DNA of 64,000 nt from Bdellovibrionales bacterium CG10_big_fil_rev_8_21_14_0_10_45_34 (GCA_002778785.1 PEZS01000001.1:124232-188231); one strand, 5' to 3'; shown: positions 1-64,000, counted from the first letter of the stretch. A program made the numbers and translations. The notes: generated by a model not told the origin, from the letters alone.

Positions 1-602
1 GTCATTTCGTGTGTGACAAGGAGACAAGGCAACTCTTGGTCCCTCACACATTGAAAAACAAAAGCTCGAAACTCTAATCGAAGCAAGGGATCGAGCTTTG
101 CAAAGGGTTCATCCAGCAACAACGCTCGCGGATTGCTGAGCAGTGTTCGAAGAAGACTCACGCGTGATCGTTGCCCACCAGACAGAGAGGTGGGCCGTCG
201 ATCGACATACCCTTCAAGGTCAGCCTTCTTCAGCATTTCGCGTACCCGATGCAGACGAGTTGCACGCGGTTCGTGTCCTTGCATTCCAAATAGCAGATTT
301 TCGCCAACCGACATATTTGGAAATAAAAGATCGTCTTGAAACATGAGTCCGAGCTTTCGCTCTTGAGGTGACTGCTTATCCAGTCGAATGCGGGTCTCGT
401 CATCCTTACCTATCCAGATTTCCCCAGAAGCGCTAAACTTTGGATCTAAAACTCCCGCGCAATAGCTGAGAAGGCTGCTTTTGCCTGAACCGCTGGGACC
501 TAAAACGCCCAACACTTCACCGTTAGCTATTGTAAGTCTTTCGATCTGAACCAAAATCCGCAGTGGACTTGCGATCGATATATTCTTTAGAATCATCGGC
601 AT
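1..602 (-). CDS. ABC transporter ATP-binding subunit (3' end runs off the window; absent from the ORF track)
   Basis: Own translation of the minus strand from ATG at 602 gives MPMILKNISI. It contains GVLGPSGSGKSSLL (Walker A), LSGGQRSRV (ABC signature), LLLDEPF (Walker B) and LVTHE (H-loop). The start overlaps the stop of the upstream permease by 10 nt. Confidence 0.9.
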   Translation of the reverse strand, partial: MPMILKNISIASPLRILVQIERLTIANGEVLGVLGPSGSGKSSLLSYCAGVLDPKFSASGEIWIGKDDETRIRLDKQSPQERKLGLMFQDDLLFPNMSVGENLLFGMQGHEPRATRLHRVREMLKKADLEGYVDRRPTSLSGGQRSRVSLLRTLLSNPRALLLDEPFAKLDPLLRLEFRAFVFQCVRDQELPCLLVTHEM

Positions 603-2239
603 GTCGATCCCTCCGGCCTTTGAGAAAATAGCGAGCAAAATAGAAATACTGCTGCGGGGAGCATGGCATTGGCTAAACCATAAACCGCAACCCAACGCCG
701 GTTTCCACTGCTGAGCGATGCGACAGTCTCGGTGGCCAAGGTCGTCCAATCTCCACCACCGAGCATGATTGTCGGTAAAAATTGCGAGACACTCACTGCA
801 AAGCCCACAGCAAACGCCGCAGCGATGGAACCTTTCAGCAACGGTACGCGGATTTTCAATAAAAATACGGTTTTACTTTTACCTAGGGACGCAGCCACCA
901 GAGCAAGCCTCGGATCCACTTGATGAAAAGCCTGCTGGAGTACCAGAAATACATAGGGAAAGACAAAAAGCATATGGCCCAGAAATACCGCAATGGAGGG
1001 ATGATAGATTCCAACACGCGAAAGCATCGAGTCTAACCCAATGACAGCGATTAAAGCCGGGAAGACAAGCATAAGAAAAACTGCGGTCGTCGCGATCTTG
1101 GTGTGTGCTCGAGAATCAAATTCAATCCAAAGAAGAACAGTAGCAATCGACGCAAGAGCAGAGCTGACGGCAAGTCCTAAAGTCTGAATCAAAGTGCCTC
1201 TCATGCTGGAAACTCCCTCACGCGCAAACTCCAAGGTCCAAGCAGGAGGTATCGGCTGATCAATCGTCCAGCTGTCTCCAAAAACCCAAAGCACCAAGGC
1301 CACGACAGACAGGATCAACGTAAATAAAATAAATAAAAGCATGGGTGACAGCGGAAGTGGGCGCTTTCCAATTTTGCCTTTACTCAAGAGCCAGCTTTTG
1401 AACCGGCCTAAACTCCAAAGCGCCCCTTCCCATCCGAAAACTCCGAGAGCGACCAAAGCTAACAACATCAGTGCTCCGCCAGACACTAAAGCCTGCGTCG
1501 ACTCTCCGGGGTCCTTGATCCAATCCCACAATACGAGCGCGAATACAGGGGGGTTCGTAGGGCCAAGGACCACCGCGACATCAACGACACAGATTGAATA
1601 CCCTAGGACAGCCCAAATTGCGTATCGCAGTCCATGCAGCACCTGCGGCCATTCGACCCACCACCAACTCGTCCAATTTGATCGGCCCAAACTATTGACG
1701 ATCTTTCTTGATGCTCCCACTGAATCTACCAGCGGAAGTCCCACATAAATTAAAAACAGAGACTCCTTCATGCCAAGAAAAAGACTTAACGTCCATGCTC
1801 CGACATCATGATCCAATTGAAAGGCATACTCTCTGCCGGGAAACAGGGAGCCCAAAACACGCACGAGCCAACCGCTATCTCCCACAAGTAGTAATAGCCC
1901 TGTTGCGAGTGAAAGGTGAGGAATGGAAATCAACGTTCCCAAAGCCCCAGTCGTCCACCAAGAATGTTGAGATCGAGATTTCGCGAGCCGAAACCAGCCC
2001 AGTGCCATACCAGTCAATAGGATTGCGAGCGCCGTACTGACCCAACCAACTTTCAACGTCAGGACCGCAGCGCCCATCGTGTAATTTGAAAAGAGGTCAG
2101 CCAGAGCACCTGTTCCGGAGGACGACGGCGATCCTAGAAATGCTCCAAGCATGCTGAACGCAGCAGGAATAAAAAACAGAATCAGAACAAAAATCCTCGA
2201 GACCCAAATCAACCCGCGACTCCGTATCGTCTTTGCCAT
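593..2239 (-). CDS. ABC transporter permease, fused two-domain type (ThiP/YnjC/FbpB-like size)
   Basis: 548-aa ORF, hydrophobic throughout with about 12 TM-like segments. It is sandwiched with overlapping ends between a binding-protein gene and the ATPase gene. Confidence 0.8.
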   Translation of the reverse strand: MAKTIRSRGLIWVSRIFVLILFFIPAAFSMLGAFLGSPSSSGTGALADLFSNYTMGAAVLTLKVGWVSTALAILLTGMALGWFRLAKSRSQHSWWTTGALGTLISIPHLSLATGLLLLVGDSGWLVRVLGSLFPGREYAFQLDHDVGAWTLSLFLGMKESLFLIYVGLPLVDSVGASRKIVNSLGRSNWTSWWWVEWPQVLHGLRYAIWAVLGYSICVVDVAVVLGPTNPPVFALVLWDWIKDPGESTQALVSGGALMLLALVALGVFGWEGALWSLGRFKSWLLSKGKIGKRPLPLSPMLLFILFTLILSVVALVLWVFGDSWTIDQPIPPAWTLEFAREGVSSMRGTLIQTLGLAVSSALASIATVLLWIEFDSRAHTKIATTAVFLMLVFPALIAVIGLDSMLSRVGIYHPSIAVFLGHMLFVFPYVFLVLQQAFHQVDPRLALVAASLGKSKTVFLLKIRVPLLKGSIAAAFAVGFAVSVSQFLPTIMLGGGDWTTLATETVASLSSGNRRWVAVYGLANAMLPAAVFLFCSLFSQRPEGSTCR

Positions 2240-3390
2240 TCGCGTTCAATATACTCCATCCAGCAGGCATGAGGTTCGTTTTGCGCGGGGCCACGCAAAG
2301 ACAAAGCCGGAAGTTTTATGCCCTGAGGTACTTTTGCAGAGTCCAACACTGTAGGGTCGCCCCAATTTGCCACGTCAGCCTTTCGAACCTGTGCTTCTGG
2401 CGAAGTCAGATGGTTGATCCACTGAAGCGCAGCCTGCTGCTTTTGCGAGTTAAATGGTATCGCTAAAAAATGAACATTAGCGATACCACCTTTTTTAAAA
2501 GTCGTCGCATAGGCGCCCGCGGGAAGTTCTTTTTTCAGAATCAATCCATCCACTTCAAGAGGATTGAAGCTCATTGACATCAGAAGCTGCTGGTCCATCA
2601 GCATTTGATGTAAAACTTGAGTGGAAGCGGGGAAGGTCTGAGCCTTCCGCCAAAGAAAGGGGTGCAGCTCGTCCAGAAATTTCCACAAAGGGGCGGAAGC
2701 ACTCGACGTGGTATCCGGAGTACACGCCTTTTGGAGGTTGCTGGATGTAGAAAGCTCCAAGAGGAGCTGCTTTAGAAATGTTGTGCCATGAAATTGCGGG
2801 GGCCTGACATAGGTGATTCGACCAGGGTTGGCCTTTGCATATGCCAAAAGCTCTGTCGCCGTCTGCGGCGCCAGAGGCGTTCGCTTGCGATCCCAGATAA
2901 ACACGAATTGGGCGCGTCCCCAGGGAACTTCAAATCCTTCGGTGACGGTAGAGAAATCGTTCAAAAACTGCGGGTCAGTCAAATTCATGTACTTTCGATT
3001 TTCAATCTTGGAGAGGAGCGGACCTGCCAGCAGGCCACTCTTTTTCATGGTCGCAAAATTTTCGCCGTTGAGCCAAACAACATCAATAGTACCCTTCGTC
3101 AGATTGCCTGAAGCTTTGTCCGACTGCACCTTTTTGATAACTGGCGGTAAGTCGTCAATCTTGATGTGCTGGACTTCAATACCCATCAATTTTTTAAAAG
3201 CTTCCGCTTCCGCTGCAATGTAGCGATTGATGCGCGGATCGCCACCCCATGCATGGAACTGAATCTTGACTGCGTCAGCTTCGAGTTGGTGGTTTATAAA
3301 AAACAAGGCCATAAGGACAAAAGTAAAGATACGAAGCACTCTCATAATTAACCCTTCACTGCGGCGACCTTGCTCTCTGGAGCAATTCAT
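2209..3390 (-). CDS. ABC transporter periplasmic substrate-binding protein (YnjB/ThiB-like class, tentative)
   Basis: 393-aa ORF with a signal-like segment MRVLRIFTFVLMALFFINHQLEADA. The ATG at 3390 gives a 4-nt overlap with the upstream stop (alternative start 3345). It lies directly upstream of the permease and ATPase. Confidence 0.65.
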   Translation of the reverse strand: MNCSREQGRRSEGLIMRVLRIFTFVLMALFFINHQLEADAVKIQFHAWGGDPRINRYIAAEAEAFKKLMGIEVQHIKIDDLPPVIKKVQSDKASGNLTKGTIDVVWLNGENFATMKKSGLLAGPLLSKIENRKYMNLTDPQFLNDFSTVTEGFEVPWGRAQFVFIWDRKRTPLAPQTATELLAYAKANPGRITYVRPPQFHGTTFLKQLLLELSTSSNLQKACTPDTTSSASAPLWKFLDELHPFLWRKAQTFPASTQVLHQMLMDQQLLMSMSFNPLEVDGLILKKELPAGAYATTFKKGGIANVHFLAIPFNSQKQQAALQWINHLTSPEAQVRKADVANWGDPTVLDSAKVPQGIKLPALSLRGPAQNEPHACWMEYIEREWQRRYGVAG

Positions 3391-4508
3391 TTCAATCTCG
3401 AAACCAGGACGTCAATAAAAGTTCTGTCCACACGCTCACAATATCTATCGGTTCCCGTACTCTGCGTGGAATTAAACTGTGCCTCCAAGAAGAGTTTGGT
3501 TCTGAACGGAACCCTCGGAAAAGTATCGTCTGACCTCTTCACAAGTTTTGTCCTGATATTGTCACTACAGGAAAAAAATTGCGGATGACTGATGTATCCA
3601 ACAAGAAGCGTGTCGAAAGGGATAAAACCGTCGAGTCCGGTAAAGAGTTTCCAAAGACGAATCCATGTTTTACTTTTTTGGAAAAGCCAAGGGCCCGCAA
3701 AGTGACCTGTTCGTAGGTTCGCCAAGATCGTGTCATTTATCAAACTTTCTCGCATCGCCTCGGTCGGAATCATTGTTATTGGAATTTTCTGCTCTAAAAT
3801 AAATCGGACCGACTCAACATCGTTATCAATATTTGTATCGGGTAAAATAACATTGTGAGGTCCAAGTCGCACGGGACTATTTGGTTTTCTCCCAGCCATT
3901 ACCACTAGCTCTTCGATCTGTGGCCGAAGGCTCGGATTAAGTCGAATGGCAGTTGCGATGTTTGTGAGCGGACCCAATGCCAAAATCCGTAACCTCTCGC
4001 GAGACAATGCGGAACTCAAAGCATCCGATGCTTCCGTTGCCGTTCCAAATTGTTTCGGCGATCCCGCACCCTTCCATACCCTAAAAGTCATTGGAGAAAA
4101 TCGACGAATGATGTCCATTGCGATCTGGTATTGCTTGCTGATATTTGCAATATTGCCATGAACAAGACTCACTCCAACGATCGATATTTCTGGCGACCTC
4201 ATTGCTTGAATCAGAGCGTATCCATCGTCGACATCTTTTCCCGGTTCTCCGATGGAAAGATCAGAGTCGATCCAAATCCGCGTTTCTGAGTACGCAATAC
4301 TGACAAAAAGCTGCGGGAGTAGCACAAAACAGAGTGTCCAAAGTGCAATAGATTTACGACTCAAAATTCCCCCTACATAATTTAGTCCATTTGCTTGTCC
4401 AATTATATTAATCTTGGCGAGACAAAACGACCAAGAAATTTCTTTCCTCGATTCCGAAAACGCCCACGAAATAAAAACGATCAGAATGAAACCGACCAGT
4501 CCAATCAT
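3387..4508 (-). CDS. Inosine/uridine-preferring nucleoside hydrolase family protein with N-terminal membrane/export segment
   Basis: IWIDSDLSIGEPGKDVDDGYAL is the IUNH Asp cluster with an insertion. ILALGPLTNIATAI, LVVMAG and DTNIDNDVESV are also present. About 70 aa with two hydrophobic stretches precede the catalytic domain. Confidence 0.8.
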   Translation of the reverse strand: MIGLVGFILIVFISWAFSESRKEISWSFCLAKINIIGQANGLNYVGGILSRKSIALWTLCFVLLPQLFVSIAYSETRIWIDSDLSIGEPGKDVDDGYALIQAMRSPEISIVGVSLVHGNIANISKQYQIAMDIIRRFSPMTFRVWKGAGSPKQFGTATEASDALSSALSRERLRILALGPLTNIATAIRLNPSLRPQIEELVVMAGRKPNSPVRLGPHNVILPDTNIDNDVESVRFILEQKIPITMIPTEAMRESLINDTILANLRTGHFAGPWLFQKSKTWIRLWKLFTGLDGFIPFDTLLVGYISHPQFFSCSDNIRTKLVKRSDDTFPRVPFRTKLFLEAQFNSTQSTGTDRYCERVDRTFIDVLVSRLK

Positions 4509-5107
4509 TGTTTTAACTCCTTAAAGGCCAAAGCGACTCGAGCTATGACCGTAAAGATAAGAATCGCTATCCATACCTTCACCGAAGTTCCGATGTACTG
4601 CGGTGCCAAGAGAAAAATTGAATAGGCGATTCCTGTTTCTCCACCCTCAGCGAGCCCAGCCCCAAGTTTTAGACCACGATTGTCGTTTTCGGTGAGTCCA
4701 AGTTCCTTTTCCAACGAGCCAAGTGCAAGAGCACCTGTAATACAAAGAACATACAATCCCATGACCAGGATCCACTCTCCGTGCAAATTAGGAAAGGCGA
4801 TCGAAAAGCCAAAAATCATTGCCGAGTAGGAAGCCATATCACATACGATGTCGAGAAATGCACCCAGAGGAGTTGCCTGCTGGGTCGCACGAGCATAGAT
4901 ACCGTCTGTACCATCTAGTAAGCGACTTAACCACCAGCCGATAAGGGCCGACGTGAACTCGCCTCTAGAAATTAGCCAGGCCGAAACAAGAGCGATGCTC
5001 AATGATCCGACCGAAATCATATTTGGCGTAAGCCCAAGAAAGGAGTAAAATCGTATTAGCTTTGTCGTATAAGCTGGCAGACCGGCGCGAAACCAGTTGT
5101 CTATCAT
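4505..5107 (-). CDS. CDP-alcohol phosphatidyltransferase family protein (YnjF-like size)
   Basis: 200-aa polytopic ORF. DGTDGIYARATQQATPLGAFLDIVCD matches D-G-x2-A-R-x8-G-x3-D-x3-D. Confidence 0.85.
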   Translation of the reverse strand: MIDNWFRAGLPAYTTKLIRFYSFLGLTPNMISVGSLSIALVSAWLISRGEFTSALIGWWLSRLLDGTDGIYARATQQATPLGAFLDIVCDMASYSAMIFGFSIAFPNLHGEWILVMGLYVLCITGALALGSLEKELGLTENDNRGLKLGAGLAEGGETGIAYSIFLLAPQYIGTSVKVWIAILIFTVIARVALAFKELKQ

Positions 5108-6234
5108 TTGATGTCCTTTTCTAAATTGAACGATTTCATGTAGCTGTTGTCTATATAGTTCTTGAGGAGAAGTGCCATTTTTCCGGCGATAAAGTGTTTC
5201 CCAAAGATAGCGTGTGCGGAGCTTGGTCCACTCAGTAAAATATTGAGTTGAGCTTTCGGTGGTACATAGGGTTTAAGATCGGATATCGCGCCCAATCCGT
5301 GTCTCAAATTGAACGCCATAAGGCGCCCCTGCTGTACAGCAGTGACTCCCGAACGAGGCAAGAACTTGCTCGGCTCGAAGGTCGTGCAATCGCCTGCAGC
5401 GAAAACGTTAGAATGAGCTCTCAGGAAACTGTCCACCACTACAAACCCAGAAGAGTCCCGTTGGATGTTAGAGATGTCGATGGATGGTGGTGATTTCATG
5501 GGCAGAATGGGAAAGAGAAAGTCATAACGAAATGCAGATTTTTCGCCTTGAAAAATGAGGTGACGATCCTTTGTTTCAACCACATCGTGATCGAAATGAA
5601 CTTCGACTCCTGCCTGTTGTAATGAGCGCAATAGCGAAAGAGATACTTTTGATTCGTAGTTTTTGGCGAGGGCCATGTCGCGAGTAAAGAGATGCACGCG
5701 ACTTCGATTCGCGCCATTCTTCTTCAAACGTAGGTTGAGGGCCGTGGCTACTTCAATTGAAGCAGCTCCACCACCAACCACTGCGAATAAGAGCTCTCGA
5801 CACGAAGAACATTCCCTTTGTACCTCTCGCCACTTTTCAACAAATGAAGTGATAGGTTTTACGTAAACGGATCTCACTTCTGATTCTGGATCCGTCGACA
5901 GTTTTGTCGGGACTCCCCCTACATTGAGAAACAGATAGTCGAACTCAAATGTAGTCCCGTCGCTAGCCAAAAGAATTTTCTTATCAGGGTCAATTTTTAG
6001 AACCATTGCTTGGACAAATGTAATCTTATTTAGTTTGCAGAGTCTCTCTAAGTCTATCGCTAAATCTTTGCTCTGAAGCTCGCCCAAAATAAATCGTGGA
6101 AGTAAGCCTGAATAAAAAGTGTTCTTTTCCGGAGAGATGAGAGTATAAGTGGCGTCGCGTCCATGTTGTGTGGACAGAGATTTAATGACCTCAAGATTAG
6201 CGTGTCCTGCCCCGACAAAAATTATCTTTTTCAT
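5104..6234 (-). CDS. FAD/NAD(P)-dependent pyridine nucleotide-disulfide oxidoreductase family protein
   Basis: Start placed at ATG 6234 (MKKIIFVGAGHANLEV, Rossmann fold at the N-terminus). The longest-ORF start at 6309 would overlap the rhodanese gene by 62 nt. A second dinucleotide fold FAVVGGGAASIEVA and a C-terminal FAAGDCT motif are typical of Ndh/SQR-like enzymes. Confidence 0.75.
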   Translation of the reverse strand: MKKIIFVGAGHANLEVIKSLSTQHGRDATYTLISPEKNTFYSGLLPRFILGELQSKDLAIDLERLCKLNKITFVQAMVLKIDPDKKILLASDGTTFEFDYLFLNVGGVPTKLSTDPESEVRSVYVKPITSFVEKWREVQRECSSCRELLFAVVGGGAASIEVATALNLRLKKNGANRSRVHLFTRDMALAKNYESKVSLSLLRSLQQAGVEVHFDHDVVETKDRHLIFQGEKSAFRYDFLFPILPMKSPPSIDISNIQRDSSGFVVVDSFLRAHSNVFAAGDCTTFEPSKFLPRSGVTAVQQGRLMAFNLRHGLGAISDLKPYVPPKAQLNILLSGPSSAHAIFGKHFIAGKMALLLKNYIDNSYMKSFNLEKDIK

Positions 6235-6247
6235 AAAGTGCCCCAGT

Positions 6248-6799
6248 CTACCATATTGCTTTCCAATCGTGAGGAAGGAGATTCCACTCTGCCCCATAAA
6301 TATGGGCAACTTTTACTGGCTTTCCTTGAGACCAAAGCTGCTTTCCGGAATGAGCCCAAAGCAAAATTCCGCCCCTTAAACTAAATGCATTAAATCCCTT
6401 TCGACGGAGATCGATAGCTGCTAACCCACTACGATAGCCGATAGTGCAGTAAACAATTATTTCATTGTTTTTATATTTTTCGGATTGTTGCTCGAATTCT
6501 GCCACAGAGATCGAGTTTTCTATTCTGGAAGTATCCATTTCTTTCTCAGTTCGGACATCCAAAATTGTGACTTTTGTAGAAATCAAGTTGACCTGATCCG
6601 CCTCCACGCTTGGAATTTCTCCCAACGCCTTCTGATAATCGGACAACATATTATTAATAAGATTTCTTTTTTCGACGTCGGATTGAGGCGTCTGACTAAT
6701 GCCCATGAAATGGCCCAATGAATGACCAAATGTTCTCCACACCACAGTCGCGAAGATCAATAAAACCAAGGAAATCCATATAGCTCTCCTCTTTGTCAT
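6248..6799 (-). CDS. Single-domain rhodanese (sulfurtransferase) with signal anchor
   Basis: N-terminal RRAIWISLVLLIFATVVW, an active-site loop IIVYCTIGYRSG, and C-terminal SLRGGILLW. Confidence 0.8.
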   Translation of the reverse strand: MTKRRAIWISLVLLIFATVVWRTFGHSLGHFMGISQTPQSDVEKRNLINNMLSDYQKALGEIPSVEADQVNLISTKVTILDVRTEKEMDTSRIENSISVAEFEQQSEKYKNNEIIVYCTIGYRSGLAAIDLRRKGFNAFSLRGGILLWAHSGKQLWSQGKPVKVAHIYGAEWNLLPHDWKAIW

Positions 6800-8118
6800 G
6801 CTGAATCCTTCCGAGGCGCCTTGTGATAGCCGATTCCTACTAAATCGATTGAATGCGGAATTCCCGAGATATTTTCATTTGGTAAGGAAATGGCGGCTTC
6901 AGTAGGCGCAAATCCTTGTGTAATCGCGATTTCCATAAGCTTGCTCGTGACAAGAGCCCTGTATCCCGATGATTTGGTGTGCTTCTCCACTTTGGCGCTT
7001 AAATTGACAGCCTCGCCAATAACAGTAATTTCCATGCGGTCTTCGTGGCCAATCACGCCAAAAATCACTTCGCCCAGTGCCACAGCGATTCCAAAATCGA
7101 AGGATCTACCTTCTTTGGACATCTCGGCCCGCCAAATATCAAGACGTCTATAGATACCTTCAAGGGCAAGCATTGCATCTTTTGCGAATGATTGGCTGGT
7201 CGCTACCGCTCCAAAATGGGCTAGGACTCCGTCTCCCATATACTTATCGACGCTGCCGTTATTTTTGAATATTTCGGCAGCGACGATGCGCTGATATTGT
7301 CCCAGGTAACCGACAACTTCTTCTGCAGAAATTTCATAGGAGAGCTTTGAAAAGCCCCGGAGATCAATCATCATCGTTGCTGCCGTACGTTTAGATCCCT
7401 GGCCCGGAGAGATTTCTCGATCATGGCCTGACATTGACTGAAACGCCGCCTTACCCACAAGTCGCTCCATAGTCAAAAATCGAGACGATTGTTCAGCAAA
7501 GTTTGTAAGCAATTTCTTCTTCCTGTAGACGGCTAAAGCGCAAACGAAAGTGACTACTGCTAGGACAAATATTTTTTCTAACTCCGCCCCAACTAGAACT
7601 CGATCTGGAAGCAGGTACTCGGAAAACTTGCGCGTAATTATGATGTCCTTTTGTGAAACGGAATAGACGAGAACAAGCAACCAACAGAAGCTGGAGAGCA
7701 GGCTAACAAAGACTATTTTAATAAAGTTGTACGACAGACAACGCACGCAAATGAGGAAGAAAAAATAGAGGAATGTCGGAGCATGCAAACTAAGAGGCAC
7801 TGGGCGTCCATACTGAATGTGGAAGAGAAAAATGAGCGTAGTGAGCACAAAAACGTCGAGTGCGAGAAATATGTATGACAGGCTCGGGGTAGATTTTCGG
7901 TTCGCAGTGACAAAGTAACGTAACGCAAGCCAAGGTATGTAGAACGAAAGCAGAATTTTTACCGGCTCGAAACAAACTTCCGATGACCTAGAAAATCCTT
8001 TTGGGGTGAGGAGATATAAACACAAAGCTAAAATTGCGAGTGCCAATTGGGCGACCGCTGCAAGTTTCTCAGCCTTCAGCTCTTCTACTATGATAAACCG
8101 TTCTATTTTTGTCTTCAC
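6796..8118 (-). CDS. Membrane-anchored class III adenylate/guanylate cyclase
   Basis: About 6 TM helices are followed by a cyclase homology domain: TMMIDLRGFSKLS, DKYMGDGVLAHFG, VIGEAVNLSAKVE. There are 4-nt overlaps with both neighbours. Confidence 0.85.
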   Translation of the reverse strand: MKTKIERFIIVEELKAEKLAAVAQLALAILALCLYLLTPKGFSRSSEVCFEPVKILLSFYIPWLALRYFVTANRKSTPSLSYIFLALDVFVLTTLIFLFHIQYGRPVPLSLHAPTFLYFFFLICVRCLSYNFIKIVFVSLLSSFCWLLVLVYSVSQKDIIITRKFSEYLLPDRVLVGAELEKIFVLAVVTFVCALAVYRKKKLLTNFAEQSSRFLTMERLVGKAAFQSMSGHDREISPGQGSKRTAATMMIDLRGFSKLSYEISAEEVVGYLGQYQRIVAAEIFKNNGSVDKYMGDGVLAHFGAVATSQSFAKDAMLALEGIYRRLDIWRAEMSKEGRSFDFGIAVALGEVIFGVIGHEDRMEITVIGEAVNLSAKVEKHTKSSGYRALVTSKLMEIAITQGFAPTEAAISLPNENISGIPHSIDLVGIGYHKAPRKDSA

Positions 8119-9503
8119 TGAGCGTCCTCTAAAGATATTGCATGCGGAAATCGCTTCTGTTCGATTCTCTTAGAATACAGCCACCAAACCCAAAATCCGA
8201 AAAATACTGCGTACTCAATTGTTCGAAACCATGGTGCCAATTCTGGCGTCCAGTGCCATGAGTAGGCCGCAACGACAAGGTACGAGAAAACGAGCCACGG
8301 GGTATGCCCTGTGAATATCGATAGTGGAAGAACCCAAAGCACGTACCAAGCATTCACCACAGGAGAAAGTAGTAGAAGAGTTCCGATGAGTCCTAGCGAT
8401 GATTTTGGAATTTCTTTTGGATCCTTGCCGCCTTTGAATTGCCATACGCTGTAGAAGAGGAAAGCGACGCCAAGCGCGACCTTTGTTACAAAACGGTTAT
8501 CCAATGAACTACTCAGATGAACACCGGTCAAACTCAATGATGATATGAGGTAGTCTACGACCACGGTAGCAACCTGAAAAATGCCCGCATTGAATTTCCA
8601 ATATTGCGCAAATGTATGAGTCCCAGAAAATATATCTGGGCTAGTCAGAAGAAAAGGAGCGTAGAGACCAAGCAAAATTGAGAAATAAAGTGCTAGATGA
8701 GATTTCCATTTCTCATCTGAGCGAGCAATCAACGGTACCAACACAATCGGAAACAGCTTTACAGAAGTCGCGAGTGATAGTGCTGCCCAACCTAACTTCA
8801 TCCGCCTGACCCAAAAAAAATACAAGGTTGTTGTCAATAACAACACCACGAGAGCATCGAGGTGAATCGAGTTCGCAATTTCTTTGATCACCAGAGGATT
8901 AAGCAAATAGAGAAAACTCAGACTGGGGCTTTTTCCTGCGGAGATTAGCCATTTGTAAAGTACAAACCAGGTCGCAAGGTCGCAGCCTAGTAAGAATACT
9001 TTCAATGCAATTACTGAGTCTGAAAACAGTAAATGAAGACCGGCAAATGTTAGAACTGCGCCTGGGGGGTATATCGTCTTGATATCACCCCATTGAATAT
9101 TCTGTCGGTACTGCACCGAGAGCCCATCAAGTGCGGGGTCCTCGGGCGCAAAGGTGTAGGGGTTAAAACCGCTTGCCAGTACGCGACCATCCCACAGATA
9201 TCTCCAGAAGTCGTTTTCTAGAATTGGAGGCGAAAAGGAAACAACAACTCGGGAGGCGACCCCAATAAAGATAAGTATCCAGGGAAATTTGTTTCTAGGA
9301 CTCGGAAGCAGCCTCGCAATCCAGAAAAAAACACAGAATTGGACTGAAAACAGAATCGCTAGCCCAACAAACTCGTGAGTCCAATTTCCGACAAAGAAAT
9401 AGCCAAGCGAAGATACAAGTAGGATTATTGGTGCGATGCTTCCAAGCGCCCTATGTTCAAAAATAATTGTTACTCCCTGTAAGAATTTAGGCCTAGCGCC
9501 CAC
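8115..9503 (-). CDS. Polytopic membrane protein, GT-C-type glycosyltransferase-like (DUF2029/GT87/PMT_2-like)
   Basis: 462 aa with at least 10 hydrophobic segments. The loop ENDFWRYLWDGRVLASGFNPYTFAPEDP resembles GT-C mannosyltransferase-type loops. The family call is from memory only. Confidence 0.45.
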   Translation of the reverse strand: MGARPKFLQGVTIIFEHRALGSIAPIILLVSSLGYFFVGNWTHEFVGLAILFSVQFCVFFWIARLLPSPRNKFPWILIFIGVASRVVVSFSPPILENDFWRYLWDGRVLASGFNPYTFAPEDPALDGLSVQYRQNIQWGDIKTIYPPGAVLTFAGLHLLFSDSVIALKVFLLGCDLATWFVLYKWLISAGKSPSLSFLYLLNPLVIKEIANSIHLDALVVLLLTTTLYFFWVRRMKLGWAALSLATSVKLFPIVLVPLIARSDEKWKSHLALYFSILLGLYAPFLLTSPDIFSGTHTFAQYWKFNAGIFQVATVVVDYLISSLSLTGVHLSSSLDNRFVTKVALGVAFLFYSVWQFKGGKDPKEIPKSSLGLIGTLLLLSPVVNAWYVLWVLPLSIFTGHTPWLVFSYLVVAAYSWHWTPELAPWFRTIEYAVFFGFWVWWLYSKRIEQKRFPHAISLEDAQ

Positions 9504-9653
9504 TTATTGTCGAAACACCGAATTACCGTACGTTTGTAAGTGTCTCCTAAGGGGGAAATCTTACAGAGGCGAGCAAAAATATTAGCATTTGCGGAGCCTT
9601 GATCGTTCAGTCCAAGAAACCTTGAGTCCACAGGGCCGGGCATAGGTCGCCCG

Positions 9654-10430
9654 GTGATCTCGAGAAGGGAAAAAGTGAAACCTACAGAGCGCCAATCGAG
9701 AATCTCCCATACTTTCTCAATTGTCGTACCCATTTTGAATGAGCGCGAAATCATTCAATCCACACTCGATTATCTTTGGCTGATCAGTGCTGAGCTAAGT
9801 GCGGCAACCAAAGACAATTGGGAGTTTGTTATTGTCGATGCCGGAAGTGCCGACGGAACTGGGGAAATACTCAGGAGCGTTCAAGCACCACCGAATTGGA
9901 TACTCGTCCAGGGCAATATCGAGAAACCTTCTGTAGGAAAAACAGTTTCTCTCGGAATTTCAAAGGCATCGGGCTCCATCCTACTCATTTTGCCCTGTGA
10001 CTGTCGATTGGGAATTGAGGCGCTTCTTGAAGTTGACGACCTTGCCCGCAGAAAAAATGTGATTTGCGGAGGTTTTCCGAAAACCTATGAACCGAGCTCT
10101 TCGCTTCTGAAAACCTATCAAGCGGTTCAGAACGTTGTTCGACTTAGAATGTTTCGACATGTCGTATGGACGAACGGTATCTTTTTTTCGAGAAGTCTCA
10201 TCAACAAGAAGGTATTTCCAGTCTTAGGGTTTCTAGAGGACATTTTGCTTTCCGATCAACTGCGCAATCATCAGAACTGGAGCCTCTTGAAAAGCAGAAT
10301 TTGGGTGTCTTCTCGCCGCTACTTTAAGCGCTCACAATTGAAAAGAATGTCATTGAATATCTTGATTCTAATTACATATAGGCTCAAATTTATGTCAGAA
10401 ATTCAGCTTAGAGCAATTTACTACAAATAA
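9654..10430 (+). CDS. Family 2 glycosyltransferase
   Basis: FSIVVPILNEREII, FVIVDAGSADGTGEIL and ILLILPCDC are typical GT2 N-terminal motifs. The start codon is GTG. Confidence 0.75.
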   Translation: MISRREKVKPTERQSRISHTFSIVVPILNEREIIQSTLDYLWLISAELSAATKDNWEFVIVDAGSADGTGEILRSVQAPPNWILVQGNIEKPSVGKTVSLGISKASGSILLILPCDCRLGIEALLEVDDLARRKNVICGGFPKTYEPSSSLLKTYQAVQNVVRLRMFRHVVWTNGIFFSRSLINKKVFPVLGFLEDILLSDQLRNHQNWSLLKSRIWVSSRRYFKRSQLKRMSLNILILITYRLKFMSEIQLRAIYYK

Positions 10431-10442
10431 GTTAGAGACAAG

Positions 10443-10940
10443 GTGATGCCGAAGTTACCCAAGACAAAGAAAAATATCGAAGTGTGCGAGCGGTTTAAGG
10501 AGCCAAAATCGTCATTTGTGCAATTGATGACCGCCCCTCAGGTGAAGAGCTGGCGCGCATTACTAGGGGCTTTTCAGTACGTCTTTTCTAATCTGGAGAA
10601 AGGCCTGACTTCAGAAGGCTATTCAATGTCTCGGTTTCAAATTCTCCTCACCCTGTATTTTGACGGACCGCATTCAGCGATTAATATTTCGCGCAAACTA
10701 TTGGTAACGAGAGGAAATGTGTCGACGTTTCTCAAGCGTCTTTTGGCGGACGGACTCGTTGAGGCCTCTGACCGGTCAAAATCAGGTAAACGGCCATTGT
10801 TTTGCCTGACCGATAAGGGCATCGAAATCTTCGAATCCGTTTTTCCAAGACACATTGATCGCGTGAAGTCTCTAATGCCCAAACTGGATGCTTCGGTAAT
10901 CGAAACTTTGTCTCAAATCCCCAGGGATTCGAAGAATTAA
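10443..10940 (+). CDS. MarR family transcriptional regulator
   Basis: Winged-helix region SMSRFQILLTLYFDGPHSAINISRKLLVTRGNVSTFLKRLLADGLVE. It starts 12 nt after the GT2 gene. Confidence 0.75.
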   Translation: MMPKLPKTKKNIEVCERFKEPKSSFVQLMTAPQVKSWRALLGAFQYVFSNLEKGLTSEGYSMSRFQILLTLYFDGPHSAINISRKLLVTRGNVSTFLKRLLADGLVEASDRSKSGKRPLFCLTDKGIEIFESVFPRHIDRVKSLMPKLDASVIETLSQIPRDSKN

Positions 10941-11005
10941 TTCCTTGCAAGAACGCGGTGAGGCGTCTTAAAGGTTTATATGTAAACATTTGAGGGCGCT
11001 CGAAT

Positions 11006-11605
11006 ATGGCTATTCAACAGGAACAAAATTTTAGTGCACCGGAATTCTTCGCTCATTTGATAAAACGAGACAAAAGCGCAATTGAAAAGGTCGTGCGCGC
11101 ATATACGGAACACCTTTACCGTGGAGCACTCGGTCTTGGCTTTAGCCCAGACGCAGCGGCTGAAGTTGTTCAGAGTGTTTGGGTCACTTTTTTTGAAGTC
11201 GTCTCAAACTTTGAAGGTCGCTCTCACATCCGAACATTTATATTCGGGATTCTTTATAATAAAGCCTCTGAGATGCGAAAAGACCAGGGGCGCTACGATG
11301 ATAGCGACCCCATTGAAGAAGTCTTAGATCGCCGATTTGATTCAAACGGACATTGGCTTCGCCCACCAGTCGATCCCGAACAATTTATGATCACAAGCCA
11401 GACCATGGAGTTGATAAATAGCTGCATTGACCGTCTTCCGGTGAGTCAGCGTATGGCCTTTTGCCTTAAAGAAATCGATGATCACGGTAGTAAAGATATT
11501 TGTAATATTCTTGGTGTTTCCGTCACTAACCTTGGAGTGCTCTTGTTTCGCGCGAAAAATCGCTTAAGGGAGTGTATCGAGTCAAAGGGGCCCAAGCAGG
11601 CTTAG
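11006..11605 (+). CDS. ECF-type RNA polymerase sigma-70 factor
   Basis: Region 2 (AAEVVQSVWVTFF, IRTFIFGILYN) and region 4 HTH (SKDICNILGVSVTNLGVLLFRAKNRLRE). Confidence 0.85.
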   Translation: MAIQQEQNFSAPEFFAHLIKRDKSAIEKVVRAYTEHLYRGALGLGFSPDAAAEVVQSVWVTFFEVVSNFEGRSHIRTFIFGILYNKASEMRKDQGRYDDSDPIEEVLDRRFDSNGHWLRPPVDPEQFMITSQTMELINSCIDRLPVSQRMAFCLKEIDDHGSKDICNILGVSVTNLGVLLFRAKNRLRECIESKGPKQA

Positions 11606-11625
11606 ATGCCTAAAGGATATGGCAA

Positions 11626-11880
11626 ATGCTTAAGTGTAAGGAAATTGTAAGAATCCTGAGCTCTGACGAACCCTTGTCGTTCTTAAGAAAAGCAGAGCTA
11701 AAAATGCATCTTGCTATGTGCGGGAATTGCTCTCGCTATGCAAAACACCTGAACATTATGCAGATTTCATTCATAAACCTATTTAAGCAGAAAACCGCAG
11801 TCGGCCAAAGTGAGGTTAAGCAATTGGAAGACAAAGTTCTTCATAATTTTCGCGCCCCGAATAGAAAGGGAGATCACTAA
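11626..11880 (+). CDS. Putative anti-sigma factor (zf-HC2)
   Basis: 84 aa, starting 20 nt after the sigma gene. It carries the H-x3-C-x2-C signature (HLAMCGNC). Confidence 0.65.
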   Translation: MLKCKEIVRILSSDEPLSFLRKAELKMHLAMCGNCSRYAKHLNIMQISFINLFKQKTAVGQSEVKQLEDKVLHNFRAPNRKGDH

Positions 11881-12297
11881 ATGATGGATTCATCTTTGAG
11901 CTTTCGATTGCGCCTAAGTCTCTTCTCTTTAAGACTCGGAGTCTTTGTCGTCATGTTTTTCTGGACCTTGGATAAACTTATTAGACCCGAACATGCGTCT
12001 CAGGTTTTTGAGAATTTCTATTCGCTGGGCGGCTTGGAACAACATGCAATGAAAGTCATTGGAATTTTAGAGATGATTCTGCTGGCTGGCTTTTTGGTCG
12101 GAATCAAAAAGCGCTTCACCTATGGCGCGGTACTAATTCTCCATGCCGTTTCGACATTTTCTTCTTACAAACAGTATTTCGCGCCATTTGATAAAGGCAA
12201 TCTCCTGTTTTTTGCCGCTTGGCCGATGCTCGCAGCATGTTTAGCCATTTATCTTTTGCGGGAAGAGGATAATCTCTTCACGTTGGCTCGTCGGTAA
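11881..12297 (+). CDS. Small integral membrane protein (DoxX-like, tentative)
   Basis: 138 aa with 4 hydrophobic segments. The start abuts the anti-sigma stop. Confidence 0.35.
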   Translation: MMDSSLSFRLRLSLFSLRLGVFVVMFFWTLDKLIRPEHASQVFENFYSLGGLEQHAMKVIGILEMILLAGFLVGIKKRFTYGAVLILHAVSTFSSYKQYFAPFDKGNLLFFAAWPMLAACLAIYLLREEDNLFTLARR

Positions 12298-12315
12298 TTT
12301 CGACAGGAGCACTTA

Positions 12316-12702
12316 GTGTTTCAATTCATGAAGAAAATATTCACAATGCCGTTTCCATGGAATCTTTGGGTGATGGTTCTTGGAGTCGTAAATCTCGCTG
12401 GCGGTATTTACTTTTTCGATTCGCTCGAGGGAAAGTTAGCTCTGATCTCAATCCTTGGAGCGATGGTCATAATGCAGGTTATTTTCTCTAAATTTGGTTT
12501 CGTTCGACTATTAGGTCTTGGGCACATTATTTTTTGGGTCCCGTTTGTTTCGTGGTGCGTTTTTCGTATCCTCGAATGGAACAGTCTCGGTTTCAATTTT
12601 CGAATCTGGTTATGTGCAGTGATTATGCTCAACTCAATTTCGCTGGCAATCGACTTTGTTGATGTTTGGAGATATCATCGGGGCGAGAGAGCAGAAATGT
12701 GA
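12316..12702 (+). CDS. Small integral membrane protein, unknown family
   Basis: 128 aa with 4 hydrophobic segments. Its last ~60 nt are duplicated at 14302-14366. Confidence 0.4.
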   Translation: MFQFMKKIFTMPFPWNLWVMVLGVVNLAGGIYFFDSLEGKLALISILGAMVIMQVIFSKFGFVRLLGLGHIIFWVPFVSWCVFRILEWNSLGFNFRIWLCAVIMLNSISLAIDFVDVWRYHRGERAEM

Positions 12703-12831
12703 GTTGAAACTATGACCTCCCAAATAACCTCAAGACTCCAGTATAAATATGAATTTCACGGACGAGTATGGAAGCATAAAAGGTGACTGGTTCTTCGTAA
12801 CTTTGCCACGAAGTCTTCTTTAAAGATTCGC
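12638..12831. repeat. Left copy of a ~195-bp diverged direct repeat (3' end of the 12316-12702 gene, the spacer, and the 5' end of a DUF1905 gene)
   Basis: Hand alignment to 14302-14501 gives about 25 mismatches plus a 5-nt and a 1-nt indel, roughly 85-87 % identity by eye. Confidence 0.85.
12712..12831 (+). pseudogene. DUF1905 gene 5' fragment (inactivated copy)
   Basis: ATG at 12712 reads MTSQITSRLQYKYEFHGRVWKHKR then TGA. It parallels MTSKITSGPYSKYKFRGHVWKHKGHGGWFFVTLPRS of the intact gene at 14376. A 5-nt deletion creates the stop, and similarity stops at 12831. Confidence 0.75.
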
Positions 12832-13002
12832 CAGCAGGGTGTCAATTTGCCTCATATTCCAATCTCAACACCATCTCGAGTTTTTTCTTTATCGCTTTGT
12901 CAGTATGGGGCAACGTTTTGCCACAAGATTCTAGGCTGGCCTTGTATTTGCTATGTGGAGGCCATATGAAGCGATTCCCGCATTCTGAAAAGGAAATAAT
13001 TC

Positions 13003-14070
13003 ATGACGCCAATTGCTGAAAATGAAGGAGGTCGCTCAGATCAACATCCGCTTCGAGTCCTGGTTCTCTCAGGCTCGGGTCGACGCCAGTACAATTGCCC
13101 TGGGGTTGATTCGAAATCAAGAAGTCTCATGTTGAGAATGAAAGATCGACTTCCCAAAGAATGGAAAATAGATATTGAGGATTTGGGAAACGTTTATGGC
13201 CGTGCGCGAATACAGAGCTGCAACGCGTGCGTATCTACGTCCATGGCTCTTTGTGTTTGGCCGTGTAACTGCTATGAGCCTAATAATAAAAAAGAGCCCG
13301 ATCTCATGTGGGATCTCGACTTATATTCTCGCCTTGATCTTGCAGACGCCTGGGCAATCATAGGCCCTGTGAATTGGTATGGTCCGACAAGTAATCTCAA
13401 GCTTATGTTTGATCGACTTGTCTGCATGAGTGGAGGAAATCCCCGAGAAGATTTAATAAATCATAAGAACCCTGAGCTAGCTATGACACTTGAACATAGG
13501 CCTGAGTGGAAAGAACTCAGTCTCAATCACCTGGAGGGCCGGACCGCTGGAATTTTTTGTTACGGCGACGGGGGCGGTGATGAACTGGATACAAGTGGCA
13601 GACCTAAAATTTTGCGTCACCCTGAGTATTTCAATTCTAATGAAGAGCCCTTCGAAAATGTTCGAGATGCCTATGCCCCCTTAGTTTGGCAGTGTCGATA
13701 TGGCGGCGTGGAGGTCCCGGACCACCTATGGAAATATAAAGAATTTGGTCGAGAAAAAAAGTATAGTGATAACCAAGCAGAGCATATGGTTTTAGAACCG
13801 AGCGTTTATGAGAGTTTCGATTCATGGACCGATGAGTTTGGAAGTTTTGTTCTTCAAAAGGGAAAAGTCCAACCTGGTAAATTTAGGGCCCACGGTTATA
13901 AAGCTCCAAGTCATATGTGGGCGGACATTAAACTTAAATGGCGGGCTATTCGAATGAGTCTGGGCAAATCCATTGCTGATTCATCTCCCGGAAGGCAAGA
14001 GCTTATGAACCTCAATCGGGATGCGCGGTTTAATACAAAGCGCGGTGAAAGTGAGAACGTTGAACTATAG
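13003..14070 (+). CDS. Flavodoxin-fold / NADPH-dependent FMN reductase-like protein with Cys cluster (iron-sulfur flavoprotein-like)
   Basis: LRVLVLSGSGR at the N-terminus, a Cys cluster CNACVSTSMALCVWPCNC, and ADAWAIIGPVNWYGPTSNLKLMFDRL. A long C-terminal extension is of unknown type. Confidence 0.55.
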   Translation: MTPIAENEGGRSDQHPLRVLVLSGSGRRQYNCPGVDSKSRSLMLRMKDRLPKEWKIDIEDLGNVYGRARIQSCNACVSTSMALCVWPCNCYEPNNKKEPDLMWDLDLYSRLDLADAWAIIGPVNWYGPTSNLKLMFDRLVCMSGGNPREDLINHKNPELAMTLEHRPEWKELSLNHLEGRTAGIFCYGDGGGDELDTSGRPKILRHPEYFNSNEEPFENVRDAYAPLVWQCRYGGVEVPDHLWKYKEFGREKKYSDNQAEHMVLEPSVYESFDSWTDEFGSFVLQKGKVQPGKFRAHGYKAPSHMWADIKLKWRAIRMSLGKSIADSSPGRQELMNLNRDARFNTKRGESENVEL

Positions 14071-14301
14071 GTGGCAATTGTAAGGAGCGAAAATTACTTT
14101 GAGTATCTCTGCCGGGAACGCGAAGGACGTCCCCAACCGCGATTGGATTTAAAACTCCGAACGGATTCGAAGAGGAGTTCAACTAACCGTCGCGGTATGA
14201 GAGAAATTTCGAGTGGTCAGAAAACCCGGGCGCAAGAAAAATTGGCACAAGTCGGGAACGAATTTAATTTTTGAGCCCTACCGAACCGCTGGATTAAGCG
14301 T

Positions 14302-14501
14302 TTTCGCTGGCAATCTACTTTGTTGATGTTTGGAGATATCGACGAGGCGAGAGAGCAGAAATGTGATTTGAGATTATGACTTCCAAGATAACTTCAGGGC
14401 CCTATTCTAAATATAAATTTCGCGGACATGTGTGGAAGCATAAGGGACACGGTGGCTGGTTCTTCGTAACTTTGCCACGAAGTCTTTCTTTAAAGATTCG
14501 C
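14302..14501. repeat. Right copy of the ~195-bp direct repeat
   Basis: 14302-14366 repeats the last codons and stop of the 12316-12702 gene (LAIYFVDVWRYRRGERAEM* versus LAIDFVDVWRYHRGERAEM*) with no upstream gene body. The rest is the start of the intact DUF1905 gene. Confidence 0.85.
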
Positions 14502-14711
14502 AAAGATCACGGCTTGTCAGAAGAGGGCTGGGGACGATTGAAAGCCACGGCGAAACTCGGCAAAACAAGTTGGGCCACAGCAATCTGGTATGACTCAAAA
14601 GTACAAAGTTACCTTCTGCCGCTGAAAGCGAGCGTAAGAAGGTTTGAAGGCATTGAATCCAAGGCCATTGTATCTCTAGAGTTGAAATTCGAAATGGCGG
14701 ATCGGCAATGA
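14376..14711 (+). CDS. DUF1905 domain protein
   Basis: 111 aa. GGWFFVTLPRSLSLKI, GRLKATAKLGKTSWATAIW and YLLPLKASVRR fit the DUF1905 pattern as I recall it. Confidence 0.7.
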   Translation: MTSKITSGPYSKYKFRGHVWKHKGHGGWFFVTLPRSLSLKIRKDHGLSEEGWGRLKATAKLGKTSWATAIWYDSKVQSYLLPLKASVRRFEGIESKAIVSLELKFEMADRQ

Positions 14712-14947
14712 GCTCTTGGCCACTGCGGTAAATTCCCGCGACTGGTTTCAGAAGCTGAGGTAGAGCTTAAAGGTGGAATTTTGGGTAGAGCCTTCGAGCC
14801 ACTCATATCCTTGATGATAAAGCGAATGGCTCCACGTGCCCTTTTTCATTTAAGTTCCTTGTGGAAAACGGAAAGCCATTTCGTGGAGCAAAACCAGATC
14901 TTGGTAAAAGTTCACAGGTTTGTTAGAAAAGTACTACAACGTGAATT

Positions 14948-15253
14948 CTACTGATTGGCATTTTTCTCTTTAAAATAGAAATACAGCGGCAGTGCACAGG
15001 AAAGGCCAACCGCGAGATTGAGAACTACGAATGGCCACCTAAGTGGCACTTTATTGTCATTCGAGTAAATAAAAATCCAGAACACCAGGGAACTGAGCAG
15101 CACATCCGATGAGAATCCCGCTGCAGCCCCATTTGCAAATAATGCCTGAGCAAAGCTCCCCAATCCAAATCCGACTTTCCTGAAATGATCCCAGAAAAAC
15201 CAATAAGGAATGACTGCTCCAAGAAAACTTAACGTCAAATAGGCTTTTTTCAT
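14948..15253 (-). CDS. DUF2834-like small membrane protein
   Basis: 101 aa with 3 TM segments. LSFLGAVIPYWFFWDHF and ALFANGAAAGFSSDVLLSSLVFW are present. Confidence 0.55.
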   Translation of the reverse strand: MKKAYLTLSFLGAVIPYWFFWDHFRKVGFGLGSFAQALFANGAAAGFSSDVLLSSLVFWIFIYSNDNKVPLRWPFVVLNLAVGLSCALPLYFYFKEKNANQ

Positions 15254-15262
15254 GCGTCTCTC

Positions 15263-15502
15263 CTATCGGCCATTGCCGGACTTATTTTCTAACGGACATG
15301 TTGAATACCCAAGCATGTAGTAAATTGAGCAACTTCCTAGAATGGAAGTGATAAAGAGCATCCCCGTAACCACTCCCAGTCCGATCGCAATTCCCTCAGA
15401 AATGCTTCCATAGAAGTACATGGCCGTAACGATAGGCAGAGGCAGCGCTCTAAGAAGTCGATCAATTTTTCCAACATTTTTCGTGCTTAGTATTTTCAAC
15501 AT
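15263..15502 (-). CDS. DUF2892 (YgaP-like) small membrane protein
   Basis: 79 aa. NVGKIDRLLRALPLP is followed by two TM helices. Confidence 0.55.
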   Translation of the reverse strand: MLKILSTKNVGKIDRLLRALPLPIVTAMYFYGSISEGIAIGLGVVTGMLFITSILGSCSIYYMLGYSTCPLENKSGNGR

Positions 15503-16002
15503 AACTTACCTCCAAAATTATTAATTAGATTCCTCACTGCCGGTTTCATCATTTTGTCTCGCATGTACCATCTGATGATCGATGCCAAGGGCCAAAAGGG
15601 AACTTGATAGTATTGTCGCCAAACGACGAGTGATCCGTACTCTGCAGCGTCAACCGTAAATGATCCGAAATGATTTCTGATTGGCATTTTCAGAGTCGAA
15701 CGTGAAAGGTCGGCATGGTACGAATATTTTTGATCTTGAACATACTCGACAATTTCCTCAGTTAATATCTTTCCATCAATCGCGCACTCACGTTCTGAAC
15801 ACGCGCCGATCTGACTTGGACCATTCTCTGAATTCGCGTGATTCCATTTTACCTCGTGAACATGAGAAAACCATTTTGGGATATCAATGGTTACGAGATC
15901 GAACGTCTTGCTTCTGGACAATTCCGTTAGGAATTTGACTTCAATCTGAAGCGGTGACCGCTTCAAATAGGCTCGCACTTCTGACTTTTCCGGTTTTGAC
16001 AT
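15496..16002 (-). CDS. SRPBCC (Bet v1/polyketide cyclase-like) family protein, tentative
   Basis: 168 aa, soluble. It is the first gene after the TetR gene, with RBS GAGGA upstream of the ATG. Confidence 0.45.
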   Translation of the reverse strand: MSKPEKSEVRAYLKRSPLQIEVKFLTELSRSKTFDLVTIDIPKWFSHVHEVKWNHANSENGPSQIGACSERECAIDGKILTEEIVEYVQDQKYSYHADLSRSTLKMPIRNHFGSFTVDAAEYGSLVVWRQYYQVPFWPLASIIRWYMRDKMMKPAVRNLINNFGGKLC

Positions 16003-16023
16003 ATTTCCTCTTTCTCTAGTTAA

Positions 16024-16038
16024 GGAACGATCATTCCT
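16024..16038. promoter_or_regulatory. Candidate TetR operator box 1 (GGAACGATCATTCCT inside the 22-bp near-palindrome TTAAGGAACGATCATTCCTTAA, 16020-16041)
   Basis: The identical 15-mer recurs at 16655-16669. It lies in the 53-nt gap between the TetR stop and the SRPBCC start. Confidence 0.55.
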
Positions 16039-16055
16039 TAATTGGTTAAATTTTT

Positions 16056-16643
16056 TTAGCTCAAATTATCCACTATTTTTAAAACACCAGTAATATAGTT
16101 CTTAACAACGCCTTCAGAGACGCCCGCTCTTAAGAGCGAATTTATCGCGAACACGCTTCCTAGAAAAAAATGAGCCTGTTCTAAAATCTGAGTTTCGGAT
16201 CTGCAATTCCGAAGCTGAGCATTTGTGAGTGCATCAACAAAATAGGATTCGATTTTTGAAATTGATGAATTCACGATTTTAGCTGCACCTCTATCAATCT
16301 TCGCTATCTCCATGGCACTAAAACACATTAAACAGCCGTACTTCGCCATCGGATGATCGAGGAGATGAAGAAATTGTTCAAAAAAGGAGCGAATAGCACC
16401 GAGATCAGCATTCTGTTGCCTCAAAGCGCGCGTGTTTACATCAATGACCTGAGAAATGTAAAGTTCCAGGCTCTTTTTCAAGAGGTTATTCTTGCCCCCG
16501 AAGACATTGTAAAGACCTGAACGCTGAACCTTGGTCGCCTGAACCAAGTCCTCAACAGAAGTGCCGGAGGCACCTTTCTTCCAAAAGAGGAGCATGGCCT
16601 TTTCTAAGGCTTTGTCCGGTTCAAATTCGAGATTTCGCGCCAT
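16056..16643 (-). CDS. TetR/AcrR family transcriptional regulator
   Basis: N-terminal HTH ALEKAMLLFWKKGASGTSVEDLVQATKVQRSGLYNVFGGKNNLL. The protein is 195 aa. Confidence 0.85.
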   Translation of the reverse strand: MARNLEFEPDKALEKAMLLFWKKGASGTSVEDLVQATKVQRSGLYNVFGGKNNLLKKSLELYISQVIDVNTRALRQQNADLGAIRSFFEQFLHLLDHPMAKYGCLMCFSAMEIAKIDRGAAKIVNSSISKIESYFVDALTNAQLRNCRSETQILEQAHFFLGSVFAINSLLRAGVSEGVVKNYITGVLKIVDNLS

Positions 16644-16654
16644 ACATCCTTTCG

Positions 16655-16669
16655 GGAACGATCATTCCT
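16655..16669. promoter_or_regulatory. Candidate TetR operator box 2 (GGAACGATCATTCCT)
   Basis: Exact copy of box 1. It sits 11 nt upstream of the TetR ATG, immediately 5' of the RBS AAGGA. Confidence 0.55.
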
Positions 16670-16950
16670 ATAAACAGAATAATGGATAACCACAGATATG
16701 TCAAGTTAGCAGGTGTTCGATATGGAAAGTGCGCTGCCTCTCATGCACGTCTCAGTATGATTCGTAATTTGAGCTATGGTTAATGAGATTTTTTTTGCTT
16801 GAAGCGGGTAACAGTAAAGCTTTGCCCCAACTAGCGGACTGGCTGTGCTTCAATAACTTAAGTTGTGCGACTTGGACTTGGCGAATGATATTTGGCAGAA
16901 GACCAGTTGATGCGGCCAGGATTGCCAAAAGCGCGGCTACTTGAATTGCT

Positions 16951-17550
16951 CTATTTAATCCCATTAGTAATTCCCTTTTCTGCCTCATGGCGTTTTAAAA
17001 TTTGTTTCACGACTTCATGTTTCCAACTTTTGCCGAACCGAGTGGAAATTTTGTGCTCATTCAATGTTCGAGCGATGGATCGAAACGAATGTCCCCCTTG
17101 CCACATTCTCCACATATCGAGGACCGTTTGACGTTCACGCGCGTCCACAACAAGTTTTCCATCCAGGTAGCAATAGCCAAAAGGAGTGTTTCCGGCGCGC
17201 ATGACATTTGGTGAGTTTGAAATTGGTTCGTGGTTTCTACGGAAAGATCGTATGGCGGTGCCGCCCTCTATAAGGGTCTTGCGAACCGTTCCTTTTGGCA
17301 TTCCGGTCCGTTTTGATATCTCCCCAAGTGAGAGCCCGGACTCGTAAAACGCGGTCAATTTCTCAATCTTGTTGACCTTATAGGAGAACGGGAGTTCAAT
17401 GATTTCGTGAGGTTGAGAGAGTTGCCTATTGTCGGACTTGCTCCACCAAGTACCACAACAAGGTCCTGACCGGACACATAGGTTACAGATTGTACCGAAG
17501 ACATAGGTAACACTTTCGCGCCGAAGGGGTTTTCGCCGGCTTCGACGCAA
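16951..17550 (-). CDS. HTH plus 'recombinase' domain protein lacking a serine-recombinase catalytic domain (true start unclear)
   Basis: LSLGEISKRTGMPKGTVRKTL (HTH), then TPFGYCYLDGKLVVDARERQTVLDMWRMWQGGHSFRSIARTLNEHKISTRFGKSWKHEVVKQIL, the pattern of the recombinase domain of large serine recombinases. The first ~55 codons of the ORF overlap the IS remnant in another frame and are probably not coding. Confidence 0.45.
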   Translation of the reverse strand: MRRSRRKPLRRESVTYVFGTICNLCVRSGPCCGTWWSKSDNRQLSQPHEIIELPFSYKVNKIEKLTAFYESGLSLGEISKRTGMPKGTVRKTLIEGGTAIRSFRRNHEPISNSPNVMRAGNTPFGYCYLDGKLVVDARERQTVLDMWRMWQGGHSFRSIARTLNEHKISTRFGKSWKHEVVKQILKRHEAEKGITNGIK

Positions 17551-17901
17551 TTTGATTCGTCATCAAAGTATCCCAAGTCATAATCCATAAAACTCACCAT
17601 CCAGATCCTATCATCAACTTGCCTCACGCCGACACTTTGACCAGCAAAGACTCGACTAAAATTAATTTTTCGTCTGCCCACGCAGATTCGACCACATTGA
17701 GTGACCGTGATCGTCTTGTCGCGAAGTGGATATTCAACATCTGGAAGGGTCTCGGTAGGATCTTTCGGAGGCCCCATACCGATCGTTTGGATATTGCATT
17801 TCGAGATCCGGGTGCGGGCGCTCGTACCTGTATTCCTGCTTAAAAACTTCAAATTTCTCCTGCTGCTGCAAGAGATTTTGACCCCGGCTTTGTTGAGTTT
17901 T
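17355..17901 (-). mobile_element. 5'-truncated, frameshifted remnant of an rve (DDE integrase-core, IS481/IS3-like) transposase gene
   Basis: Frame a (17901 down to about 17745) reads QQEKFEVFKQEYRYERPHPDLEMQYPNDRYGAS. Frame b reads LPDVEYPLRDKTITVTQCGRICVGRRKINFSRVFAGQSVGVRQVDDRIWMVSFMDYDLGYFD...KVLPMSSVQSVTYVSG. No DDE core lies upstream. Confidence 0.7.
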
Positions 17902-18181
17902 TTAGTGTATAGTTCGTGGCGATACAAGACAGCATTTTTATCTATTTTAACTATTCATAAATCTTTCGTATTATAGTTCATGTGGTGGTAGGGAGCTAAT
18001 CACCTAACCTACGGAGGTTAAAATGCTGACTTCAAAACGAGCGACCTTACAGCCACTACTTGAATCTGAGAAAGGCATCCACCTTACTGTGTTTATCTCT
18101 GTTTTTGGTCCTTGGGCTTTAGCTATTTGATAAGTTCAAACTAGAGCGAACGGTCCGTCACTTAAGAGCAAATGGAGATTT

Positions 18182-19630
18182 TTGCCCATGAAAATAAAAA
18201 CTGCACTTACAGTTTTCACAGCGCTCATTCTGGCGGTATTCGCCGGTATGGCAATTTTGTTGATAAGTACTTCAGATCTGCTTGTGCTAGAGGCAGCGAA
18301 CCTTGCGCGCGCGGGAGAAAGCATTCGGGTATCAAAAGAAATTAAGAGTCATCTGTTGATCTACAATAGAAACGTTTTTCTTTACGCGCTCCACAAAGAC
18401 CCCTCCCGACTGGAGATTAGCAAAGTACACCAAACCGCATTAGTTAACCTTATGGTGAGCTCAGACCAACTTGTAGATAACGAAAAAGAATCTGTGATGC
18501 TGAAAGAGGTAAAGGAAAAAATAGCCGATTATTTCAGAGCAAAAGATGAGAGTCAAAATTCCGATTTATCACCGGTCGAAAAATATAGTAAAATTAGTGA
18601 AAAAGTAGATTCTGCCATCTCTGCTATCGACAATATAATTGAGATCAATGCTTCACAAATGCGGGACCTGGTAGCCAGCACTAGTAAGCAAAATATAGCG
18701 TCGGGGCGTATGGTGTTCATGCTGCTTACCATTGGTAGTTTGATTCTTCTTAGCCTCGTTATTGCCACCGTCTCCGCTGTAACTCGACCTCTGGTAAACT
18801 TGAACAAACTTTTTTCGCATTATCGTACTGGGAATGACAGTGTGCTTGCCAAATCCAAAGGCGTTAAGGAGATTCGGGAGATCGCCAACGCCTTTAATTC
18901 TATGACCGAGCGCTTAGAAAAAAGTCGCACCGACCAACTTCGTTTTATTGCCTCGATCGCTCATGATCTTCGTAACCCAATTAACGCAATGTCTATGGGT
19001 TCCCATTTACTTAGGGGCTTGTGCCAAGGAAAAGAACGAGGAGTTGCTGAAATCATCTTCCGCCAAGCAAAACACTTAGATCGCCTTGTTGGTGACCTGC
19101 TTGATACTGCCCGCATTGAGGCCGGGGAAATGGATATTGAGCTTTCCTTACAGGATATAAGTTCTTTGATCAGTGACGCAGTTGAACTATACCAAACGGA
19201 TTCTGGTCTACATAAAATCTATTTTGAAATGCCGAAAAACCCACTTATTTGCATGTGTGACCGAGGGCGCCTGTCTCAGGTAATGAACAATCTCATTTCT
19301 AACGCAATTAAGTACTCACCTAAGGGTGGAACTGTGACTATAAAAGTGCGGGAAGAGAAAACTCAGTTTGTGTTATCAATTACAGATCAAGGAATGGGGG
19401 TATGCCCAGATGATCTCAAAAACATTTTTAAACCGTTTCATAGGTCTAAAGCATCTAAGCATACTATTTTAGGTATTGGTTTGGGACTATCTACCAGCCG
19501 GCGAATCATCGAATTACACGGAGGCGAGCTAAGGGTTGAAAGTACTCTAGGCAAGGGATCCACTTTCTACGTTATCCTTCCCGCTCAAATCTCCCAGTCA
19601 GAAGGAACAAATTGGAGCGCGGGCGTTTAA
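18182..19630 (+). CDS. Sensor histidine kinase (TM-HAMP-HisKA-HATPase_c)
   Basis: H-box FIASIAHDLRNPINAM, N-box NLISNAIKYSP, G1 DQGMGV, G2 GIGLGLS. There are two TM segments. No cognate response regulator gene is adjacent. Confidence 0.9.
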   Translation: MPMKIKTALTVFTALILAVFAGMAILLISTSDLLVLEAANLARAGESIRVSKEIKSHLLIYNRNVFLYALHKDPSRLEISKVHQTALVNLMVSSDQLVDNEKESVMLKEVKEKIADYFRAKDESQNSDLSPVEKYSKISEKVDSAISAIDNIIEINASQMRDLVASTSKQNIASGRMVFMLLTIGSLILLSLVIATVSAVTRPLVNLNKLFSHYRTGNDSVLAKSKGVKEIREIANAFNSMTERLEKSRTDQLRFIASIAHDLRNPINAMSMGSHLLRGLCQGKERGVAEIIFRQAKHLDRLVGDLLDTARIEAGEMDIELSLQDISSLISDAVELYQTDSGLHKIYFEMPKNPLICMCDRGRLSQVMNNLISNAIKYSPKGGTVTIKVREEKTQFVLSITDQGMGVCPDDLKNIFKPFHRSKASKHTILGIGLGLSTSRRIIELHGGELRVESTLGKGSTFYVILPAQISQSEGTNWSAGV

Positions 19631-19765
19631 TTGGAGTCGATTCATCTAGATTGCATTGATGGCCGGCTGACGTTGTTTTCTCTTTCGACCGTACTACACT
19701 TCTTTGCATAAATGGAATGCTTGCAGGCGCTTGAACAATTCCAAGTAAGAATGTCTGAAACCAGT

Positions 19766-20392
19766 TCAAAAAAATCCCTTTGTCTCAAGAAAATTAAATC
19801 CGGAGCCCGCTCCAAATGCAAGTATTCCGAAATAAATAAAACATATTGCTGTCTGCACATACGATAAAATAACGAAAAGCCCATCATCCTCAAGATGAGC
19901 CAGCGCTTGAAATGCAATCATCCACGCGGGCAGCGCATTGGAGAGCGGAATTGGTAGAGGCAACGCAAGCAGAATAGCATTTATGATCAAGAGTGCCGCA
20001 CTAATTGTCCGAAATGGTCCCTTAAACAAGAACCTCCATCGAGGATGAAGAACTGGAGTCAACTTCTCGAAAACCCTCTCAGAACTTTCCGCAATTCGAC
20101 ACACGGTGCGTGCGGAAATTTTCCTGTGAGCCCATCTCTTTGGTAGCCACGGCGATTTCTTCAAATAAGCGAGAACGGTCACCGCCGCAATTAAGAAACC
20201 AAAAGGCGTAGAGAGCCCGGGCAGTGGAATTGGTTGAAGGAAGGGGATGGTTAAGAAAGTAATCAAAACGTAATGACCGTCAGGGCCAAACACCTCAAAG
20301 ATCTCTTTAAGGGTGGGATCTTTCGTCGTACACATTGCTTCGATCTCATCAAGATGATCGAGAAGAGGTCCGCGTACGTTATTCCTTCCCAT
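19766..20392 (-). CDS. ExoD (exopolysaccharide synthesis) family membrane protein
   Basis: 208 aa. FGPDGHYVLITFLTIPFLQPIPLPGLSTPFGFLIA is the typical ExoD N-terminal region. Confidence 0.7.
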   Translation of the reverse strand: MGRNNVRGPLLDHLDEIEAMCTTKDPTLKEIFEVFGPDGHYVLITFLTIPFLQPIPLPGLSTPFGFLIAAVTVLAYLKKSPWLPKRWAHRKISARTVCRIAESSERVFEKLTPVLHPRWRFLFKGPFRTISAALLIINAILLALPLPIPLSNALPAWMIAFQALAHLEDDGLFVILSYVQTAICFIYFGILAFGAGSGFNFLETKGFF

Positions 20393-20559
20393 TCAAAGTC
20401 CCTTCACGGTGCTGTGGATTTCCTGTCGAGACATCCTTGCCACCGGGTAAATTCAATCTCTTTGAGATGGATTCGGATAGCCCAAATACTTCTCGCTAAG
20501 CCGGGCATTTTGCCTCCAGTTCACCACTAAATATCGACCGAATCCAGCTATAAACAAAC

Positions 20560-21987
20560 ATGTTCTCTTATAAAAGGCCAGAACAGCCACTTCGACAGAG
20601 CCAGATGAAACTTCTGTTTCAAAGAACACTTGGACTGACAGTTGCAGCAACCGGGCATATGAATAGAACTGGGCCTTTAATTCGGGTTTTTATCTTTGCA
20701 GTTTTTTGCTCGGTGGCATTGGCTGAAGAACCACCGTCGCCTGCGGACTCTGACCCGCAGCCGATAGCTGTTGAAGAGGTCATTTCTGACAAGAAGATTC
20801 AACGTCGTCTAGCGGACATACTTGCCGCTGTTGGTTCCTATGAGGAGGTGACAATCACGGTGGTCTCGGGCGTCGCTATTTTATCGGGTCTTGTAGAGGA
20901 AGAACGGCAGATCGAGTGGGCTAAAGACTTAGCTGGGCGCATGGATGGAGTAGTAGCTGTGCAGAATCAAATCACCAGCCGCCCAAAGGGGATATTAGAC
21001 CTTGCACCCGCTCGTGAGGAGATTGAGGGATTCAGTGCGGCCTTCATGCGTCGCCTTCCGACCATTGTATTGTCTCTAACTGTGCTGGCGATTGCTATGC
21101 TGTTGTTCTTTCTGGCGTCTTTTGGATTCCGTCGAACGCTCTCGAAAAGAATTACTAGTCCGCTGCTGTTGAACGCAACAGCAAAAGTGCTTGCAGTGCC
21201 AGTATTCTTTTTAGGACTTTATCTAGCTTTGAAAATTTCTGGCTTGGCAGGTTTGGCTTTCACAGTTTTGGGCGGTACGGGACTTTTGGGTCTCGCGCTA
21301 GGCTTGGGCCTAAAAAACAGCGTTGAAGACTACGTGGCAAGCATTCTTCTGAGTATCAAAAAACCTTTTCGTCCAAGTGATTGGGTCAGTATCGGCGAGT
21401 ACGAAGGGATTGTTCAAAAGGTGACCTCGCGCTCGACTTTGATTATTGATTTCGCAGGCAATCACGTACTGATGCCAAACAGTTTGGTTTACAGGAGCAC
21501 AATTTTAAACAGAACAGCGAATGCGAAAATGCGTTGTGATTTCGTGTTTGGCCTCGATTTTTGTGATTCGATAGAGGCCGCACAAGAAGCTGTCTTGGAG
21601 TTATTGGCCGAGAGCCCGTTCGTGCTAAAGGATCCGGAACCCTGGGTTTTGGTAGATGAGCTAGGCGGTTCTGCGATCAACTTACGGGTTTACTACTGGC
21701 TCAATGTTCGTGAAGTCAGCACTTTTAAGGTCACAAGCCATTTGCAGCTAGAGGTTAAGAATCGTCTTCTCGCAGAGGGCTTTCACTTTCCGGATGCGCA
21801 GAGAGAAATCGTATTTACCAACCAGTTACCCATTAGACGCGATTCGACTCCGCAGAAAGGACCAGGCATCAAAGCGGTGCTGGGGGGTAAGGCCCCTCGC
21901 CTTGATGAAGTACGCGCAGAGGTTTCAGAACTCAATCGCCAGGCACGCGAGTCTGATTTGCCAGATCAAGGTGAGAATGTCCTCTGA
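20560..21987 (+). CDS. MscS-family mechanosensitive channel with N-terminal periplasmic BON domain
   Basis: BON-like VTITVVSGVAILSGLVEEERQIEWAKDLAGRMDGVVAVQNQI, then TM helices, then the MscS beta-domain GEYEGIVQKVTSRSTLIIDFAGNHVLMPNSLVYRSTILN. The likelier start is ATG 20659 (MNRTGPLIRVFIFAVFCSVALA, a signal peptide). Confidence 0.85.
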   Translation: MFSYKRPEQPLRQSQMKLLFQRTLGLTVAATGHMNRTGPLIRVFIFAVFCSVALAEEPPSPADSDPQPIAVEEVISDKKIQRRLADILAAVGSYEEVTITVVSGVAILSGLVEEERQIEWAKDLAGRMDGVVAVQNQITSRPKGILDLAPAREEIEGFSAAFMRRLPTIVLSLTVLAIAMLLFFLASFGFRRTLSKRITSPLLLNATAKVLAVPVFFLGLYLALKISGLAGLAFTVLGGTGLLGLALGLGLKNSVEDYVASILLSIKKPFRPSDWVSIGEYEGIVQKVTSRSTLIIDFAGNHVLMPNSLVYRSTILNRTANAKMRCDFVFGLDFCDSIEAAQEAVLELLAESPFVLKDPEPWVLVDELGGSAINLRVYYWLNVREVSTFKVTSHLQLEVKNRLLAEGFHFPDAQREIVFTNQLPIRRDSTPQKGPGIKAVLGGKAPRLDEVRAEVSELNRQARESDLPDQGENVL

Positions 21988-22039
21988 GCCAAGACATATA
22001 CACGGCGAATATGACGGAACTAAATTAAACAGTAGAAAG

Positions 22040-23566
22040 TTATGTTAACTGTTCGGTTGTTTCTAACAGATGAAGCGTTTGGTCTACAACTTCACGAATG
22101 CTAAATGGCTTCTCAAATACAAGAGGCTTTCCAAGTTTCGCGATTTCAATTTTAATACCCGAGTCGACAAACCCTGAGATAAATACGAAGCGCGGTGAGG
22201 CCTTCGAAGCCAATCGAACTTTTTCAGCAAGCTCAATTCCGCTGAGGTGATCCATATGTATGTCGCAAATCACAGCATCATAGTCGAAGTGTTGAAGATG
22301 CGCCAATGCGACTTCGGGATTGGTCTCAGTTTTCGCAACGTGACCTCGCCTTGCAATTTCCTCTTGAAAGAGCTCACCAATGCTCATTTCGTCATCTATA
22401 ACAAAAATATCAAAATGCGTTTTTGCTTTTGATCGCTTAAGCGGAAGTCGCACTATGTACTGCATATTGGGAGTGTCGCTATCTAACAAAAGGTCGCCGC
22501 CGTTTAGCTGTAGAATCTCCTTCGAAACTTCTACTCCCACGCCGGCCTCGTTAGATTTTTCGTTGGAATCCGCAAAGATTTCTTCTCTGTTCGTTTTCTC
22601 GAGGTAGAGATTACTTTTACTGCTATAGGAGATAATGAGATTCAAACATTCGTCGTTAATTTCTTTTGCAGAAATTTTAATCCATCGCTCTTCATGGCGT
22701 TCGAGAGCGTGGCAAGATTTCAGTAGGAGATTCACAATAGCCTGTGAGATCTCTACAGCCTCACACTCAACAAATATGTCACGATCAATCTCATGATATA
22801 TCTCAATGTTGTTTTCTGAAATAGAGTCCCTGCATTGCTCAACAGCTCTCGCGACGAGCTCAGAGAGGCTGGTGTTATGAAGTGGTCGGCGCGAAGAAAA
22901 TGCGTGTCTTTCTCGAGCGCGGGCGCCTGCGGACTCAATCCGAGAAGTCATTTGTAGAATGCCATCAGCTCCTGAGGTAACCTTATCTCGGTTTACGATT
23001 TTTGCCTGAGCTGCTGTCTGGACGGCAATTGCATATCCCTGTATGGAAGAAAGTGGGTCATCGATTTCCTGTATTAGTTTGTTCGTGGCATAATTCAAAG
23101 CTGCGAGTCGAGACGTGGCGACTTCTTGCCTCAGCTTTCGGCTAGCAAAGAGCATTTTTCGGCTACACTCGACTGAATAACGGATCGAACGCTCTAGAAC
23201 CTGCGGGTAGTGGTTGTCTTTCACCAAATAGTCGCTGGCTCCGCACTCCATAACTAAACAGTCAAGAGAGAGGTTCTCTTCTTCAGCGATTACAATGACA
23301 GGTAGACTGGAGCTTCTTGCGCGCAAGTCTTTCAAAATATCTATGCAGCTTCTATTCAGCCATGAGGTACTTAAAAGCAGAATATCGCGTGGCAATCCAT
23401 CTCCGCTAGCGAATGCAACGAGCTCCTCGAAAGACTTCAATTTAACGAGTTCGTAGTGTATGCCCTGTATAGAGTTTAAGGCCCGCTCAGTTATGTGTGC
23501 GCTCGCTTCGTCGTCAGCTAACAGAGCTCTGTATTTCATAATAGAAGCGGTCTCTGATTTTATCAT
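22040..23566 (-). CDS. Hybrid two-component protein: pseudo-receiver, degenerate HisKA/HATPase core and canonical C-terminal receiver
   Basis: In the N-terminal REC-like domain the acceptor Asp is replaced (DILLLSTSW). The H-box position reads LIQEIDDPLSSIQGY (Gln for His). No DxGxG G1 box is present (IISYSSKSN). The C-terminal REC is intact (FVIDDE...AVICDIHM...FISGF...FEKPF). The likely start is ATG 23539. Confidence 0.8.
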   Translation of the reverse strand: MIKSETASIMKYRALLADDEASAHITERALNSIQGIHYELVKLKSFEELVAFASGDGLPRDILLLSTSWLNRSCIDILKDLRARSSSLPVIVIAEEENLSLDCLVMECGASDYLVKDNHYPQVLERSIRYSVECSRKMLFASRKLRQEVATSRLAALNYATNKLIQEIDDPLSSIQGYAIAVQTAAQAKIVNRDKVTSGADGILQMTSRIESAGARARERHAFSSRRPLHNTSLSELVARAVEQCRDSISENNIEIYHEIDRDIFVECEAVEISQAIVNLLLKSCHALERHEERWIKISAKEINDECLNLIISYSSKSNLYLEKTNREEIFADSNEKSNEAGVGVEVSKEILQLNGGDLLLDSDTPNMQYIVRLPLKRSKAKTHFDIFVIDDEMSIGELFQEEIARRGHVAKTETNPEVALAHLQHFDYDAVICDIHMDHLSGIELAEKVRLASKASPRFVFISGFVDSGIKIEIAKLGKPLVFEKPFSIREVVDQTLHLLETTEQLT

Positions 23567-23591
23567 GCGGCATTAGACTAACAGGTTTGAG

Positions 23592-23616
23592 AAAAAATCC
23601 AATTTGTTTAAATTGG
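23592..23616 (-). terminator. Possible Rho-independent terminator after the VWA-lipoprotein gene
   Basis: The minus strand reads CCAATTT-AAAC-AAATTGG followed by ATTTTTT. The stem is AT-rich and therefore weak. Confidence 0.3.
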
Positions 23617-23761
23617 GCTCGAAGGAATTGTGAAGGAATATCGCCATTGCTAAAAAGTTTTACAATTTTCGGCAAAATGGTTACGCCTTCAAGGTAGCGA
23701 ACTCCCAGCCTAGGATATTCATTCGGAGTGCATCCAAACCCTGAAAGTATAGCAACCTCGT

Positions 23762-24790
23762 CTATTTGGCCGCTAAGGGGTCAAAGTTAACCTTTATGAT
23801 TGAATCTTGTGCGGGAATATAGCTTCCGTGAAAAACTATGCTATTTGACTCCGAACTATACGACCAACCATTTAGTAGGTCTCTTGGAACTGGGGTGCCG
23901 TCTACCGCTACAACGATAGATTCCTGTCGGGGCTCTCGACTTAAGTAAAACTGTGTAGAAAGTTCTGCAATGCGATTTTGAATCGCATTGAGCGTTGACG
24001 AAAAGTCATCGCATATAGAACCCAAGATTCCGCCGGTTGCATCGATCATTTCTTTGTACCGGATACCGAGGTATCCGTACTCGTTGGCGCCAAGGCATGA
24101 TTCATCAAATATCGCCATAGCGGATACACTAAACCTTCTTATCGACGGAGTGCTGCCGGTCAAGTCTGAGAGGAAAGAAACATATTGGCTTATGCTATGC
24201 AAATTGGGATTGTCGTATTCTGCTACCGCCTCCGAGGAGTCATGTGAAAAGTCGTCTTCATCACTGACAATAATGATGGCTAAAAAGGAGTTCTCGCGAA
24301 CGAAACCACTATTGAGGTCACTAGATAATGAGTAATGCATGCTCTGAAAGGCTCTTTCATCCCCAGAGCCCATAGCACCTTGTAGGACATTATCTTGAAA
24401 GATCTCAATGGCATTTTCGAACAGAGGTGTAATTACGGAAACTGCGGGGCTTGTGGTACCGTCTTTACCCCGGAATCTTGCAGTGTCGGGATTACCCAGA
24501 AATGCACCTTTGTAGCTGTCAGTTGGCACAACTGCCAATTGAAAGTCGTACTTTTTCAATACAAACGATGAAATAAAAGACTTAAAGTTGTTCGCGAGGT
24601 TCTGTTGATCGTCTCCCATAGAACTTGAATTGTCGACAACCCATAAGATATCAAGTTTGTTTGAGACGGCTGTTGCTGACTGTCGAAACGTATTCTGCTC
24701 GGGAGCTAAAGCGTACTGTGCCCCAAACTTTGAACATGAAACCAACAAAGTGTTTAAGAGGATCAGCACCGAAAATCTGAGCCAGTTCAT
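23762..24790 (-). CDS. Lipoprotein with VWA-like domain
   Basis: Lipobox LLVSC after MNWLRFSVLILLNT, and a MIDAS-like DILWVVDNSSSMGDDQ motif. Confidence 0.6.
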   Translation of the reverse strand: MNWLRFSVLILLNTLLVSCSKFGAQYALAPEQNTFRQSATAVSNKLDILWVVDNSSSMGDDQQNLANNFKSFISSFVLKKYDFQLAVVPTDSYKGAFLGNPDTARFRGKDGTTSPAVSVITPLFENAIEIFQDNVLQGAMGSGDERAFQSMHYSLSSDLNSGFVRENSFLAIIIVSDEDDFSHDSSEAVAEYDNPNLHSISQYVSFLSDLTGSTPSIRRFSVSAMAIFDESCLGANEYGYLGIRYKEMIDATGGILGSICDDFSSTLNAIQNRIAELSTQFYLSREPRQESIVVAVDGTPVPRDLLNGWSYSSESNSIVFHGSYIPAQDSIIKVNFDPLAAK

Positions 24791-25217
24791 CGCTTAAGAT
24801 CCAAATAATTTAGAAGTTTTATTGAATGAACGTGCAAAAGTTTAGGCAGTACGTCACTCATCGACGTTTGGCGAGTAATCTTTAGAGGCAGTCTAAAATT
24901 GGGTCAGGACTTCTGATGTTAAAAGTTCCCGCAACAAGGCTCGTGTTGGAGCAACGATAATTAGTAGCATCTATTTTGCATAGCCGTCTCTATGAAGAAA
25001 AAGTGCCTGTCAACGGAGCTTACAGTTTTAAGCAACTTTACTGTGAAGCTCTTTGACACTTTTGGAATTGGGGCAAAAAAACCCATTCGGGTCTAGAGTC
25101 TGCCCCTTGCTTCAATTAGTATGGCAGGCTTTTTGATGTTAAGTGGTCAGTTCACTCTCTATTTACGTTCTGACAGGCTGCCAACTCCGATGGCAGAAGA
25201 ATCTGTGGTGGTAGTTA

Positions 25218-27365
25218 ATGCATTTTGAATCAAAAATTAGACCCGGCAAGAACTGCTGGAAACAGGGCATGGCTACGCATGCAAAAATTCTTATAGACTG
25301 CGAAGCTTTTTACGAATCACTGCATGAAGCAATCTGTCGTGCAAAGAAGAGCATTATTATTGTTGGCTGGGATATCGACAGGAGAGTGAGACTGATACGA
25401 GGTCGCAAAGAGTTCGAAAGCCCCTATCCTTCAGTTTTAGGTGAGTTGCTCGCTCACAAAGCTCGTGAGAATGCGAGCATGCTTATCTATCTGCTTAGGT
25501 GGGACTCTTCAATCATGTTTTCTTTTCAGCGGGAGATCGCAGCTCAACATTTGTGGGAGATCTCCACTCCGGAAAACGTTCACATTTGCGCAGACGACTG
25601 TATTCCTATTGGGGGTGCCCACCACCAAAAGATCATCATTATTGACAATACACTAGCCTTCTCAGGTGGCGGCGATGTAGCAGCGGGTCGTTGGGATTCC
25701 CAAGAACACAAAATCATTGAGCCAGAGAGGCACGACGAGCGCGGCAACTACGGGCCGTTTCATGACGTTCAAATTATGCTAGAAGGGCCGATAGTCGGCG
25801 ATTTGACAAAGATCGCCTGTGAACGCTGGGTGAGAGCCGCCGGTTACGAAATAAAGACGGACCAACTAAAACCAGATGAGCAGCAACATATCTCGATGGT
25901 CGACTTTTGTACTCCAGACTTTAAAGACGTGCCTGTAGCGATAGCAAGGACATCACCTGCTATCGGAGATGCGAAACGCATTGAAGAAATACTTCATATG
26001 TATCTCGATCTAATCACTTCTGCTGAAGAATTTTTGTACTTAGAAAACCAGTATTTGACCTCAAAGGACATTGCACGGCAGTTGAACCAGCAGCTGAGAA
26101 ACAAGCGGAACCTCAGAGCAGCTATTGTCAGTTCGTTTGAGCCTGAGGGTATGCTCGAAGGTGAAGCTCTATGGACTGCGCGTATTGAGTTCGAAAGGAT
26201 TCTCGAAGTTGGAATAAAAAAGGAACAAGTAATAATGTGTGCCCCCCTCTTTCACGTAAGTCGTGGGGAGAAGCCTTTCTATAAGCGGATTCACTCCAAA
26301 GTCATGGTAATTGATGACCAATATTTGTGTGTGAACTCATCTAATATTACCAATCGTTCTCTTCAGCTAGATACGGAGTGTGACATAGTGCTGATTGCTG
26401 ATAGCGATTCACACCGCATGGGTATTCGAAAAATTCGAAACGCCTTGATTGCAGAACACAGCGGAATCCCTGCCCAAAGAGTTCAGAAAATTATTGAGAA
26501 CGGGCACCGTTTGAGAAGACTCCTGAAAGCTAAACCATATGGACACTGGTCACTAGCAGTTCTAAAAGATCATCGCTATACCCATCAGAAGCTTGGGGGG
26601 TTCATGAATTTGATAGTAGACCCTAAGAGGCCATTTTTGCCTAGAAGACTCATGAAACGGTTGTCCTCAAGTGGCATGCTGCGAAATCCTTCAAGGCGCA
26701 AACTAGCTATCTTTGCAGGGTCGTTTTTAGTTGTGTTGATTATTCTTTTGGTATCATTAAGTAATGCACAGTGGTTTTCAAACACGACACTTATTAGTTT
26801 TCTCGAGGGAGCCCGAGAAATGCCAGCTTCCTTTCTTGTTGTATGCAGTCTCTACTTGATCGGAGGGCTTACTTTCTTTCCGATGACGATTCTTTCGTTA
26901 GCTACGACGGCCGTCTTTGGCGCTTTACGTGGGACCATCTACGCTATGGTGGGTGCCCTGCTGAGCGCGGCACTTCTTTTCGGTGTTGGTCATTACCTCG
27001 GATTGAGCAACATTCGAAAGTATTTTGGCGAACGCATCCGCAAGGCCACAATGAAACTAAAAAACAAAGGAGTGTTTGGGGTTGCCATGATTCGGCTTAC
27101 GCCCATAGCGCCGTATAGCCTTGTAAATTTAGCGGCAGGAATAGTTTCGATCAAATTTGTGGATTTTATGTTGGGCAGCTTTATGGGCCTTTTGCCGGGA
27201 TTAATCGCCAAAGGTTTGGTTGGAGATTCTCTTATGCAGGTGTTTATTAAACCCAACATTGAAGGAGTTGCGTACTTAATTTCTGGACTAGTTGTTTGGA
27301 TTCTTTTAGTCGTTTTTGCGAAAAGGTTGATCAACGCTAGAATGCACCGGTTAAGCAAGGTGTAA
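25218..27365 (+). CDS. Phospholipase D-superfamily (two HKD motifs) fused to a VTT/DedA (TVP38/TMEM64) membrane domain
   Basis: HKD1 is GGAHHQKIIIIDNTLAFSGGGD and HKD2 is RIHSKVMVIDDQYLCVNSSNITNRS. The C-terminal ~200 aa are polytopic with FFPMTILSLATTAVFGALRGTIYA and RLTPIAPYSLVNLAAGIVSI. Confidence 0.85.
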   Translation: MHFESKIRPGKNCWKQGMATHAKILIDCEAFYESLHEAICRAKKSIIIVGWDIDRRVRLIRGRKEFESPYPSVLGELLAHKARENASMLIYLLRWDSSIMFSFQREIAAQHLWEISTPENVHICADDCIPIGGAHHQKIIIIDNTLAFSGGGDVAAGRWDSQEHKIIEPERHDERGNYGPFHDVQIMLEGPIVGDLTKIACERWVRAAGYEIKTDQLKPDEQQHISMVDFCTPDFKDVPVAIARTSPAIGDAKRIEEILHMYLDLITSAEEFLYLENQYLTSKDIARQLNQQLRNKRNLRAAIVSSFEPEGMLEGEALWTARIEFERILEVGIKKEQVIMCAPLFHVSRGEKPFYKRIHSKVMVIDDQYLCVNSSNITNRSLQLDTECDIVLIADSDSHRMGIRKIRNALIAEHSGIPAQRVQKIIENGHRLRRLLKAKPYGHWSLAVLKDHRYTHQKLGGFMNLIVDPKRPFLPRRLMKRLSSSGMLRNPSRRKLAIFAGSFLVVLIILLVSLSNAQWFSNTTLISFLEGAREMPASFLVVCSLYLIGGLTFFPMTILSLATTAVFGALRGTIYAMVGALLSAALLFGVGHYLGLSNIRKYFGERIRKATMKLKNKGVFGVAMIRLTPIAPYSLVNLAAGIVSIKFVDFMLGSFMGLLPGLIAKGLVGDSLMQVFIKPNIEGVAYLISGLVVWILLVVFAKRLINARMHRLSKV

Positions 27366-27394
27366 ACAGGGAGCGAAACCATCTCAACACTTGT

Positions 27395-27413
27395 ATTGGG
27401 GCAATCTGCCCCA
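27395..27413 (+). terminator. Possible terminator hairpin after the PLD-VTT gene
   Basis: TTGGGGCA-ATC-TGCCCCAA, an 8-bp stem 30 nt after the stop. The downstream U-tract is poor (AATTGAT). Confidence 0.3.
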
Positions 27414-27624
27414 AAATTGATATGTTAAAAAGTGAATCTATTTTCTTTGGTTTGCTACATAGAGAATACACGGTGAGATATACAGCGAAACATACAGTGA
27501 AACACATTGAAATGGCAACATTCTCTAAAAACATCGATTGAGAAAATGTTTAGCGGTGCGATAATAGCCGCAACTGTAAGTACATCATTGCATAAGACAA
27601 AGTGAGAAAGCGGCCATCCTTAGA

Positions 27625-27861
27625 GTGAGCCGTGCACAAAAAATGGAGTCGAAAATGCCAAACGAACCGGGTAGCCACTATCGACGTCCGGGCAGCGGAC
27701 GCCTTAGTTTTGACTACGATGGCCCACACGATAGAGACAGCCGCGAGGCCTACGACTACGGCAAATACCGCCAGCAAATACTGCGACGAAGAGACGAAGA
27801 GGAATTTGCATATTGGAATCGTCGAATGCGAGTGCTTGGGAGTCGCGGCCTGCTACCGTAG
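27625..27861 (+). CDS. Possible small hydrophilic protein (or non-coding transcript)
   Basis: The ORF has internal ATGs (MESKMPNEPGSHYRRPGSG...RRRDEEEFAYWNRRMRVLG) and no convincing RBS. A good terminator follows at 27929-27956. Confidence 0.25.
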   Translation: MSRAQKMESKMPNEPGSHYRRPGSGRLSFDYDGPHDRDSREAYDYGKYRQQILRRRDEEEFAYWNRRMRVLGSRGLLP

Positions 27862-27928
27862 CCGGCTAATTTCGCATCATCTAAGCGAACAATAAATAGG
27901 TGAATTTTGGGTAGGGCATAGATTGGCT

Positions 27929-27956
27929 CGCCCAGGGGGTGGATCTGGGCGTTTTT
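27929..27956 (+). terminator. Rho-independent terminator
   Basis: CGCCCAG-GGGGTGGAT-CTGGGCG followed by TTTTT. Confidence 0.55.
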
Positions 27957-28076
27957 GCGGCACTCACGTTTTCGTTTTTTCAATGAATAGGGTGGCGACT
28001 GAATTATTTCTTTGATTCTGTCGTATGGTGATACAATTGGGTTTCACAATCACATCTTGTCTAGAGGTAAAGATAC

Positions 28077-29108
28077 ATGACGGTTTCAAGGCATTTAATT
28101 TTATTTACTACTATAGTTGGCATTGTGTCTGGCTTGGCAACCAGGAGCCTATCAAGCGCATCAACTGGACTTTACGAACTGGCGAAGGTTTCCCAAGAAA
28201 AGTTGGAAGACTATGCAGCTGAGAATGCTCAAAAAAAATATTCAGAATTAATTTCCGGAATTCCTATCAGTGCGAAAATAACAAACCCCGAATATGACGA
28301 TTTGTACTCTGATAAACTCATGCAATATCGTCATTCTTTTTCTGTTTTGTACCGCGGGAAATCTCTGACAACCAATTCATTTGCTAACAGAGTCGATAGG
28401 CTGAACAAAAGTGTGTTCGAAAAAATGCGAAGGCATTTGGTTCTTCGAGACATGGATTTTCCAGTTCCAGCAGTGCCAGTGAGTTTTGGTGGCCTTCGCG
28501 ATATACGAAACTCGATCTCTGCGATCAAACAGTTAAGATCTAAAATGTCGAGTCGCCTCTTGAAAGGTGAGATAGAGCCTATAAACCAATCTGAATCCAC
28601 AATTCCCGGGCTTTTCAATCAGGTTGGAGCAAGGCCACCTATTTCTCCGATATACACGAGCTTTGTATTAGAGGCTTATCTTTACTTTCTGGCTCAGGTG
28701 CAATTCTTAGTAACTGAAAGAATCTCAAAGACCCAGATTGCAATTCAAGAAGGCGATGTTTCATGGTCAAAGTGGATTCAAAACTCCTTTCGAGGAAGGT
28801 TGAACTTGAAAAATGAGCTCTCTACTTTACGTAGTTTAGACCGTTGGACTCATGAAGAGACGGACTTTGCTTGTAAAAAGATCCGAACATTTAAATCGTC
28901 GATCATGAGAGATATGTTTGTCGAACAAGAAACTGCTCGAATATTTTTTGATCACGTCGACTCTTCATCTCAGATTGTAAATCAAGGAGCCTCGATAGAT
29001 GAAGTCCGTAAGCAAGTAGACTCCAACATTCATGTTGGTGGTTTGGCTAACCGTCGCCCTCCCTATTTTGTTGCTGGTGAAGTCTACTGTTGGGAGTACT
29101 GGCTGTAG
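28077..29108 (+). CDS. Exported protein of unknown function
   Basis: 343-aa ORF with an N-terminal hydrophobic segment HLILFTTIVGIVSGLA. I recognise no motif. Confidence 0.5.
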   Translation: MTVSRHLILFTTIVGIVSGLATRSLSSASTGLYELAKVSQEKLEDYAAENAQKKYSELISGIPISAKITNPEYDDLYSDKLMQYRHSFSVLYRGKSLTTNSFANRVDRLNKSVFEKMRRHLVLRDMDFPVPAVPVSFGGLRDIRNSISAIKQLRSKMSSRLLKGEIEPINQSESTIPGLFNQVGARPPISPIYTSFVLEAYLYFLAQVQFLVTERISKTQIAIQEGDVSWSKWIQNSFRGRLNLKNELSTLRSLDRWTHEETDFACKKIRTFKSSIMRDMFVEQETARIFFDHVDSSSQIVNQGASIDEVRKQVDSNIHVGGLANRRPPYFVAGEVYCWEYWL

Positions 29109-29187
29109 GGGGCCTTTTGCCTTTTTTGGGTGCACGCGCGGCCATGCTCCGCGATCCTTTTATCTCGAGCAGGTTGTGATAGAAGCG

Positions 29188-31473
29188 TCAGTCGGTGAGT
29201 CGAAAGTTAGATTTCAGGAATTCCTTAGAATTTCCTCCCACCATGACTTCGAAGTCGCCAGGCTCAGCAGCAAATGTGAGCTTTCGATTGTAAAATTTTA
29301 AGTCCTCAAGAGTAAGTTCGAATTGTACGGTCTGGCTCTTGCCAGCCTCCAGATACACCTTTTTAAAACCGCGTAGTTGTTTCAGCGGACGAGTTATCGA
29401 ACCCACCAGATCTCGAATATAAAGCTGAACAGTTTCTTCGCCGGCACGCGAGCCTGCATTAGAAACAGTGACATTAACAACAAGCTTCTGATCGGGTTTG
29501 ATTGCTCCAGCACTCAACTGCAAATCAGAGTACTCAAACTGAGTATAACTTAAACCCCAGCCGAATGGGTAAAGGGGCTCGTTAGCAGAATCAATATAGC
29601 GAGACACCCATCTGTCGCCACCACTTAATTGTGGCCGTCCTGTATTTCTGTGCGAATAATAAACCGGAATCTGACCTTCATCTCTTGGGAAACTCATGGT
29701 GAGTTTTCCGGACGGATTTTCTCTACCGAGCAAAATGTCGGCGATAGCATGACCACCCTGCGTTCCTAAAAACCATGTTTCAAGAATCGCGTCGGCCAGC
29801 TGGGATTCTTCTTCTAAAACCAAGGGTCGACCATTCATAAGCACAAGAACGATCGGTTTGTTCAAGGTGCGAAGAGCACGAAGGAGCAAAAGCTGATTCT
29901 CGGGCACGCGGATTTGCGTGCGAGAGGCGGCCTCGCCGCTCATGCCCTGAGTTTCTCCTAAAGCCACAACAATCACATCTGAACGTTTCGCCACCGAAAC
30001 GGCTTCACGAATCATTTCTGCGGGCGAGCGTGGATCGATATCAATCTCACCCCCATGTTGGTTAAGAAAGGCCAACAAGTCGCGATCCTCTAAAATGTTT
30101 GAGCCCCTCGCATAGTTTAATCTTTTTGAACCGTAAGCTTCAGATAGCCCGTCCCTTAAAGAAACTGCGATACGCCAATCTCCGGCACCTGACCAGTTAC
30201 CTATCATGTCTCTTTTTCGATCAGCTAAGGGGCCAATGAGAGCGATTTTTTCACCTGCTTTAATTGGTAGTACTTGTTTGTCATTTTTTAAAAGCACTAT
30301 TGATTTACGAGCCATCTGGCGTGCGACTTGTAGATGTGTGGGTGCCATCAGAACCCGGGCCGCTCTCTCTTTGCTCACGTTACGATAGGGATCATCAAAA
30401 AGACCCAGCTTGTATTTTGCGGCAAGGAGACGTCTGACAGCTTCGTCGACGGTTTTCACATTAACTCTTCCGGATCGAATCAAGTTTTCTACATGATCGA
30501 TGTAGGTGCTTCCCTGCATCTCCATGTCAACACCAGCATTGATCGCAAGTTCGGCGGCGTGTTCTAAATTGGAGGCAACACCATGTGGGATCAACTCGGG
30601 AATCGCTGTGTAGTCACTTACCACGAAGCCCGTGAAACCCCACCTATCACGCAAGATGTCTCGCAGCAGCCATCCATCAGCTGTTGCGGGCACACCAGAA
30701 ATGTCATTGAAGGCCGTCATCAGAGATCCGACTCCAGCTTTGATTGCAGCTAAGAACGGTGGAAGGTAAGTTTCAAAAAGTTCTCGTTTGCTAATATCGA
30801 CGACATTGTAGTCGCGACCGCCTTCTGCGGCTCCATAGGCGGCAAAGTGTTTTACACAGGCCATGACTCGTGTGGGATCAGAAAGAACTTCACCTTGAAA
30901 TCCCCGCACACGAGCTGCAGCTATTAAAGAATTCAACCATGGGTCTTCGCCTGTACTTTCAGACACGCGGCCCCACCGAGGATCGCGAGCCACATCTACC
31001 ATAGGGGCAAATGTCCAATGTAAACCGTCCGCAGCAGCCTCAGCGGCGGCTATACGAGCGGTGGCTTGCATGAGGTGTAAATCCCACGATGAACTTTCTG
31101 CCAACGGGATTGGAAAGACCGTGCGATGCCCGTGAACAACATCAAACCCGTAGAGAAGTGGGATTTTCAAACGAGTTTGCTCGACAGCCAAACGCTGCAT
31201 CTTCAAGGTAAACTCAGGGGTGTAAGCATTGAAAATCGAACCAACTCTGCCGCGAAGCACTTCACGCTCGTAGTTTTGAGGCAGGTTAACACCAGTTTGA
31301 GCCATGTTTGCTGAATACTGAGTCATCTGACCGATCTTTTCTTCTAACGTCATCTGTGACATCAACTGATCGATGAAGCGATTCATTTTTTGATCACTAA
31401 GGGCTGCGATAGGAGCGCCGGAGCTCAGTAAAAGAAGCGCTACTTGGCAGAATTGGAATGTTGAACGTAACAT
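29188..31473 (-). CDS. bglX: Periplasmic beta-glucosidase, glycoside hydrolase family 3 (BglX-like)
   Basis: Signal peptide, EEKIGQMTQ, KHFAAYGAAEGGRDYN, and the nucleophile region GFTGFVVSDYTAI. A C-terminal FnIII-like domain is present. The protein is 761 aa. Confidence 0.9.
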   Translation of the reverse strand: MLRSTFQFCQVALLLLSSGAPIAALSDQKMNRFIDQLMSQMTLEEKIGQMTQYSANMAQTGVNLPQNYEREVLRGRVGSIFNAYTPEFTLKMQRLAVEQTRLKIPLLYGFDVVHGHRTVFPIPLAESSSWDLHLMQATARIAAAEAAADGLHWTFAPMVDVARDPRWGRVSESTGEDPWLNSLIAAARVRGFQGEVLSDPTRVMACVKHFAAYGAAEGGRDYNVVDISKRELFETYLPPFLAAIKAGVGSLMTAFNDISGVPATADGWLLRDILRDRWGFTGFVVSDYTAIPELIPHGVASNLEHAAELAINAGVDMEMQGSTYIDHVENLIRSGRVNVKTVDEAVRRLLAAKYKLGLFDDPYRNVSKERAARVLMAPTHLQVARQMARKSIVLLKNDKQVLPIKAGEKIALIGPLADRKRDMIGNWSGAGDWRIAVSLRDGLSEAYGSKRLNYARGSNILEDRDLLAFLNQHGGEIDIDPRSPAEMIREAVSVAKRSDVIVVALGETQGMSGEAASRTQIRVPENQLLLLRALRTLNKPIVLVLMNGRPLVLEEESQLADAILETWFLGTQGGHAIADILLGRENPSGKLTMSFPRDEGQIPVYYSHRNTGRPQLSGGDRWVSRYIDSANEPLYPFGWGLSYTQFEYSDLQLSAGAIKPDQKLVVNVTVSNAGSRAGEETVQLYIRDLVGSITRPLKQLRGFKKVYLEAGKSQTVQFELTLEDLKFYNRKLTFAAEPGDFEVMVGGNSKEFLKSNFRLTD

Positions 31474-32882
31474 TGTGACCTCGTACTTTGTCGGCGGGGT
31501 TTTAATTTCGGCAAGTCTTCAAGTGAGGCTTTAGCTGCTTTTACTAAACCCTCTTTTACGGGAGGAATCTCCATAAAATGTTTCCAAATAGATGTTTCCG
31601 CTTTGAGGTTGGCAAAACTCAAGTAGGAAGGCCCAACAGTGATTCCTAGTACCAGATCAGAAATCCACTGATTGTCTATGTCTACGCTGTCAGTGAGTCC
31701 ATATCGCCCCCATAGGGAAGAGGAAACACGAGAGGCCCACAGAGGAAATGCAGATAGAGGAGAACTCCACAAAGGAGATGCCCCCGGCGCAGAGGCCCCA
31801 TTTTTTAACCAAAGACGAAGATCACCAAAGACCTCTCGCGGAGCAAACATCACGGAGGCAAGAACACAACTGACACAAGCTGTGCTTCTGTAATGTTTTG
31901 CGTGAGCCACTTCATACCCTAAAGGTGCCAAGCCGGCGCTAAAGCCCCAGTATCCGGCTTTGTAAGTTTTAAAAGTTTCATCGTGTCGTGCAATATTCCT
32001 CTGCAGCAAACTTAAGGATCTACTGTTGTCAAAATAGTTTTCGCCATAGGCATCTTTAAAATCGCGTAAATCCAAAAACAATTGGGAGTACTGATGAACA
32101 AACAAGGCTTGATCTAATCCCATCAACTCATTTTTTGTTGTTCGGCTAAAGGCCAACCATGCTTCTGGAGGCAGCGGATTTTGCGGATGTCCAAGCCCTA
32201 AAATCAAAAGAATCATTTGTTCGGCATACATATCCCATTGGGTTGTGATGTAACCACATTCTGGGAGATAGCCCATACTCAAGGTTAGTTTGTTTGGCTC
32301 TTGTCCGCCGTCTGTCAGAAAGTCGTAAAAATCCAAATTCGCGTAAAGCTCATTTGCAAGGTGAGAAGCTTTCGTGTTCTTGAACACCTTACCTGCGTAA
32401 AGTGCGCCGGCTATAAAAAGAGATGTATCGATAGTAGAAATTTCCGACGTGAATTCTCTTTGACCGGTCTTCCAGTCTACGAAGTGATAGAACCAGCCAT
32501 TTCGTCTCAAAAGTTTTGTTGATGCAAATAGCAGAGTTTTCTCAACATAGCGGTAGGTAGACTCCCAGTCTAAAAGACCTCGAGCCGCAGCATTGGCTTG
32601 CACAGCTAGGCTGAACCCGGTAGCGGCTATGGACGCGACGTGATCTACTTGCGGAGGCCCGGCGAGATTATTGGCCTTATCAAGAGTTAAACCCGTAAGT
32701 GGATGAGAGTTCTCGACAAAGTAGGCGACAGCACGGCGCTCGATCTCTGATTGAAGAGGTAAAGGAGAGTGAGACGCATCCGCCGTAGTCAGCCCGAAAA
32801 TGACCAAAATGAAGCTGAAAATGACTTGAAACTGCACGGCCCCTCCAAAAAAACACCTTAACAGTGACCTGCGATACTTCAA
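31440..32882 (-). CDS. Glucoamylase-like (alpha/alpha)6 protein, DUF3131/Glycoamylase family (GH144-like endo-beta-1,2-glucanase candidate)
   Basis: Signal peptide, VASIAATGFSLAV, NGWFYHFVDWKTGQREFTSEISTIDTSLFIAGALYAG. The family is recalled from memory. The stop overlaps the GH3 start by 34 nt. Confidence 0.55.
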   Translation of the reverse strand: MKYRRSLLRCFFGGAVQFQVIFSFILVIFGLTTADASHSPLPLQSEIERRAVAYFVENSHPLTGLTLDKANNLAGPPQVDHVASIAATGFSLAVQANAAARGLLDWESTYRYVEKTLLFASTKLLRRNGWFYHFVDWKTGQREFTSEISTIDTSLFIAGALYAGKVFKNTKASHLANELYANLDFYDFLTDGGQEPNKLTLSMGYLPECGYITTQWDMYAEQMILLILGLGHPQNPLPPEAWLAFSRTTKNELMGLDQALFVHQYSQLFLDLRDFKDAYGENYFDNSRSLSLLQRNIARHDETFKTYKAGYWGFSAGLAPLGYEVAHAKHYRSTACVSCVLASVMFAPREVFGDLRLWLKNGASAPGASPLWSSPLSAFPLWASRVSSSLWGRYGLTDSVDIDNQWISDLVLGITVGPSYLSFANLKAETSIWKHFMEIPPVKEGLVKAAKASLEDLPKLKPRRQSTRSQCYVQHSNSAK

Positions 32883-32912
32883 GTTTCTGGGTTTGTCATG
32901 CCGGTAGTGGCT

Positions 32913-33044
32913 TTAAAGGAGCAGGATATTGTGGCTCATCTCTTTCTGAAGTGGAGTTGGCGTTGAGAGCCTATGAAATCGGCCATCGCTCAAGTCACCG
33001 GCTTCGTACTTAATATTATTTTTTCGGACAACAAATGTGCTCAT
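32913..33044 (-). CDS. Possible 43-aa ORF directly downstream of the DUF2779 gene
   Basis: Own translation gives MSTFVVRKNNIKYEAGDLSDGRFHRLSTPTPLQKEMSHNILLL. RBS AAGGA lies 7 nt upstream, and the ORF starts 9 nt after the DUF2779 stop. It falls below the ORF-track cutoff. Confidence 0.3.
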   Translation of the reverse strand: MSTFVVRKNNIKYEAGDLSDGRFHRLSTPTPLQKEMSHNILLL

Positions 33045-33053
33045 ATTTTATCC

Positions 33054-34553
33054 TTAATCGTCTGACAACAAGCCCGTTTTATTGAAAAGCCATTGCACGA
33101 GCTCGACCATCACCAAGGTGTCTTTCTTACAGTACTCAAGAGAAGCTAGAATCAATTCCTCTTTCCGTTCTGAGAGGGTATCGCAAGATATGATCTCTTC
33201 AAAGGCCATTTGTGCCTCTGTGCCGTTGGCCACTTCCATACCGCTGTATGAGTGGTGTTGACCCAGAATAGCAGGAGCCACTTTTTTTAGACTAAACGAA
33301 CATTCGAAAGCATTGTCATAGATATTATTTCGTATAACAGGTAACGGGTCGACAATTCTTGGTAAGAGCGAATTCAATTCTATTTTGTGGGTCGCAGAGT
33401 ATTTAGCTAACTCCGAAATTCTATTTGATTCAAACTGACTGTAGTAAGCGACAATGGAACCTGTATTGCCACAAGCATCAATAAGCTTTGGAATCAGTTG
33501 TGGCCTGGGATCAGTTTTTTCAGTGTGAAGATACTCTTTGTGAGTAGGTTTAGATTGGGGTGACGGCCAAATATGAGCACTAAACTGAAACGGCACTTGC
33601 TGATAGGGACTAGTCTTGTCGTATCTTGGTATCGCTGGGGCAATAGTCTCAAAGTCCAAGAAAGTAATTGGGAATACCCAAGATGAAAGTGCTTCCTTAA
33701 TGCCTCTTGAGTTGAAAAAGCGTTCATTCGACTTAAATACTTTAACAATCCTTCGCTGTAATGTTGTCAAATCATCGAGTCTTTCGTCATCCAGCGGAAC
33801 AATGCCTTGTGAATATAGATCCCACTTTCGCGATTTAATTTGCGGTAGGTTTAGCACGCTGATCTTTGGTATATTCTTTTCTTTCCAACAAAAATCTTTA
33901 AAGCCACAATCATTCGGGGCCGTGCAATGTGGGCCGATATCAGCCTCCGGCATTTTATCTAGCTTGATAACCTGAAGGGTGGCTCTCACCTTAATCGGAA
34001 TATCGCGACCGATTGCTTGAACTTTTTCTGTAACGTCTTCAGATTTAAACAGGTCATCAAGTTTTGGATACTTGCAACTGCTGTTCATATGAAGAATGCA
34101 AATTTTTTCGATGGGTAGACCACTATTTTTCATAATCCATGCTTGAAGACCTACATCGAAAAAGTGTTCTCGTTTTACACTTGTCGACGACTTGACTTCA
34201 AAGATTGTCCACTTGCCTGTCGCTGGTGAAAACTGAATTATGTCCGCCCGAGCATAGCAACCGTCGAAGGTAAAGGCGGCTTCGTAAATGGTTGTGCATT
34301 GCTCTGCTAAAAGCTGCTTTGTTTGATTCAGCGAACCTGTGAAATCCCAAGGTTCATTAGCTACAAGTGTGCCGCCTGGGAATCTCTTTCTAGCTTCTTC
34401 ACCCACTCTTGTGCCTTGTGAAAACACTGCCTGTTGCTCGGGTGTAACGGGCGTCTCAAGCTCAGGGTGATGAACTGTCAGATAAATGGATTTAAGGCAT
34501 CTGAACCCACGCATGATTTTGGTTTTGCTAAGTAGGGTGGGCCGTTTGCTCAT
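33054..34553 (-). CDS. DUF2779 protein: Cas4/RecB-like PD-(D/E)xK nuclease domain with Cys cluster plus DEDD-like C-terminal domain
   Basis: LSKTKIMRGFRCLKSIYL (first Cys), ARADIIQF...WTIFEVKSSTS (D...EVK), CTAPNDCGFKDFCW (C-x5-C-x5-C). These are followed by the hallmark FLDFETIAPAIPRYDKTSPYQQVPFQFSAHI, AYYSQFE and YCKKDT. Confidence 0.8.
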   Translation of the reverse strand: MSKRPTLLSKTKIMRGFRCLKSIYLTVHHPELETPVTPEQQAVFSQGTRVGEEARKRFPGGTLVANEPWDFTGSLNQTKQLLAEQCTTIYEAAFTFDGCYARADIIQFSPATGKWTIFEVKSSTSVKREHFFDVGLQAWIMKNSGLPIEKICILHMNSSCKYPKLDDLFKSEDVTEKVQAIGRDIPIKVRATLQVIKLDKMPEADIGPHCTAPNDCGFKDFCWKEKNIPKISVLNLPQIKSRKWDLYSQGIVPLDDERLDDLTTLQRRIVKVFKSNERFFNSRGIKEALSSWVFPITFLDFETIAPAIPRYDKTSPYQQVPFQFSAHIWPSPQSKPTHKEYLHTEKTDPRPQLIPKLIDACGNTGSIVAYYSQFESNRISELAKYSATHKIELNSLLPRIVDPLPVIRNNIYDNAFECSFSLKKVAPAILGQHHSYSGMEVANGTEAQMAFEEIISCDTLSERKEELILASLEYCKKDTLVMVELVQWLFNKTGLLSDD

Positions 34554-34853
34554 AAAAGTATTCTATATAGACTCGGAGACCATCGTCTCTTTCAATGTGA
34601 TATCCGTGACGCTCAGCCTTCTAGCTTGACGGGTAATTTTGCATTTTCTTTCAAGGGAGAACTGCAAGGTGGACGTCTCGTTGGCTTCTGTTTTAGCAGC
34701 TCATAAGGCGTCTCTCGTCGCTGTTTTAAGCAAAGCTATCATCCTTTGTGAACAATTTTTTCGCAGCTCTTGCTGAGCTTTATAGAGCCAAAAATCAGCG
34801 TTTTAAAACCAAGTGTATTATGCCTCGAAACCAGAAACGAAAGCGAAGGCTCT

Positions 34854-36002
34854 ATGAAATCAGACAATATCCTTTTAAGAAAGCTTCACACTAATGCCGT
34901 CGAAAAAACCGCAAAGTATTTAACTGCCGAAGCAGAACTTATCGAGGCTTTAGACGCAGTAGAAAAACATAAGGCCTTCCTTCGCCTTGGCTACGGAAGC
35001 CTTTGGACATATTGCACAGAAGCACTGAAGCTTTCTGATTCGGTAGCGGCAAGCTTCATTGGCGTTATGAGAAAATCTCGAAAGGTGCCTGAACTGAAAG
35101 AAGCCATTCGAGCAGGTGAGTTCTCGGTATCAAAGGCCAGAAAAATTGTCAGCGTCATCACACCAGAAAACAAACAAAGATGGATAGAGCTGTGTAAAAC
35201 CCTTCCCTGTAAAAAGCTCGAAAAAGAAGTCGTTCTGGTTAACCCAAAAGAAGCCGTCTACGAAGGAGCGAGAACGGTTCAGGAAAATCGCATTAAGCTA
35301 ACGATTGGTGTGAGCGAGGAGCTTTATGAGAAGTTTCAAAGGGCCCAAGACATTTTGTGTCAAAGAACTCAAAAGCCACTTAACTACGAAGCGACACTTG
35401 AGCAAATCGTGGAGTTTTTTGTAGAAAAGGCGGACCCCTTAAGAAAAGCCCAAAGGGCCACGGAAAAGCAGGTCGTGGCAAAAACCAAAAGAAAAAGCTG
35501 CGACAGCAGCCTATCGAGACCTTCAGAAAAGGCAATGGCTGAAAAAGTAGAAGCAGAAGAAGCAGAAGAAGTTAAGAGTAGTTCGAGCAAGTCGCCAAAT
35601 CAATTGTTCTTAAGAACAGTAAACCCAAGACCTCAGGCAAGAGCTATACAGCGCGAGCAAAAGAATCTAATGGAGCGCTCAAACAGCGAAATCGAAACTG
35701 CTAAAAATCAATTGTTCACAAGAACAGTAAAACTAAGGCTTAAAAGAAGAGTGATAGACCGTGAGCAGCGAAGTCATCGCAAAAACCTTCCGGCTGAAGT
35801 TCGTCATACGGTAATTCTTCGAGATGGAAATCGCTGCACTCACAGAAACAATCGAGGTTTTCGCTGCCCCGAAAAAAGGTGGTTAGATTTTCATCATATC
35901 ATTCCAGTCTCACACGGAGGTAAAGACAATCCAGAGAATGTGACTATTCTTTGCAGGTCCCATCACCTGCAACATCATGAAGATGAGAGGGTATTCAGTT
36001 AG
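34854..36002 (+). CDS. HNH endonuclease with DUF222-like N-terminal region
   Basis: C-terminal CTHRNNRGFRCPEKRWLDFHHIIPVSHGGKDNPENVTILCRSHHLQHH. The ATG at 34854 is preferred over the TTG at 34770. An internal 36-codon diverged tandem repeat is present. Confidence 0.8.
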   Translation: MKSDNILLRKLHTNAVEKTAKYLTAEAELIEALDAVEKHKAFLRLGYGSLWTYCTEALKLSDSVAASFIGVMRKSRKVPELKEAIRAGEFSVSKARKIVSVITPENKQRWIELCKTLPCKKLEKEVVLVNPKEAVYEGARTVQENRIKLTIGVSEELYEKFQRAQDILCQRTQKPLNYEATLEQIVEFFVEKADPLRKAQRATEKQVVAKTKRKSCDSSLSRPSEKAMAEKVEAEEAEEVKSSSSKSPNQLFLRTVNPRPQARAIQREQKNLMERSNSEIETAKNQLFTRTVKLRLKRRVIDREQRSHRKNLPAEVRHTVILRDGNRCTHRNNRGFRCPEKRWLDFHHIIPVSHGGKDNPENVTILCRSHHLQHHEDERVFS

Positions 36003-36147
36003 CTATTGCGCTGGTGTAGACATTTGTTGTCTAGATAGCATGGGGCATATATGCGCAACAACTTGAACGTAGACGAGTGCAACGGTTACGACGCCTAAGC
36101 CGGCTCTGGGAGGTGAGTGCTGACAGAAAACTAGCTAACATGTACGC

Positions 36148-36648
36148 TCATCGGTAAACCACCTTGAAAAATTCGGTAATGACTGTTGCTTCTTCAATAT
36201 TTTCAACGTTCCATCGCGACAGAAATGGACGGAAAAATTCTTTATGCACATGTCTCCAGTAGGCAAGAGACAAGTCACCTTCACCCTCAGCGATGGCAAT
36301 TTCGACGGGTACATCTTTAAACTTGTGGGTTATGGTTCTTTCTGTGCGCAAAATGCAACCTGGTTCATCTCGGCTATTAAGAAGAATCCAGTAGTTCCCC
36401 ACTTTTGGTAGGGGGGCTCCGGAGGAAATGTAGTCTTCAACGAGGCCGCTCCCAGCGGTTTTCTTACCAATCAAATAGAGCTCAAGAAGGTCGTCAGTGA
36501 TTTCACGATTTCCAGCGAACTGCGCTTCGACATGTGGGTTGGTCGGCCGTTCATGCTCTGGCAGTGTCACAATATACTTTTGCCAAAAGTCTTTTTCGTT
36601 TTGTTTTAAGTCATTCACTTTCAAATCACCCTTCCACGTAAACGCCAC
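36148..36648 (-). CDS. ASCH (PUA-like) domain protein
   Basis: FWQKYIVTL...EAQFAGNREITDDLLELYLIGKKTAGSGL and IAIAEGEGDLSLAYWRHVHKEFF. The start is uncertain (GTG 36648 or GTG 36618). Confidence 0.65.
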   Translation of the reverse strand: MAFTWKGDLKVNDLKQNEKDFWQKYIVTLPEHERPTNPHVEAQFAGNREITDDLLELYLIGKKTAGSGLVEDYISSGAPLPKVGNYWILLNSRDEPGCILRTERTITHKFKDVPVEIAIAEGEGDLSLAYWRHVHKEFFRPFLSRWNVENIEEATVITEFFKVVYR

Positions 36649-36715
36649 TGAAGGCCGACCTTTGCAGCAATCAGCGTAATAAACGGTAAAAACTGAATAA
36701 GAGAAAAGAGGATTT

Positions 36716-36820
36716 TCATGTTATAGCCAGATTGTCGACTTCTTCAGCGACGACGGCAAATCCTTTACCAAAAAGAAGTTTTCCTTTGAGGCTCCGAGTT
36801 GAGTTCGTCACTTCCCCCAT
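36716..36820 (-). pseudogene. 34-codon remnant of a methyl-accepting chemotaxis protein signalling domain
   Basis: Own translation gives MGEVTNSTRSLKGKLLFGKGFAVVAEEVDNLAIT*. GKGFAVVAEEVxxLA is the invariant MCP hairpin-tip motif. The flanks carry no further MCP sequence. Confidence 0.45.
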
Positions 36821-36970
36821 GACACCTCGCTGTGTGCCATAAATCTTTAGATTCTTTAATTTGGTCGTTTCGCTTATGGGATTTTAGGCGAAGGCAGCGT
36901 GTTTTTTGATTGCCAAGTCTTGGCGCTAGATTTTTGATTCTCTTAGGCTTTCACATAGAAGGGAAATTGA

Positions 36971-37615
36971 GTGAACCTTACCATCTTTTTGTTGTCGCTA
37001 TTGTTGTCTGTTCAATCCGCATTTGCCGCTGAAATCGACGATCAGACTGGCCATTGGGTTGGGACGTTTGTGAATAAGCCGATGAGCGAAAGGTTTTCTG
37101 TTTGGGCAGAATCCCAGATTCGATTCAATCACGACATCGGCGGCGTTCAACAGGTCCTTTATCGGACGGGTGTTTTGCAGCGGCTGAGCGCTGAAAGTGG
37201 GATTGGCTACCTTTACGCTTTCATTCAAACGGGTGGACAGAAAGAGCATCGCCTGACTTTGCAGCATACCCAGCACTACGGAAGTTTTATTAACATGACT
37301 TGGTCTCATCGGCTTCGCGCCGAGACACGTTTTTTGGAGCGTAATTCAGACAGTGCAGGAAGAGTTCGTTACCTCGTGCGGGGTGAAGGGCTAGACGTAC
37401 TGGGTACCTCATTGGTTATTTGGGATGAGTGCTTTTTTAACCTCACTCGTGAAGACTGGACGGGAAATCAGTTCACGGAGCGAAACCGATTTTTCTTGGG
37501 GTTGCGGCAAAAAGTATCAGAAACCCATTTTGAATTCGGCTACCTCAATCAGTATGTACCGCGCAGTAGCCTCAACATTATGGAACACCTTCTTGTCCTT
37601 TACATTTTCATTTAG
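36971..37615 (+). CDS. DUF2490-like outer-membrane protein
   Basis: Signal peptide ending SAFA. The periodic pattern WAESQIRF, EHRLTLQH, HRLRAETRFLER, RVRYLVR, TERNRFFLGL and GYLNQY fits DUF2490 as I recall it. Confidence 0.55.
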   Translation: MNLTIFLLSLLLSVQSAFAAEIDDQTGHWVGTFVNKPMSERFSVWAESQIRFNHDIGGVQQVLYRTGVLQRLSAESGIGYLYAFIQTGGQKEHRLTLQHTQHYGSFINMTWSHRLRAETRFLERNSDSAGRVRYLVRGEGLDVLGTSLVIWDECFFNLTREDWTGNQFTERNRFFLGLRQKVSETHFEFGYLNQYVPRSSLNIMEHLLVLYIFI

Positions 37616-37716
37616 GTGCCACGCGCCGTTTGGAGAGGCTTATGCAGTTTGCTCAGAAAAAAGTTGCGACGATCAGTGGAGTAATGAGGTCACCCGCCCT
37701 GGTGATTGCCCACTTG

Positions 37717-38349
37717 TCACGGGGCCCGACGAGTCACGCGAAGTGACAGTTGAGGGGCGCCTATTTCATTGTCTCTGTATGGCTCTATAATATCAAAACC
37801 GAGTTCGGCACGCGCTTTATATGCCGGAGTGTTCTTTATCGAGTCCATATATAGCCGACCTAAGTTCTCAAGTGCAGTTCCATTTTTTCTCGAGTTCCAA
37901 ACCGTGAAGAACTTTTCTGCATTTGTTTCAGCTAAAAAGGTACTTATTGTGCGTACCTGAGGAAAATTGATTAGAACGTATGCAAAAAAGGCAGTGCCCA
38001 GGTGTCTGCCGCGTAGGACGGATCGAATGTCTAAGATTGAGAGCTCGTCTTTTTGTACAAGTACCTCAAATTTAATACGGCCAAGCCTTTGTTCCTTTTC
38101 TCCAAAGAATTCAACCAATCCTTCTAAAATGCTTGAGTTCTTTTGCGAATAGCTCGGTGACTCTCTGAATATCAGATTCGTAGCGTACTTACGGTAGACA
38201 CTTTCATACTGCTTTTGGGCGAGGAGCATTTGTTCATCAGTGAAGGGTCTCGGTATTTCAAATAAAACCTCACAGACCGGTTCTTCAGGTTGGTAGGTCT
38301 GCGCGCTTAAGTTCACCGATAGTAGAAATAGCATCACGAAAAATTTCAT
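37717..38349 (-). CDS. Exported protein with GNAT-like core (tentative)
   Basis: Start placed at ATG 38349 (MKFFVMLFLLSVNLSAQ, a signal peptide). LRGRHLGTAFFAYVL and ARAELGFDI resemble GNAT motif A and the C-terminal motif. Confidence 0.35.
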   Translation of the reverse strand: MKFFVMLFLLSVNLSAQTYQPEEPVCEVLFEIPRPFTDEQMLLAQKQYESVYRKYATNLIFRESPSYSQKNSSILEGLVEFFGEKEQRLGRIKFEVLVQKDELSILDIRSVLRGRHLGTAFFAYVLINFPQVRTISTFLAETNAEKFFTVWNSRKNGTALENLGRLYMDSIKNTPAYKARAELGFDIIEPYRDNEIGAPQLSLRVTRRAP

Positions 38350-38557
38350 TTGTTTCCCCACGACTCGTTGGAGCTTAACATCTTGGCCGGGTATACCCAA
38401 AGACTCTCCTGCCTCTAGGCAATTTATACAAGATGTTCGGCGGACTACGGGGGCTGCGACCGAGTGCCTCCCCCTTTTTTTTGGAAGCAGGCGCACACGA
38501 CTGGCTAATCGAGAAACTTAAATGCCACTGGTTGCCGAGCATTGAGTCTTCCTTTTC

Positions 38558-40210
38558 TCATCGCTTGAGGGCCTCTTGAAATACTGTCGCTTCCCAAGTG
38601 TCATCGAAGTGGCGATACCTTTTAGGCACCCATACATCTGGCATTACTGGAATGCCAGAAAAGACTTTACCTTTTTCATCGGTAGTCCGAGTCACCGCTA
38701 CTTGCTGCCTAAGAAGCGCATTCTTTGGCAATTTTTGAGTCGACTGAGGTTGACGTGGAGATATCACTATCTTGTAACCGGGCACCTCTGAAGTCAGAAA
38801 CACATCTATAAGCAATCTTCCGTAAGTAGAGTCACCTGAATCAGGAAACCCCAATATCCTAACCCGACTCTTCAGCTTATCTTTGAGCTGCCAAACAAAC
38901 CCCGTGCAGGATGAAATGCAGAGTTCATTAACAAGCAAGTCCATCTGGCCTTTGAATCCATGTTTGACCGGTTCGTAAAAGCCTTCATCGCAACTTTTAG
39001 TTTCGTCAGCGCAGAAGGCTGGGTGATTGGGCAGAAAGTCGCCACTATTTGTTTTTGAAAACGTGCCGTTTCTTTTTATTTTTTCAAACCAGAGCTCATG
39101 ACCATGATCATTATAAAAGAGCTTTTTTCTGATATCTGCGTCTTCAATTTCGGTAGTCTTCTTAAACTGCACATATTGCTCTTGAAAAGGTCGATCAAGA
39201 AACATCTGGTACCATCGAATAGGAGTGTCACCGCCACCGTTGTCTATCAAATCGACAATCAGTTTTTTGGTCAATGGGGCCTTTGCCTTCCAATACTCCG
39301 CATAAAACCGATCCACCTCTTGTTTGAGCGAACGAATCGCCTCTTCTTTAGGCAACTTAAAGTAGGCGAAGCTTGCGATGCGAAGCATGACAACTCCGGG
39401 CCATTTATCTGATTCAAAGACACAAATGTTTAATCCCTTTAGAACCACCTTAAAGTCTGCATAACGATCCAATTCGACGGGGCACTCCTTGCTGACGCCC
39501 GAATCATTCTTAGTTTGAATGTTTGCTGGCACAGGAATTTTGATCGGAATCCTCACCTCCCACTGGCGGGAGTTTCTTCGAAGTTTGTACGTCAAGGGCT
39601 TGGAGCGATCCCATTCGCCAAGCTCCTTTCTGAAGTGCTCAAAAATGTCAGACTCACACTGTTCTCTCAGCGGGAACTTACAAAACAAAAAATTCTGCTT
39701 AGACCATTCACTCATTGATGTTCCGTTAATCGCGAGCACTTCATCGCCAATCCCAGGCCTATCTCTTTCTTTAAATGCGGATGCTAGCTCTTTGTCTAAA
39801 GAAGAAATCATATACTTAAAAGTTTTTTGGCCTTTGTTAACGATCTCAGCCCTAAACGTAGCGGCAATAATTGGTCGAACACTTGTTAAATCATAGTTAC
39901 GGTCAAGGCTGAGATGTGCATGAAGATTAGGGTAGGTGGCATCGAGTCGTCGGAACACCTGGCCGACTTCGAACTTTGTTTTTGCATTTGCCAGTTCAGA
40001 TCGCAATCTAGCAATGGTTTTTTGCCAAGATTCGGGCCTGTTCGATCTTGGCGGCAATCCTTCGCCATCGAGACGTTCGATTTCATCAACGAACTTATCA
40101 AATAGGGCAAGGCGAGTTTCAGTATTAATTGTGAGGGCTTCAGTAGCGACAGACGCATTCACCCAAAGGAGTGGCGCAATCAAATAAAAACTAAAAAGAA
40201 TTAATTTCAC
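38558..40210 (-). CDS. Exported S41-like (tail-specific) peptidase family protein, tentative
   Basis: Signal peptide. KLIVDLIDNGGGD resembles the S41 DLRxNxGG box. A Ser-containing stretch NELCISSCTGFVW is present. The protein is 550 aa. Confidence 0.45.
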   Translation of the reverse strand: MKLILFSFYLIAPLLWVNASVATEALTINTETRLALFDKFVDEIERLDGEGLPPRSNRPESWQKTIARLRSELANAKTKFEVGQVFRRLDATYPNLHAHLSLDRNYDLTSVRPIIAATFRAEIVNKGQKTFKYMISSLDKELASAFKERDRPGIGDEVLAINGTSMSEWSKQNFLFCKFPLREQCESDIFEHFRKELGEWDRSKPLTYKLRRNSRQWEVRIPIKIPVPANIQTKNDSGVSKECPVELDRYADFKVVLKGLNICVFESDKWPGVVMLRIASFAYFKLPKEEAIRSLKQEVDRFYAEYWKAKAPLTKKLIVDLIDNGGGDTPIRWYQMFLDRPFQEQYVQFKKTTEIEDADIRKKLFYNDHGHELWFEKIKRNGTFSKTNSGDFLPNHPAFCADETKSCDEGFYEPVKHGFKGQMDLLVNELCISSCTGFVWQLKDKLKSRVRILGFPDSGDSTYGRLLIDVFLTSEVPGYKIVISPRQPQSTQKLPKNALLRQQVAVTRTTDEKGKVFSGIPVMPDVWVPKRYRHFDDTWEATVFQEALKR

Positions 40211-40303
40211 CAGTGAGCTCCTATCGGTGAGGCAATCAAATATGGCAAAATAACTTTGTGACCGAGAGTTTGGGTGAGAAGCCTATTGGGTTTGAATAAT
40301 ACA

Positions 40304-40819
40304 CTACTTGCGGTCCCTTAGCTGATCTGGAAGGCCGTCATGATCTCCCATTTCTTGTTTAGGAGAGTTCTCCCAAAGAAAATCTTTTTTTCTGATCTCC
40401 TCGTTCCTTTGAGGGTGAAGAGGATAGAAGCATTTGTTTTCTTTTTTTGTAGCTTCACCAACAACAAGAAGTCGAACGTCGTCGTTGGTGTTGTTGATAA
40501 TGGTGTGAGCGATTCCTGTACCACAAGGAAACCCTACACCGTCGCCAGACTTCAACCTGTAGAGTCGCCCGTTTATCCAAGCATCGGGGGCACCTTCGAT
40601 AACGTAGACAAATTCTTCTTCATCCGACTCGGCATGTGGCCAAGATGTTCGGCGGCCAGGGGGCAACAATTCGTGATGAATCCCGAGCTTATTAAGACCG
40701 AATACTTTGCCAAAAGGTGAACCAATCGATAGGAGCTCATCGCTTCCGCTACCCTTATAGCAGCTCGTGTCTTCTTCTTGGATTTCTTTGTAGTGCTTAA
40801 TACATTCTGGGCGGGACAT
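40304..40819 (-). CDS. Cupin domain protein
   Basis: LPPGRRTSWPHAESDEEEFVYVIEGAPDAWINGRLYRLKSGDGVGFPCGTGIAHTIINN carries cupin motifs 1 and 2. Confidence 0.75.
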   Translation of the reverse strand: MSRPECIKHYKEIQEEDTSCYKGSGSDELLSIGSPFGKVFGLNKLGIHHELLPPGRRTSWPHAESDEEEFVYVIEGAPDAWINGRLYRLKSGDGVGFPCGTGIAHTIINNTNDDVRLLVVGEATKKENKCFYPLHPQRNEEIRKKDFLWENSPKQEMGDHDGLPDQLRDRK

Positions 40820-40962
40820 GAGGAAGGCTCCTTGGTTTGTGCAATACGATACACCATTTGCCGTCCCATCTGGTTTTCACGGAAGGGTTCCTCCTTGCGT
40901 AAGTTTTTGATTCAAACTCCAGGCATAGAACTAGTAACGAGAGAGGAAGCGAATATCTTGAA

Positions 40963-41319
40963 CTAGGCAACTTTGAACTTCAATTTTGGTTTAATGATGT
41001 TTAACAGCTCCAGCAACTTATCGATGGTGAAGCGACCGTGGTGGTAATGGACAATTTCGCTGACCCGTGACTCGCTGACGCCAAGAATCTTTGCCAATTC
41101 CCGCTGGGTCAAATCCTTTTCCTGGCAATAGCGAACAAAATGGGCGCACAACTCATGCTTAGCTCGGTCCACAGAACTCGCATCACCAGCCAGAACCTTC
41201 GTTGGCTTAGATTTCCCCAGCTTCTTGTCGATCTCAACCCATTCACTTTCTGTAGGCCATCCTGGCGGCGGCGTTCTGCTGATTTTGCTTGGCTTCGCTT
41301 TCTTCGTCGTTTTTTTCAC
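40963..41319 (-). CDS. XRE/HTH_37-type DNA-binding protein (antitoxin-like)
   Basis: LTQRELAKILGVSESRVSEIVHYHHGRFTIDKLLELLNII. The GTG start shares GTGA with the stop of the upstream reading frame. Confidence 0.75.
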   Translation of the reverse strand: MKKTTKKAKPSKISRTPPPGWPTESEWVEIDKKLGKSKPTKVLAGDASSVDRAKHELCAHFVRYCQEKDLTQRELAKILGVSESRVSEIVHYHHGRFTIDKLLELLNIIKPKLKFKVA

Positions 41320-41626
41320 TTGGATCTCCTATAGGCATTTCTTACGCCGATGTAACTTGCATCTGGTGGTATCACCCAAATAAGTCGATATAGCTTGTCG
41401 CTCCAGTTAGATCTGTTTCGTAGAACTGATAGCCGTCGTTACGAATCATTTGCGGGAGATAGCTTCCTAAGTTCAATGCTCTCAACAACTCCAGAATTAA
41501 ATTGTCGTTGATGGATCGGCTATGCTTTTCTTCGTAGTGTGAGTCAATCCAGACTTCGCTGAACCATGTATTATTTATGAAGAGTCTAAATTCGACCACA
41601 CGAAACATCACACACCACTCTATCAA
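41316..41626 (-). pseudogene. Putative toxin-like partner gene, apparently frameshifted
   Basis: Frame 1 reads MFRVVEFRLFINNTWFSEVWIDSHYEEKHSRSINDNLILELLRALNLGSYLPQMIRNDGYQFYETDL and then hits TGA at 41372. A second frame continues ...SDKLYRLIWVIPPDASYIGVRNAYRRSK and ends at TGA 41316-41318, overlapping the antitoxin start. Confidence 0.4.
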
Positions 41627-41656
41627 AACTTCCCAAATTTGGCAACTTAATTGTTG

Positions 41657-41971
41657 TTAGCTCGCTGAGAAGAAAGTCTTTCCGGCGCGATTGATGTGCT
41701 CGATGAGGTCGTTGTTATCTATGTGGTGATAAATTGAAAGATCGATTTGGTAGGGTAGCAGTAGGTCGTCTAAATCATTTTCAACGGCAAGAAGATCAGT
41801 TGTTGTGAGCGCGCTACCAAATAACACAAGATCAATATCAGAGCTTGGTTTGTAGTTGCCCTTAGCCCGAGAGCCATAGACGACTGCTTTTTCGATTTTT
41901 GTATGCTTCGAAAATACCCCGTTAATTTTGTGAACTGCCTCTTCTGAAAGGCCAAAGGTGTATTTGCTCAT
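41657..41971 (-). CDS. Minimal nucleotidyltransferase (MNT, HI0073-like; MntA-type antitoxin)
   Basis: VVYGSRAKGNYKPSSDIDLVLFG matches GS-x9-11-DxD. The protein is 104 aa, with a 4-nt overlap with the HEPN gene. Confidence 0.85.
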   Translation of the reverse strand: MSKYTFGLSEEAVHKINGVFSKHTKIEKAVVYGSRAKGNYKPSSDIDLVLFGSALTTTDLLAVENDLDDLLLPYQIDLSIYHHIDNNDLIEHINRAGKTFFSAS

Positions 41972-42381
41972 GACTTTGACTTAAAAGCTTCCATTGTAGA
42001 CCGAAGATCGCAAAAGAGAGGGTAATAGAGCTGAATTGTTTTGTTGACGATGTCGTTAGCTGTTCCTTGGTTGTACGTGTGAGATGTTTGGTTACGGCTT
42101 TTTATCATCTCCATCCAAGAGTTGCCGTCCTTAACCAGACCCATTTTGAATGCCTCACGGGTTGCGTCTCTTGAGCCAGTGATCCCCGAGTTGCCCTGAT
42201 ACTCAAAATAATCTTTGATCAGGTTCCAAGCCAGCTCGTGAGTGAACTCAAATGCTTGAATGACACCTTGTTTTTCAAGATCTGAAAATTTGCGTTGCTT
42301 CGAAATGTTGACGGCTGAAGAAAGCTGGTGAAGGGCAGAACTAAAACTGTGAAGCCTTTGATGCCACCTAATATCAGCCAC
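41968..42381 (-). CDS. HEPN-domain 'nucleotidyltransferase substrate-binding protein' (HI0074 family; HepT-type toxin)
   Basis: IRWHQRLHSFSSAL, GVIQAFEFTHELAWNLIKDYF, and an RNQTSHTY R-x4-H motif. Confidence 0.85.
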   Translation of the reverse strand: MADIRWHQRLHSFSSALHQLSSAVNISKQRKFSDLEKQGVIQAFEFTHELAWNLIKDYFEYQGNSGITGSRDATREAFKMGLVKDGNSWMEMIKSRNQTSHTYNQGTANDIVNKTIQLYYPLFCDLRSTMEAFKSKS

Positions 42382-42405
42382 CGGTTGCCCCTTCGAATTT
42401 GGGAA

Positions 42406-42480
42406 TGGATGGGGCGGCAGGATTCGAACCTGCGAATACTGGAATCAAAATCCAGGGTCTTACCGCTTGACGACGCCCCA
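42406..42480 (-). tRNA. tRNA-Gln (anticodon UUG), CCA encoded
   Basis: The minus strand reads TGGGGCG-TC-GTC-AAGCGGTAA-GAC-C-CTGGA-TTTTGAT-TCCAG-TATTC-GCAGG-TTCGAAT-CCTGC-CGCCCCA-T-CCA. It aligns arm for arm with E. coli tRNA-Gln and is 75 nt long. Confidence 0.95.
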
Positions 42481-42582
42481 GTAAGAATAGTGTTCGTGAA
42501 CCAACCAAGATAAAGTGAGTGCCGCCCCTCAGCAAGCAATAACTTTAGGCATCGCACCTTAGAAGGTTCGCACCTAAACAGC

Positions 42583-44088
42583 TTAGATAATCACCAAGCT
42601 CATGCGGCCGTTGCTCCAGATTTTTAGAACATTTCGGCTCTGCCTGATGGCTCCCCTCAGGTCACTTTCTGAGAGAACATTCTTTTTGTTGATACTCAGC
42701 AAAATATCACCCGGTCGTAGGCCGCTGCGTGCTGCTGGCGAGTTCTGCGCTACCCCCACGATCACAAGCCCTTGGGGCGCTCCTGCCGGTAGCCCATACT
42801 GCCTGGCCAGCTGATCCGTGAGTTTTTTCACTCGAAAACCTAGTTCATACGGCGCATCCGTGCCGGGCGGAAGCCTTTGACCTTGACCTTGGCTTCGCCC
42901 TTGCATTTGCTGCGGAGTTTCGGGTGCGGCTTCAACAGTGAGAGTTTTCTTTAGCGCTTTACCGCCGCGAACAACCTCGACATCTACTTTTTTGCCGATG
43001 GGAGTGGTTTTGACCATGTTGGCAAGATCGGCAGCAGACGTAACCCGCCGGCCATCAAACCTCGTCACGACATCGAGCGATTTCAACCCAGCTTTGTCTG
43101 CGGGGCCCTCTTTTGCGATGTCGAGTAAAATGGCGCCTTCATCGACCGTTATCGTATCATCAGCAGCATTAAGCTCCGGTGTCACGGAATCAAGGTAGAC
43201 TCCTAAGTAGCCGTAAGTCACTTTGCCAGCCGATTTGAGCTGAGGAAGGATGGACTTCACATGATCGATTGGGATTGCAAAACCAATCCCCTGCGCCCTT
43301 GCGTCGATGGCGGCATTCACGGCGATAACTTCACCTTTAGTGTTAACAAGCGGCCCACCTGAGTTACCAGGGTTGATGCTCGCATCCGTTTGTATAAACG
43401 GTACTGCGTTGAGATCCTGAATCCGCCTGCCAATCGCTGAGACAATTCCTTTTGATACGCTAAAAGTGTGACCATAAGGATTACCAAACGCCGCTACCCA
43501 CTGGCCGACTTCAACCTTAGAGCTTTCTCCTAACTTAAGAACGGGCAATTTTGTTTTCACTTTAATCTTGATAAGTGCGATGTCAGAAAGCGGGTCTCTA
43601 CCCACCAGCTCTGCATCAATCAATTTTTCTCGGTCGTTAAGCAGCTGCACTCTAATCGCATCGGCGCCGTCAACAACGTGATTGTTTGTCACAATAAGAC
43701 CGTCTTCTTCGATAATAAATCCAGATCCCATCGAGCGGGGCATCTCTTTAGGAGCCCCTCCTCGAGGTGCTCCGCTACCTGGAGGCGGCATAAGAGGACG
43801 GCCAAAAAACTGCTCGAAGAACTGAAAGTACGGATCGTTCAAATAAGGTGAGCTCCCCTGACGCACTGTCTGTGCTGTGGCAATGCTAACTACGGCTGGA
43901 TTGGAATGTTTCGCAAGTTCAACAAATGCATTCTCTGGTAGGGGATCTCCAAACTTCATTGCCGGCTGCTCTAGCCCCGCACTTTGCACAGAGGCGCCTT
44001 CCTCAGAAAAATAAAGCGTGCAGGCGGTAGCTAGAAAAACCAAAGATGTTGTGAGAAAAGTTTTTATGCTAACAGTGCGAGATAACAT
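42583..44088 (-). CDS. htrA: HtrA/DegP-family periplasmic serine protease with two PDZ domains
   Basis: Catalytic triad contexts TNNHVV, SDIALIKI and GNSGGPL. Two PDZ-like regions follow. The protein is 501 aa. Confidence 0.9.
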   Translation of the reverse strand: MLSRTVSIKTFLTTSLVFLATACTLYFSEEGASVQSAGLEQPAMKFGDPLPENAFVELAKHSNPAVVSIATAQTVRQGSSPYLNDPYFQFFEQFFGRPLMPPPGSGAPRGGAPKEMPRSMGSGFIIEEDGLIVTNNHVVDGADAIRVQLLNDREKLIDAELVGRDPLSDIALIKIKVKTKLPVLKLGESSKVEVGQWVAAFGNPYGHTFSVSKGIVSAIGRRIQDLNAVPFIQTDASINPGNSGGPLVNTKGEVIAVNAAIDARAQGIGFAIPIDHVKSILPQLKSAGKVTYGYLGVYLDSVTPELNAADDTITVDEGAILLDIAKEGPADKAGLKSLDVVTRFDGRRVTSAADLANMVKTTPIGKKVDVEVVRGGKALKKTLTVEAAPETPQQMQGRSQGQGQRLPPGTDAPYELGFRVKKLTDQLARQYGLPAGAPQGLVIVGVAQNSPAARSGLRPGDILLSINKKNVLSESDLRGAIRQSRNVLKIWSNGRMSLVII

Positions 44089-44235
44089 AGCGTTGTTCCT
44101 CCGTCTGGTTAGATTCTAAACAGATATACATCTGTAGAACTGTTGAAAAGTAAAACTTTTGAGAAATACTCCAAATCTTACGTTTGATAAAGAGACTTAG
44201 AAACAATTTTAGAAATCAGGCACTCACGGCTTCTA

Positions 44236-44514
44236 TCACTGCTTTTTTGAAACATAGTGAACTTGTAGATCAGAGACGAGGCGGGTCAAGAGTTCCTGCT
44301 CATCGGCCGACAAGTTGCCCACTGTTTTGTCTTTAAGCACAACTAAAAGATCAATGTTAAATCTCGCCATAGACAGATCAACGCGAGTTTTGCCACTCTC
44401 CGGGTGAGGGCTCATACCAAGTGCCATCGCCGCCGAGGAGGCTATTGAAAGGGCTAACGTTGATAAGTTGGCTTCAATTTGATTGAGCGGATTTTGACTG
44501 TCATCTGTCGACAT
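44236..44514 (-). CDS. DUF1844 domain protein
   Basis: SSAAMALGMSPHPESGKTRVDLSMARFNIDLLVVLKDKTVGNLSADEQELLTRLVSDLQVHYV fits the DUF1844 pattern. Confidence 0.65.
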   Translation of the reverse strand: MSTDDSQNPLNQIEANLSTLALSIASSAAMALGMSPHPESGKTRVDLSMARFNIDLLVVLKDKTVGNLSADEQELLTRLVSDLQVHYVSKKQ

Positions 44515-44622
44515 GCGGTTTCACCTTTTGTTTCTGTTTTAAGCAATTCTACTTAATTCTACCTATTGAGATTTAGAGCTAGTAACAGTTGCCGCTTAAA
44601 TTGCAAGAGGCGTGCAGTTCAG

Positions 44623-45462
44623 TCAAACGGGATATCGCCCAATGAGACTTTTAATTCTCTCAGAAGTTTCGGGTGCTGGCTGGATACTTCGAGTGCGAGA
44701 TGTTGAAAGAGAGGGATTTACTAAAAAGAGATGATAAATACTTTCTGGAGCTGCAACCGGAATGGCCTCTTTGTAACGCTCTAGCTTTTCAAGCGCTTGA
44801 GAATAAATGAGCGATGACGCGCCCCATTCAACTGCTCGGCGGTCTAGTTCAAAATACCGCGACTTTCTAATGAGAATGCGAAGCAGTGCGGCAATCACTG
44901 GCTGCACAAGTTTACGAAAAAACAGTGGTTGTTCTAGTCGCGGGTTAAACGGCTTAATGAGATTACCTAAAGTGATATCAACAATGCTCGCCGGTAGATA
45001 AAACAAATTAGTAAGGCTTGTCGCTGCATCCAAAACCCCTAGTGGGCCTTGTCGAATCCAGCTCATGGCCGCCAGGAGCACCGCATCTCTCTCTTCTTTA
45101 GTCAGTTTTTTAAGCAGCGGCTCCGAAACCACCATGATCAGCGATCTCGTGGAATGCCCGTCGACAACAAGGAATGGCGTTTTGAGCTGGCTCAAATAAA
45201 TTTGCGGAGCGGGGACCTTCGTCAACTTAGCAAGCTCAGCCACTTTGCTCCTTAGTCCCCAACTGTCTTGACCTTCGACGGGTTTTGCATCGAGCCAACG
45301 CAGGATTTGCTCACGAGTGAGGTACAGGGCAAGAAAAGTAAGAATAAAACCCAAAATGAGACCAGCAAGCAGGCCTTGCCTGTCGGCGAAGGAGTAGCCT
45401 GCAACTAAAAAGAATAAATTTATAAGAAATAATATTCGCCAACGTTTAAGATCAGTTCTCAT
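44623..45462 (-). CDS. M48/HtpX-like membrane protein lacking the HExxH zinc site
   Basis: It has HtpX-like topology and landmarks (PAPQIYLSQLKTPFLVVDG, KSRYFELDRRAVEWG, ALEKLERY, SERIKSLIG). The position of HExxH reads LLAAMSWIRQG. Confidence 0.55.
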   Translation of the reverse strand: MRTDLKRWRILFLINLFFLVAGYSFADRQGLLAGLILGFILTFLALYLTREQILRWLDAKPVEGQDSWGLRSKVAELAKLTKVPAPQIYLSQLKTPFLVVDGHSTRSLIMVVSEPLLKKLTKEERDAVLLAAMSWIRQGPLGVLDAATSLTNLFYLPASIVDITLGNLIKPFNPRLEQPLFFRKLVQPVIAALLRILIRKSRYFELDRRAVEWGASSLIYSQALEKLERYKEAIPVAAPESIYHLFLVNPSLSTSRTRSIQPAPETSERIKSLIGRYPV

Positions 45463-45582
45463 GTCTATAGAGTTTAGTGAGCGATAATTGTATTTTGCAA
45501 GGTCGGTTTTTAATTGGGATACTCAAATGTCAGGGTAAATAGATTTGGGGGTTGTAGTGATTAAGCAGTTTAGGGTGGTAAC

Positions 45583-46533
45583 ATGAGTTCAACATTTAGC
45601 GATCGAATTCTTGGTGAAGTTTCAAAAGTGGTGATCGGCCAAAAAGAAATGCTTGAAGGCATTCTTATCGGCCTACTAACAGGCGGGCACGTTCTCTTAG
45701 AAGGCGTTCCGGGTTTAGCAAAGACACTCACGATCTCGAGTATCTCAAAAGCGATTTCACTTGGGTTTCAAAGAATTCAATTTACTCCGGACCTACTTCC
45801 GTCTGATTTGATAGGTACGATGATCTTTAACCAAAAGACTGGCGACTTTACGGCCAGAAAAGGACCAATCTTTACCAATATTGTCCTTGCTGATGAGATC
45901 AATCGAGCTCCTGCAAAAGTGCAAAGTGCGCTTCTTGAGGCGATGGCAGAGAGACAAGTAACTATTGGCGAGACAACCTATATTTTAGAAACACCGTTTC
46001 TCGTTCTTGCAACTCAAAATCCTTTAGAGCAAGAAGGAACATATCCGCTACCAGAAGCCCAAATGGATCGCTTTATGTTTAAGCTCTTAGTAACTTATCC
46101 TTCAAAAAGTGAAGAGATGAAAATTTTAGAGAACATGAGCAGAGAGCAAGCTCCTTCCATCTCGACTGTCGTCTCTAAAGAGGAGTTGCTTGAAGCAAGA
46201 TCTGCGGTGAATCGCGTTTATATCGACGAAAAGGTTAAGCGATATATTGTTGAGCTTGTGATGGCTACGCGAAGCCCTTCGGAGCACGGCCTAGGTAGAC
46301 TCACTCATCTTATTAGTCTTGGTGGCTCTCCGCGAGCTACAATCAATCTGACTCGTGCAGCACTGGCCCATGCCTTTTTACGAGGTAAGGATTTTACAAC
46401 AATCGATAACGTAAAAGCGATTGCGAAAGATGTTCTTCGGCACCGAATTATTTTAACCTATGAAGCTGAGGCAGAAGGTGTGACAGTCGATGAAGTGATT
46501 TCAGAAATCTTAGGTGAGATCGAGATTGCGTGA
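45583..46533 (+). CDS. moxR: MoxR-family AAA+ ATPase
   Basis: VLLEGVPGLAKT (Walker A), NIVLADEINRA (Walker B), and LATQNPLEQEGTYPLPEAQMDRF. Confidence 0.9.
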   Translation: MSSTFSDRILGEVSKVVIGQKEMLEGILIGLLTGGHVLLEGVPGLAKTLTISSISKAISLGFQRIQFTPDLLPSDLIGTMIFNQKTGDFTARKGPIFTNIVLADEINRAPAKVQSALLEAMAERQVTIGETTYILETPFLVLATQNPLEQEGTYPLPEAQMDRFMFKLLVTYPSKSEEMKILENMSREQAPSISTVVSKEELLEARSAVNRVYIDEKVKRYIVELVMATRSPSEHGLGRLTHLISLGGSPRATINLTRAALAHAFLRGKDFTTIDNVKAIAKDVLRHRIILTYEAEAEGVTVDEVISEILGEIEIA

Positions 46534-47414
46534 AACAAGAAGTTTCTCAAGAAGTTCTTAAACAGATCAAGCTCATTGAGCTGAAAAGCCGAAAACTTGT
46601 GAACACCCTCTTTGGCGGGGAGTACAAGACGAGCTTTAAAGGTCAAGGCATGACCTTTTCTGAATTTCGCGAGTATGTTCCGGGCGACGATGTTCGCCAC
46701 ATCTCATGGACGTTGACCGCCCGCACGGGGCGGCCTCATATTAAAAAGTTTGATGAAGAGCGCGAGATGAACGTGCTAATTCTCGTTGATGTGAGTGGGT
46801 CAAGTTACTTTGGCAGTCGCTATTATCTCAAACTTGAGGCCATGGCGCAGATAGCAGCTCTTCTGGGGCTGGCAGCAACAAAAAATCGTGATGTTGTAGG
46901 GTTTGGTTTTTACTCTGAGATCATTGAAAAGTTCACTCCCTTCTCTAAATCGCGCACCCAAGTTCAAAGAATGATTCGAGACGTGCTCACACTTAAGGCC
47001 CAGTCTCGTAAAACAAACTTAAAAGCGGCTACCGACTTCGCAAGAAGCGTGTGCAAAAAAAGATCGACAATATTTTTAATCGGCGATCTCTTTGGGGTAG
47101 AGCACGAAACGTCACTGAGGCTATTGAGTCGAAAGCACGATGTAATAGGTGTCGCAGTCAACGATCCGTTAGAGCTGGAACCTCCGAGTCTTGGGCTCAT
47201 CCAGTGGGTAGATCCAGAGAGCGGAGAGTCGCAGTGGGTAGACACAGATAGCTTAGCGGTTCGTGACTTTGTGAAAAACACAATGGCCAATCTCGTCAGC
47301 GAAAGAAAAGAAGTTTTTAGAAAAGCACGGGCTGATTTGGTTGAAACTCATACAGGCGAGGGCGTGCTAGAGCCGATCGTTCGATTTTACTCTCAAAAAA
47401 GAAGGCGAAGATGA
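46530..47414 (+). CDS. DUF58 protein (MoxR partner, VWA-like)
   Basis: LFGGEYKTSFKGQGMTFSEFREYVPGDDVRHISWTLTARTGRPHIKKFDEEREMNVLILVDVSGS. Confidence 0.9.
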   Translation: MKQEVSQEVLKQIKLIELKSRKLVNTLFGGEYKTSFKGQGMTFSEFREYVPGDDVRHISWTLTARTGRPHIKKFDEEREMNVLILVDVSGSSYFGSRYYLKLEAMAQIAALLGLAATKNRDVVGFGFYSEIIEKFTPFSKSRTQVQRMIRDVLTLKAQSRKTNLKAATDFARSVCKKRSTIFLIGDLFGVEHETSLRLLSRKHDVIGVAVNDPLELEPPSLGLIQWVDPESGESQWVDTDSLAVRDFVKNTMANLVSERKEVFRKARADLVETHTGEGVLEPIVRFYSQKRRRR

Positions 47415-48307
47415 TCGGCGCCTGTAAGCCAACTTGGCAGCTTCCAGATCGAGATACCCAGCCGCAGCTTTTTGGCGATTCTGCCGGACCATTTACGGTA
47501 GGTGATCGCGCTATTTTTCGGTGCAGTTGCCAAGAAGTTCAGGCTACTTCGGATGAGTTGGTCGGGTTAAGCCGAAAAGACGGCAAACCCATAAAAGTTT
47601 CAGAGAATATCGCGCTTTTGGCACCTATTCGAGTAGCAGATTCAGTCTGCGAGATTCAAGTGACATCTTATGTTCCGACAGATCATCAATTGTCAGATTA
47701 CCAGTTAGTAGTCGGGGAGCAGAAGATTGATTTTGAACCTTTTCGTATAGAGTTCGTCTCAGTTCTTGACCCCAACCAGCCATCGCCAACACCTTATCCG
47801 CCTTACGGTGGCATTTCTTTGGATTGGCCCCTTATAGTTTGGTGGCTCATTGGCGGCTTAACGTTTTTGATGGCGACTCTTTTGGGTTTTTGGCTACGTC
47901 GCCTGAGAAAGAAAAAGAGAACTCGTCTTCGAAAAGAAAAACTACTCACATCTAGAAAGCCAAGAGATGAAATGGCGTTTCAGGTAAGAAACATTATAAG
48001 GCAAATAGATTTCTCTGAGAAGGTGCCCGATCTCAACACCAGAATAAGCGCTGAGGTCATTCACTTTTTTATTCGCGAGTTTGAGATTCCTATTGATGAG
48101 CAGCTGACGTCGGCGTCATTGCGGCAGCTACGAAAAGCGTTAAAAAATGCCACAAATAGTGCTGATCTACTGAATGAAGCTAAGATCATAATTAAAGAAG
48201 TGAGAAATCTCAAACGTAGCCAAAATGTGGCACAAGAAGCTGCCAGGGATTTTTTGAAGCGGGCGATGCGTTTTGCTGAAAACATAGTGGAAGCAAAGAA
48301 AAAATGA
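47411..48307 (+). CDS. Single-pass membrane protein, DUF4381-like C-terminal part with extra N-terminal domain
   Basis: TM segment WPLIVWWLIGGLTFLMATLLGFWL followed by RRLRKKKR. The tail ISAEVIHFFIREFEIPIDEQLTSASLRQL occupies the slot that DUF4381 fills in Bat operons. Confidence 0.5.
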   Translation: MIGACKPTWQLPDRDTQPQLFGDSAGPFTVGDRAIFRCSCQEVQATSDELVGLSRKDGKPIKVSENIALLAPIRVADSVCEIQVTSYVPTDHQLSDYQLVVGEQKIDFEPFRIEFVSVLDPNQPSPTPYPPYGGISLDWPLIVWWLIGGLTFLMATLLGFWLRRLRKKKRTRLRKEKLLTSRKPRDEMAFQVRNIIRQIDFSEKVPDLNTRISAEVIHFFIREFEIPIDEQLTSASLRQLRKALKNATNSADLLNEAKIIIKEVRNLKRSQNVAQEAARDFLKRAMRFAENIVEAKKK

Positions 48308-49314
48308 CTTTTCGTAACCCAGAGTATTTTTGGCTTTTTATACCATTAGCAGTCGTGCTCGGGTTGCTTATGTATCGGCGCAAGCAAATTAAGACATCGG
48401 TAATGTGGCCAAATGCAGGGCTTTTTTTAAAAGGTCCGCGCGGATTCAAAGCAAGATTTTGGTGGTTAGCTCGTTTGATGTGGTTAGCAGGGGCAAGCTT
48501 TTTGATTGTTGGCCTTGCTAGGCCACAAGTTTCTTCTGTCACAACTAAGAAGAACGTTGAAGGCATTGATATTGTTTTTGCTCTTGATATCTCAGACAGC
48601 ATGTTGATCGAAGATATGAACCCTTACGAGAACCGATTGGAGGCCGCAAAGTCGACAATTCGCGATTTTATAGAAAAGCGTTTTTCAGATCGAATGGGAT
48701 TGGTGGTTTTCTCGGGAGAGGCATACACAAGAGTTCCCCCAACCTTGGATTACAAGGTGCTTAAGCAGTCGGTATTTGAAGTGCAAACTCAGAGGGCTTT
48801 AAAGTTAGGAACGGCCATTGGCGTGGCGCTCGCGAATGCCGTGGCTCGGCTAAGGGATTCAGAAGCAAAAACCAGAGTTATCGTATTGCTAACGGATGGC
48901 GAAAACAATTCCGGAACAATTTCTCCTGAGACAGCGCTTGAAATTGCTAAGGGCTATAGCATGAGGATCTACACAATTGGTGTAGGTCGTGATGGCGAGG
49001 CCAGATTGCCAGTTTATCACGAAAGAGGTGGGCAGAGGTTTAAGACTTATCAGCCTATGCATAGCAAAGTGAATGATGATCTACTTGGTCGAATGGCAGA
49101 AGAGACTGGCGGCAAATACTTTCGCGCGACCACAGCGGGTGGGCTTGAAGAAGTTTTTGATTCGATCAACTCTCTAGAGAAGACGAAGATTGAAAGCAAT
49201 CAGTTCACCCAGTATGAAGAGAAGTTTGCTGGTTGGATCATTCTGTCGCTCTTGCTCGGCTCGTTAGGCTTTGTGACGAGCGCGACTTGGCTTAGAGGTG
49301 TTGGTGATGTTTAG
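48304..49314 (+). CDS. batA: VWA-domain membrane protein BatA
   Basis: Two N-terminal TM segments, MIDAS GIDIVFALDISDSM, VIVLLTDGENN, and a C-terminal TM segment. Confidence 0.8.
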   Translation: MTFRNPEYFWLFIPLAVVLGLLMYRRKQIKTSVMWPNAGLFLKGPRGFKARFWWLARLMWLAGASFLIVGLARPQVSSVTTKKNVEGIDIVFALDISDSMLIEDMNPYENRLEAAKSTIRDFIEKRFSDRMGLVVFSGEAYTRVPPTLDYKVLKQSVFEVQTQRALKLGTAIGVALANAVARLRDSEAKTRVIVLLTDGENNSGTISPETALEIAKGYSMRIYTIGVGRDGEARLPVYHERGGQRFKTYQPMHSKVNDDLLGRMAEETGGKYFRATTAGGLEEVFDSINSLEKTKIESNQFTQYEEKFAGWIILSLLLGSLGFVTSATWLRGVGDV

Positions 49315-51148
49315 ATGGCTTGATCCGTCTTGGCTATATGGCGTTTGGGCATGTTTAGGGTTGTTCGTTCTATATATCATTTGGTCAAGACGACAAAAAA
49401 ATCAGTGGCTAAAACATTTTTCTCAGCAAAATTTACGTTATGTCAGGAAGGGCTCCGACAAGGCTGCTCATTTGAGTCGTGTTGTGCTTTTACTTATTTC
49501 ACTTGCGCTGCTGTTTGTTGCTTTGGCCAGGCCCCAGCTAGGTCAGGGAGTTGAATCCGTCAAAGTACAAGGGGTTGAGCTTATTATTGGTATTGATCTT
49601 TCTAAGAGTATGTTAGCCGAAGATCTCAAACCCAGCCGATTGGCTCTTGCAAAAAAACAAATCAATCGACTGCTCGATAACCTCGGCGGCGACAGAGTTG
49701 GCTTGATTGGTTTTGCTGGCTCGGCTGTTTTGCTCTCACCGTTAACGAATGATTTTTCGGCCATTCGAATGTTTTTAGACTCAGCAGATGAGCAAACAGT
49801 TAGCACCCAAGGCACTAATTTTTTAGCAGTCTTAGAGCTTGCCAAGAAGTCCTTCGAAGATGGTGGAATGGAAGTAACAGAAACGCAAAGGGTCACAAGA
49901 GTTGTGTTGTTGATTACTGATGGCGAAGATCACCAGTCAGAGACAATGAAGAAACTAGAGGAACTCGGAGAATCAGGGATACGTGTGTTCACTGTGGGCG
50001 TCGGAACAGAAGAAGGAGCGCCCATACCAGATAGAGATGACAGAGGGTATCTTCGAGGATATCAAAAAGAAGCGCAGCAGGTCGTAGTATCAAAGGCAAA
50101 CTTCGAAAGCTTGCGAGCCCTCGCAGTTAAGGGTGGCGGATCGTTTTTTGTGGCGACTTTCAATGGCACAGAAATTAATCAACTGAGACAAGATCTTCAG
50201 GCTTTAGAGCGAGCCGAGTTTGAGACGGAGATTGTGGCGAATTACCAAGAATTGTTTCAGTATCCTTTGATTTTGTCGTTTGTGTGTCTGTCGATCTTCT
50301 TTTTGACGATTGTAAACTGGCGGCAATTCACTCGAGCCGGTGCGGCTATGGTCTTTTTGGCGATCTTTGGTTTCAGTTTGTCAAGCGAGCGAGCAATGGC
50401 GCAGACTTCAGAAAGTTTGAATCCTTTTGAAGTTTACAAAAACAACCAAGCATTAAAATATTCCGAGGAGGACGAAGCCGAGAAGCTACGCTCTTTAGAG
50501 GCGCTGGAATCTCTTGCCATAGCCAATTCCAATGATGCGAAACTTCAGTTCAATTACGCTGTCTTGTTGTGGGTATTAAAAAGGCCGGAGGCAGCGTTAA
50601 AGGTGTTAGAAAGAATCTCGCAGCTGGATGCGTCGCCAGAACTTCGATTTATTCAGTATTTCAATGCAGCGGCTATTGCGACGGAGCTAAAAAAGATCGA
50701 GTTGGCGCTCGCATATTATCAGAAGGCCCTAGATTTGAACCCCAACTCCCAAGAGGTTAAACACAACATTGAGCTGCTACTTAAAAGTCAAAGTGGTAGC
50801 GGCGGAGATAGTGATCAGCAGAAGGATCAAAAGGATCAGGATCAGTCACAAAACGAACAGCAGCAGCAAGACAAAAAGCAAGGGGAGCAAGGGGAAGACG
50901 AGAAAGACAGCGATAAAGAAGAAGCCAAGGACAAGAAGGATCAGGGGCAGACTGGAGACCAGCCACCTACCCCAACCCCTTCCCCTAAGGATCAAGGTCA
51001 ACAAGAGCCAAAAGAATTTAAAAGCGAGGAATTGACGAAGAAGGATGTGCAAAACATTCTAGATGAGCTGAAGAGGCAAGAAGAAAAAATTAGGAATCAA
51101 CTCAATCAAAAGCCAGTAAAAGAACCACCTAACGGAAAAGACTGGTAG
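49298..51148 (+). CDS. batB: VWA plus TPR membrane protein (BatB-BatC fusion) with K/D/Q/E-rich tail
   Basis: VELIIGIDLSKSM, VVLLITDGEDH, and mid-protein TM segments. TPR-like repeats follow (ALKVLERISQLD..., ALAYYQKALDLNPNSQE). The last ~110 aa are low complexity (DQQKDQKDQDQSQNEQQQQDKK...PPTPTPSP). Confidence 0.75.
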   Translation: MLVMFRWLDPSWLYGVWACLGLFVLYIIWSRRQKNQWLKHFSQQNLRYVRKGSDKAAHLSRVVLLLISLALLFVALARPQLGQGVESVKVQGVELIIGIDLSKSMLAEDLKPSRLALAKKQINRLLDNLGGDRVGLIGFAGSAVLLSPLTNDFSAIRMFLDSADEQTVSTQGTNFLAVLELAKKSFEDGGMEVTETQRVTRVVLLITDGEDHQSETMKKLEELGESGIRVFTVGVGTEEGAPIPDRDDRGYLRGYQKEAQQVVVSKANFESLRALAVKGGGSFFVATFNGTEINQLRQDLQALERAEFETEIVANYQELFQYPLILSFVCLSIFFLTIVNWRQFTRAGAAMVFLAIFGFSLSSERAMAQTSESLNPFEVYKNNQALKYSEEDEAEKLRSLEALESLAIANSNDAKLQFNYAVLLWVLKRPEAALKVLERISQLDASPELRFIQYFNAAAIATELKKIELALAYYQKALDLNPNSQEVKHNIELLLKSQSGSGGDSDQQKDQKDQDQSQNEQQQQDKKQGEQGEDEKDSDKEEAKDKKDQGQTGDQPPTPTPSPKDQGQQEPKEFKSEELTKKDVQNILDELKRQEEKIRNQLNQKPVKEPPNGKDW

Positions 51149-51158
51149 TGTAGTAAAT

Positions 51159-53186
51159 ATGAATGGTGTCGTGAAAAGGAGTAAGGCAGTCACTGTGGAT
51201 TTAAAAAAAGCCGCATTAGAAAGTTTTACTAAGCTAACTTGGCTCAAACTGATGTCAGTCGCTGCACTATTCTTTTTTGTCACTACGAGCGGCTGGGCGC
51301 AAGCAAAGGTCACTGTAGAGAGTCATGTGGAGCCGTCAGAAGGTATAGCGGTTGGCGATTTCGTAAGATACACAGTTGAAGTTAATGTAGAGGGTGGCTC
51401 CGTAAATATACAGAGCGTCGACATTGGTGAAACTAGTGGCTTTTTAAAGAGATCTCAAAGTACCAGCGTCCAAAGCCGTCACGAACTGATAAATGGACAG
51501 ATACAGACTTCGGTCTTACGATCTTACACATTTATCTTAGTCGCAGATAAAGACGGAACATTCACGCTCCCCCCCGCAAAAGTGACGACAGAAGAGGGAG
51601 TTTTAGAAACCAACCCCGTAAAACTCTTAGTGGCCAAATCGAGTGGCCGCTCAGGCGGAGGCAGCCAAGCTCCCCAGCAGGCACGCCCAAATAGGCAGAA
51701 TCCTTTTGGCAGCGACCCCTTCACAAATGATCCCTTCTTTGAAGATCTTGATGACCTCTACAGCAAGATGCTCAGAAGAAGAGGTGTTGCTCCGCCTGCA
51801 GCGCCCCCAAAGAACTTTAATCCAAATGAAGCTTTCTTTATTAAATTAGAAGTCGACAAAGAATCGGCGTACGCGGGCGAGCAATTAACAGCGTCTTGGT
51901 ATCTTTATACCAAATCGAACATCGTAAATATTGATACACTAAAATATCCTGATCTAAAGGGCTTCTGGAAAGAAGACATCGAAGTCGCTACAAAATTGAA
52001 CTTCGAATCTGTGATTGTTGGCGGCTTACAGTACCAGAGGGCTTTGCTTGTTTCTTACGCACTCTTTCCGCTGAAACCAGGGGTTGCAGTCATTGATCCG
52101 TATCGGGCCAAGTGCACGGTCTCTTCTGGTGGCGTGTTTACTTTTGGTCAACTTCTTGAGCTGACTAAAACAAGTGAGATAAAGAAAATTCAAGTGAAAG
52201 ATTTGCCAAGCCCAGTACCAGTGGATTTCACCGGAGCGGTTGGGGAGTTTTCTGTTTCATCTGAAATAACTGCTCAGACTTTGCGTGTGGGCGAGCCATT
52301 TCCGCTGAAAGTTAAGGTAGAGGGTAAGGGCAATGCAAAGCAAGTGAGTCTTCCTGCGCTTAACCTTCCTCAGACTGTAGAAAAGTATGATCAAACGGAA
52401 GACTCAAAGTTTTACAAGGATGGCAGAAGCTATAAAGAGGTTGAAGTCTTGCTCATACCCCGAGTTGAGGGGGAGCTGAAGATACCGGCAATGTCGTTTA
52501 GTTTTTTTGATCCTAATAGGCAGCAGTACGAAACTAAAATGACTAATGAGTTTGTGGTTCAAATTGGTCCCGCGCAGGCTGGCTCTCAGTTTCCTTCGCA
52601 GCGTCTGGCAATCGACGGTAGCGATACACAAAGGCCAGCAGACTTTCTAGTGGCAGGAGGCTATTCGTCCTTGCCGGGCTGGCTTTCATTGATGAGAGAT
52701 CATTACTATTGGCTATCGCTATCGGTTGTAAGTCTTCTTTCAGTGCTAGCTATGTTTTTGAGGTTTAGCTCTTCGCGCCGCAAAGTGCCCCAGCTCCATA
52801 AACAAGTCGCTTCTCGGGTGAAAAAACTAGAGGCACTTTTGAAGCAAGAAGATTTAACGAAGTTAGGAGCTGAGGGTGTGAACTCTATTTATTGGCTACT
52901 TAGCCAGTTTAAAGATGAGGCCAGTGCGAGCAGTTTTGATGACCTTATCTCTCAGTTGCCACCATCAATGAAGACGCTAGCTCATACTGAGCTTCGGGCC
53001 ATTTTCGAAGAGTTTGAAGCTCTCACATTCAGAAGAGAGAATAATGGCGCTGAAAAAGGCACTGACAGGGCCAGTGATCGAGGAACTGAAAAGGCTGTTC
53101 ACAAAGGCATGCCTCAAGATTATAAAAAATCTCTGCGCGAACTCATCACGAAATACGAAAAAATCGCTCACGAATTATTGAGTTAA
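51159..53186 (+). CDS. batD: BatD-like 'oxygen tolerance' protein
   Basis: 675 aa with a signal peptide, repeated beta-rich modules, and one TM segment near residue 510 (YWLSLSVVSLLSVLAMFL). It is the last gene of the Bat cluster. Confidence 0.65.
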   Translation: MNGVVKRSKAVTVDLKKAALESFTKLTWLKLMSVAALFFFVTTSGWAQAKVTVESHVEPSEGIAVGDFVRYTVEVNVEGGSVNIQSVDIGETSGFLKRSQSTSVQSRHELINGQIQTSVLRSYTFILVADKDGTFTLPPAKVTTEEGVLETNPVKLLVAKSSGRSGGGSQAPQQARPNRQNPFGSDPFTNDPFFEDLDDLYSKMLRRRGVAPPAAPPKNFNPNEAFFIKLEVDKESAYAGEQLTASWYLYTKSNIVNIDTLKYPDLKGFWKEDIEVATKLNFESVIVGGLQYQRALLVSYALFPLKPGVAVIDPYRAKCTVSSGGVFTFGQLLELTKTSEIKKIQVKDLPSPVPVDFTGAVGEFSVSSEITAQTLRVGEPFPLKVKVEGKGNAKQVSLPALNLPQTVEKYDQTEDSKFYKDGRSYKEVEVLLIPRVEGELKIPAMSFSFFDPNRQQYETKMTNEFVVQIGPAQAGSQFPSQRLAIDGSDTQRPADFLVAGGYSSLPGWLSLMRDHYYWLSLSVVSLLSVLAMFLRFSSSRRKVPQLHKQVASRVKKLEALLKQEDLTKLGAEGVNSIYWLLSQFKDEASASSFDDLISQLPPSMKTLAHTELRAIFEEFEALTFRRENNGAEKGTDRASDRGTEKAVHKGMPQDYKKSLRELITKYEKIAHELLS

Positions 53187-54076
53187 GGCTCTGTCAATCC
53201 ACCCCTGTAAATCCAGGTGGTTTGCGGGCGAGCAAGAATTAAGTTTTTTGATTGTGCTTTTTTTGCGAGCGAACTCAAAAAGATCAAATATTGCGTATTG
53301 AGCGGCATTAATTCTAGCTTCGTCCTATTTTTGAAGAGTCTTTGAAACAAGTCTTTGAAAAGGCGGTCAAGTAAAGCCGCTCCCCAACTCTCCGGATACC
53401 GAGTTATTTGTTGATGACCTTGCATTCCAGCGAAGCTCTCGTGTTCAGCTGGGGGTTTTGTCGATGCGAACTGATTGTCGCCTTCCATGGGCTCATGCGC
53501 CTTTGAAAATTCCTCTCGGATTTCTTTTAACAACTGAAAAAGAGCTTCCGTCGAAAGAGAAACTAATGGCAACTGGGTATCGAAATCAAACAGTGTGCGC
53601 TCTTGTTCTGTTAATCCAAAAATCTTCGACTGGGTGTGTTTTAAGTCAGCCACTATGAAATCAATAGATTCTCTGTGCAAACTCAGGTGTTTAAGAACTT
53701 CTACGAAGGGCGTGCTCATCGCTGCATCTATGAAAAAGGTCCACCTTGAATCTAGTGACTGAAGAGCCGCATATTCTCTCTGAGAGGTTCCGGACTTTTG
53801 ATCAAGGGTGGCGGAACTCTGTGACGTTGGTTGAGGTTTGGCCATTTTCGGCGTACTTCCTTGAGAATGCCTGGGCTCGAAGAAGGAGATCAGAGACAAT
53901 GAATCGTAGGTAAAAATATCAAGAGATTGATTCTGCTTTGCATTGTATCTCCAATGTTTGGGTAGGTGGACCGAGTAATCGTTTGTCATCTGAAAGAAGC
54001 TCTGTAAGTCTCGTAAAAAGAGGTCCACCTCTTTTTCTGACGGCTGGCCGATAGCTACAAACGAAATGGTTTTCAT
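53183..54076 (-). CDS. Hypothetical protein
   Basis: 297-aa ORF with no recognisable motif. It converges on batD with a 4-nt overlap of the ends. Confidence 0.4.
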   Translation of the reverse strand: MKTISFVAIGQPSEKEVDLFLRDLQSFFQMTNDYSVHLPKHWRYNAKQNQSLDIFTYDSLSLISFFEPRHSQGSTPKMAKPQPTSQSSATLDQKSGTSQREYAALQSLDSRWTFFIDAAMSTPFVEVLKHLSLHRESIDFIVADLKHTQSKIFGLTEQERTLFDFDTQLPLVSLSTEALFQLLKEIREEFSKAHEPMEGDNQFASTKPPAEHESFAGMQGHQQITRYPESWGAALLDRLFKDLFQRLFKNRTKLELMPLNTQYLIFLSSLAKKAQSKNLILARPQTTWIYRGGLTEP

Positions 54077-54121
54077 TGTACCCTTCTAACTTGAAATTTT
54101 GAAAGAGAGTATCAGAAGTAG

Positions 54122-56386
54122 ATGATAAAGAGAGATCTCGAGTTGCTTTTTCATTTTTGCACTGTAGTCACCTTATTAGGTGGGTTAGTTTGCAGCACCG
54201 CAACCGCCGACATCAAATGGGCCGTTAGTGGTGCACATTGGACGGGCGCTGTAACGCCGCTCAGCCAAGCTAAAATGTCTGAATTAGCTTTTCAGTATCA
54301 AAAGTGCGCAGAGTTTTCGGTGAGGGCGCACGCGGTTGTTCCTGCCGCTACAAAGCACTGGGTCGCCATGGCCGAAATTCGGTGTGCCCTATTCGCGCTA
54401 GAAGCAAAACAAATCACTGCCAAGCAGTTTCAATATTATGTGAACCGCTGGATTCAGCATCGTCCACCTTTACCGGGACAACCTCTTTATGACGAGGTAA
54501 GAAATCTTGATGTAAATGTTCAACTAACGGCTATCGAAAACTATCCCGGCAGCCGGCGTGGGGCAGTATATGAAGAATTGTTGTCTGGGGTAGTTGGTCT
54601 TGATGCATGGATGAATTCTCAGAAAAAAGCGCGATATTACTTTTGGGCAGCTAGCTTGAGTTTGGCAAAAGGGGACCACCCGGCAGCAAAGGTACTTGCT
54701 GAAAGAAGTTTGTCGGGGGGATTTTCGGTTGAAGCCGCCCAAGTACACTCCAAATCGAGTGAGAAGCTGGCGCAGAATCCCAACTGCACGGGTGACTGTG
54801 CCGCCCAGGCGGGAGAGCAGCGAAATCACTTGATAGAAGAGGCTGGCACTCTCGTTGACGAGGTTAAAAAAGCAAAAAACATTTCAGAAAAAGTGCAGGC
54901 CCTTGAGAAGCTACAAGATAAATATCCTCAGTCTCAGCAGTTGGCAAAACTATGGGAAAATCTAAAAGACGGTGCAAAAAAAGAATTAGGAAGAGAAAGT
55001 TCTATAAGTAAAACCTGGAAGAAGGCTTTGCAGGGTGCACCTGCCCCAGTCTTGTTAGATCTTATTGATATAGCCTACTATCGTGGCGATCAGGACGGTT
55101 GTGCATTGTTTGCTGAGCTTATTGCTGATTCGGCGGCTGAGGCCCTGGGCGAACTCTGGCAGCTGAAGTGTCTCAACCTTTCGGAAGATCAACAAAAAGA
55201 GATTTATAAAAAGTTTGTTAAAAAGCGATCGCGCTGGCTGGGTTCTCCTATCGAAAGTGAGATGTTACTTCTTTCGGGTTTTTCAGCTCTTAAAGATTCT
55301 AACTTCGATGAAGCGTCGTCACTATTTTTGGAGCTCTCGACAGTTGATCAGAGCAGTGAGTGGAATCTCAAAGGGCTCTACTGGGCTTGGTATTCTTTCT
55401 CAGAAAGCTTGGCGGTTTTTGCGCAAAAGCCCGAAGAGAAGCGTTCGCCATCTGAGGTAAAAAGCATCGCTGAGCTACGTGAGAAAATTGAACAAATAAG
55501 ATCAGTGTTGATAGAAGAGTATCCACTCACTTATTACGGTATTCGGGCTCGAATGAGCCGCCCAGAAGAACCTTGGTTTGATAAGGCAAAAACACTACCC
55601 TCAAAGCAAGTGGTCTTAAAGGTTCCTGCTGACATAGAACAGCTGGCCAAAAATGGTTGGCCGGCAGAGGCGGCAGCATCGTTGAGAGCCCAACTTGCCC
55701 ATTTATCACCAGTAGCGTCAATCGAGCGACTCAATTGGTTTTCGAAAATAGGTGCCTACCGACCAGCAATCAGTGAATTCACTCTGGTGTGGGATCAATT
55801 GAGAAGCGAAAGAAGTGAAGTGTTATTAAAAGGCGGATTTCCTAAGCCTTTTAAGTCGATATTTGAACACTTTGCAAAAGAGAATAGCCTAGATAACGAT
55901 CTTGTTTTCTCGCTAGCGAGGCAAGAGAGTGCTTTTGATTATAGTGCCGTGAGTATAGCGGGCGCACTTGGACTTATGCAAATGATGCCAGCTACGGCAA
56001 GAGACGTTGCCTCTCAGCTCAGGTTCCGCAAGTATCCCGTTGAAATGGCACTGACAAAACCCTGGATCAATGTGCAGTTTTGTACTCGATATTTGGCTCA
56101 GATGTTAAAGATGTTCGATGGTCATGTGCCTTTGGCCCTGGCGGCATACAATGCTGGACCTGGTCGAGTGCGAGGTTGGCTCAAGATGAGACAGCTATCA
56201 CCTCAAAAGTCCTCAAGAATCGCCGATGAAATGTGGATTGAGGAGATACCTTGGACAGAGACGCGAAATTACGTACTTTCAATTCTAAGAAACTTATTGG
56301 TTTACCGCTACTTGGGGTCAGGTCTAGACCCCGATCAACCGATTCTATGGGAGAGAAATGCGAAGCTTGCGCAGCTGACGCAGTGA
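54122..56386 (+). CDS. slt: Soluble lytic murein transglycosylase (Slt70-like)
   Basis: Long superhelical N-terminal region, then an SLT domain LARQESAFDYSAVSIAGALGLMQMMPATA ... AAYNAGPGRV. Confidence 0.85.
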   Translation: MIKRDLELLFHFCTVVTLLGGLVCSTATADIKWAVSGAHWTGAVTPLSQAKMSELAFQYQKCAEFSVRAHAVVPAATKHWVAMAEIRCALFALEAKQITAKQFQYYVNRWIQHRPPLPGQPLYDEVRNLDVNVQLTAIENYPGSRRGAVYEELLSGVVGLDAWMNSQKKARYYFWAASLSLAKGDHPAAKVLAERSLSGGFSVEAAQVHSKSSEKLAQNPNCTGDCAAQAGEQRNHLIEEAGTLVDEVKKAKNISEKVQALEKLQDKYPQSQQLAKLWENLKDGAKKELGRESSISKTWKKALQGAPAPVLLDLIDIAYYRGDQDGCALFAELIADSAAEALGELWQLKCLNLSEDQQKEIYKKFVKKRSRWLGSPIESEMLLLSGFSALKDSNFDEASSLFLELSTVDQSSEWNLKGLYWAWYSFSESLAVFAQKPEEKRSPSEVKSIAELREKIEQIRSVLIEEYPLTYYGIRARMSRPEEPWFDKAKTLPSKQVVLKVPADIEQLAKNGWPAEAAASLRAQLAHLSPVASIERLNWFSKIGAYRPAISEFTLVWDQLRSERSEVLLKGGFPKPFKSIFEHFAKENSLDNDLVFSLARQESAFDYSAVSIAGALGLMQMMPATARDVASQLRFRKYPVEMALTKPWINVQFCTRYLAQMLKMFDGHVPLALAAYNAGPGRVRGWLKMRQLSPQKSSRIADEMWIEEIPWTETRNYVLSILRNLLVYRYLGSGLDPDQPILWERNAKLAQLTQ

Positions 56387-56416
56387 CGGTAGCCTTTAAT
56401 TAGAGGAGATTCTGTT

Positions 56417-57934
56417 TTGACGAAATATTTCATTAAAAGTCTGACCGCATTGACACTCATCGTAACCGTCGGTTGCTCAACCACCTATCGGAGCGCATTT
56501 AATGCCGATGATGCTCCAGTCGAAGGAGATATCACAAAGTTCTCCGTCGAGTCGCAACTCCCTGATATGGATGCCGCTTCGGAGTCTGATCTTCCGCAAG
56601 AAGTGAACGGACAAGTAGAAAAGTGGATCAACTACTTTACTGGCCGCGGGCGACCTCATATGGAGAGATATCTTTCGCGCTCTTCTCGGTACCTTCCAAT
56701 GATGAAAGCGATTCTGGTCAAGAACGGTTTGCCTGAGAATTTGGTTTATGTTGCTTTGATTGAATCAGGATTCAATTCGGTCGCGCACAGTCATGCGGGT
56801 GCTGTTGGCTATTGGCAATTCATACGTGGTACCGGTAAGGCATACGGTCTTCACATAGACTCACTTGTTGATGAAAGAAAAGACTTCATTCTTTCGACTG
56901 AAGCAGCGGCCAAATACTTAAGTGGTCTCTACAATTTATTTGGGTCTTGGTACTTAGCTATCGCAGCGTATAACGTTGGCGAGAATCGCATCAAGCGCTT
57001 AGTGATGAAGCACCAGACGCGGGACTTTTGGGAGCTTGTTCGAAAGCGCGGGTTGCCACGTGAAACTCAAGACTATGTTCCGAAGTTTATTGCGGCAAAG
57101 CATATTGCAAAAGACCCTTCGAAATTTGGTTTTACTGATATTCAGTATATGGTGCCTCTGCAGTTCGAGGAGATTCGCTCAAATCACGCAGTCGATCTTA
57201 AAGAGCTAGCGAAGAGGATTGATGTAGATTACCAAGAAATTCGCGCATTGAATCCAGCATATCGCAGTCAGTACGCCCCTGCTATGGGCGGGCGAGTTGT
57301 GTTGAGGGTTCCGGTGGGTCAAAAACTGCTAGCTCAGCAGTCTCTCGAATTTGCTAAAGCCACTCGGCGCGAAATTGCCAAAGCTGATCGCGGCTATTTT
57401 GTAAGCCACAAAGTACGTAGAGGCGAAACTCTTGGTGGGATAGCACGGCGGTATCGCACATCCATTCGCGCTATACGTGAAGCCAACAACATGGGCCGTA
57501 AAACCATGATTCGCGCAGGTTCGGTAATCAAGGTTCCATCTCGTACATATGCAAAAAGCGGCAGCACAAGCGATGCGAGTGTTCGCAAGCGTTACTCTAA
57601 GAGTTATGCAAACACGAGAGCTCCTAGTGGCGGTGGAGCTCCAGATTATAAAGTGCGACGCGGCGACAACTTGACGATTATTGCTAGTAAATTTGGAACT
57701 TCTGTTGCGCGTTTGCGCGCTGCTAACGGATTAAAGCGCGGGCAAGTTTTGATGGCGGGGAAGCGCCTCAAAATACCCGGGCACCAGCTTTCGGATGTTC
57801 ATACAGTTCGTCGTGGCGACACGCTTTACGACATAGCCCGCAGGTACAAAACTTCTGTGGGCCGCCTTGCTCAGGCTAATGGTTTGAAGCGACGAGATTC
57901 ACTTCACGTGGGTAAAAAACTTCGCATTCCTTAA
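56417..57934 (+). CDS. mltD: Membrane-bound lytic transglycosylase (MltD-like lipoprotein) with three LysM repeats
   Basis: Lipobox TVGC. SLT domain ALIESGFNSVAHSHAGAVGYWQF ... AAYNVGENRI. LysM repeats begin HKVRRGETLGGIARRY, YKVRRGDNLTIIASKF and HTVRRGDTLYDIARRY. The start codon is TTG. Confidence 0.85.
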   Translation: MTKYFIKSLTALTLIVTVGCSTTYRSAFNADDAPVEGDITKFSVESQLPDMDAASESDLPQEVNGQVEKWINYFTGRGRPHMERYLSRSSRYLPMMKAILVKNGLPENLVYVALIESGFNSVAHSHAGAVGYWQFIRGTGKAYGLHIDSLVDERKDFILSTEAAAKYLSGLYNLFGSWYLAIAAYNVGENRIKRLVMKHQTRDFWELVRKRGLPRETQDYVPKFIAAKHIAKDPSKFGFTDIQYMVPLQFEEIRSNHAVDLKELAKRIDVDYQEIRALNPAYRSQYAPAMGGRVVLRVPVGQKLLAQQSLEFAKATRREIAKADRGYFVSHKVRRGETLGGIARRYRTSIRAIREANNMGRKTMIRAGSVIKVPSRTYAKSGSTSDASVRKRYSKSYANTRAPSGGGAPDYKVRRGDNLTIIASKFGTSVARLRAANGLKRGQVLMAGKRLKIPGHQLSDVHTVRRGDTLYDIARRYKTSVGRLAQANGLKRRDSLHVGKKLRIP

Positions 57935-58345
57935 GGAACGAATAGCAGCGTTATTCGTCGTCGACAGAGCACACGGCTATGCCTCCTCCTCGCGCCTTAC
58001 TCTTCGCTTTATTGCGTTTGCTCGCTACGTTTAATGAAACGTCAACAATCGCTAATCTCTTGCCTGTTTATTCCGGTTTTTGTGCCAGACTTGTTTGTGC
58101 GAGACTTGGATGGCTTACAGTTATCTCGTCTCGGTGGGCAGTGCTCAGCGAATGAGTGCCGATAATCAAGGACAGTTGTGCACACGAGCTCGGATCCGCT
58201 ATCCAGTTTAAATTTTTAGTATCTAAATATCTTGTTCCGATATCCAACAATTCTCTGAAGGCAGAAGCCCAGACTACTTTATATTCGATTTCCACGTCGA
58301 AAGTAGAATCAATCGGTACTTTAGAAATTCAGGTTAAGGCCGCCA

Positions 58346-59281
58346 TTATTGGGCGCCACGTCGATTTGAGGTTTTATTCTTTTGATAACTTGTTTTTGTA
58401 GGCTCAAATACGGTTTTCAGCTCATAGTCGTTTTCGTTGGCTTGATCTTTCTCGCAATATTTTTGAGCATCACAGAAATCTTTCGATTTAAGCAATCGAT
58501 TCATTTTTTCGTACATGTAAGCTCCCATAAGGGTGTTGTCGTATTCTTCAGACAGTACTCTCAGCTTGGTATTGAGATCTGTAATCCCGTCCGACACGGA
58601 ATCCAATGTGCGAGCGAAGTTGTTCCCTCGAACAGTTTCTCGCATGCGAGTCATTTGTTCTTGTAGGGCGGTCATTTCGGCGCGGCGGATATCTTCCTCC
58701 TGAGATTTTTTGGTCTTTTCAAGCAGGGCATTTTGTGCAAGCGTTAATCTCTCGTCTGCGCTGTTGAGGCTACTCAGGGCTTTATTAAACTCATCTTCTA
58801 GTTTCTTTGCTTCCGCCTCTTTATCGGCGAGTGTTTTTTCTAAGTCAGACTTCTTATTCTGCCAAGCCATTTGGTTCAAATAACCTTTTCGACCTGTAAT
58901 CTCAACAAATTTGGGCGAGTTTCTGCACACATAAGTTTTGTACTGTGAGTCTTCGAAGCAGTGCTCCTGAATAATTGAAATGTCCTTCTTAAACTCTTCA
59001 ACGGCGGCTTTTGATTTGGCATATTCACCCCCCTTGCACTGCTCAAAGGATACTATATCTTTCGAGCCGCAAAGTTTTCGAAGATGCTCTGAGGCTTTTG
59101 CAGTACTGCGGTCAATCGTTTGCCGCGCTTGTGAGTAGGCGAGGCGCAAACCACCTATATCTTGAATTTTGACTTGATCTTTAGGGTCAAATTCGTCTAC
59201 CGCATTAGTATTCGCGAAGACAAAAGATGAGGCTAAAACAAAAAGTGCTTTAGAAATAGGTGTTTGTAAAATGAGTTTCAT
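58346..59281 (-). CDS. Exported coiled-coil protein of unknown function
   Basis: Start placed at ATG 59281 (MKLILQTPISKALFVLASSFVFANTNA). There are long heptad-like stretches and several Cys. Confidence 0.45.
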   Translation of the reverse strand: MKLILQTPISKALFVLASSFVFANTNAVDEFDPKDQVKIQDIGGLRLAYSQARQTIDRSTAKASEHLRKLCGSKDIVSFEQCKGGEYAKSKAAVEEFKKDISIIQEHCFEDSQYKTYVCRNSPKFVEITGRKGYLNQMAWQNKKSDLEKTLADKEAEAKKLEDEFNKALSSLNSADERLTLAQNALLEKTKKSQEEDIRRAEMTALQEQMTRMRETVRGNNFARTLDSVSDGITDLNTKLRVLSEEYDNTLMGAYMYEKMNRLLKSKDFCDAQKYCEKDQANENDYELKTVFEPTKTSYQKNKTSNRRGAQ

Positions 59282-59454
59282 CGCGCTCACCTCCATGTGT
59301 CGAACGGCCCTACCAGCGTGAAAAACGCATAGTACAGTCATTATTTCGTGAATATTTGAAAGAAGAAACAAGTTTCGTTGGAGCTGTCAGAAATCGACAT
59401 TGGTCTTGAGAATGGGGTCTGGCATTTCAACAGCAGCACAAATTCACCTTACTG

Positions 59455-60246
59455 TTAAACCAACTTGCTCTTCACGTACTCGGCGACGGTGGTGAAATCT
59501 TTTGATGTCGGTGTGTTGGGGTGGCTTGAGACGTAGGGTATGCCCATTTCACACGAACGGGACAACTCAAGAGTGAATGGCACCGAAGCGAGCTTTTTAA
59601 GGCCTCGACCATCTAAATAAGCATCAATTTCGCCTTTTTGAAACATCTCAACTCGATCGCCGGCTGGTGTGAGCATGTAAGACATATTCTCAACAACACC
59701 CAATACAGGAATGCCAACACGGCCAAACATATCGATCGATCGCTTCACATCAGAAAGCGCAATATCTTGAGGAGTAGAAACCACAACGGCCCCACTGACC
59801 GGTACTTTCTGGGCAAGAGTTAGCTGCACGTCACCCGTACCAGGAGGCAGATCAATCACCAAAACATCAACTTCTCCCCAAAGAACATCTCTTAAAAACT
59901 GATCGATGGCCTTAAAGAGCATTGGCCCACGCCACACGAGCGCCGCGCTTTCTTCAATTAAGTAGCCGATACTCATCAACTTCACCCCGCCTCGTTCGAT
60001 CGGAATGATTTTTCCGTCGGCGGTGATTTCTGGTTTTTGTCTGAGTGTTCCCGTGAGTCTAGGTACACTTGGTCCGTAAATGTCCGCATCAAGTAGGGCC
60101 GCTTTGAGCCCGACCTTTGCGAGCGAGTAAGCAAGATTCAAGGCCACAGTGCTTTTGCCGACGCCCCCTTTGCCAGAGCCAACAGCAAGAATTGTCTTAA
60201 CGCCCCCAATGGGCTGTTGTTGTTCGAAGGGATTCATCTGCGCCAT
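59455..60246 (-). CDS. apbC: Mrp/ApbC-type iron-sulfur cluster carrier ATPase
   Basis: ILAVGSGKGGVGKSTVALNLA (deviant Walker A), VLVIDLPPGTGD, and VVENMSY. Confidence 0.9.
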   Translation of the reverse strand: MAQMNPFEQQQPIGGVKTILAVGSGKGGVGKSTVALNLAYSLAKVGLKAALLDADIYGPSVPRLTGTLRQKPEITADGKIIPIERGGVKLMSIGYLIEESAALVWRGPMLFKAIDQFLRDVLWGEVDVLVIDLPPGTGDVQLTLAQKVPVSGAVVVSTPQDIALSDVKRSIDMFGRVGIPVLGVVENMSYMLTPAGDRVEMFQKGEIDAYLDGRGLKKLASVPFTLELSRSCEMGIPYVSSHPNTPTSKDFTTVAEYVKSKLV

Positions 60247-60302
60247 GAGGCTCCTTTGGTAGCTAGTTTACAATTGCATCCGCAATTGAAATACTATGAG
60301 AG

Positions 60303-60680
60303 GTGAACTCCACAAGCTTTGTACTTCTCAATCTAGGTGTTGTCACGGCACTGGTCGTGTTGATCTTGCTCGTTCGAAAGCGCTCGCGCCCGACGCCGCT
60401 GAGAATGCAGGAGAGCTCTCCTACAAGCGGGCTCTTTTCTAGGCAGTCACGCAGCAATTTGGAAGATGGGCAGTCGACTCGTTCACTCACGGTTTATTTT
60501 CAGTTTAACGGAGAATCTTGGGAGGCCCACGAAGTTTTAGGGATCCCGGCCGGCAGTGAACTCAGGCGAGCCCGGGAAGCCTACAATCGCTGCCGCGTGT
60601 CCTCTCCCGACCCACACAGCTGCGAATTCTTCAAGCTCGCCCTCAATGCCCTCGAGGAGTTTCGAAAAAACCAAGCCTAA
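60303..60680 (+). CDS. Small membrane-anchored protein, unknown function
   Basis: GTG start and one TM segment (FVLLNLGVVTALVVLILLV). The C-terminal HEVLGIPAGSELRRAREAYNR is only J-domain-like, with no HPD. Confidence 0.3.
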   Translation: MNSTSFVLLNLGVVTALVVLILLVRKRSRPTPLRMQESSPTSGLFSRQSRSNLEDGQSTRSLTVYFQFNGESWEAHEVLGIPAGSELRRAREAYNRCRVSSPDPHSCEFFKLALNALEEFRKNQA

Positions 60681-60749
60681 CGCAAAAAGTCATCATTGAG
60701 CTTGGCTCTAGGCCCGACTAATGTAGAGCTCTTTCTTTGAGGCTAATAA

Positions 60750-62111
60750 ATGGAAACTCGTTATCTAGAAGATCTGCAAATTTTGGTGTCGCTTTGTAAA
60801 AGGCGTGGTTTTGTTTTCCCCAGTAGCGAAATCTACGGCGGAATCAATGCATGTTGGGATTACGGACCTCTCGGTGCCGAGCTAAAGCTCAATGTAAAGA
60901 AAGTTTGGTGGGAGTCCATGACCCGACGGGCAGACGTTGTTGGGTTAGACGCGGCTATATTGATGGCTCCTATGGTCTGGAAGGCCTCGGGGCATGTCGA
61001 TACTTTCTCTGACCCGATGGTGGATTGCAAAAAGTGTAAGCTACGATTTCGAGCTGACAAGATCGATCTTAAAAATCCACCCTGCAAAGAAAAGTGCGGC
61101 GGAGAATTCTTAACCGAACCTCGTAACTTCAATCTTATGTTCAAGACCTACATGGGGCCACTTGAAGATGCTTCGAGCATTGTTTACCTCAGGCCAGAGA
61201 CTGCCCAAGGCATTTATGTAAATTTTGAAAATGTTCACACATCTATGCGAAAAAAGGTGCCTTTTGGAATCGCCCAAATCGGCAAAGCCTTTCGAAATGA
61301 AATTACTCCTGGCAACTTTACATTCCGCACACGTGAATTTGAACAGATGGAGATGCAATTTTTCGTCAAGCCAGGTGCCGATGAAAAATGGATGGATTAC
61401 TGGAAGCAAGCTCGCCAGGATTTTTATCTCAGCCTAGGATTTCGTAAAGAGAATCTCAGGTTCCATGCCCACACCGAAAAGGAACTAGCGCATTACGCGA
61501 AGAGTGCCTTCGATATTGAGTTTCAGTTTCCGATGGGTTGGCAAGAGCTCGAGGGCATTCATAATCGATCCGACTTCGATTTGAGCCAACACCAAAAATT
61601 CTCGGGTAAGAATCTTGAGTACTTTGAAGAGGCCACCAAAGAAAAATTCTTGCCGTACATTATAGAAACCTCGGCGGGCTGCGACCGTTTCGTGCTTGCG
61701 GCACTTTGCGATTCTTACCGGGTAGAAATCACAGAAACCGACGGGAAAAAAGACGAACGAATTGTTCTCGGTTTACATCCCCAGTTGGCTCCAGTTAAAG
61801 CGGCAGTGTTTCCGCTTTCAAAAAAGCCTGAGCTTCAGGAGCTTTCTGAAAAGATCTTCGGAAGGCTAATGAAAAAATGGGTCTGCCAGTACGACGAATC
61901 TGCCAGTATCGGCAAACGCTATAGAAGACAAGACGAGATCGGAACCCCACTTTGCATCACGGTAGACTTTGACTCTTTAACCGATAACAAAGTCACAGTG
62001 AGAGAAAGAGACTCAATGAAGCAAGACCGGGTGTCTATTGATTCATTAGAAGCTTATATGTCAGACAAACTTGTTGATCTGGCAAATGCGAGAGCAGCGG
62101 CAACGAGTTAA
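60750..62111 (+). CDS. glyQS: Glycine--tRNA ligase (alpha2 homodimeric type)
   Basis: [17 protein letters not shown]...[44 protein letters not shown], and IETSAGCDR. Confidence 0.95.
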
Positions 62112-62151
62112 ATTGGAAGTGGCGCTTAAAGTGGCACTTTAAGGGGGAGGC

Positions 62152-64000
62152 ATGGAGTTGGACTTGAGCGAGCAAATCAAATCACCCGTTAAAGCAAACA
62201 AGAATATCTATCGTTTTGGTGGTGGCCGAGCTGATGGCACAGCAAAAATGAAAAATCTATTGGGCGGTAAAGGGGCCAATCTTGCAGAGATGGCCGGTCT
62301 TGGTATTCCTGTTCCGCCCGGCTTTACAATTACAACCGAAATCTGCACCGAGTTTCTAAATCTAGGGAGACTTCCTGATCACATTAAAAATGAAGTGAAG
62401 TCGTCAGTGAGCGAAGTTGAAAAAATCGTAGGTAAGTCGTTTGCGTCTACTGTAAATCCGCTTCTGCTAAGTGTGCGCTCCGGGGCCCGAGCAAGTATGC
62501 CGGGTATGATGGACACGATTTTAAACTTGGGGCTTAACGCCTCTACCGTAGAAGCGCTCGCCAGCGCGACGAACAATCCGCGATTCGCTTGGGACTCGTA
62601 TCGGCGCTTTGTTCAAATGTATGCGAATGTTGTTATGGGGTATTCGTCTAGCCACTTAGAAATTCATTTGGAAGATCTGAAACACCTCAAAGGCGTCGAA
62701 TTAGATAGTGAGCTTTCAGTCGATGATCTAAAAACTCTGGTTTCAAAGTACTTAAGTGATATTGCCATGAATACAGCCCAAAAATTCCCTGAAGATCCAT
62801 GGGACCAGCTATGGGGCGCGATAGAAGCGGTCTTTAAAAGTTGGCAGACTCCGCGGGCGAAAACCTATAGAAAGCTTCATGATATCCCTGACACATGGGG
62901 CACTGCTGTCAACGTGCAGGCAATGGTTTTTGGAAACATGGGCGAGACTTCGGCCACAGGAGTTGCCTTCACAAGAAATCCATCGACAGGAGAAAAGGCC
63001 CTTTACGGAGAATTTCTTATCAATGCACAGGGCGAAGATGTAGTTGCCGGCCTTAGAACTCCAAACCCGCTTTCTGGAGCCGTCTCTCACTCAATGGAGT
63101 CTCAGCTTCCTGCGGCCTTTCAAGAATTTGTTGATATCGCCAATAAACTCGAGACTCATTACCGCGATATGCAAGACTTGGAGTTTACAATTGAGAACTC
63201 GCGTCTTTGGATGCTGCAAACGCGAACAGGCAAAAGAACAGCCCAGGCCTCTTTAAGAATTGCTTGCGAACTTCTGGATGAAGGAATTATTTCCGAGAAA
63301 GAAGCTCTTTTGCGAATAGATCCAGGGAGTTTAGATCAACTTTTGCACCCAACGCTCGACCCGAAGGCGACAAAAAAATTACTTGCGAAAGGTCTTCCTG
63401 CTAGCCCCGGAGCTGCTAGCGGACCAATTGTGTTTACAAGTGAAAGCGCAGAAGAATACGAGATTCACCATGGTAAGAAACCCATCCTCGTGCGTGTTGA
63501 AACTTCGCCAGAAGATATTGGCGGAATGGTTGCTGCAGCCGGCATATTGACAAGCCGAGGAGGGATGACCTCCCACGCGGCAGTTGTCGCGCGTGGCATG
63601 GGCAAATGCTGCGTGGCTGGTTGTTCAGACATTCTTATTGATGAGAGGCAAAAAACTCTCATCGTAAAAGGTCACAAGTTTACTGAGTTTGACGTGATCA
63701 CACTTGATGGTTCTACCGGAGAAGTCTTTATGGGTTCTGTTCAAACCGTTGAGCCGCTGTTGAGCGAACACTTTGATCGCGTTATGAAGATGGCTGACGG
63801 TGCGCGAAGAATGTCGGTAAGAGCAAATGCTGATACTCCTAAGGATGCAAAAGTTGCGAGAGATTTTGGCGCGAGTGGAATAGGGCTTTGCCGTACGGAG
63901 CACATGTTCTTTGATCCGGAGCGTATCGATGTTGTTCGGCAGATGATACTTTCAGAAACAACCGACGAGAGAATAGAGGCTCTTGAAAAGCTACTTCCTA
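62152..64000 (+). CDS. ppdK: Pyruvate, phosphate dikinase (5' two-thirds; runs off the window; absent from the ORF track)
   Basis: RBS AAGGGGGAGG precedes ATG 62152. IYRFGGGRADGTAKMKNLLGGKGANLAEMAGLGIPVPPGFTITTE is followed by the phospho-His loop GGMTSHAAVVARGMGKCCVAG near 63560. Confidence 0.9.
   Translation, partial: MELDLSEQIKSPVKANKNIYRFGGGRADGTAKMKNLLGGKGANLAEMAGLGIPVPPGFTITTEICTEFLNLGRLPDHIKNEVKSSVSEVEKIVGKSFASTVNPLLLSVRSGARASMPGMMDTILNLGLNASTVEALASATNNPRFAWDSYRRFVQMYANVVMGYSSSHLEIHLEDLKHLKGVELDSELSVDDLKTLVSKYLSDIAMNTAQKFPEDPWDQLWGAIEAVFKSWQTPRAKTYRKLHDIPDTWGTAVNVQAMVFGNMGETSATGVAFTRNPSTGEKALYGEFLINAQGEDVVAGLRTPNPLSGAVSHSMESQLPAAFQEFVDIANKLETHYRDMQDLEFTIENSRLWMLQTRTGKRTAQASLRIACELLDEGIISEKEALLRIDPGSLDQLLHPTLDPKATKKLLAKGLPASPGAASGPIVFTSESAEEYEIHHGKKPILVRVETSPEDIGGMVAAAGILTSRGGMTSHAAVVARGMGKCCVAGCSDILIDERQKTLIVKGHKFTEFDVITLDGSTGEVFMGSVQTVEPLLSEHFDRVMKMADGARRMSVRANADTPKDAKVARDFGASGIGLCRTEHMFFDPERIDVVRQMILSETTDERIEALEKLLP

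Follow-up and report, generated by a model that had tools for sequence, protein, structure and literature searches.

A Bdellovibrionales operon of at least ten genes joins a YnjBCD-type importer to a YnjF-type transferase: a possible salvage and lipid-assembly arm of an ArsS/ArsM island

At one end of a 64,000-nucleotide stretch of DNA from the uncultured Bdellovibrionales bacterium CG10_big_fil_rev_8_21_14_0_10_45_34 (GCA_002778785.1 PEZS01000001.1:124232-188231; the whole stretch is called the window below), minus-strand genes abut or overlap from position 9503 to the window edge. They encode an ABC importer, a CDP-alcohol phosphatidyltransferase, a nucleoside hydrolase and four further proteins, and the question is what pathway could use them together. 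A first-pass annotation had described a nine-gene operon extending the Escherichia coli ynj gene set. Nine of its genes do lie in the window (Table 1), and a tenth, for a 356-aa MtnK-like kinase, is just past the edge, giving an operon of at least ten genes. The kinase gene, ArsS and ArsM and a DedA-flavoprotein fusion together form a context that is invisible from the window sequence alone.

Table 1. Features of the operon and its window-side flank
Feature	Position	Strand	Family or remark
ABC ATPase (YnjD-like), N-terminal 200 codons	1..602	-	PF00005; 40% identity to E. coli YnjD
Fused two-domain ABC permease (YnjC-like), 548 aa	593..2239	-	
Periplasmic substrate-binding protein (SBP), YnjB family	2209..3390	-	SBP_bac_8; NF008633
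IU-type nucleoside hydrolase, predicted exported	3387..4508	-	PF01156, 95.8 bits vs 34.2
YnjF-type CDP-alcohol phosphatidyltransferase, 200 aa, about 6 TM	4505..5107	-	PF01066
FAD/NAD(P) flavoprotein, NDH-2/SQR type	5104..6234	-	PF07992; related to TIGR03169
Single-domain rhodanese, 183 aa, N-terminal signal anchor	6248..6799	-	PF00581
Membrane protein, C-terminal class III nucleotidyl cyclase domain	6796..8118	-	PF00211, 23.9 vs 21.9
Polytopic GT-C glycosyltransferase, MptA/MptB family, first gene of the operon	8115..9503	-	PF26314
Divergent intergenic region, operon / GT2 gene	9504..9653	.	150 bp
GT2 glycosyltransferase, divergent from operon	9654..10430	+	TIGR04283-related
MarR-type regulator	10443..10940	+	PF01047
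Two small membrane-protein genes (138 aa DoxX/MauE-like; 128 aa)	11881..12702	+	

Every junction read earlier was reproduced from ORF coordinates: 4-nt overlaps at 8115-8118, 6796-6799, 5104-5107, 4505-4508 and 3387-3390, and overlaps of 31 nt (2209-2239) and 10 nt (593-602) inside the transporter. With the flavoprotein started at the ATG at 6234, as its Rossmann motif and its alignment to TIGR03169 suggest, a 13-nt gap (6235-6247) results. Versions of the same contig in metagenomes (L001, L002, L095) show the complete ATPase, 223 aa, running beyond the window edge and overlapped by the kinase gene by 4 nt, so that the 3′ part of the operon reads hydrolase, SBP, permease, ATPase, kinase. Promoter- and terminator-like matches within the operon did not rise above shuffled expectation. 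The layout supports the view of one compact unit, whose genes would probably be co-transcribed; the divergent intergenic region is presumed to be their promoter region, and its sequence contains no significant consensus signal. All nine family assignments held, with PF01066, PF00581, PF01156, PF07992 and PF00211 confirmed by profile search (Pfam, NCBIfam). The motifs that had been read (CDP-alcohol transferase, CTIGYRS, GPLTN and the Asp cluster) are all present, and the parts thought to be exported, namely hydrolase, rhodanese and SBP, carry predicted export signals.

Judged by sequence, the importer is genuinely related to YnjBCD. Its SBP scores 405.6 bits on the YnjB-family model NF008633 (cut-off 203), and the permease aligns with E. 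coli YnjC over 446 aa (E 4e-37). The signal peptide of the SBP begins at M16, which may be the true start and would then open a gap of about 41 nt; a search by sequence found no solved structure for this protein. The genes almost certainly do not encode a standard importer of thiamine (ThiBPQ), Fe(III) or polyamines in a cluster formed by coincidence. Permease and ATPase do match ThiP, ThiQ, ModB and PotC models weakly, but the ThiP models give 15-32 bits against cut-offs of 395-970 and ThiQ 133 against 245; the SBP has no ThiB or FbpA match and scores twice the cut-off of the YnjB-family model. These profile scores reject identity with a ThiBPQ or Fe(III) importer, and a coincidental cluster is hard to square with the conserved YnjBCD-YnjF linkage: YnjBCD has a YnjF-type gene next to it in 56-60 of the 80 proteobacterial loci, most often accompanied by a DedA(VTT) protein or by a fusion of DedA and flavoprotein, and a plasmid carries a minimal F-B-C-D unit.

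To our knowledge, the E. coli ydjXYZ-ynjABCD, ynjE, ynjF cluster has no assigned function. It shares with the present operon orthologues of YnjB, YnjC and YnjD (42%, 30% and 40% identity), a YnjF-like transferase, and a nearby DedA/VTT protein and AhpD/CMD-family protein, and its importer-transferase linkage is conserved across Proteobacteria. The two differ in that the CMD protein encoded beyond the window edge is not YnjA, the window transferase falls in a sister clade, and the E. coli cluster has no hydrolase, kinase, flavoprotein, cyclase or GT-C protein. Three ynj parts had been thought to recur here; importer and transferase do, and the count stops at two because the rhodanese is dissimilar to YnjE. 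Its candidacy as a YnjE orthologue was rejected, the 435-aa YnjE matching at E 0.04, with no meaningful similarity. Genes for the hydrolase, kinase, GT-C protein, cyclase and window-type rhodanese were found in 0 of the 80 Ynj loci. We know of no ArsS or ArsM in E. coli, and neither was found in the 12-kb MG1655 stretch examined.

The transferase carries a complete D..DG..AR..G...D...D motif (DGTDGIYARATQQATPLGAFLDIVCD). It is 26% identical to E. coli YnjF over its full length (E 2e-15), matches the same NCBIfam profile, and falls in a clade that is sister to the true YnjF proteins (24-34% identity). YnjF-type transferases also occur inside the ArsS operons of two other contigs, L177 and L115, and in the ArsS locus of a third, L106: the L177 protein is 54% identical to the window transferase (E 3e-73) and the L106 protein 46%, while that of L115, encoded between TIGR04282 and DUF547/ArsC, falls in the YnjF clade and shares 47% identity with E. 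coli YnjF. Phosphatidylcholine synthase (Pcs) with a choline ABC importer, and the PIP synthases, couple a soluble or imported alcohol to CDP-diacylglycerol by means of a small transferase. By analogy with this established biochemistry the window transferase may do the same, but it scores far below the cut-offs of those models (20 and 41-63 bits).

Its best NCBIfam matches, archaetidylinositol-phosphate and PIP synthases (59 and 41 bits), would also suit envelope glycolipid synthesis like that of mycobacterial PIM/LM. Here the transferase, acting like a PIP synthase, would build a phosphatidyl-polyol anchor, the divergently adjacent GT2 would charge polyprenyl phosphate, an MptA/B-type GT-C protein would extend the anchor in the periplasm, the cyclase would regulate, and the head-group polyol would come in through the importer. 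The operon's first gene is indeed in the family of mycobacterial MptA and MptB, mannosyltransferases with polyprenyl-phosphate-sugar donors, though its PF26314 assignment is a precomputed annotation of the identical protein in L096 (the local Pfam search gives no match) and its NCBIfam MptA and MptB scores are weak (24-29 bits, where the cut-offs are 40 and 439). The cyclase protein, hydrophobic in its N-terminal half, matches the adenylate cyclase of PDB 2w01 (E 1e-17) and keeps the DLRGF and GDG metal motifs, with the transition-state Arg changed to Lys. We hold this scheme very improbable. Transferase, GT-C and GT2 all score far below the cut-offs of their families; no YnjBCD-F or ArsS locus elsewhere has GT-C, cyclase and GT2 beside it (GT-C and cyclase each 0/80 in both sets); an inositol-phosphate synthase or phosphatase gene was not called among the proteins scanned; and the hydrolase and kinase go unused. 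The mycobacterial system also differs in its host, which here is a Bdellovibrionales MAG, and in its other lipomannan genes, which are not present here.

Beyond the window edge, about 8 kb past the last gene of the operon, lies an ArsS gene (451 bits on TIGR04167, cut-off 300), followed by an ArsM-like methyltransferase gene. The genes in between, MerR, MerT, MerP, CMD, YHS and DUF547, are mostly on the opposite strand. Orthologues of genes from other contigs' ArsS operons bracket the operon: MarR, the DoxX-like gene and the 128-aa gene on the window side, and CMD, MerP, MerT, MerR, DUF547 and a VTT-flavoprotein fusion on the far side. The MarR protein is 48-50% identical to those encoded next to ArsS clusters on contigs L106 and L177, and the 138-aa and 128-aa proteins match 139-aa and 132-aa proteins of L177 (53%, E 3e-38; 50%, E 6e-39). 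The ArsS cluster of L177 is one co-directional operon of VTT-OR, the 139-aa gene, ArsS, a 370-aa gene, ArsM, MTAP, GT2, DUF2064, PHO4, the CDP-OH transferase, an OlsE-like hydroxylase, the 132-aa gene and CNT. The window GT2 matches TIGR04283, ‘arsenosugar biosynthesis glycosyltransferase’, over its full length (E 1e-29, 103.6 bits, cut-off 182).

The DedA(VTT)-flavoprotein fusion links the Ynj loci to the ArsS loci: it adjoins ArsS in 34 of 80 ArsS loci and, at 49-59% identity, stands beside ynjB in 15 non-enteric proteobacterial loci, mostly directly upstream. The direct overlap is nil elsewhere, with the hydrolase, kinase and YnjBCD in 0 of 80 other ArsS loci and ArsS in 0 of 80 Ynj loci. 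The island also holds mercury- and copper-type genes, so the co-location could reflect a general metal-stress island.

In known arsenosugar clusters (Synechocystis ArsM and ArsS; NCBIfam TIGR04167, TIGR04282, TIGR04283 and TIGR04169), ArsM and ArsS carry out the only characterised steps, as far as the literature shows (PMC13598754, PMC12159101). The present island shares with them ArsS, an ArsM-like gene and the TIGR04283-like GT2 adjoining the operon, and ArsS operons on other contigs hold orthologues of the transferase, flavoprotein, MarR, DUF547 and VTT-flavoprotein proteins and of the small membrane proteins. Canonical clusters differ in that they rely on an MTAP-type phosphorylase in the cytoplasm and lack ABC importer, hydrolase and kinase. 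MTAP recurs in 10 of 80 ArsS loci, which makes a 5-substituted ribose-1-phosphate plausible as a pathway intermediate. On contig L178, whose ArsS is 88% identical, MTAP is kept after ArsM, so hydrolase and kinase are not needed for a de novo route.

The hydrolase has the Asp cluster D81, D83, D94 and D95 and an LGPLTN motif, all 13 homologues compared keep its catalytic Asp/Asn residues, and signal peptides or a lipobox are common among the homologues. The first ~35 codons of its ORF (4404-4508) are a remnant of the N-terminus of a CNT (NupC-type) nucleoside transporter, scoring 61 against 23±4.5 in shuffles, of which 0 of 5000 reach 61; the L177 ArsS operon has an intact CNT gene. The hydrolase may instead start at a TTG at 4364, in which case ~140 nt are left over with the coding potential of the CNT remnant. 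Hydrolase and C1-kinase together follow the logic of one phosphorylase, as in MtnN/MtnK or MtnP methionine salvage and DrdK 5-deoxyribose salvage. The kinase is homologous to MtnK, its nearest characterised relatives being MTR kinases, enzymes that place a phosphate on C1 of a 5-substituted ribose. Unlike MtnN, which has the PNP/UDP fold, the hydrolase is an IU-type, Ca-dependent N-ribohydrolase with predicted export, and here importer genes lie between the two enzyme genes.

A general scavenging of nucleosides derived from SAM, with no part for arsenic, would make use of just these genes: the exported hydrolase would cleave MTA or 5′-deoxyadenosine from the environment or prey, YnjBCD would import methylthioribose or 5-deoxyribose, and the kinase would pass it to sulfur or carbon salvage, the transferase and remaining genes being unrelated passengers. 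Kinase and hydrolase genes are adjacent in five unrelated contigs, where they stand alone with no ArsS or other arsenic genes within 10 kb and thus fit ordinary MTA or 5′-deoxyadenosine salvage; the rhodanese and SQR-like flavoprotein suggest sulfur chemistry as well. We nevertheless regard this as unlikely. No downstream MtnA/B/C/D- or DrdI/DrdA-type genes were found among ORFs of the first 27 kb of the window and of L095, and scavenging explains neither the YnjF-type transferase, coupled to YnjBCD and recurrent in ArsS operons, nor the ArsS-operon orthologues that bracket the operon.

A sulfur or selenium trafficking or redox system, in which exported rhodanese, flavoprotein and YnjBCD would mobilise a persulfide- or selenium-bearing compound, is modelled on the E. 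coli periplasmic rhodanese YnjE and AhpD-like YnjA. The flavoprotein scores 234 bits on TIGR03169 (‘Nterm_to_SelD’, SelD-associated), below the cut-off of 310; the rhodanese active-site loop, CTIGYR (YCTIGYRS as read), is of the six-residue sulfurtransferase type; and the neighbouring CMD and YHS proteins are of families with selenoprotein members. We think such a system improbable, since SelD, YedE/F and cysteine desulfurase were not called by NCBIfam on the operon, its flanks to about 14 kb and L095, the rhodanese is no YnjE orthologue, and the hydrolase, kinase and lipid transferase are left unexplained. The ‘seleno’ names go back to variants with Sec in families that NCBIfam links with ArsS, whose own NCBIfam name contains ‘(seleno)protein’. 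In the PDB the flavoprotein comes closest to NDH-2 and SQR enzymes; the ArsS locus of L106 encodes an orthologue 40% identical to it, and relatives occur in four Ynj loci. The rhodanese scores 75.5 bits on NF045521, ‘rhoda_near_glyco’ (cut-off 145).

The whole operon is not conserved outside its lineage, the full ten-gene combination having been found in the source lineage only, but two modules are conserved, YnjBCD with the YnjF-type transferase and the nucleoside hydrolase with the MtnK-like kinase, and we propose a lineage-specific merger of the two.

The island setting suggests, without proving, a role for the operon in building arsenic-containing membrane lipids. On our estimate there is somewhat less than an even chance that it serves the ArsS/ArsM organoarsenical (arsenosugar) island as an arm for salvage and lipid assembly. 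Gene order, family assignments, module conservation and ArsS context are observed; what we infer is which substrates are used, in which direction the pathway runs and what lipid it makes. The exported hydrolase would cleave an exogenous 5′-modified adenosine in the periplasm, the best candidate being 5′-deoxy-5′-dimethylarsinoyl-adenosine, the product of ArsS, which converts DMAs(III) to DDMAA (PMC13598754), with MTA-like nucleosides as fallback. The YnjB-type binding protein and YnjCD importer would bring in the 5-modified ribose, and the cytoplasmic kinase would phosphorylate it at C1, to the ribose-1-phosphate that MTAP-type phosphorylases of related clusters would make from endogenous ArsS product. 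Enzymes of TIGR04282/04283 type could convert this intermediate to a riboside alcohol, the YnjF-type transferase could join the alcohol to CDP-diacylglycerol, and the nearby DedA(VTT)-flavoprotein fusion might handle the resulting arsenosugar-type phospholipid across the membrane, lipid transport being a role of DedA proteins (bioRxiv 10.1101/2022.02.03.479048). Rhodanese, flavoprotein, cyclase and GT-C protein may contribute As/S redox chemistry or thiolation, a signal, and the transfer of glycosyl groups in the periplasm. Salvage of a nucleoside-derived compound coupled to a CDP-activated lipid, as the first-pass annotation had guessed, fits these findings.

Against the arsenosugar reading, the six steps leave out four of ten operon proteins, and we further counted the ~8 kb to ArsS, the sub-threshold GT2, the sister-clade transferase, the zero co-occurrence in 80 + 80 loci, the mercury- and copper-type genes of the island, the L178 MTAP and the lone kinase-hydrolase pairs. 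In its favour we counted the ArsS context, the bracketing orthologues, the YnjF-type transferases of other ArsS clusters, the shared VTT fusion, the module conservation, the recurrence of MTAP, the CNT remnant, and the predicted hydrolase export together with the gene order from hydrolase to kinase.

Mechanical ORF calling reproduced the minus-strand gene map of the first-pass annotation, which had described a nine-gene translationally coupled operon extending the ynjBCD-ynjE-ynjF gene set, together with all the overlaps it had stated. With the ATG at 6234 taken as the start of the flavoprotein, its 13-nt gap stands, and Pfam and NCBIfam bear out its family calls, including CDP-OH_P_transf, Rhodanese, SBP_bac_8, the fused permease and the ABC ATPase, with weaker matches for the first gene. 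On metagenome contigs that carry the same locus beyond the window, a tenth gene of 356 aa overlaps the 223-aa ATPase gene by 4 nt; nine such contigs encode a transferase identical to the window's. Promoter- and terminator-like matches in a scan of the operon were no more than the shuffled expectation, and one transcript for the whole operon is plausible. The divergent GT2 neighbour has a full-length but sub-threshold match to the NCBIfam family TIGR04283, 'arsenosugar biosynthesis glycosyltransferase'.

Features of the operon, its surroundings and the compared ArsS-bearing contigs (plain coordinates refer to the window; names beginning with L are metagenome contigs)
Feature	Location	Strand	Length or content
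GT-C (first gene)	8115-9503	-	462 aa
Cyclase-domain protein	6796-8118	-	440 aa
Rhodanese	6248-6799	-	183 aa
Flavoprotein	5104-6234 or 5104-6309	-	two candidate starts
Transferase	4505-5107	-	200 aa
Hydrolase	3387-4508	-	373 aa
CNT-like start of hydrolase ORF	4404-4508	-	~35 codons
SBP	2209-3390	-	393 aa
Fused permease	593-2239	-	548 aa
ATPase ORF	from 602, off the window edge	-	complete protein 223 aa on metagenome contigs
MarR gene	10443-10940
Relative of L177 139-aa gene	11881-12297
Relative of L177 132-aa gene	12316-12702
Weak NADPH-dependent FMN reductase domain	13003-14070	+	355 aa
Recombinase-domain fragment, PF07508	16951-17550	-
ORF without family match	17355-17927	-	overlaps the PF07508 fragment
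HKD and VTT protein	25218-27365	+	715 aa
Genes after the kinase	L095	opposite	81-aa gene, CMD, MerP-like, MerT, MerR, YHS protein, DUF547
MerR-MerT-MerP(HMA)-CMD block	L095:8386-9854
VTT-flavoprotein fusion	L095:11508-13769	forward	753 aa, DedA/VTT + FAD disulfide oxidoreductase
After the fusion	L095	opposite	second CMD gene
Then	L095	forward	PHO4 transporter, ArsS, 380-aa membrane protein, ArsM-like methyltransferase
ArsS	L095:15789-16745	forward
Membrane protein between ArsS and ArsM	L095:16742-17884; L177:8824-9936; L178:998-2140		~380 aa
DUF547 copies	L095:10579-11487; L011:9137-9994; L025; L115:10962-11714; L177:4432-5223
L106 series	L106		MarR, ECF sigma, CMD, MerP, MerT, MerR, flavoprotein, DUF547, VTT-OR (VTT-flavoprotein fusion), ArsS, ArsM, MIP, MTAP, TIGR04283, TIGR04282; transferase further on
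L115, end of one operon	L115	forward	DedA, FAD-OR, ArsS, ArsM, MTAP, TIGR04283, TIGR04282, YnjF-clade transferase, DUF547, ArsC-like gene
L177, one operon	L177		VTT-OR, 139-aa gene, ArsS, 370-aa gene, ArsM, MTAP, GT2, DUF2064, PHO4, CDP-OH transferase, OlsE-like lipid hydroxylase, 132-aa gene, CNT
OlsE-like lipid hydroxylase	L177:14924-15622		inside ArsS operon
CNT nucleoside transporter	L177:16020-17252		inside ArsS operon
MNIO 'bufferin' maturase genes	L106:18351-19962; L115:359-3272		BufB, HvfC, HvfX

The SBP scores 405.6 bits against NF008633, the YnjB family of NCBIfam (cut-off 203), and is 42% identical to E. coli YnjB; the fused double permease is 30% identical to YnjC over 446 aa, the short ATPase 40% identical to YnjD, and the gene order B-C-D is common to the window importer and E. 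coli ynjBCD (comparison set, MG1655 ydjX-ynjF). The thiamine importer ThiBPQ, which the first-pass annotation had named as a rival identity, was rejected: ThiP models gave 15-32 bits against cut-offs of 395-970, ThiQ 133 against 245, and no ThiB match was found with NCBIfam. With scores so far under the cut-offs, the YnjBCD finding survives. An Fe(III) or polyamine importer was likewise ruled out by NCBIfam scores. The proposed ynjE part did not hold up, the window rhodanese being a single domain without real similarity to the multi-domain YnjE of ~435 aa (BLASTP E 0.04 over 50 residues). Nor is the neighbouring CMD protein similar to E. coli YnjA, and that orthology was rejected too.

Scanning genomes with an alignment of YnjB gave 80 loci, all from named Proteobacteria or unclassified MAGs and at no more than 48% identity, against which all operon and E. 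coli proteins were run by tblastn. In 56-60 of these 80 Ynj loci YnjBCD has a YnjF-type gene as its neighbour, which in the non-enteric ones directly follows ynjD on the same strand. DedA/VTT proteins occur in 58 of the 80; in 15 non-enteric loci the DedA is a ~720-aa fusion of VTT and FAD disulfide oxidoreductase beside ynjB, mostly directly upstream. Relatives of the window flavoprotein were found in four Ynj loci, and the hydrolase, kinase, GT-C, cyclase, single-domain rhodanese and GT2 in none of the 80. A plasmid search with the transferase returned a minimal YnjF-SBP-permease-ATPase (F-B-C-D) unit on an Aliiroseovarius plasmid, and also an unrelated Roseomonas sphingolipid-like cluster. 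The literature searched yielded no functional study of ynj genes and nothing relevant on an arsenic link of ydjX.

The transferase is a ~200-aa membrane protein with the complete D..DG..AR..G...D...D motif (DGTDGIYARATQQATPLGAFLDIVCD); it scores 47 bits against PF01066 (Pfam cut-off 22), aligns over its full length with E. coli YnjF (26% identity, E 2e-15) and has the same NCBIfam match profile as YnjF. An identity matrix separates two clades: A, with the proteins of the window MAG and of the ArsS-bearing contigs L177 and L106, and B, with proteobacterial YnjF and the protein of a third such contig, L115. Identity is 46-53% inside clade A and 24-34% from it to the proteobacterial YnjF clade. 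To the window protein, those of L177 and L106 are 54% (E 3e-73) and 46% identical, and that of L115 shares 47% identity with E. coli YnjF. Members of each clade are found in Ynj as well as ArsS contexts, with shared genomic partners.

Three further operon proteins have looser family assignments. The flavoprotein (Pyr_redox_2) is closest to TIGR03169, a SelD-associated family, with a full-length alignment of 234 bits that is under the cut-off of 310; the scanned proteins included none called as SelD. The cyclase domain scores 23.9 bits against PF00211 (Guanylate_cyc, 21.9) and matches PDB cyclases at E 1e-17, with the DLRGF and GDG metal motifs and the transition-state Asn present and the Arg replaced by Lys. 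The first gene is assigned to PF26314 (MptA_B_family) in a precomputed table for the identical protein; the local Pfam scan gave no match, and its matches to NCBIfam MptA/MptB are weak and far under the cut-offs.

The operon lies inside an ArsS island. On L095, a contig with the same locus that runs past the window edge, an ArsS gene (TIGR04167, 451 bits, cut-off 300) follows ~8 kb past the operon. Within the window, two genes have their counterparts in the 139-aa (53% identity) and 132-aa (50%) genes of the L177 ArsS operon, and a MarR gene is 48-50% identical to those beside the L106 and L177 ArsS clusters. Compared with L106, the GT2 and the ten-gene operon occupy the place between the MarR/sigma pair and the CMD-MerP-MerT-MerR block. 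The VTT-flavoprotein fusion of the island was considered as a mercuric reductase; with a CxxxxC site yet lacking the C-terminal Cys pair, it is not a true MerA, and it scores under the MerA cut-off.

Several neighbours are of separate interest. The MerR-MerT-MerP(HMA)-CMD block contains no true mercuric reductase; in L106 this block also goes with ArsS, and in L115 MerT and MerP do. The ~380-aa membrane protein has no Pfam or NCBIfam match; among its 80 homologues several come from MAGs of Bdellovibrionaceae or Bacteriovoracaceae. It does not always adjoin ArsS (L179, and L180 from Acanthopleuribacter pedis, a cultured ArsS-bearing relative), and two more distant homologues are in unrelated contexts.

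Scanning metagenomes with ArsS yielded 80 loci, of which 32 span 9 kb or more, and operon and island genes were counted in the 80 by tblastn. The VTT-flavoprotein fusion recurs in 34 of the 80 (up to 77% identity), where close orthologues adjoin ArsS as they adjoin ynjB in the 15 Ynj loci; ArsM is present in 23, TIGR04282, TIGR04283 and PHO4 in 14 each, MTAP-type phosphorylase and DUF547 in 10 each, and GT2 proteins like the window's in seven. YnjF-type transferases were found in two, plus L177, and the flavoprotein in one or two; the hydrolase, kinase, YnjBCD, rhodanese, cyclase and GT-C were found in none of the 80. In L106 the ArsS is 74% identical, and the flavoprotein is 40% identical to that of the window. 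DUF547 proteins, next to ArsS in those 10 loci, are also present in one Ynj locus and, in L011 (40% identity), divergently beside a stand-alone kinase-hydrolase pair, and so form a fourth family bridging the ArsS, Ynj and kinase-hydrolase contexts. Two ArsS loci contain or adjoin the MNIO genes, which belong to copper-binding RiPP systems.

The hydrolase scores 95.8 bits against PF01156 (IU_nuc_hydro; gathering score 34.2). Across an alignment of 13 hydrolases the metal/catalytic set D81, D83, D94, D95, T182, N183 and D299 is invariant, and the Asp cluster carries an insertion relative to DxDxxxDD, which we take to be the form of the IU-type family. The subfamily is rare (36 matches, the next best at 40% identity), as is that of the kinase encoded by the tenth gene (14 matches). 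The kinase has the aminoglycoside-phosphotransferase fold and keeps the HGD...D.EF motifs; its sole NCBIfam match is S-methyl-5-thioribose kinase (TIGR01767, E 1e-16, 61 bits against a cut-off of 275), and in the PDB, MTR kinases (MtnK 2olc, 2pyw) are its only relatives of kinase type. Being under that cut-off yet homologous to MtnK structures, it represents a related but distinct kinase subfamily. On five unrelated contigs (L004, L006, L011, L012, L014) a kinase 33-36% identical to it is encoded immediately upstream of a hydrolase of the same subfamily, whereas at the window locus the two flank the transporter (hydrolase, SBP, permease, ATPase, kinase).

Many of the 13 aligned hydrolases have an N-terminal signal peptide, anchor or lipobox (LLGAC in L011), and that of the window has the signal-peptide-like segment RKSIALWTLCFVLLPQLFVSIAYS|E. 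Export signals are also present in the SBP and rhodanese and absent from the kinase, flavoprotein and ATPase. This topology fits a predicted sequence of cleavage outside, import, and phosphorylation inside.

At its start the hydrolase ORF resembles the N-terminal end of the CNT/NupC-type nucleoside transporter of L177 (local alignment score 61; composition-preserving shuffles 23±4.5, with 0 of 5000 reaching 61), and Pfam gives a sub-threshold Nucleos_tra2_N match there. Translation of the hydrolase may actually begin at the TTG at 4364, which follows GGGGGA and would give a protein with a clean signal peptide. The CNT-like stretch is probably a gene-replacement scar: we infer that the transferase gene was once followed by a gene for a nucleoside transporter, whose place the hydrolase-importer-kinase set took, in which case the two would be alternative ways to bring in one nucleoside-derived sugar. 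No homology was found between the 81-aa genes after the operon and the L177 CNT gene.

In methionine salvage, MtnN plus MtnK is equivalent to MtnP, and the hydrolase and C1 kinase can be likened to the former pair as MTAP-type phosphorylase can to the latter. ArsS adenosylates dimethylarsenite to 5'-deoxy-5'-dimethylarsinoyl-adenosine (PMC13598754). The MTAP-type enzymes of ArsS clusters would take this product to 5-dimethylarsinoyl-ribose-1-phosphate, and the hydrolase and C1 kinase would reach the same compound. Our first idea, that hydrolase and kinase replace a missing MTAP, is weakened by the contig L178, where an ArsS 88% identical is accompanied by an MTAP kept after ArsM. Since it is kept there, the window MAG probably has MTAP too, and the kinase-hydrolase pair would more likely serve in parallel, to salvage nucleoside from outside, than as a replacement.

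Joining glycerol arsenoriboside and CDP-diacylglycerol into an arsenosugar phospholipid calls for an enzyme of the CDP-alcohol phosphatidyltransferase type. The OlsE-like hydroxylase in the L177 ArsS operon points to a lipid product and suggests, with the CNT, that the pathway there ends in a lipid and includes nucleoside transport. DedA proteins are lipid transporters (bioRxiv 10.1101/2022.02.03.479048). Tentatively, and with more doubt than confidence, we propose that YnjF-type transferases might be arsenosugar-phospholipid synthases, that YnjBCD, including that of E. coli, might import arsenoribosides or a closely related riboside alcohol to be built directly into membrane lipid, and that the DedA(VTT) partners might flip the product. 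Against the arsenic reading, YnjBCD, hydrolase and kinase had no direct co-occurrence with ArsS in the 80 other ArsS loci, metal-type genes separate operon and ArsS by ~8 kb, other genomes have kinase-hydrolase pairs on their own, and four operon proteins are left unexplained by it.

For the late steps towards arsenosugars and arsenosugar phospholipids, the literature searched provided genes only for the ArsM and ArsS steps (PMC13598754, PMC12159101), and no papers were found there tying arsenolipids or arsenosugars to CDP-alcohol transferases, DedA or DUF547. In algae and seafood, arsenosugar phospholipids are among the major arsenic species (PMC11626214), and genetic access to how they are made and taken up by bacteria would be relevant to arsenic cycling and food-safety work. 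Were the arsenolipid reading of YnjF/YnjBCD true, the operon would add a salvage branch of periplasmic hydrolase, importer and C1 kinase to arsenosugar metabolism. Two questions can be tested together, the function of ynjBCD/ynjF in E. coli and many Proteobacteria and late arsenosugar biosynthesis. Even if arsenic is wrong, the YnjF-type transferase is accompanied by an ABC importer or by a riboside-making operon, a dual linkage that points to a head-group-salvaging phospholipid synthase. The operon is built from known parts, and its main value is as a specific testable hypothesis on YnjBCD/YnjF and the late arsenosugar-lipid steps.

Elsewhere in the window, the 355-aa protein encoded right after the two ArsS-operon-type membrane genes has Cys-rich motifs and no match in NCBIfam, ArsH models included. 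A few kb beyond the island genes, the PF07508 fragment and its overlapping ORF may be mobile-element debris marking the island boundary. The 715-aa protein combines PLD/cardiolipin-synthase-like HKD domains with a C-terminal VTT (DedA) domain, the second pairing in the window of a lipid head-group enzyme with a VTT domain.
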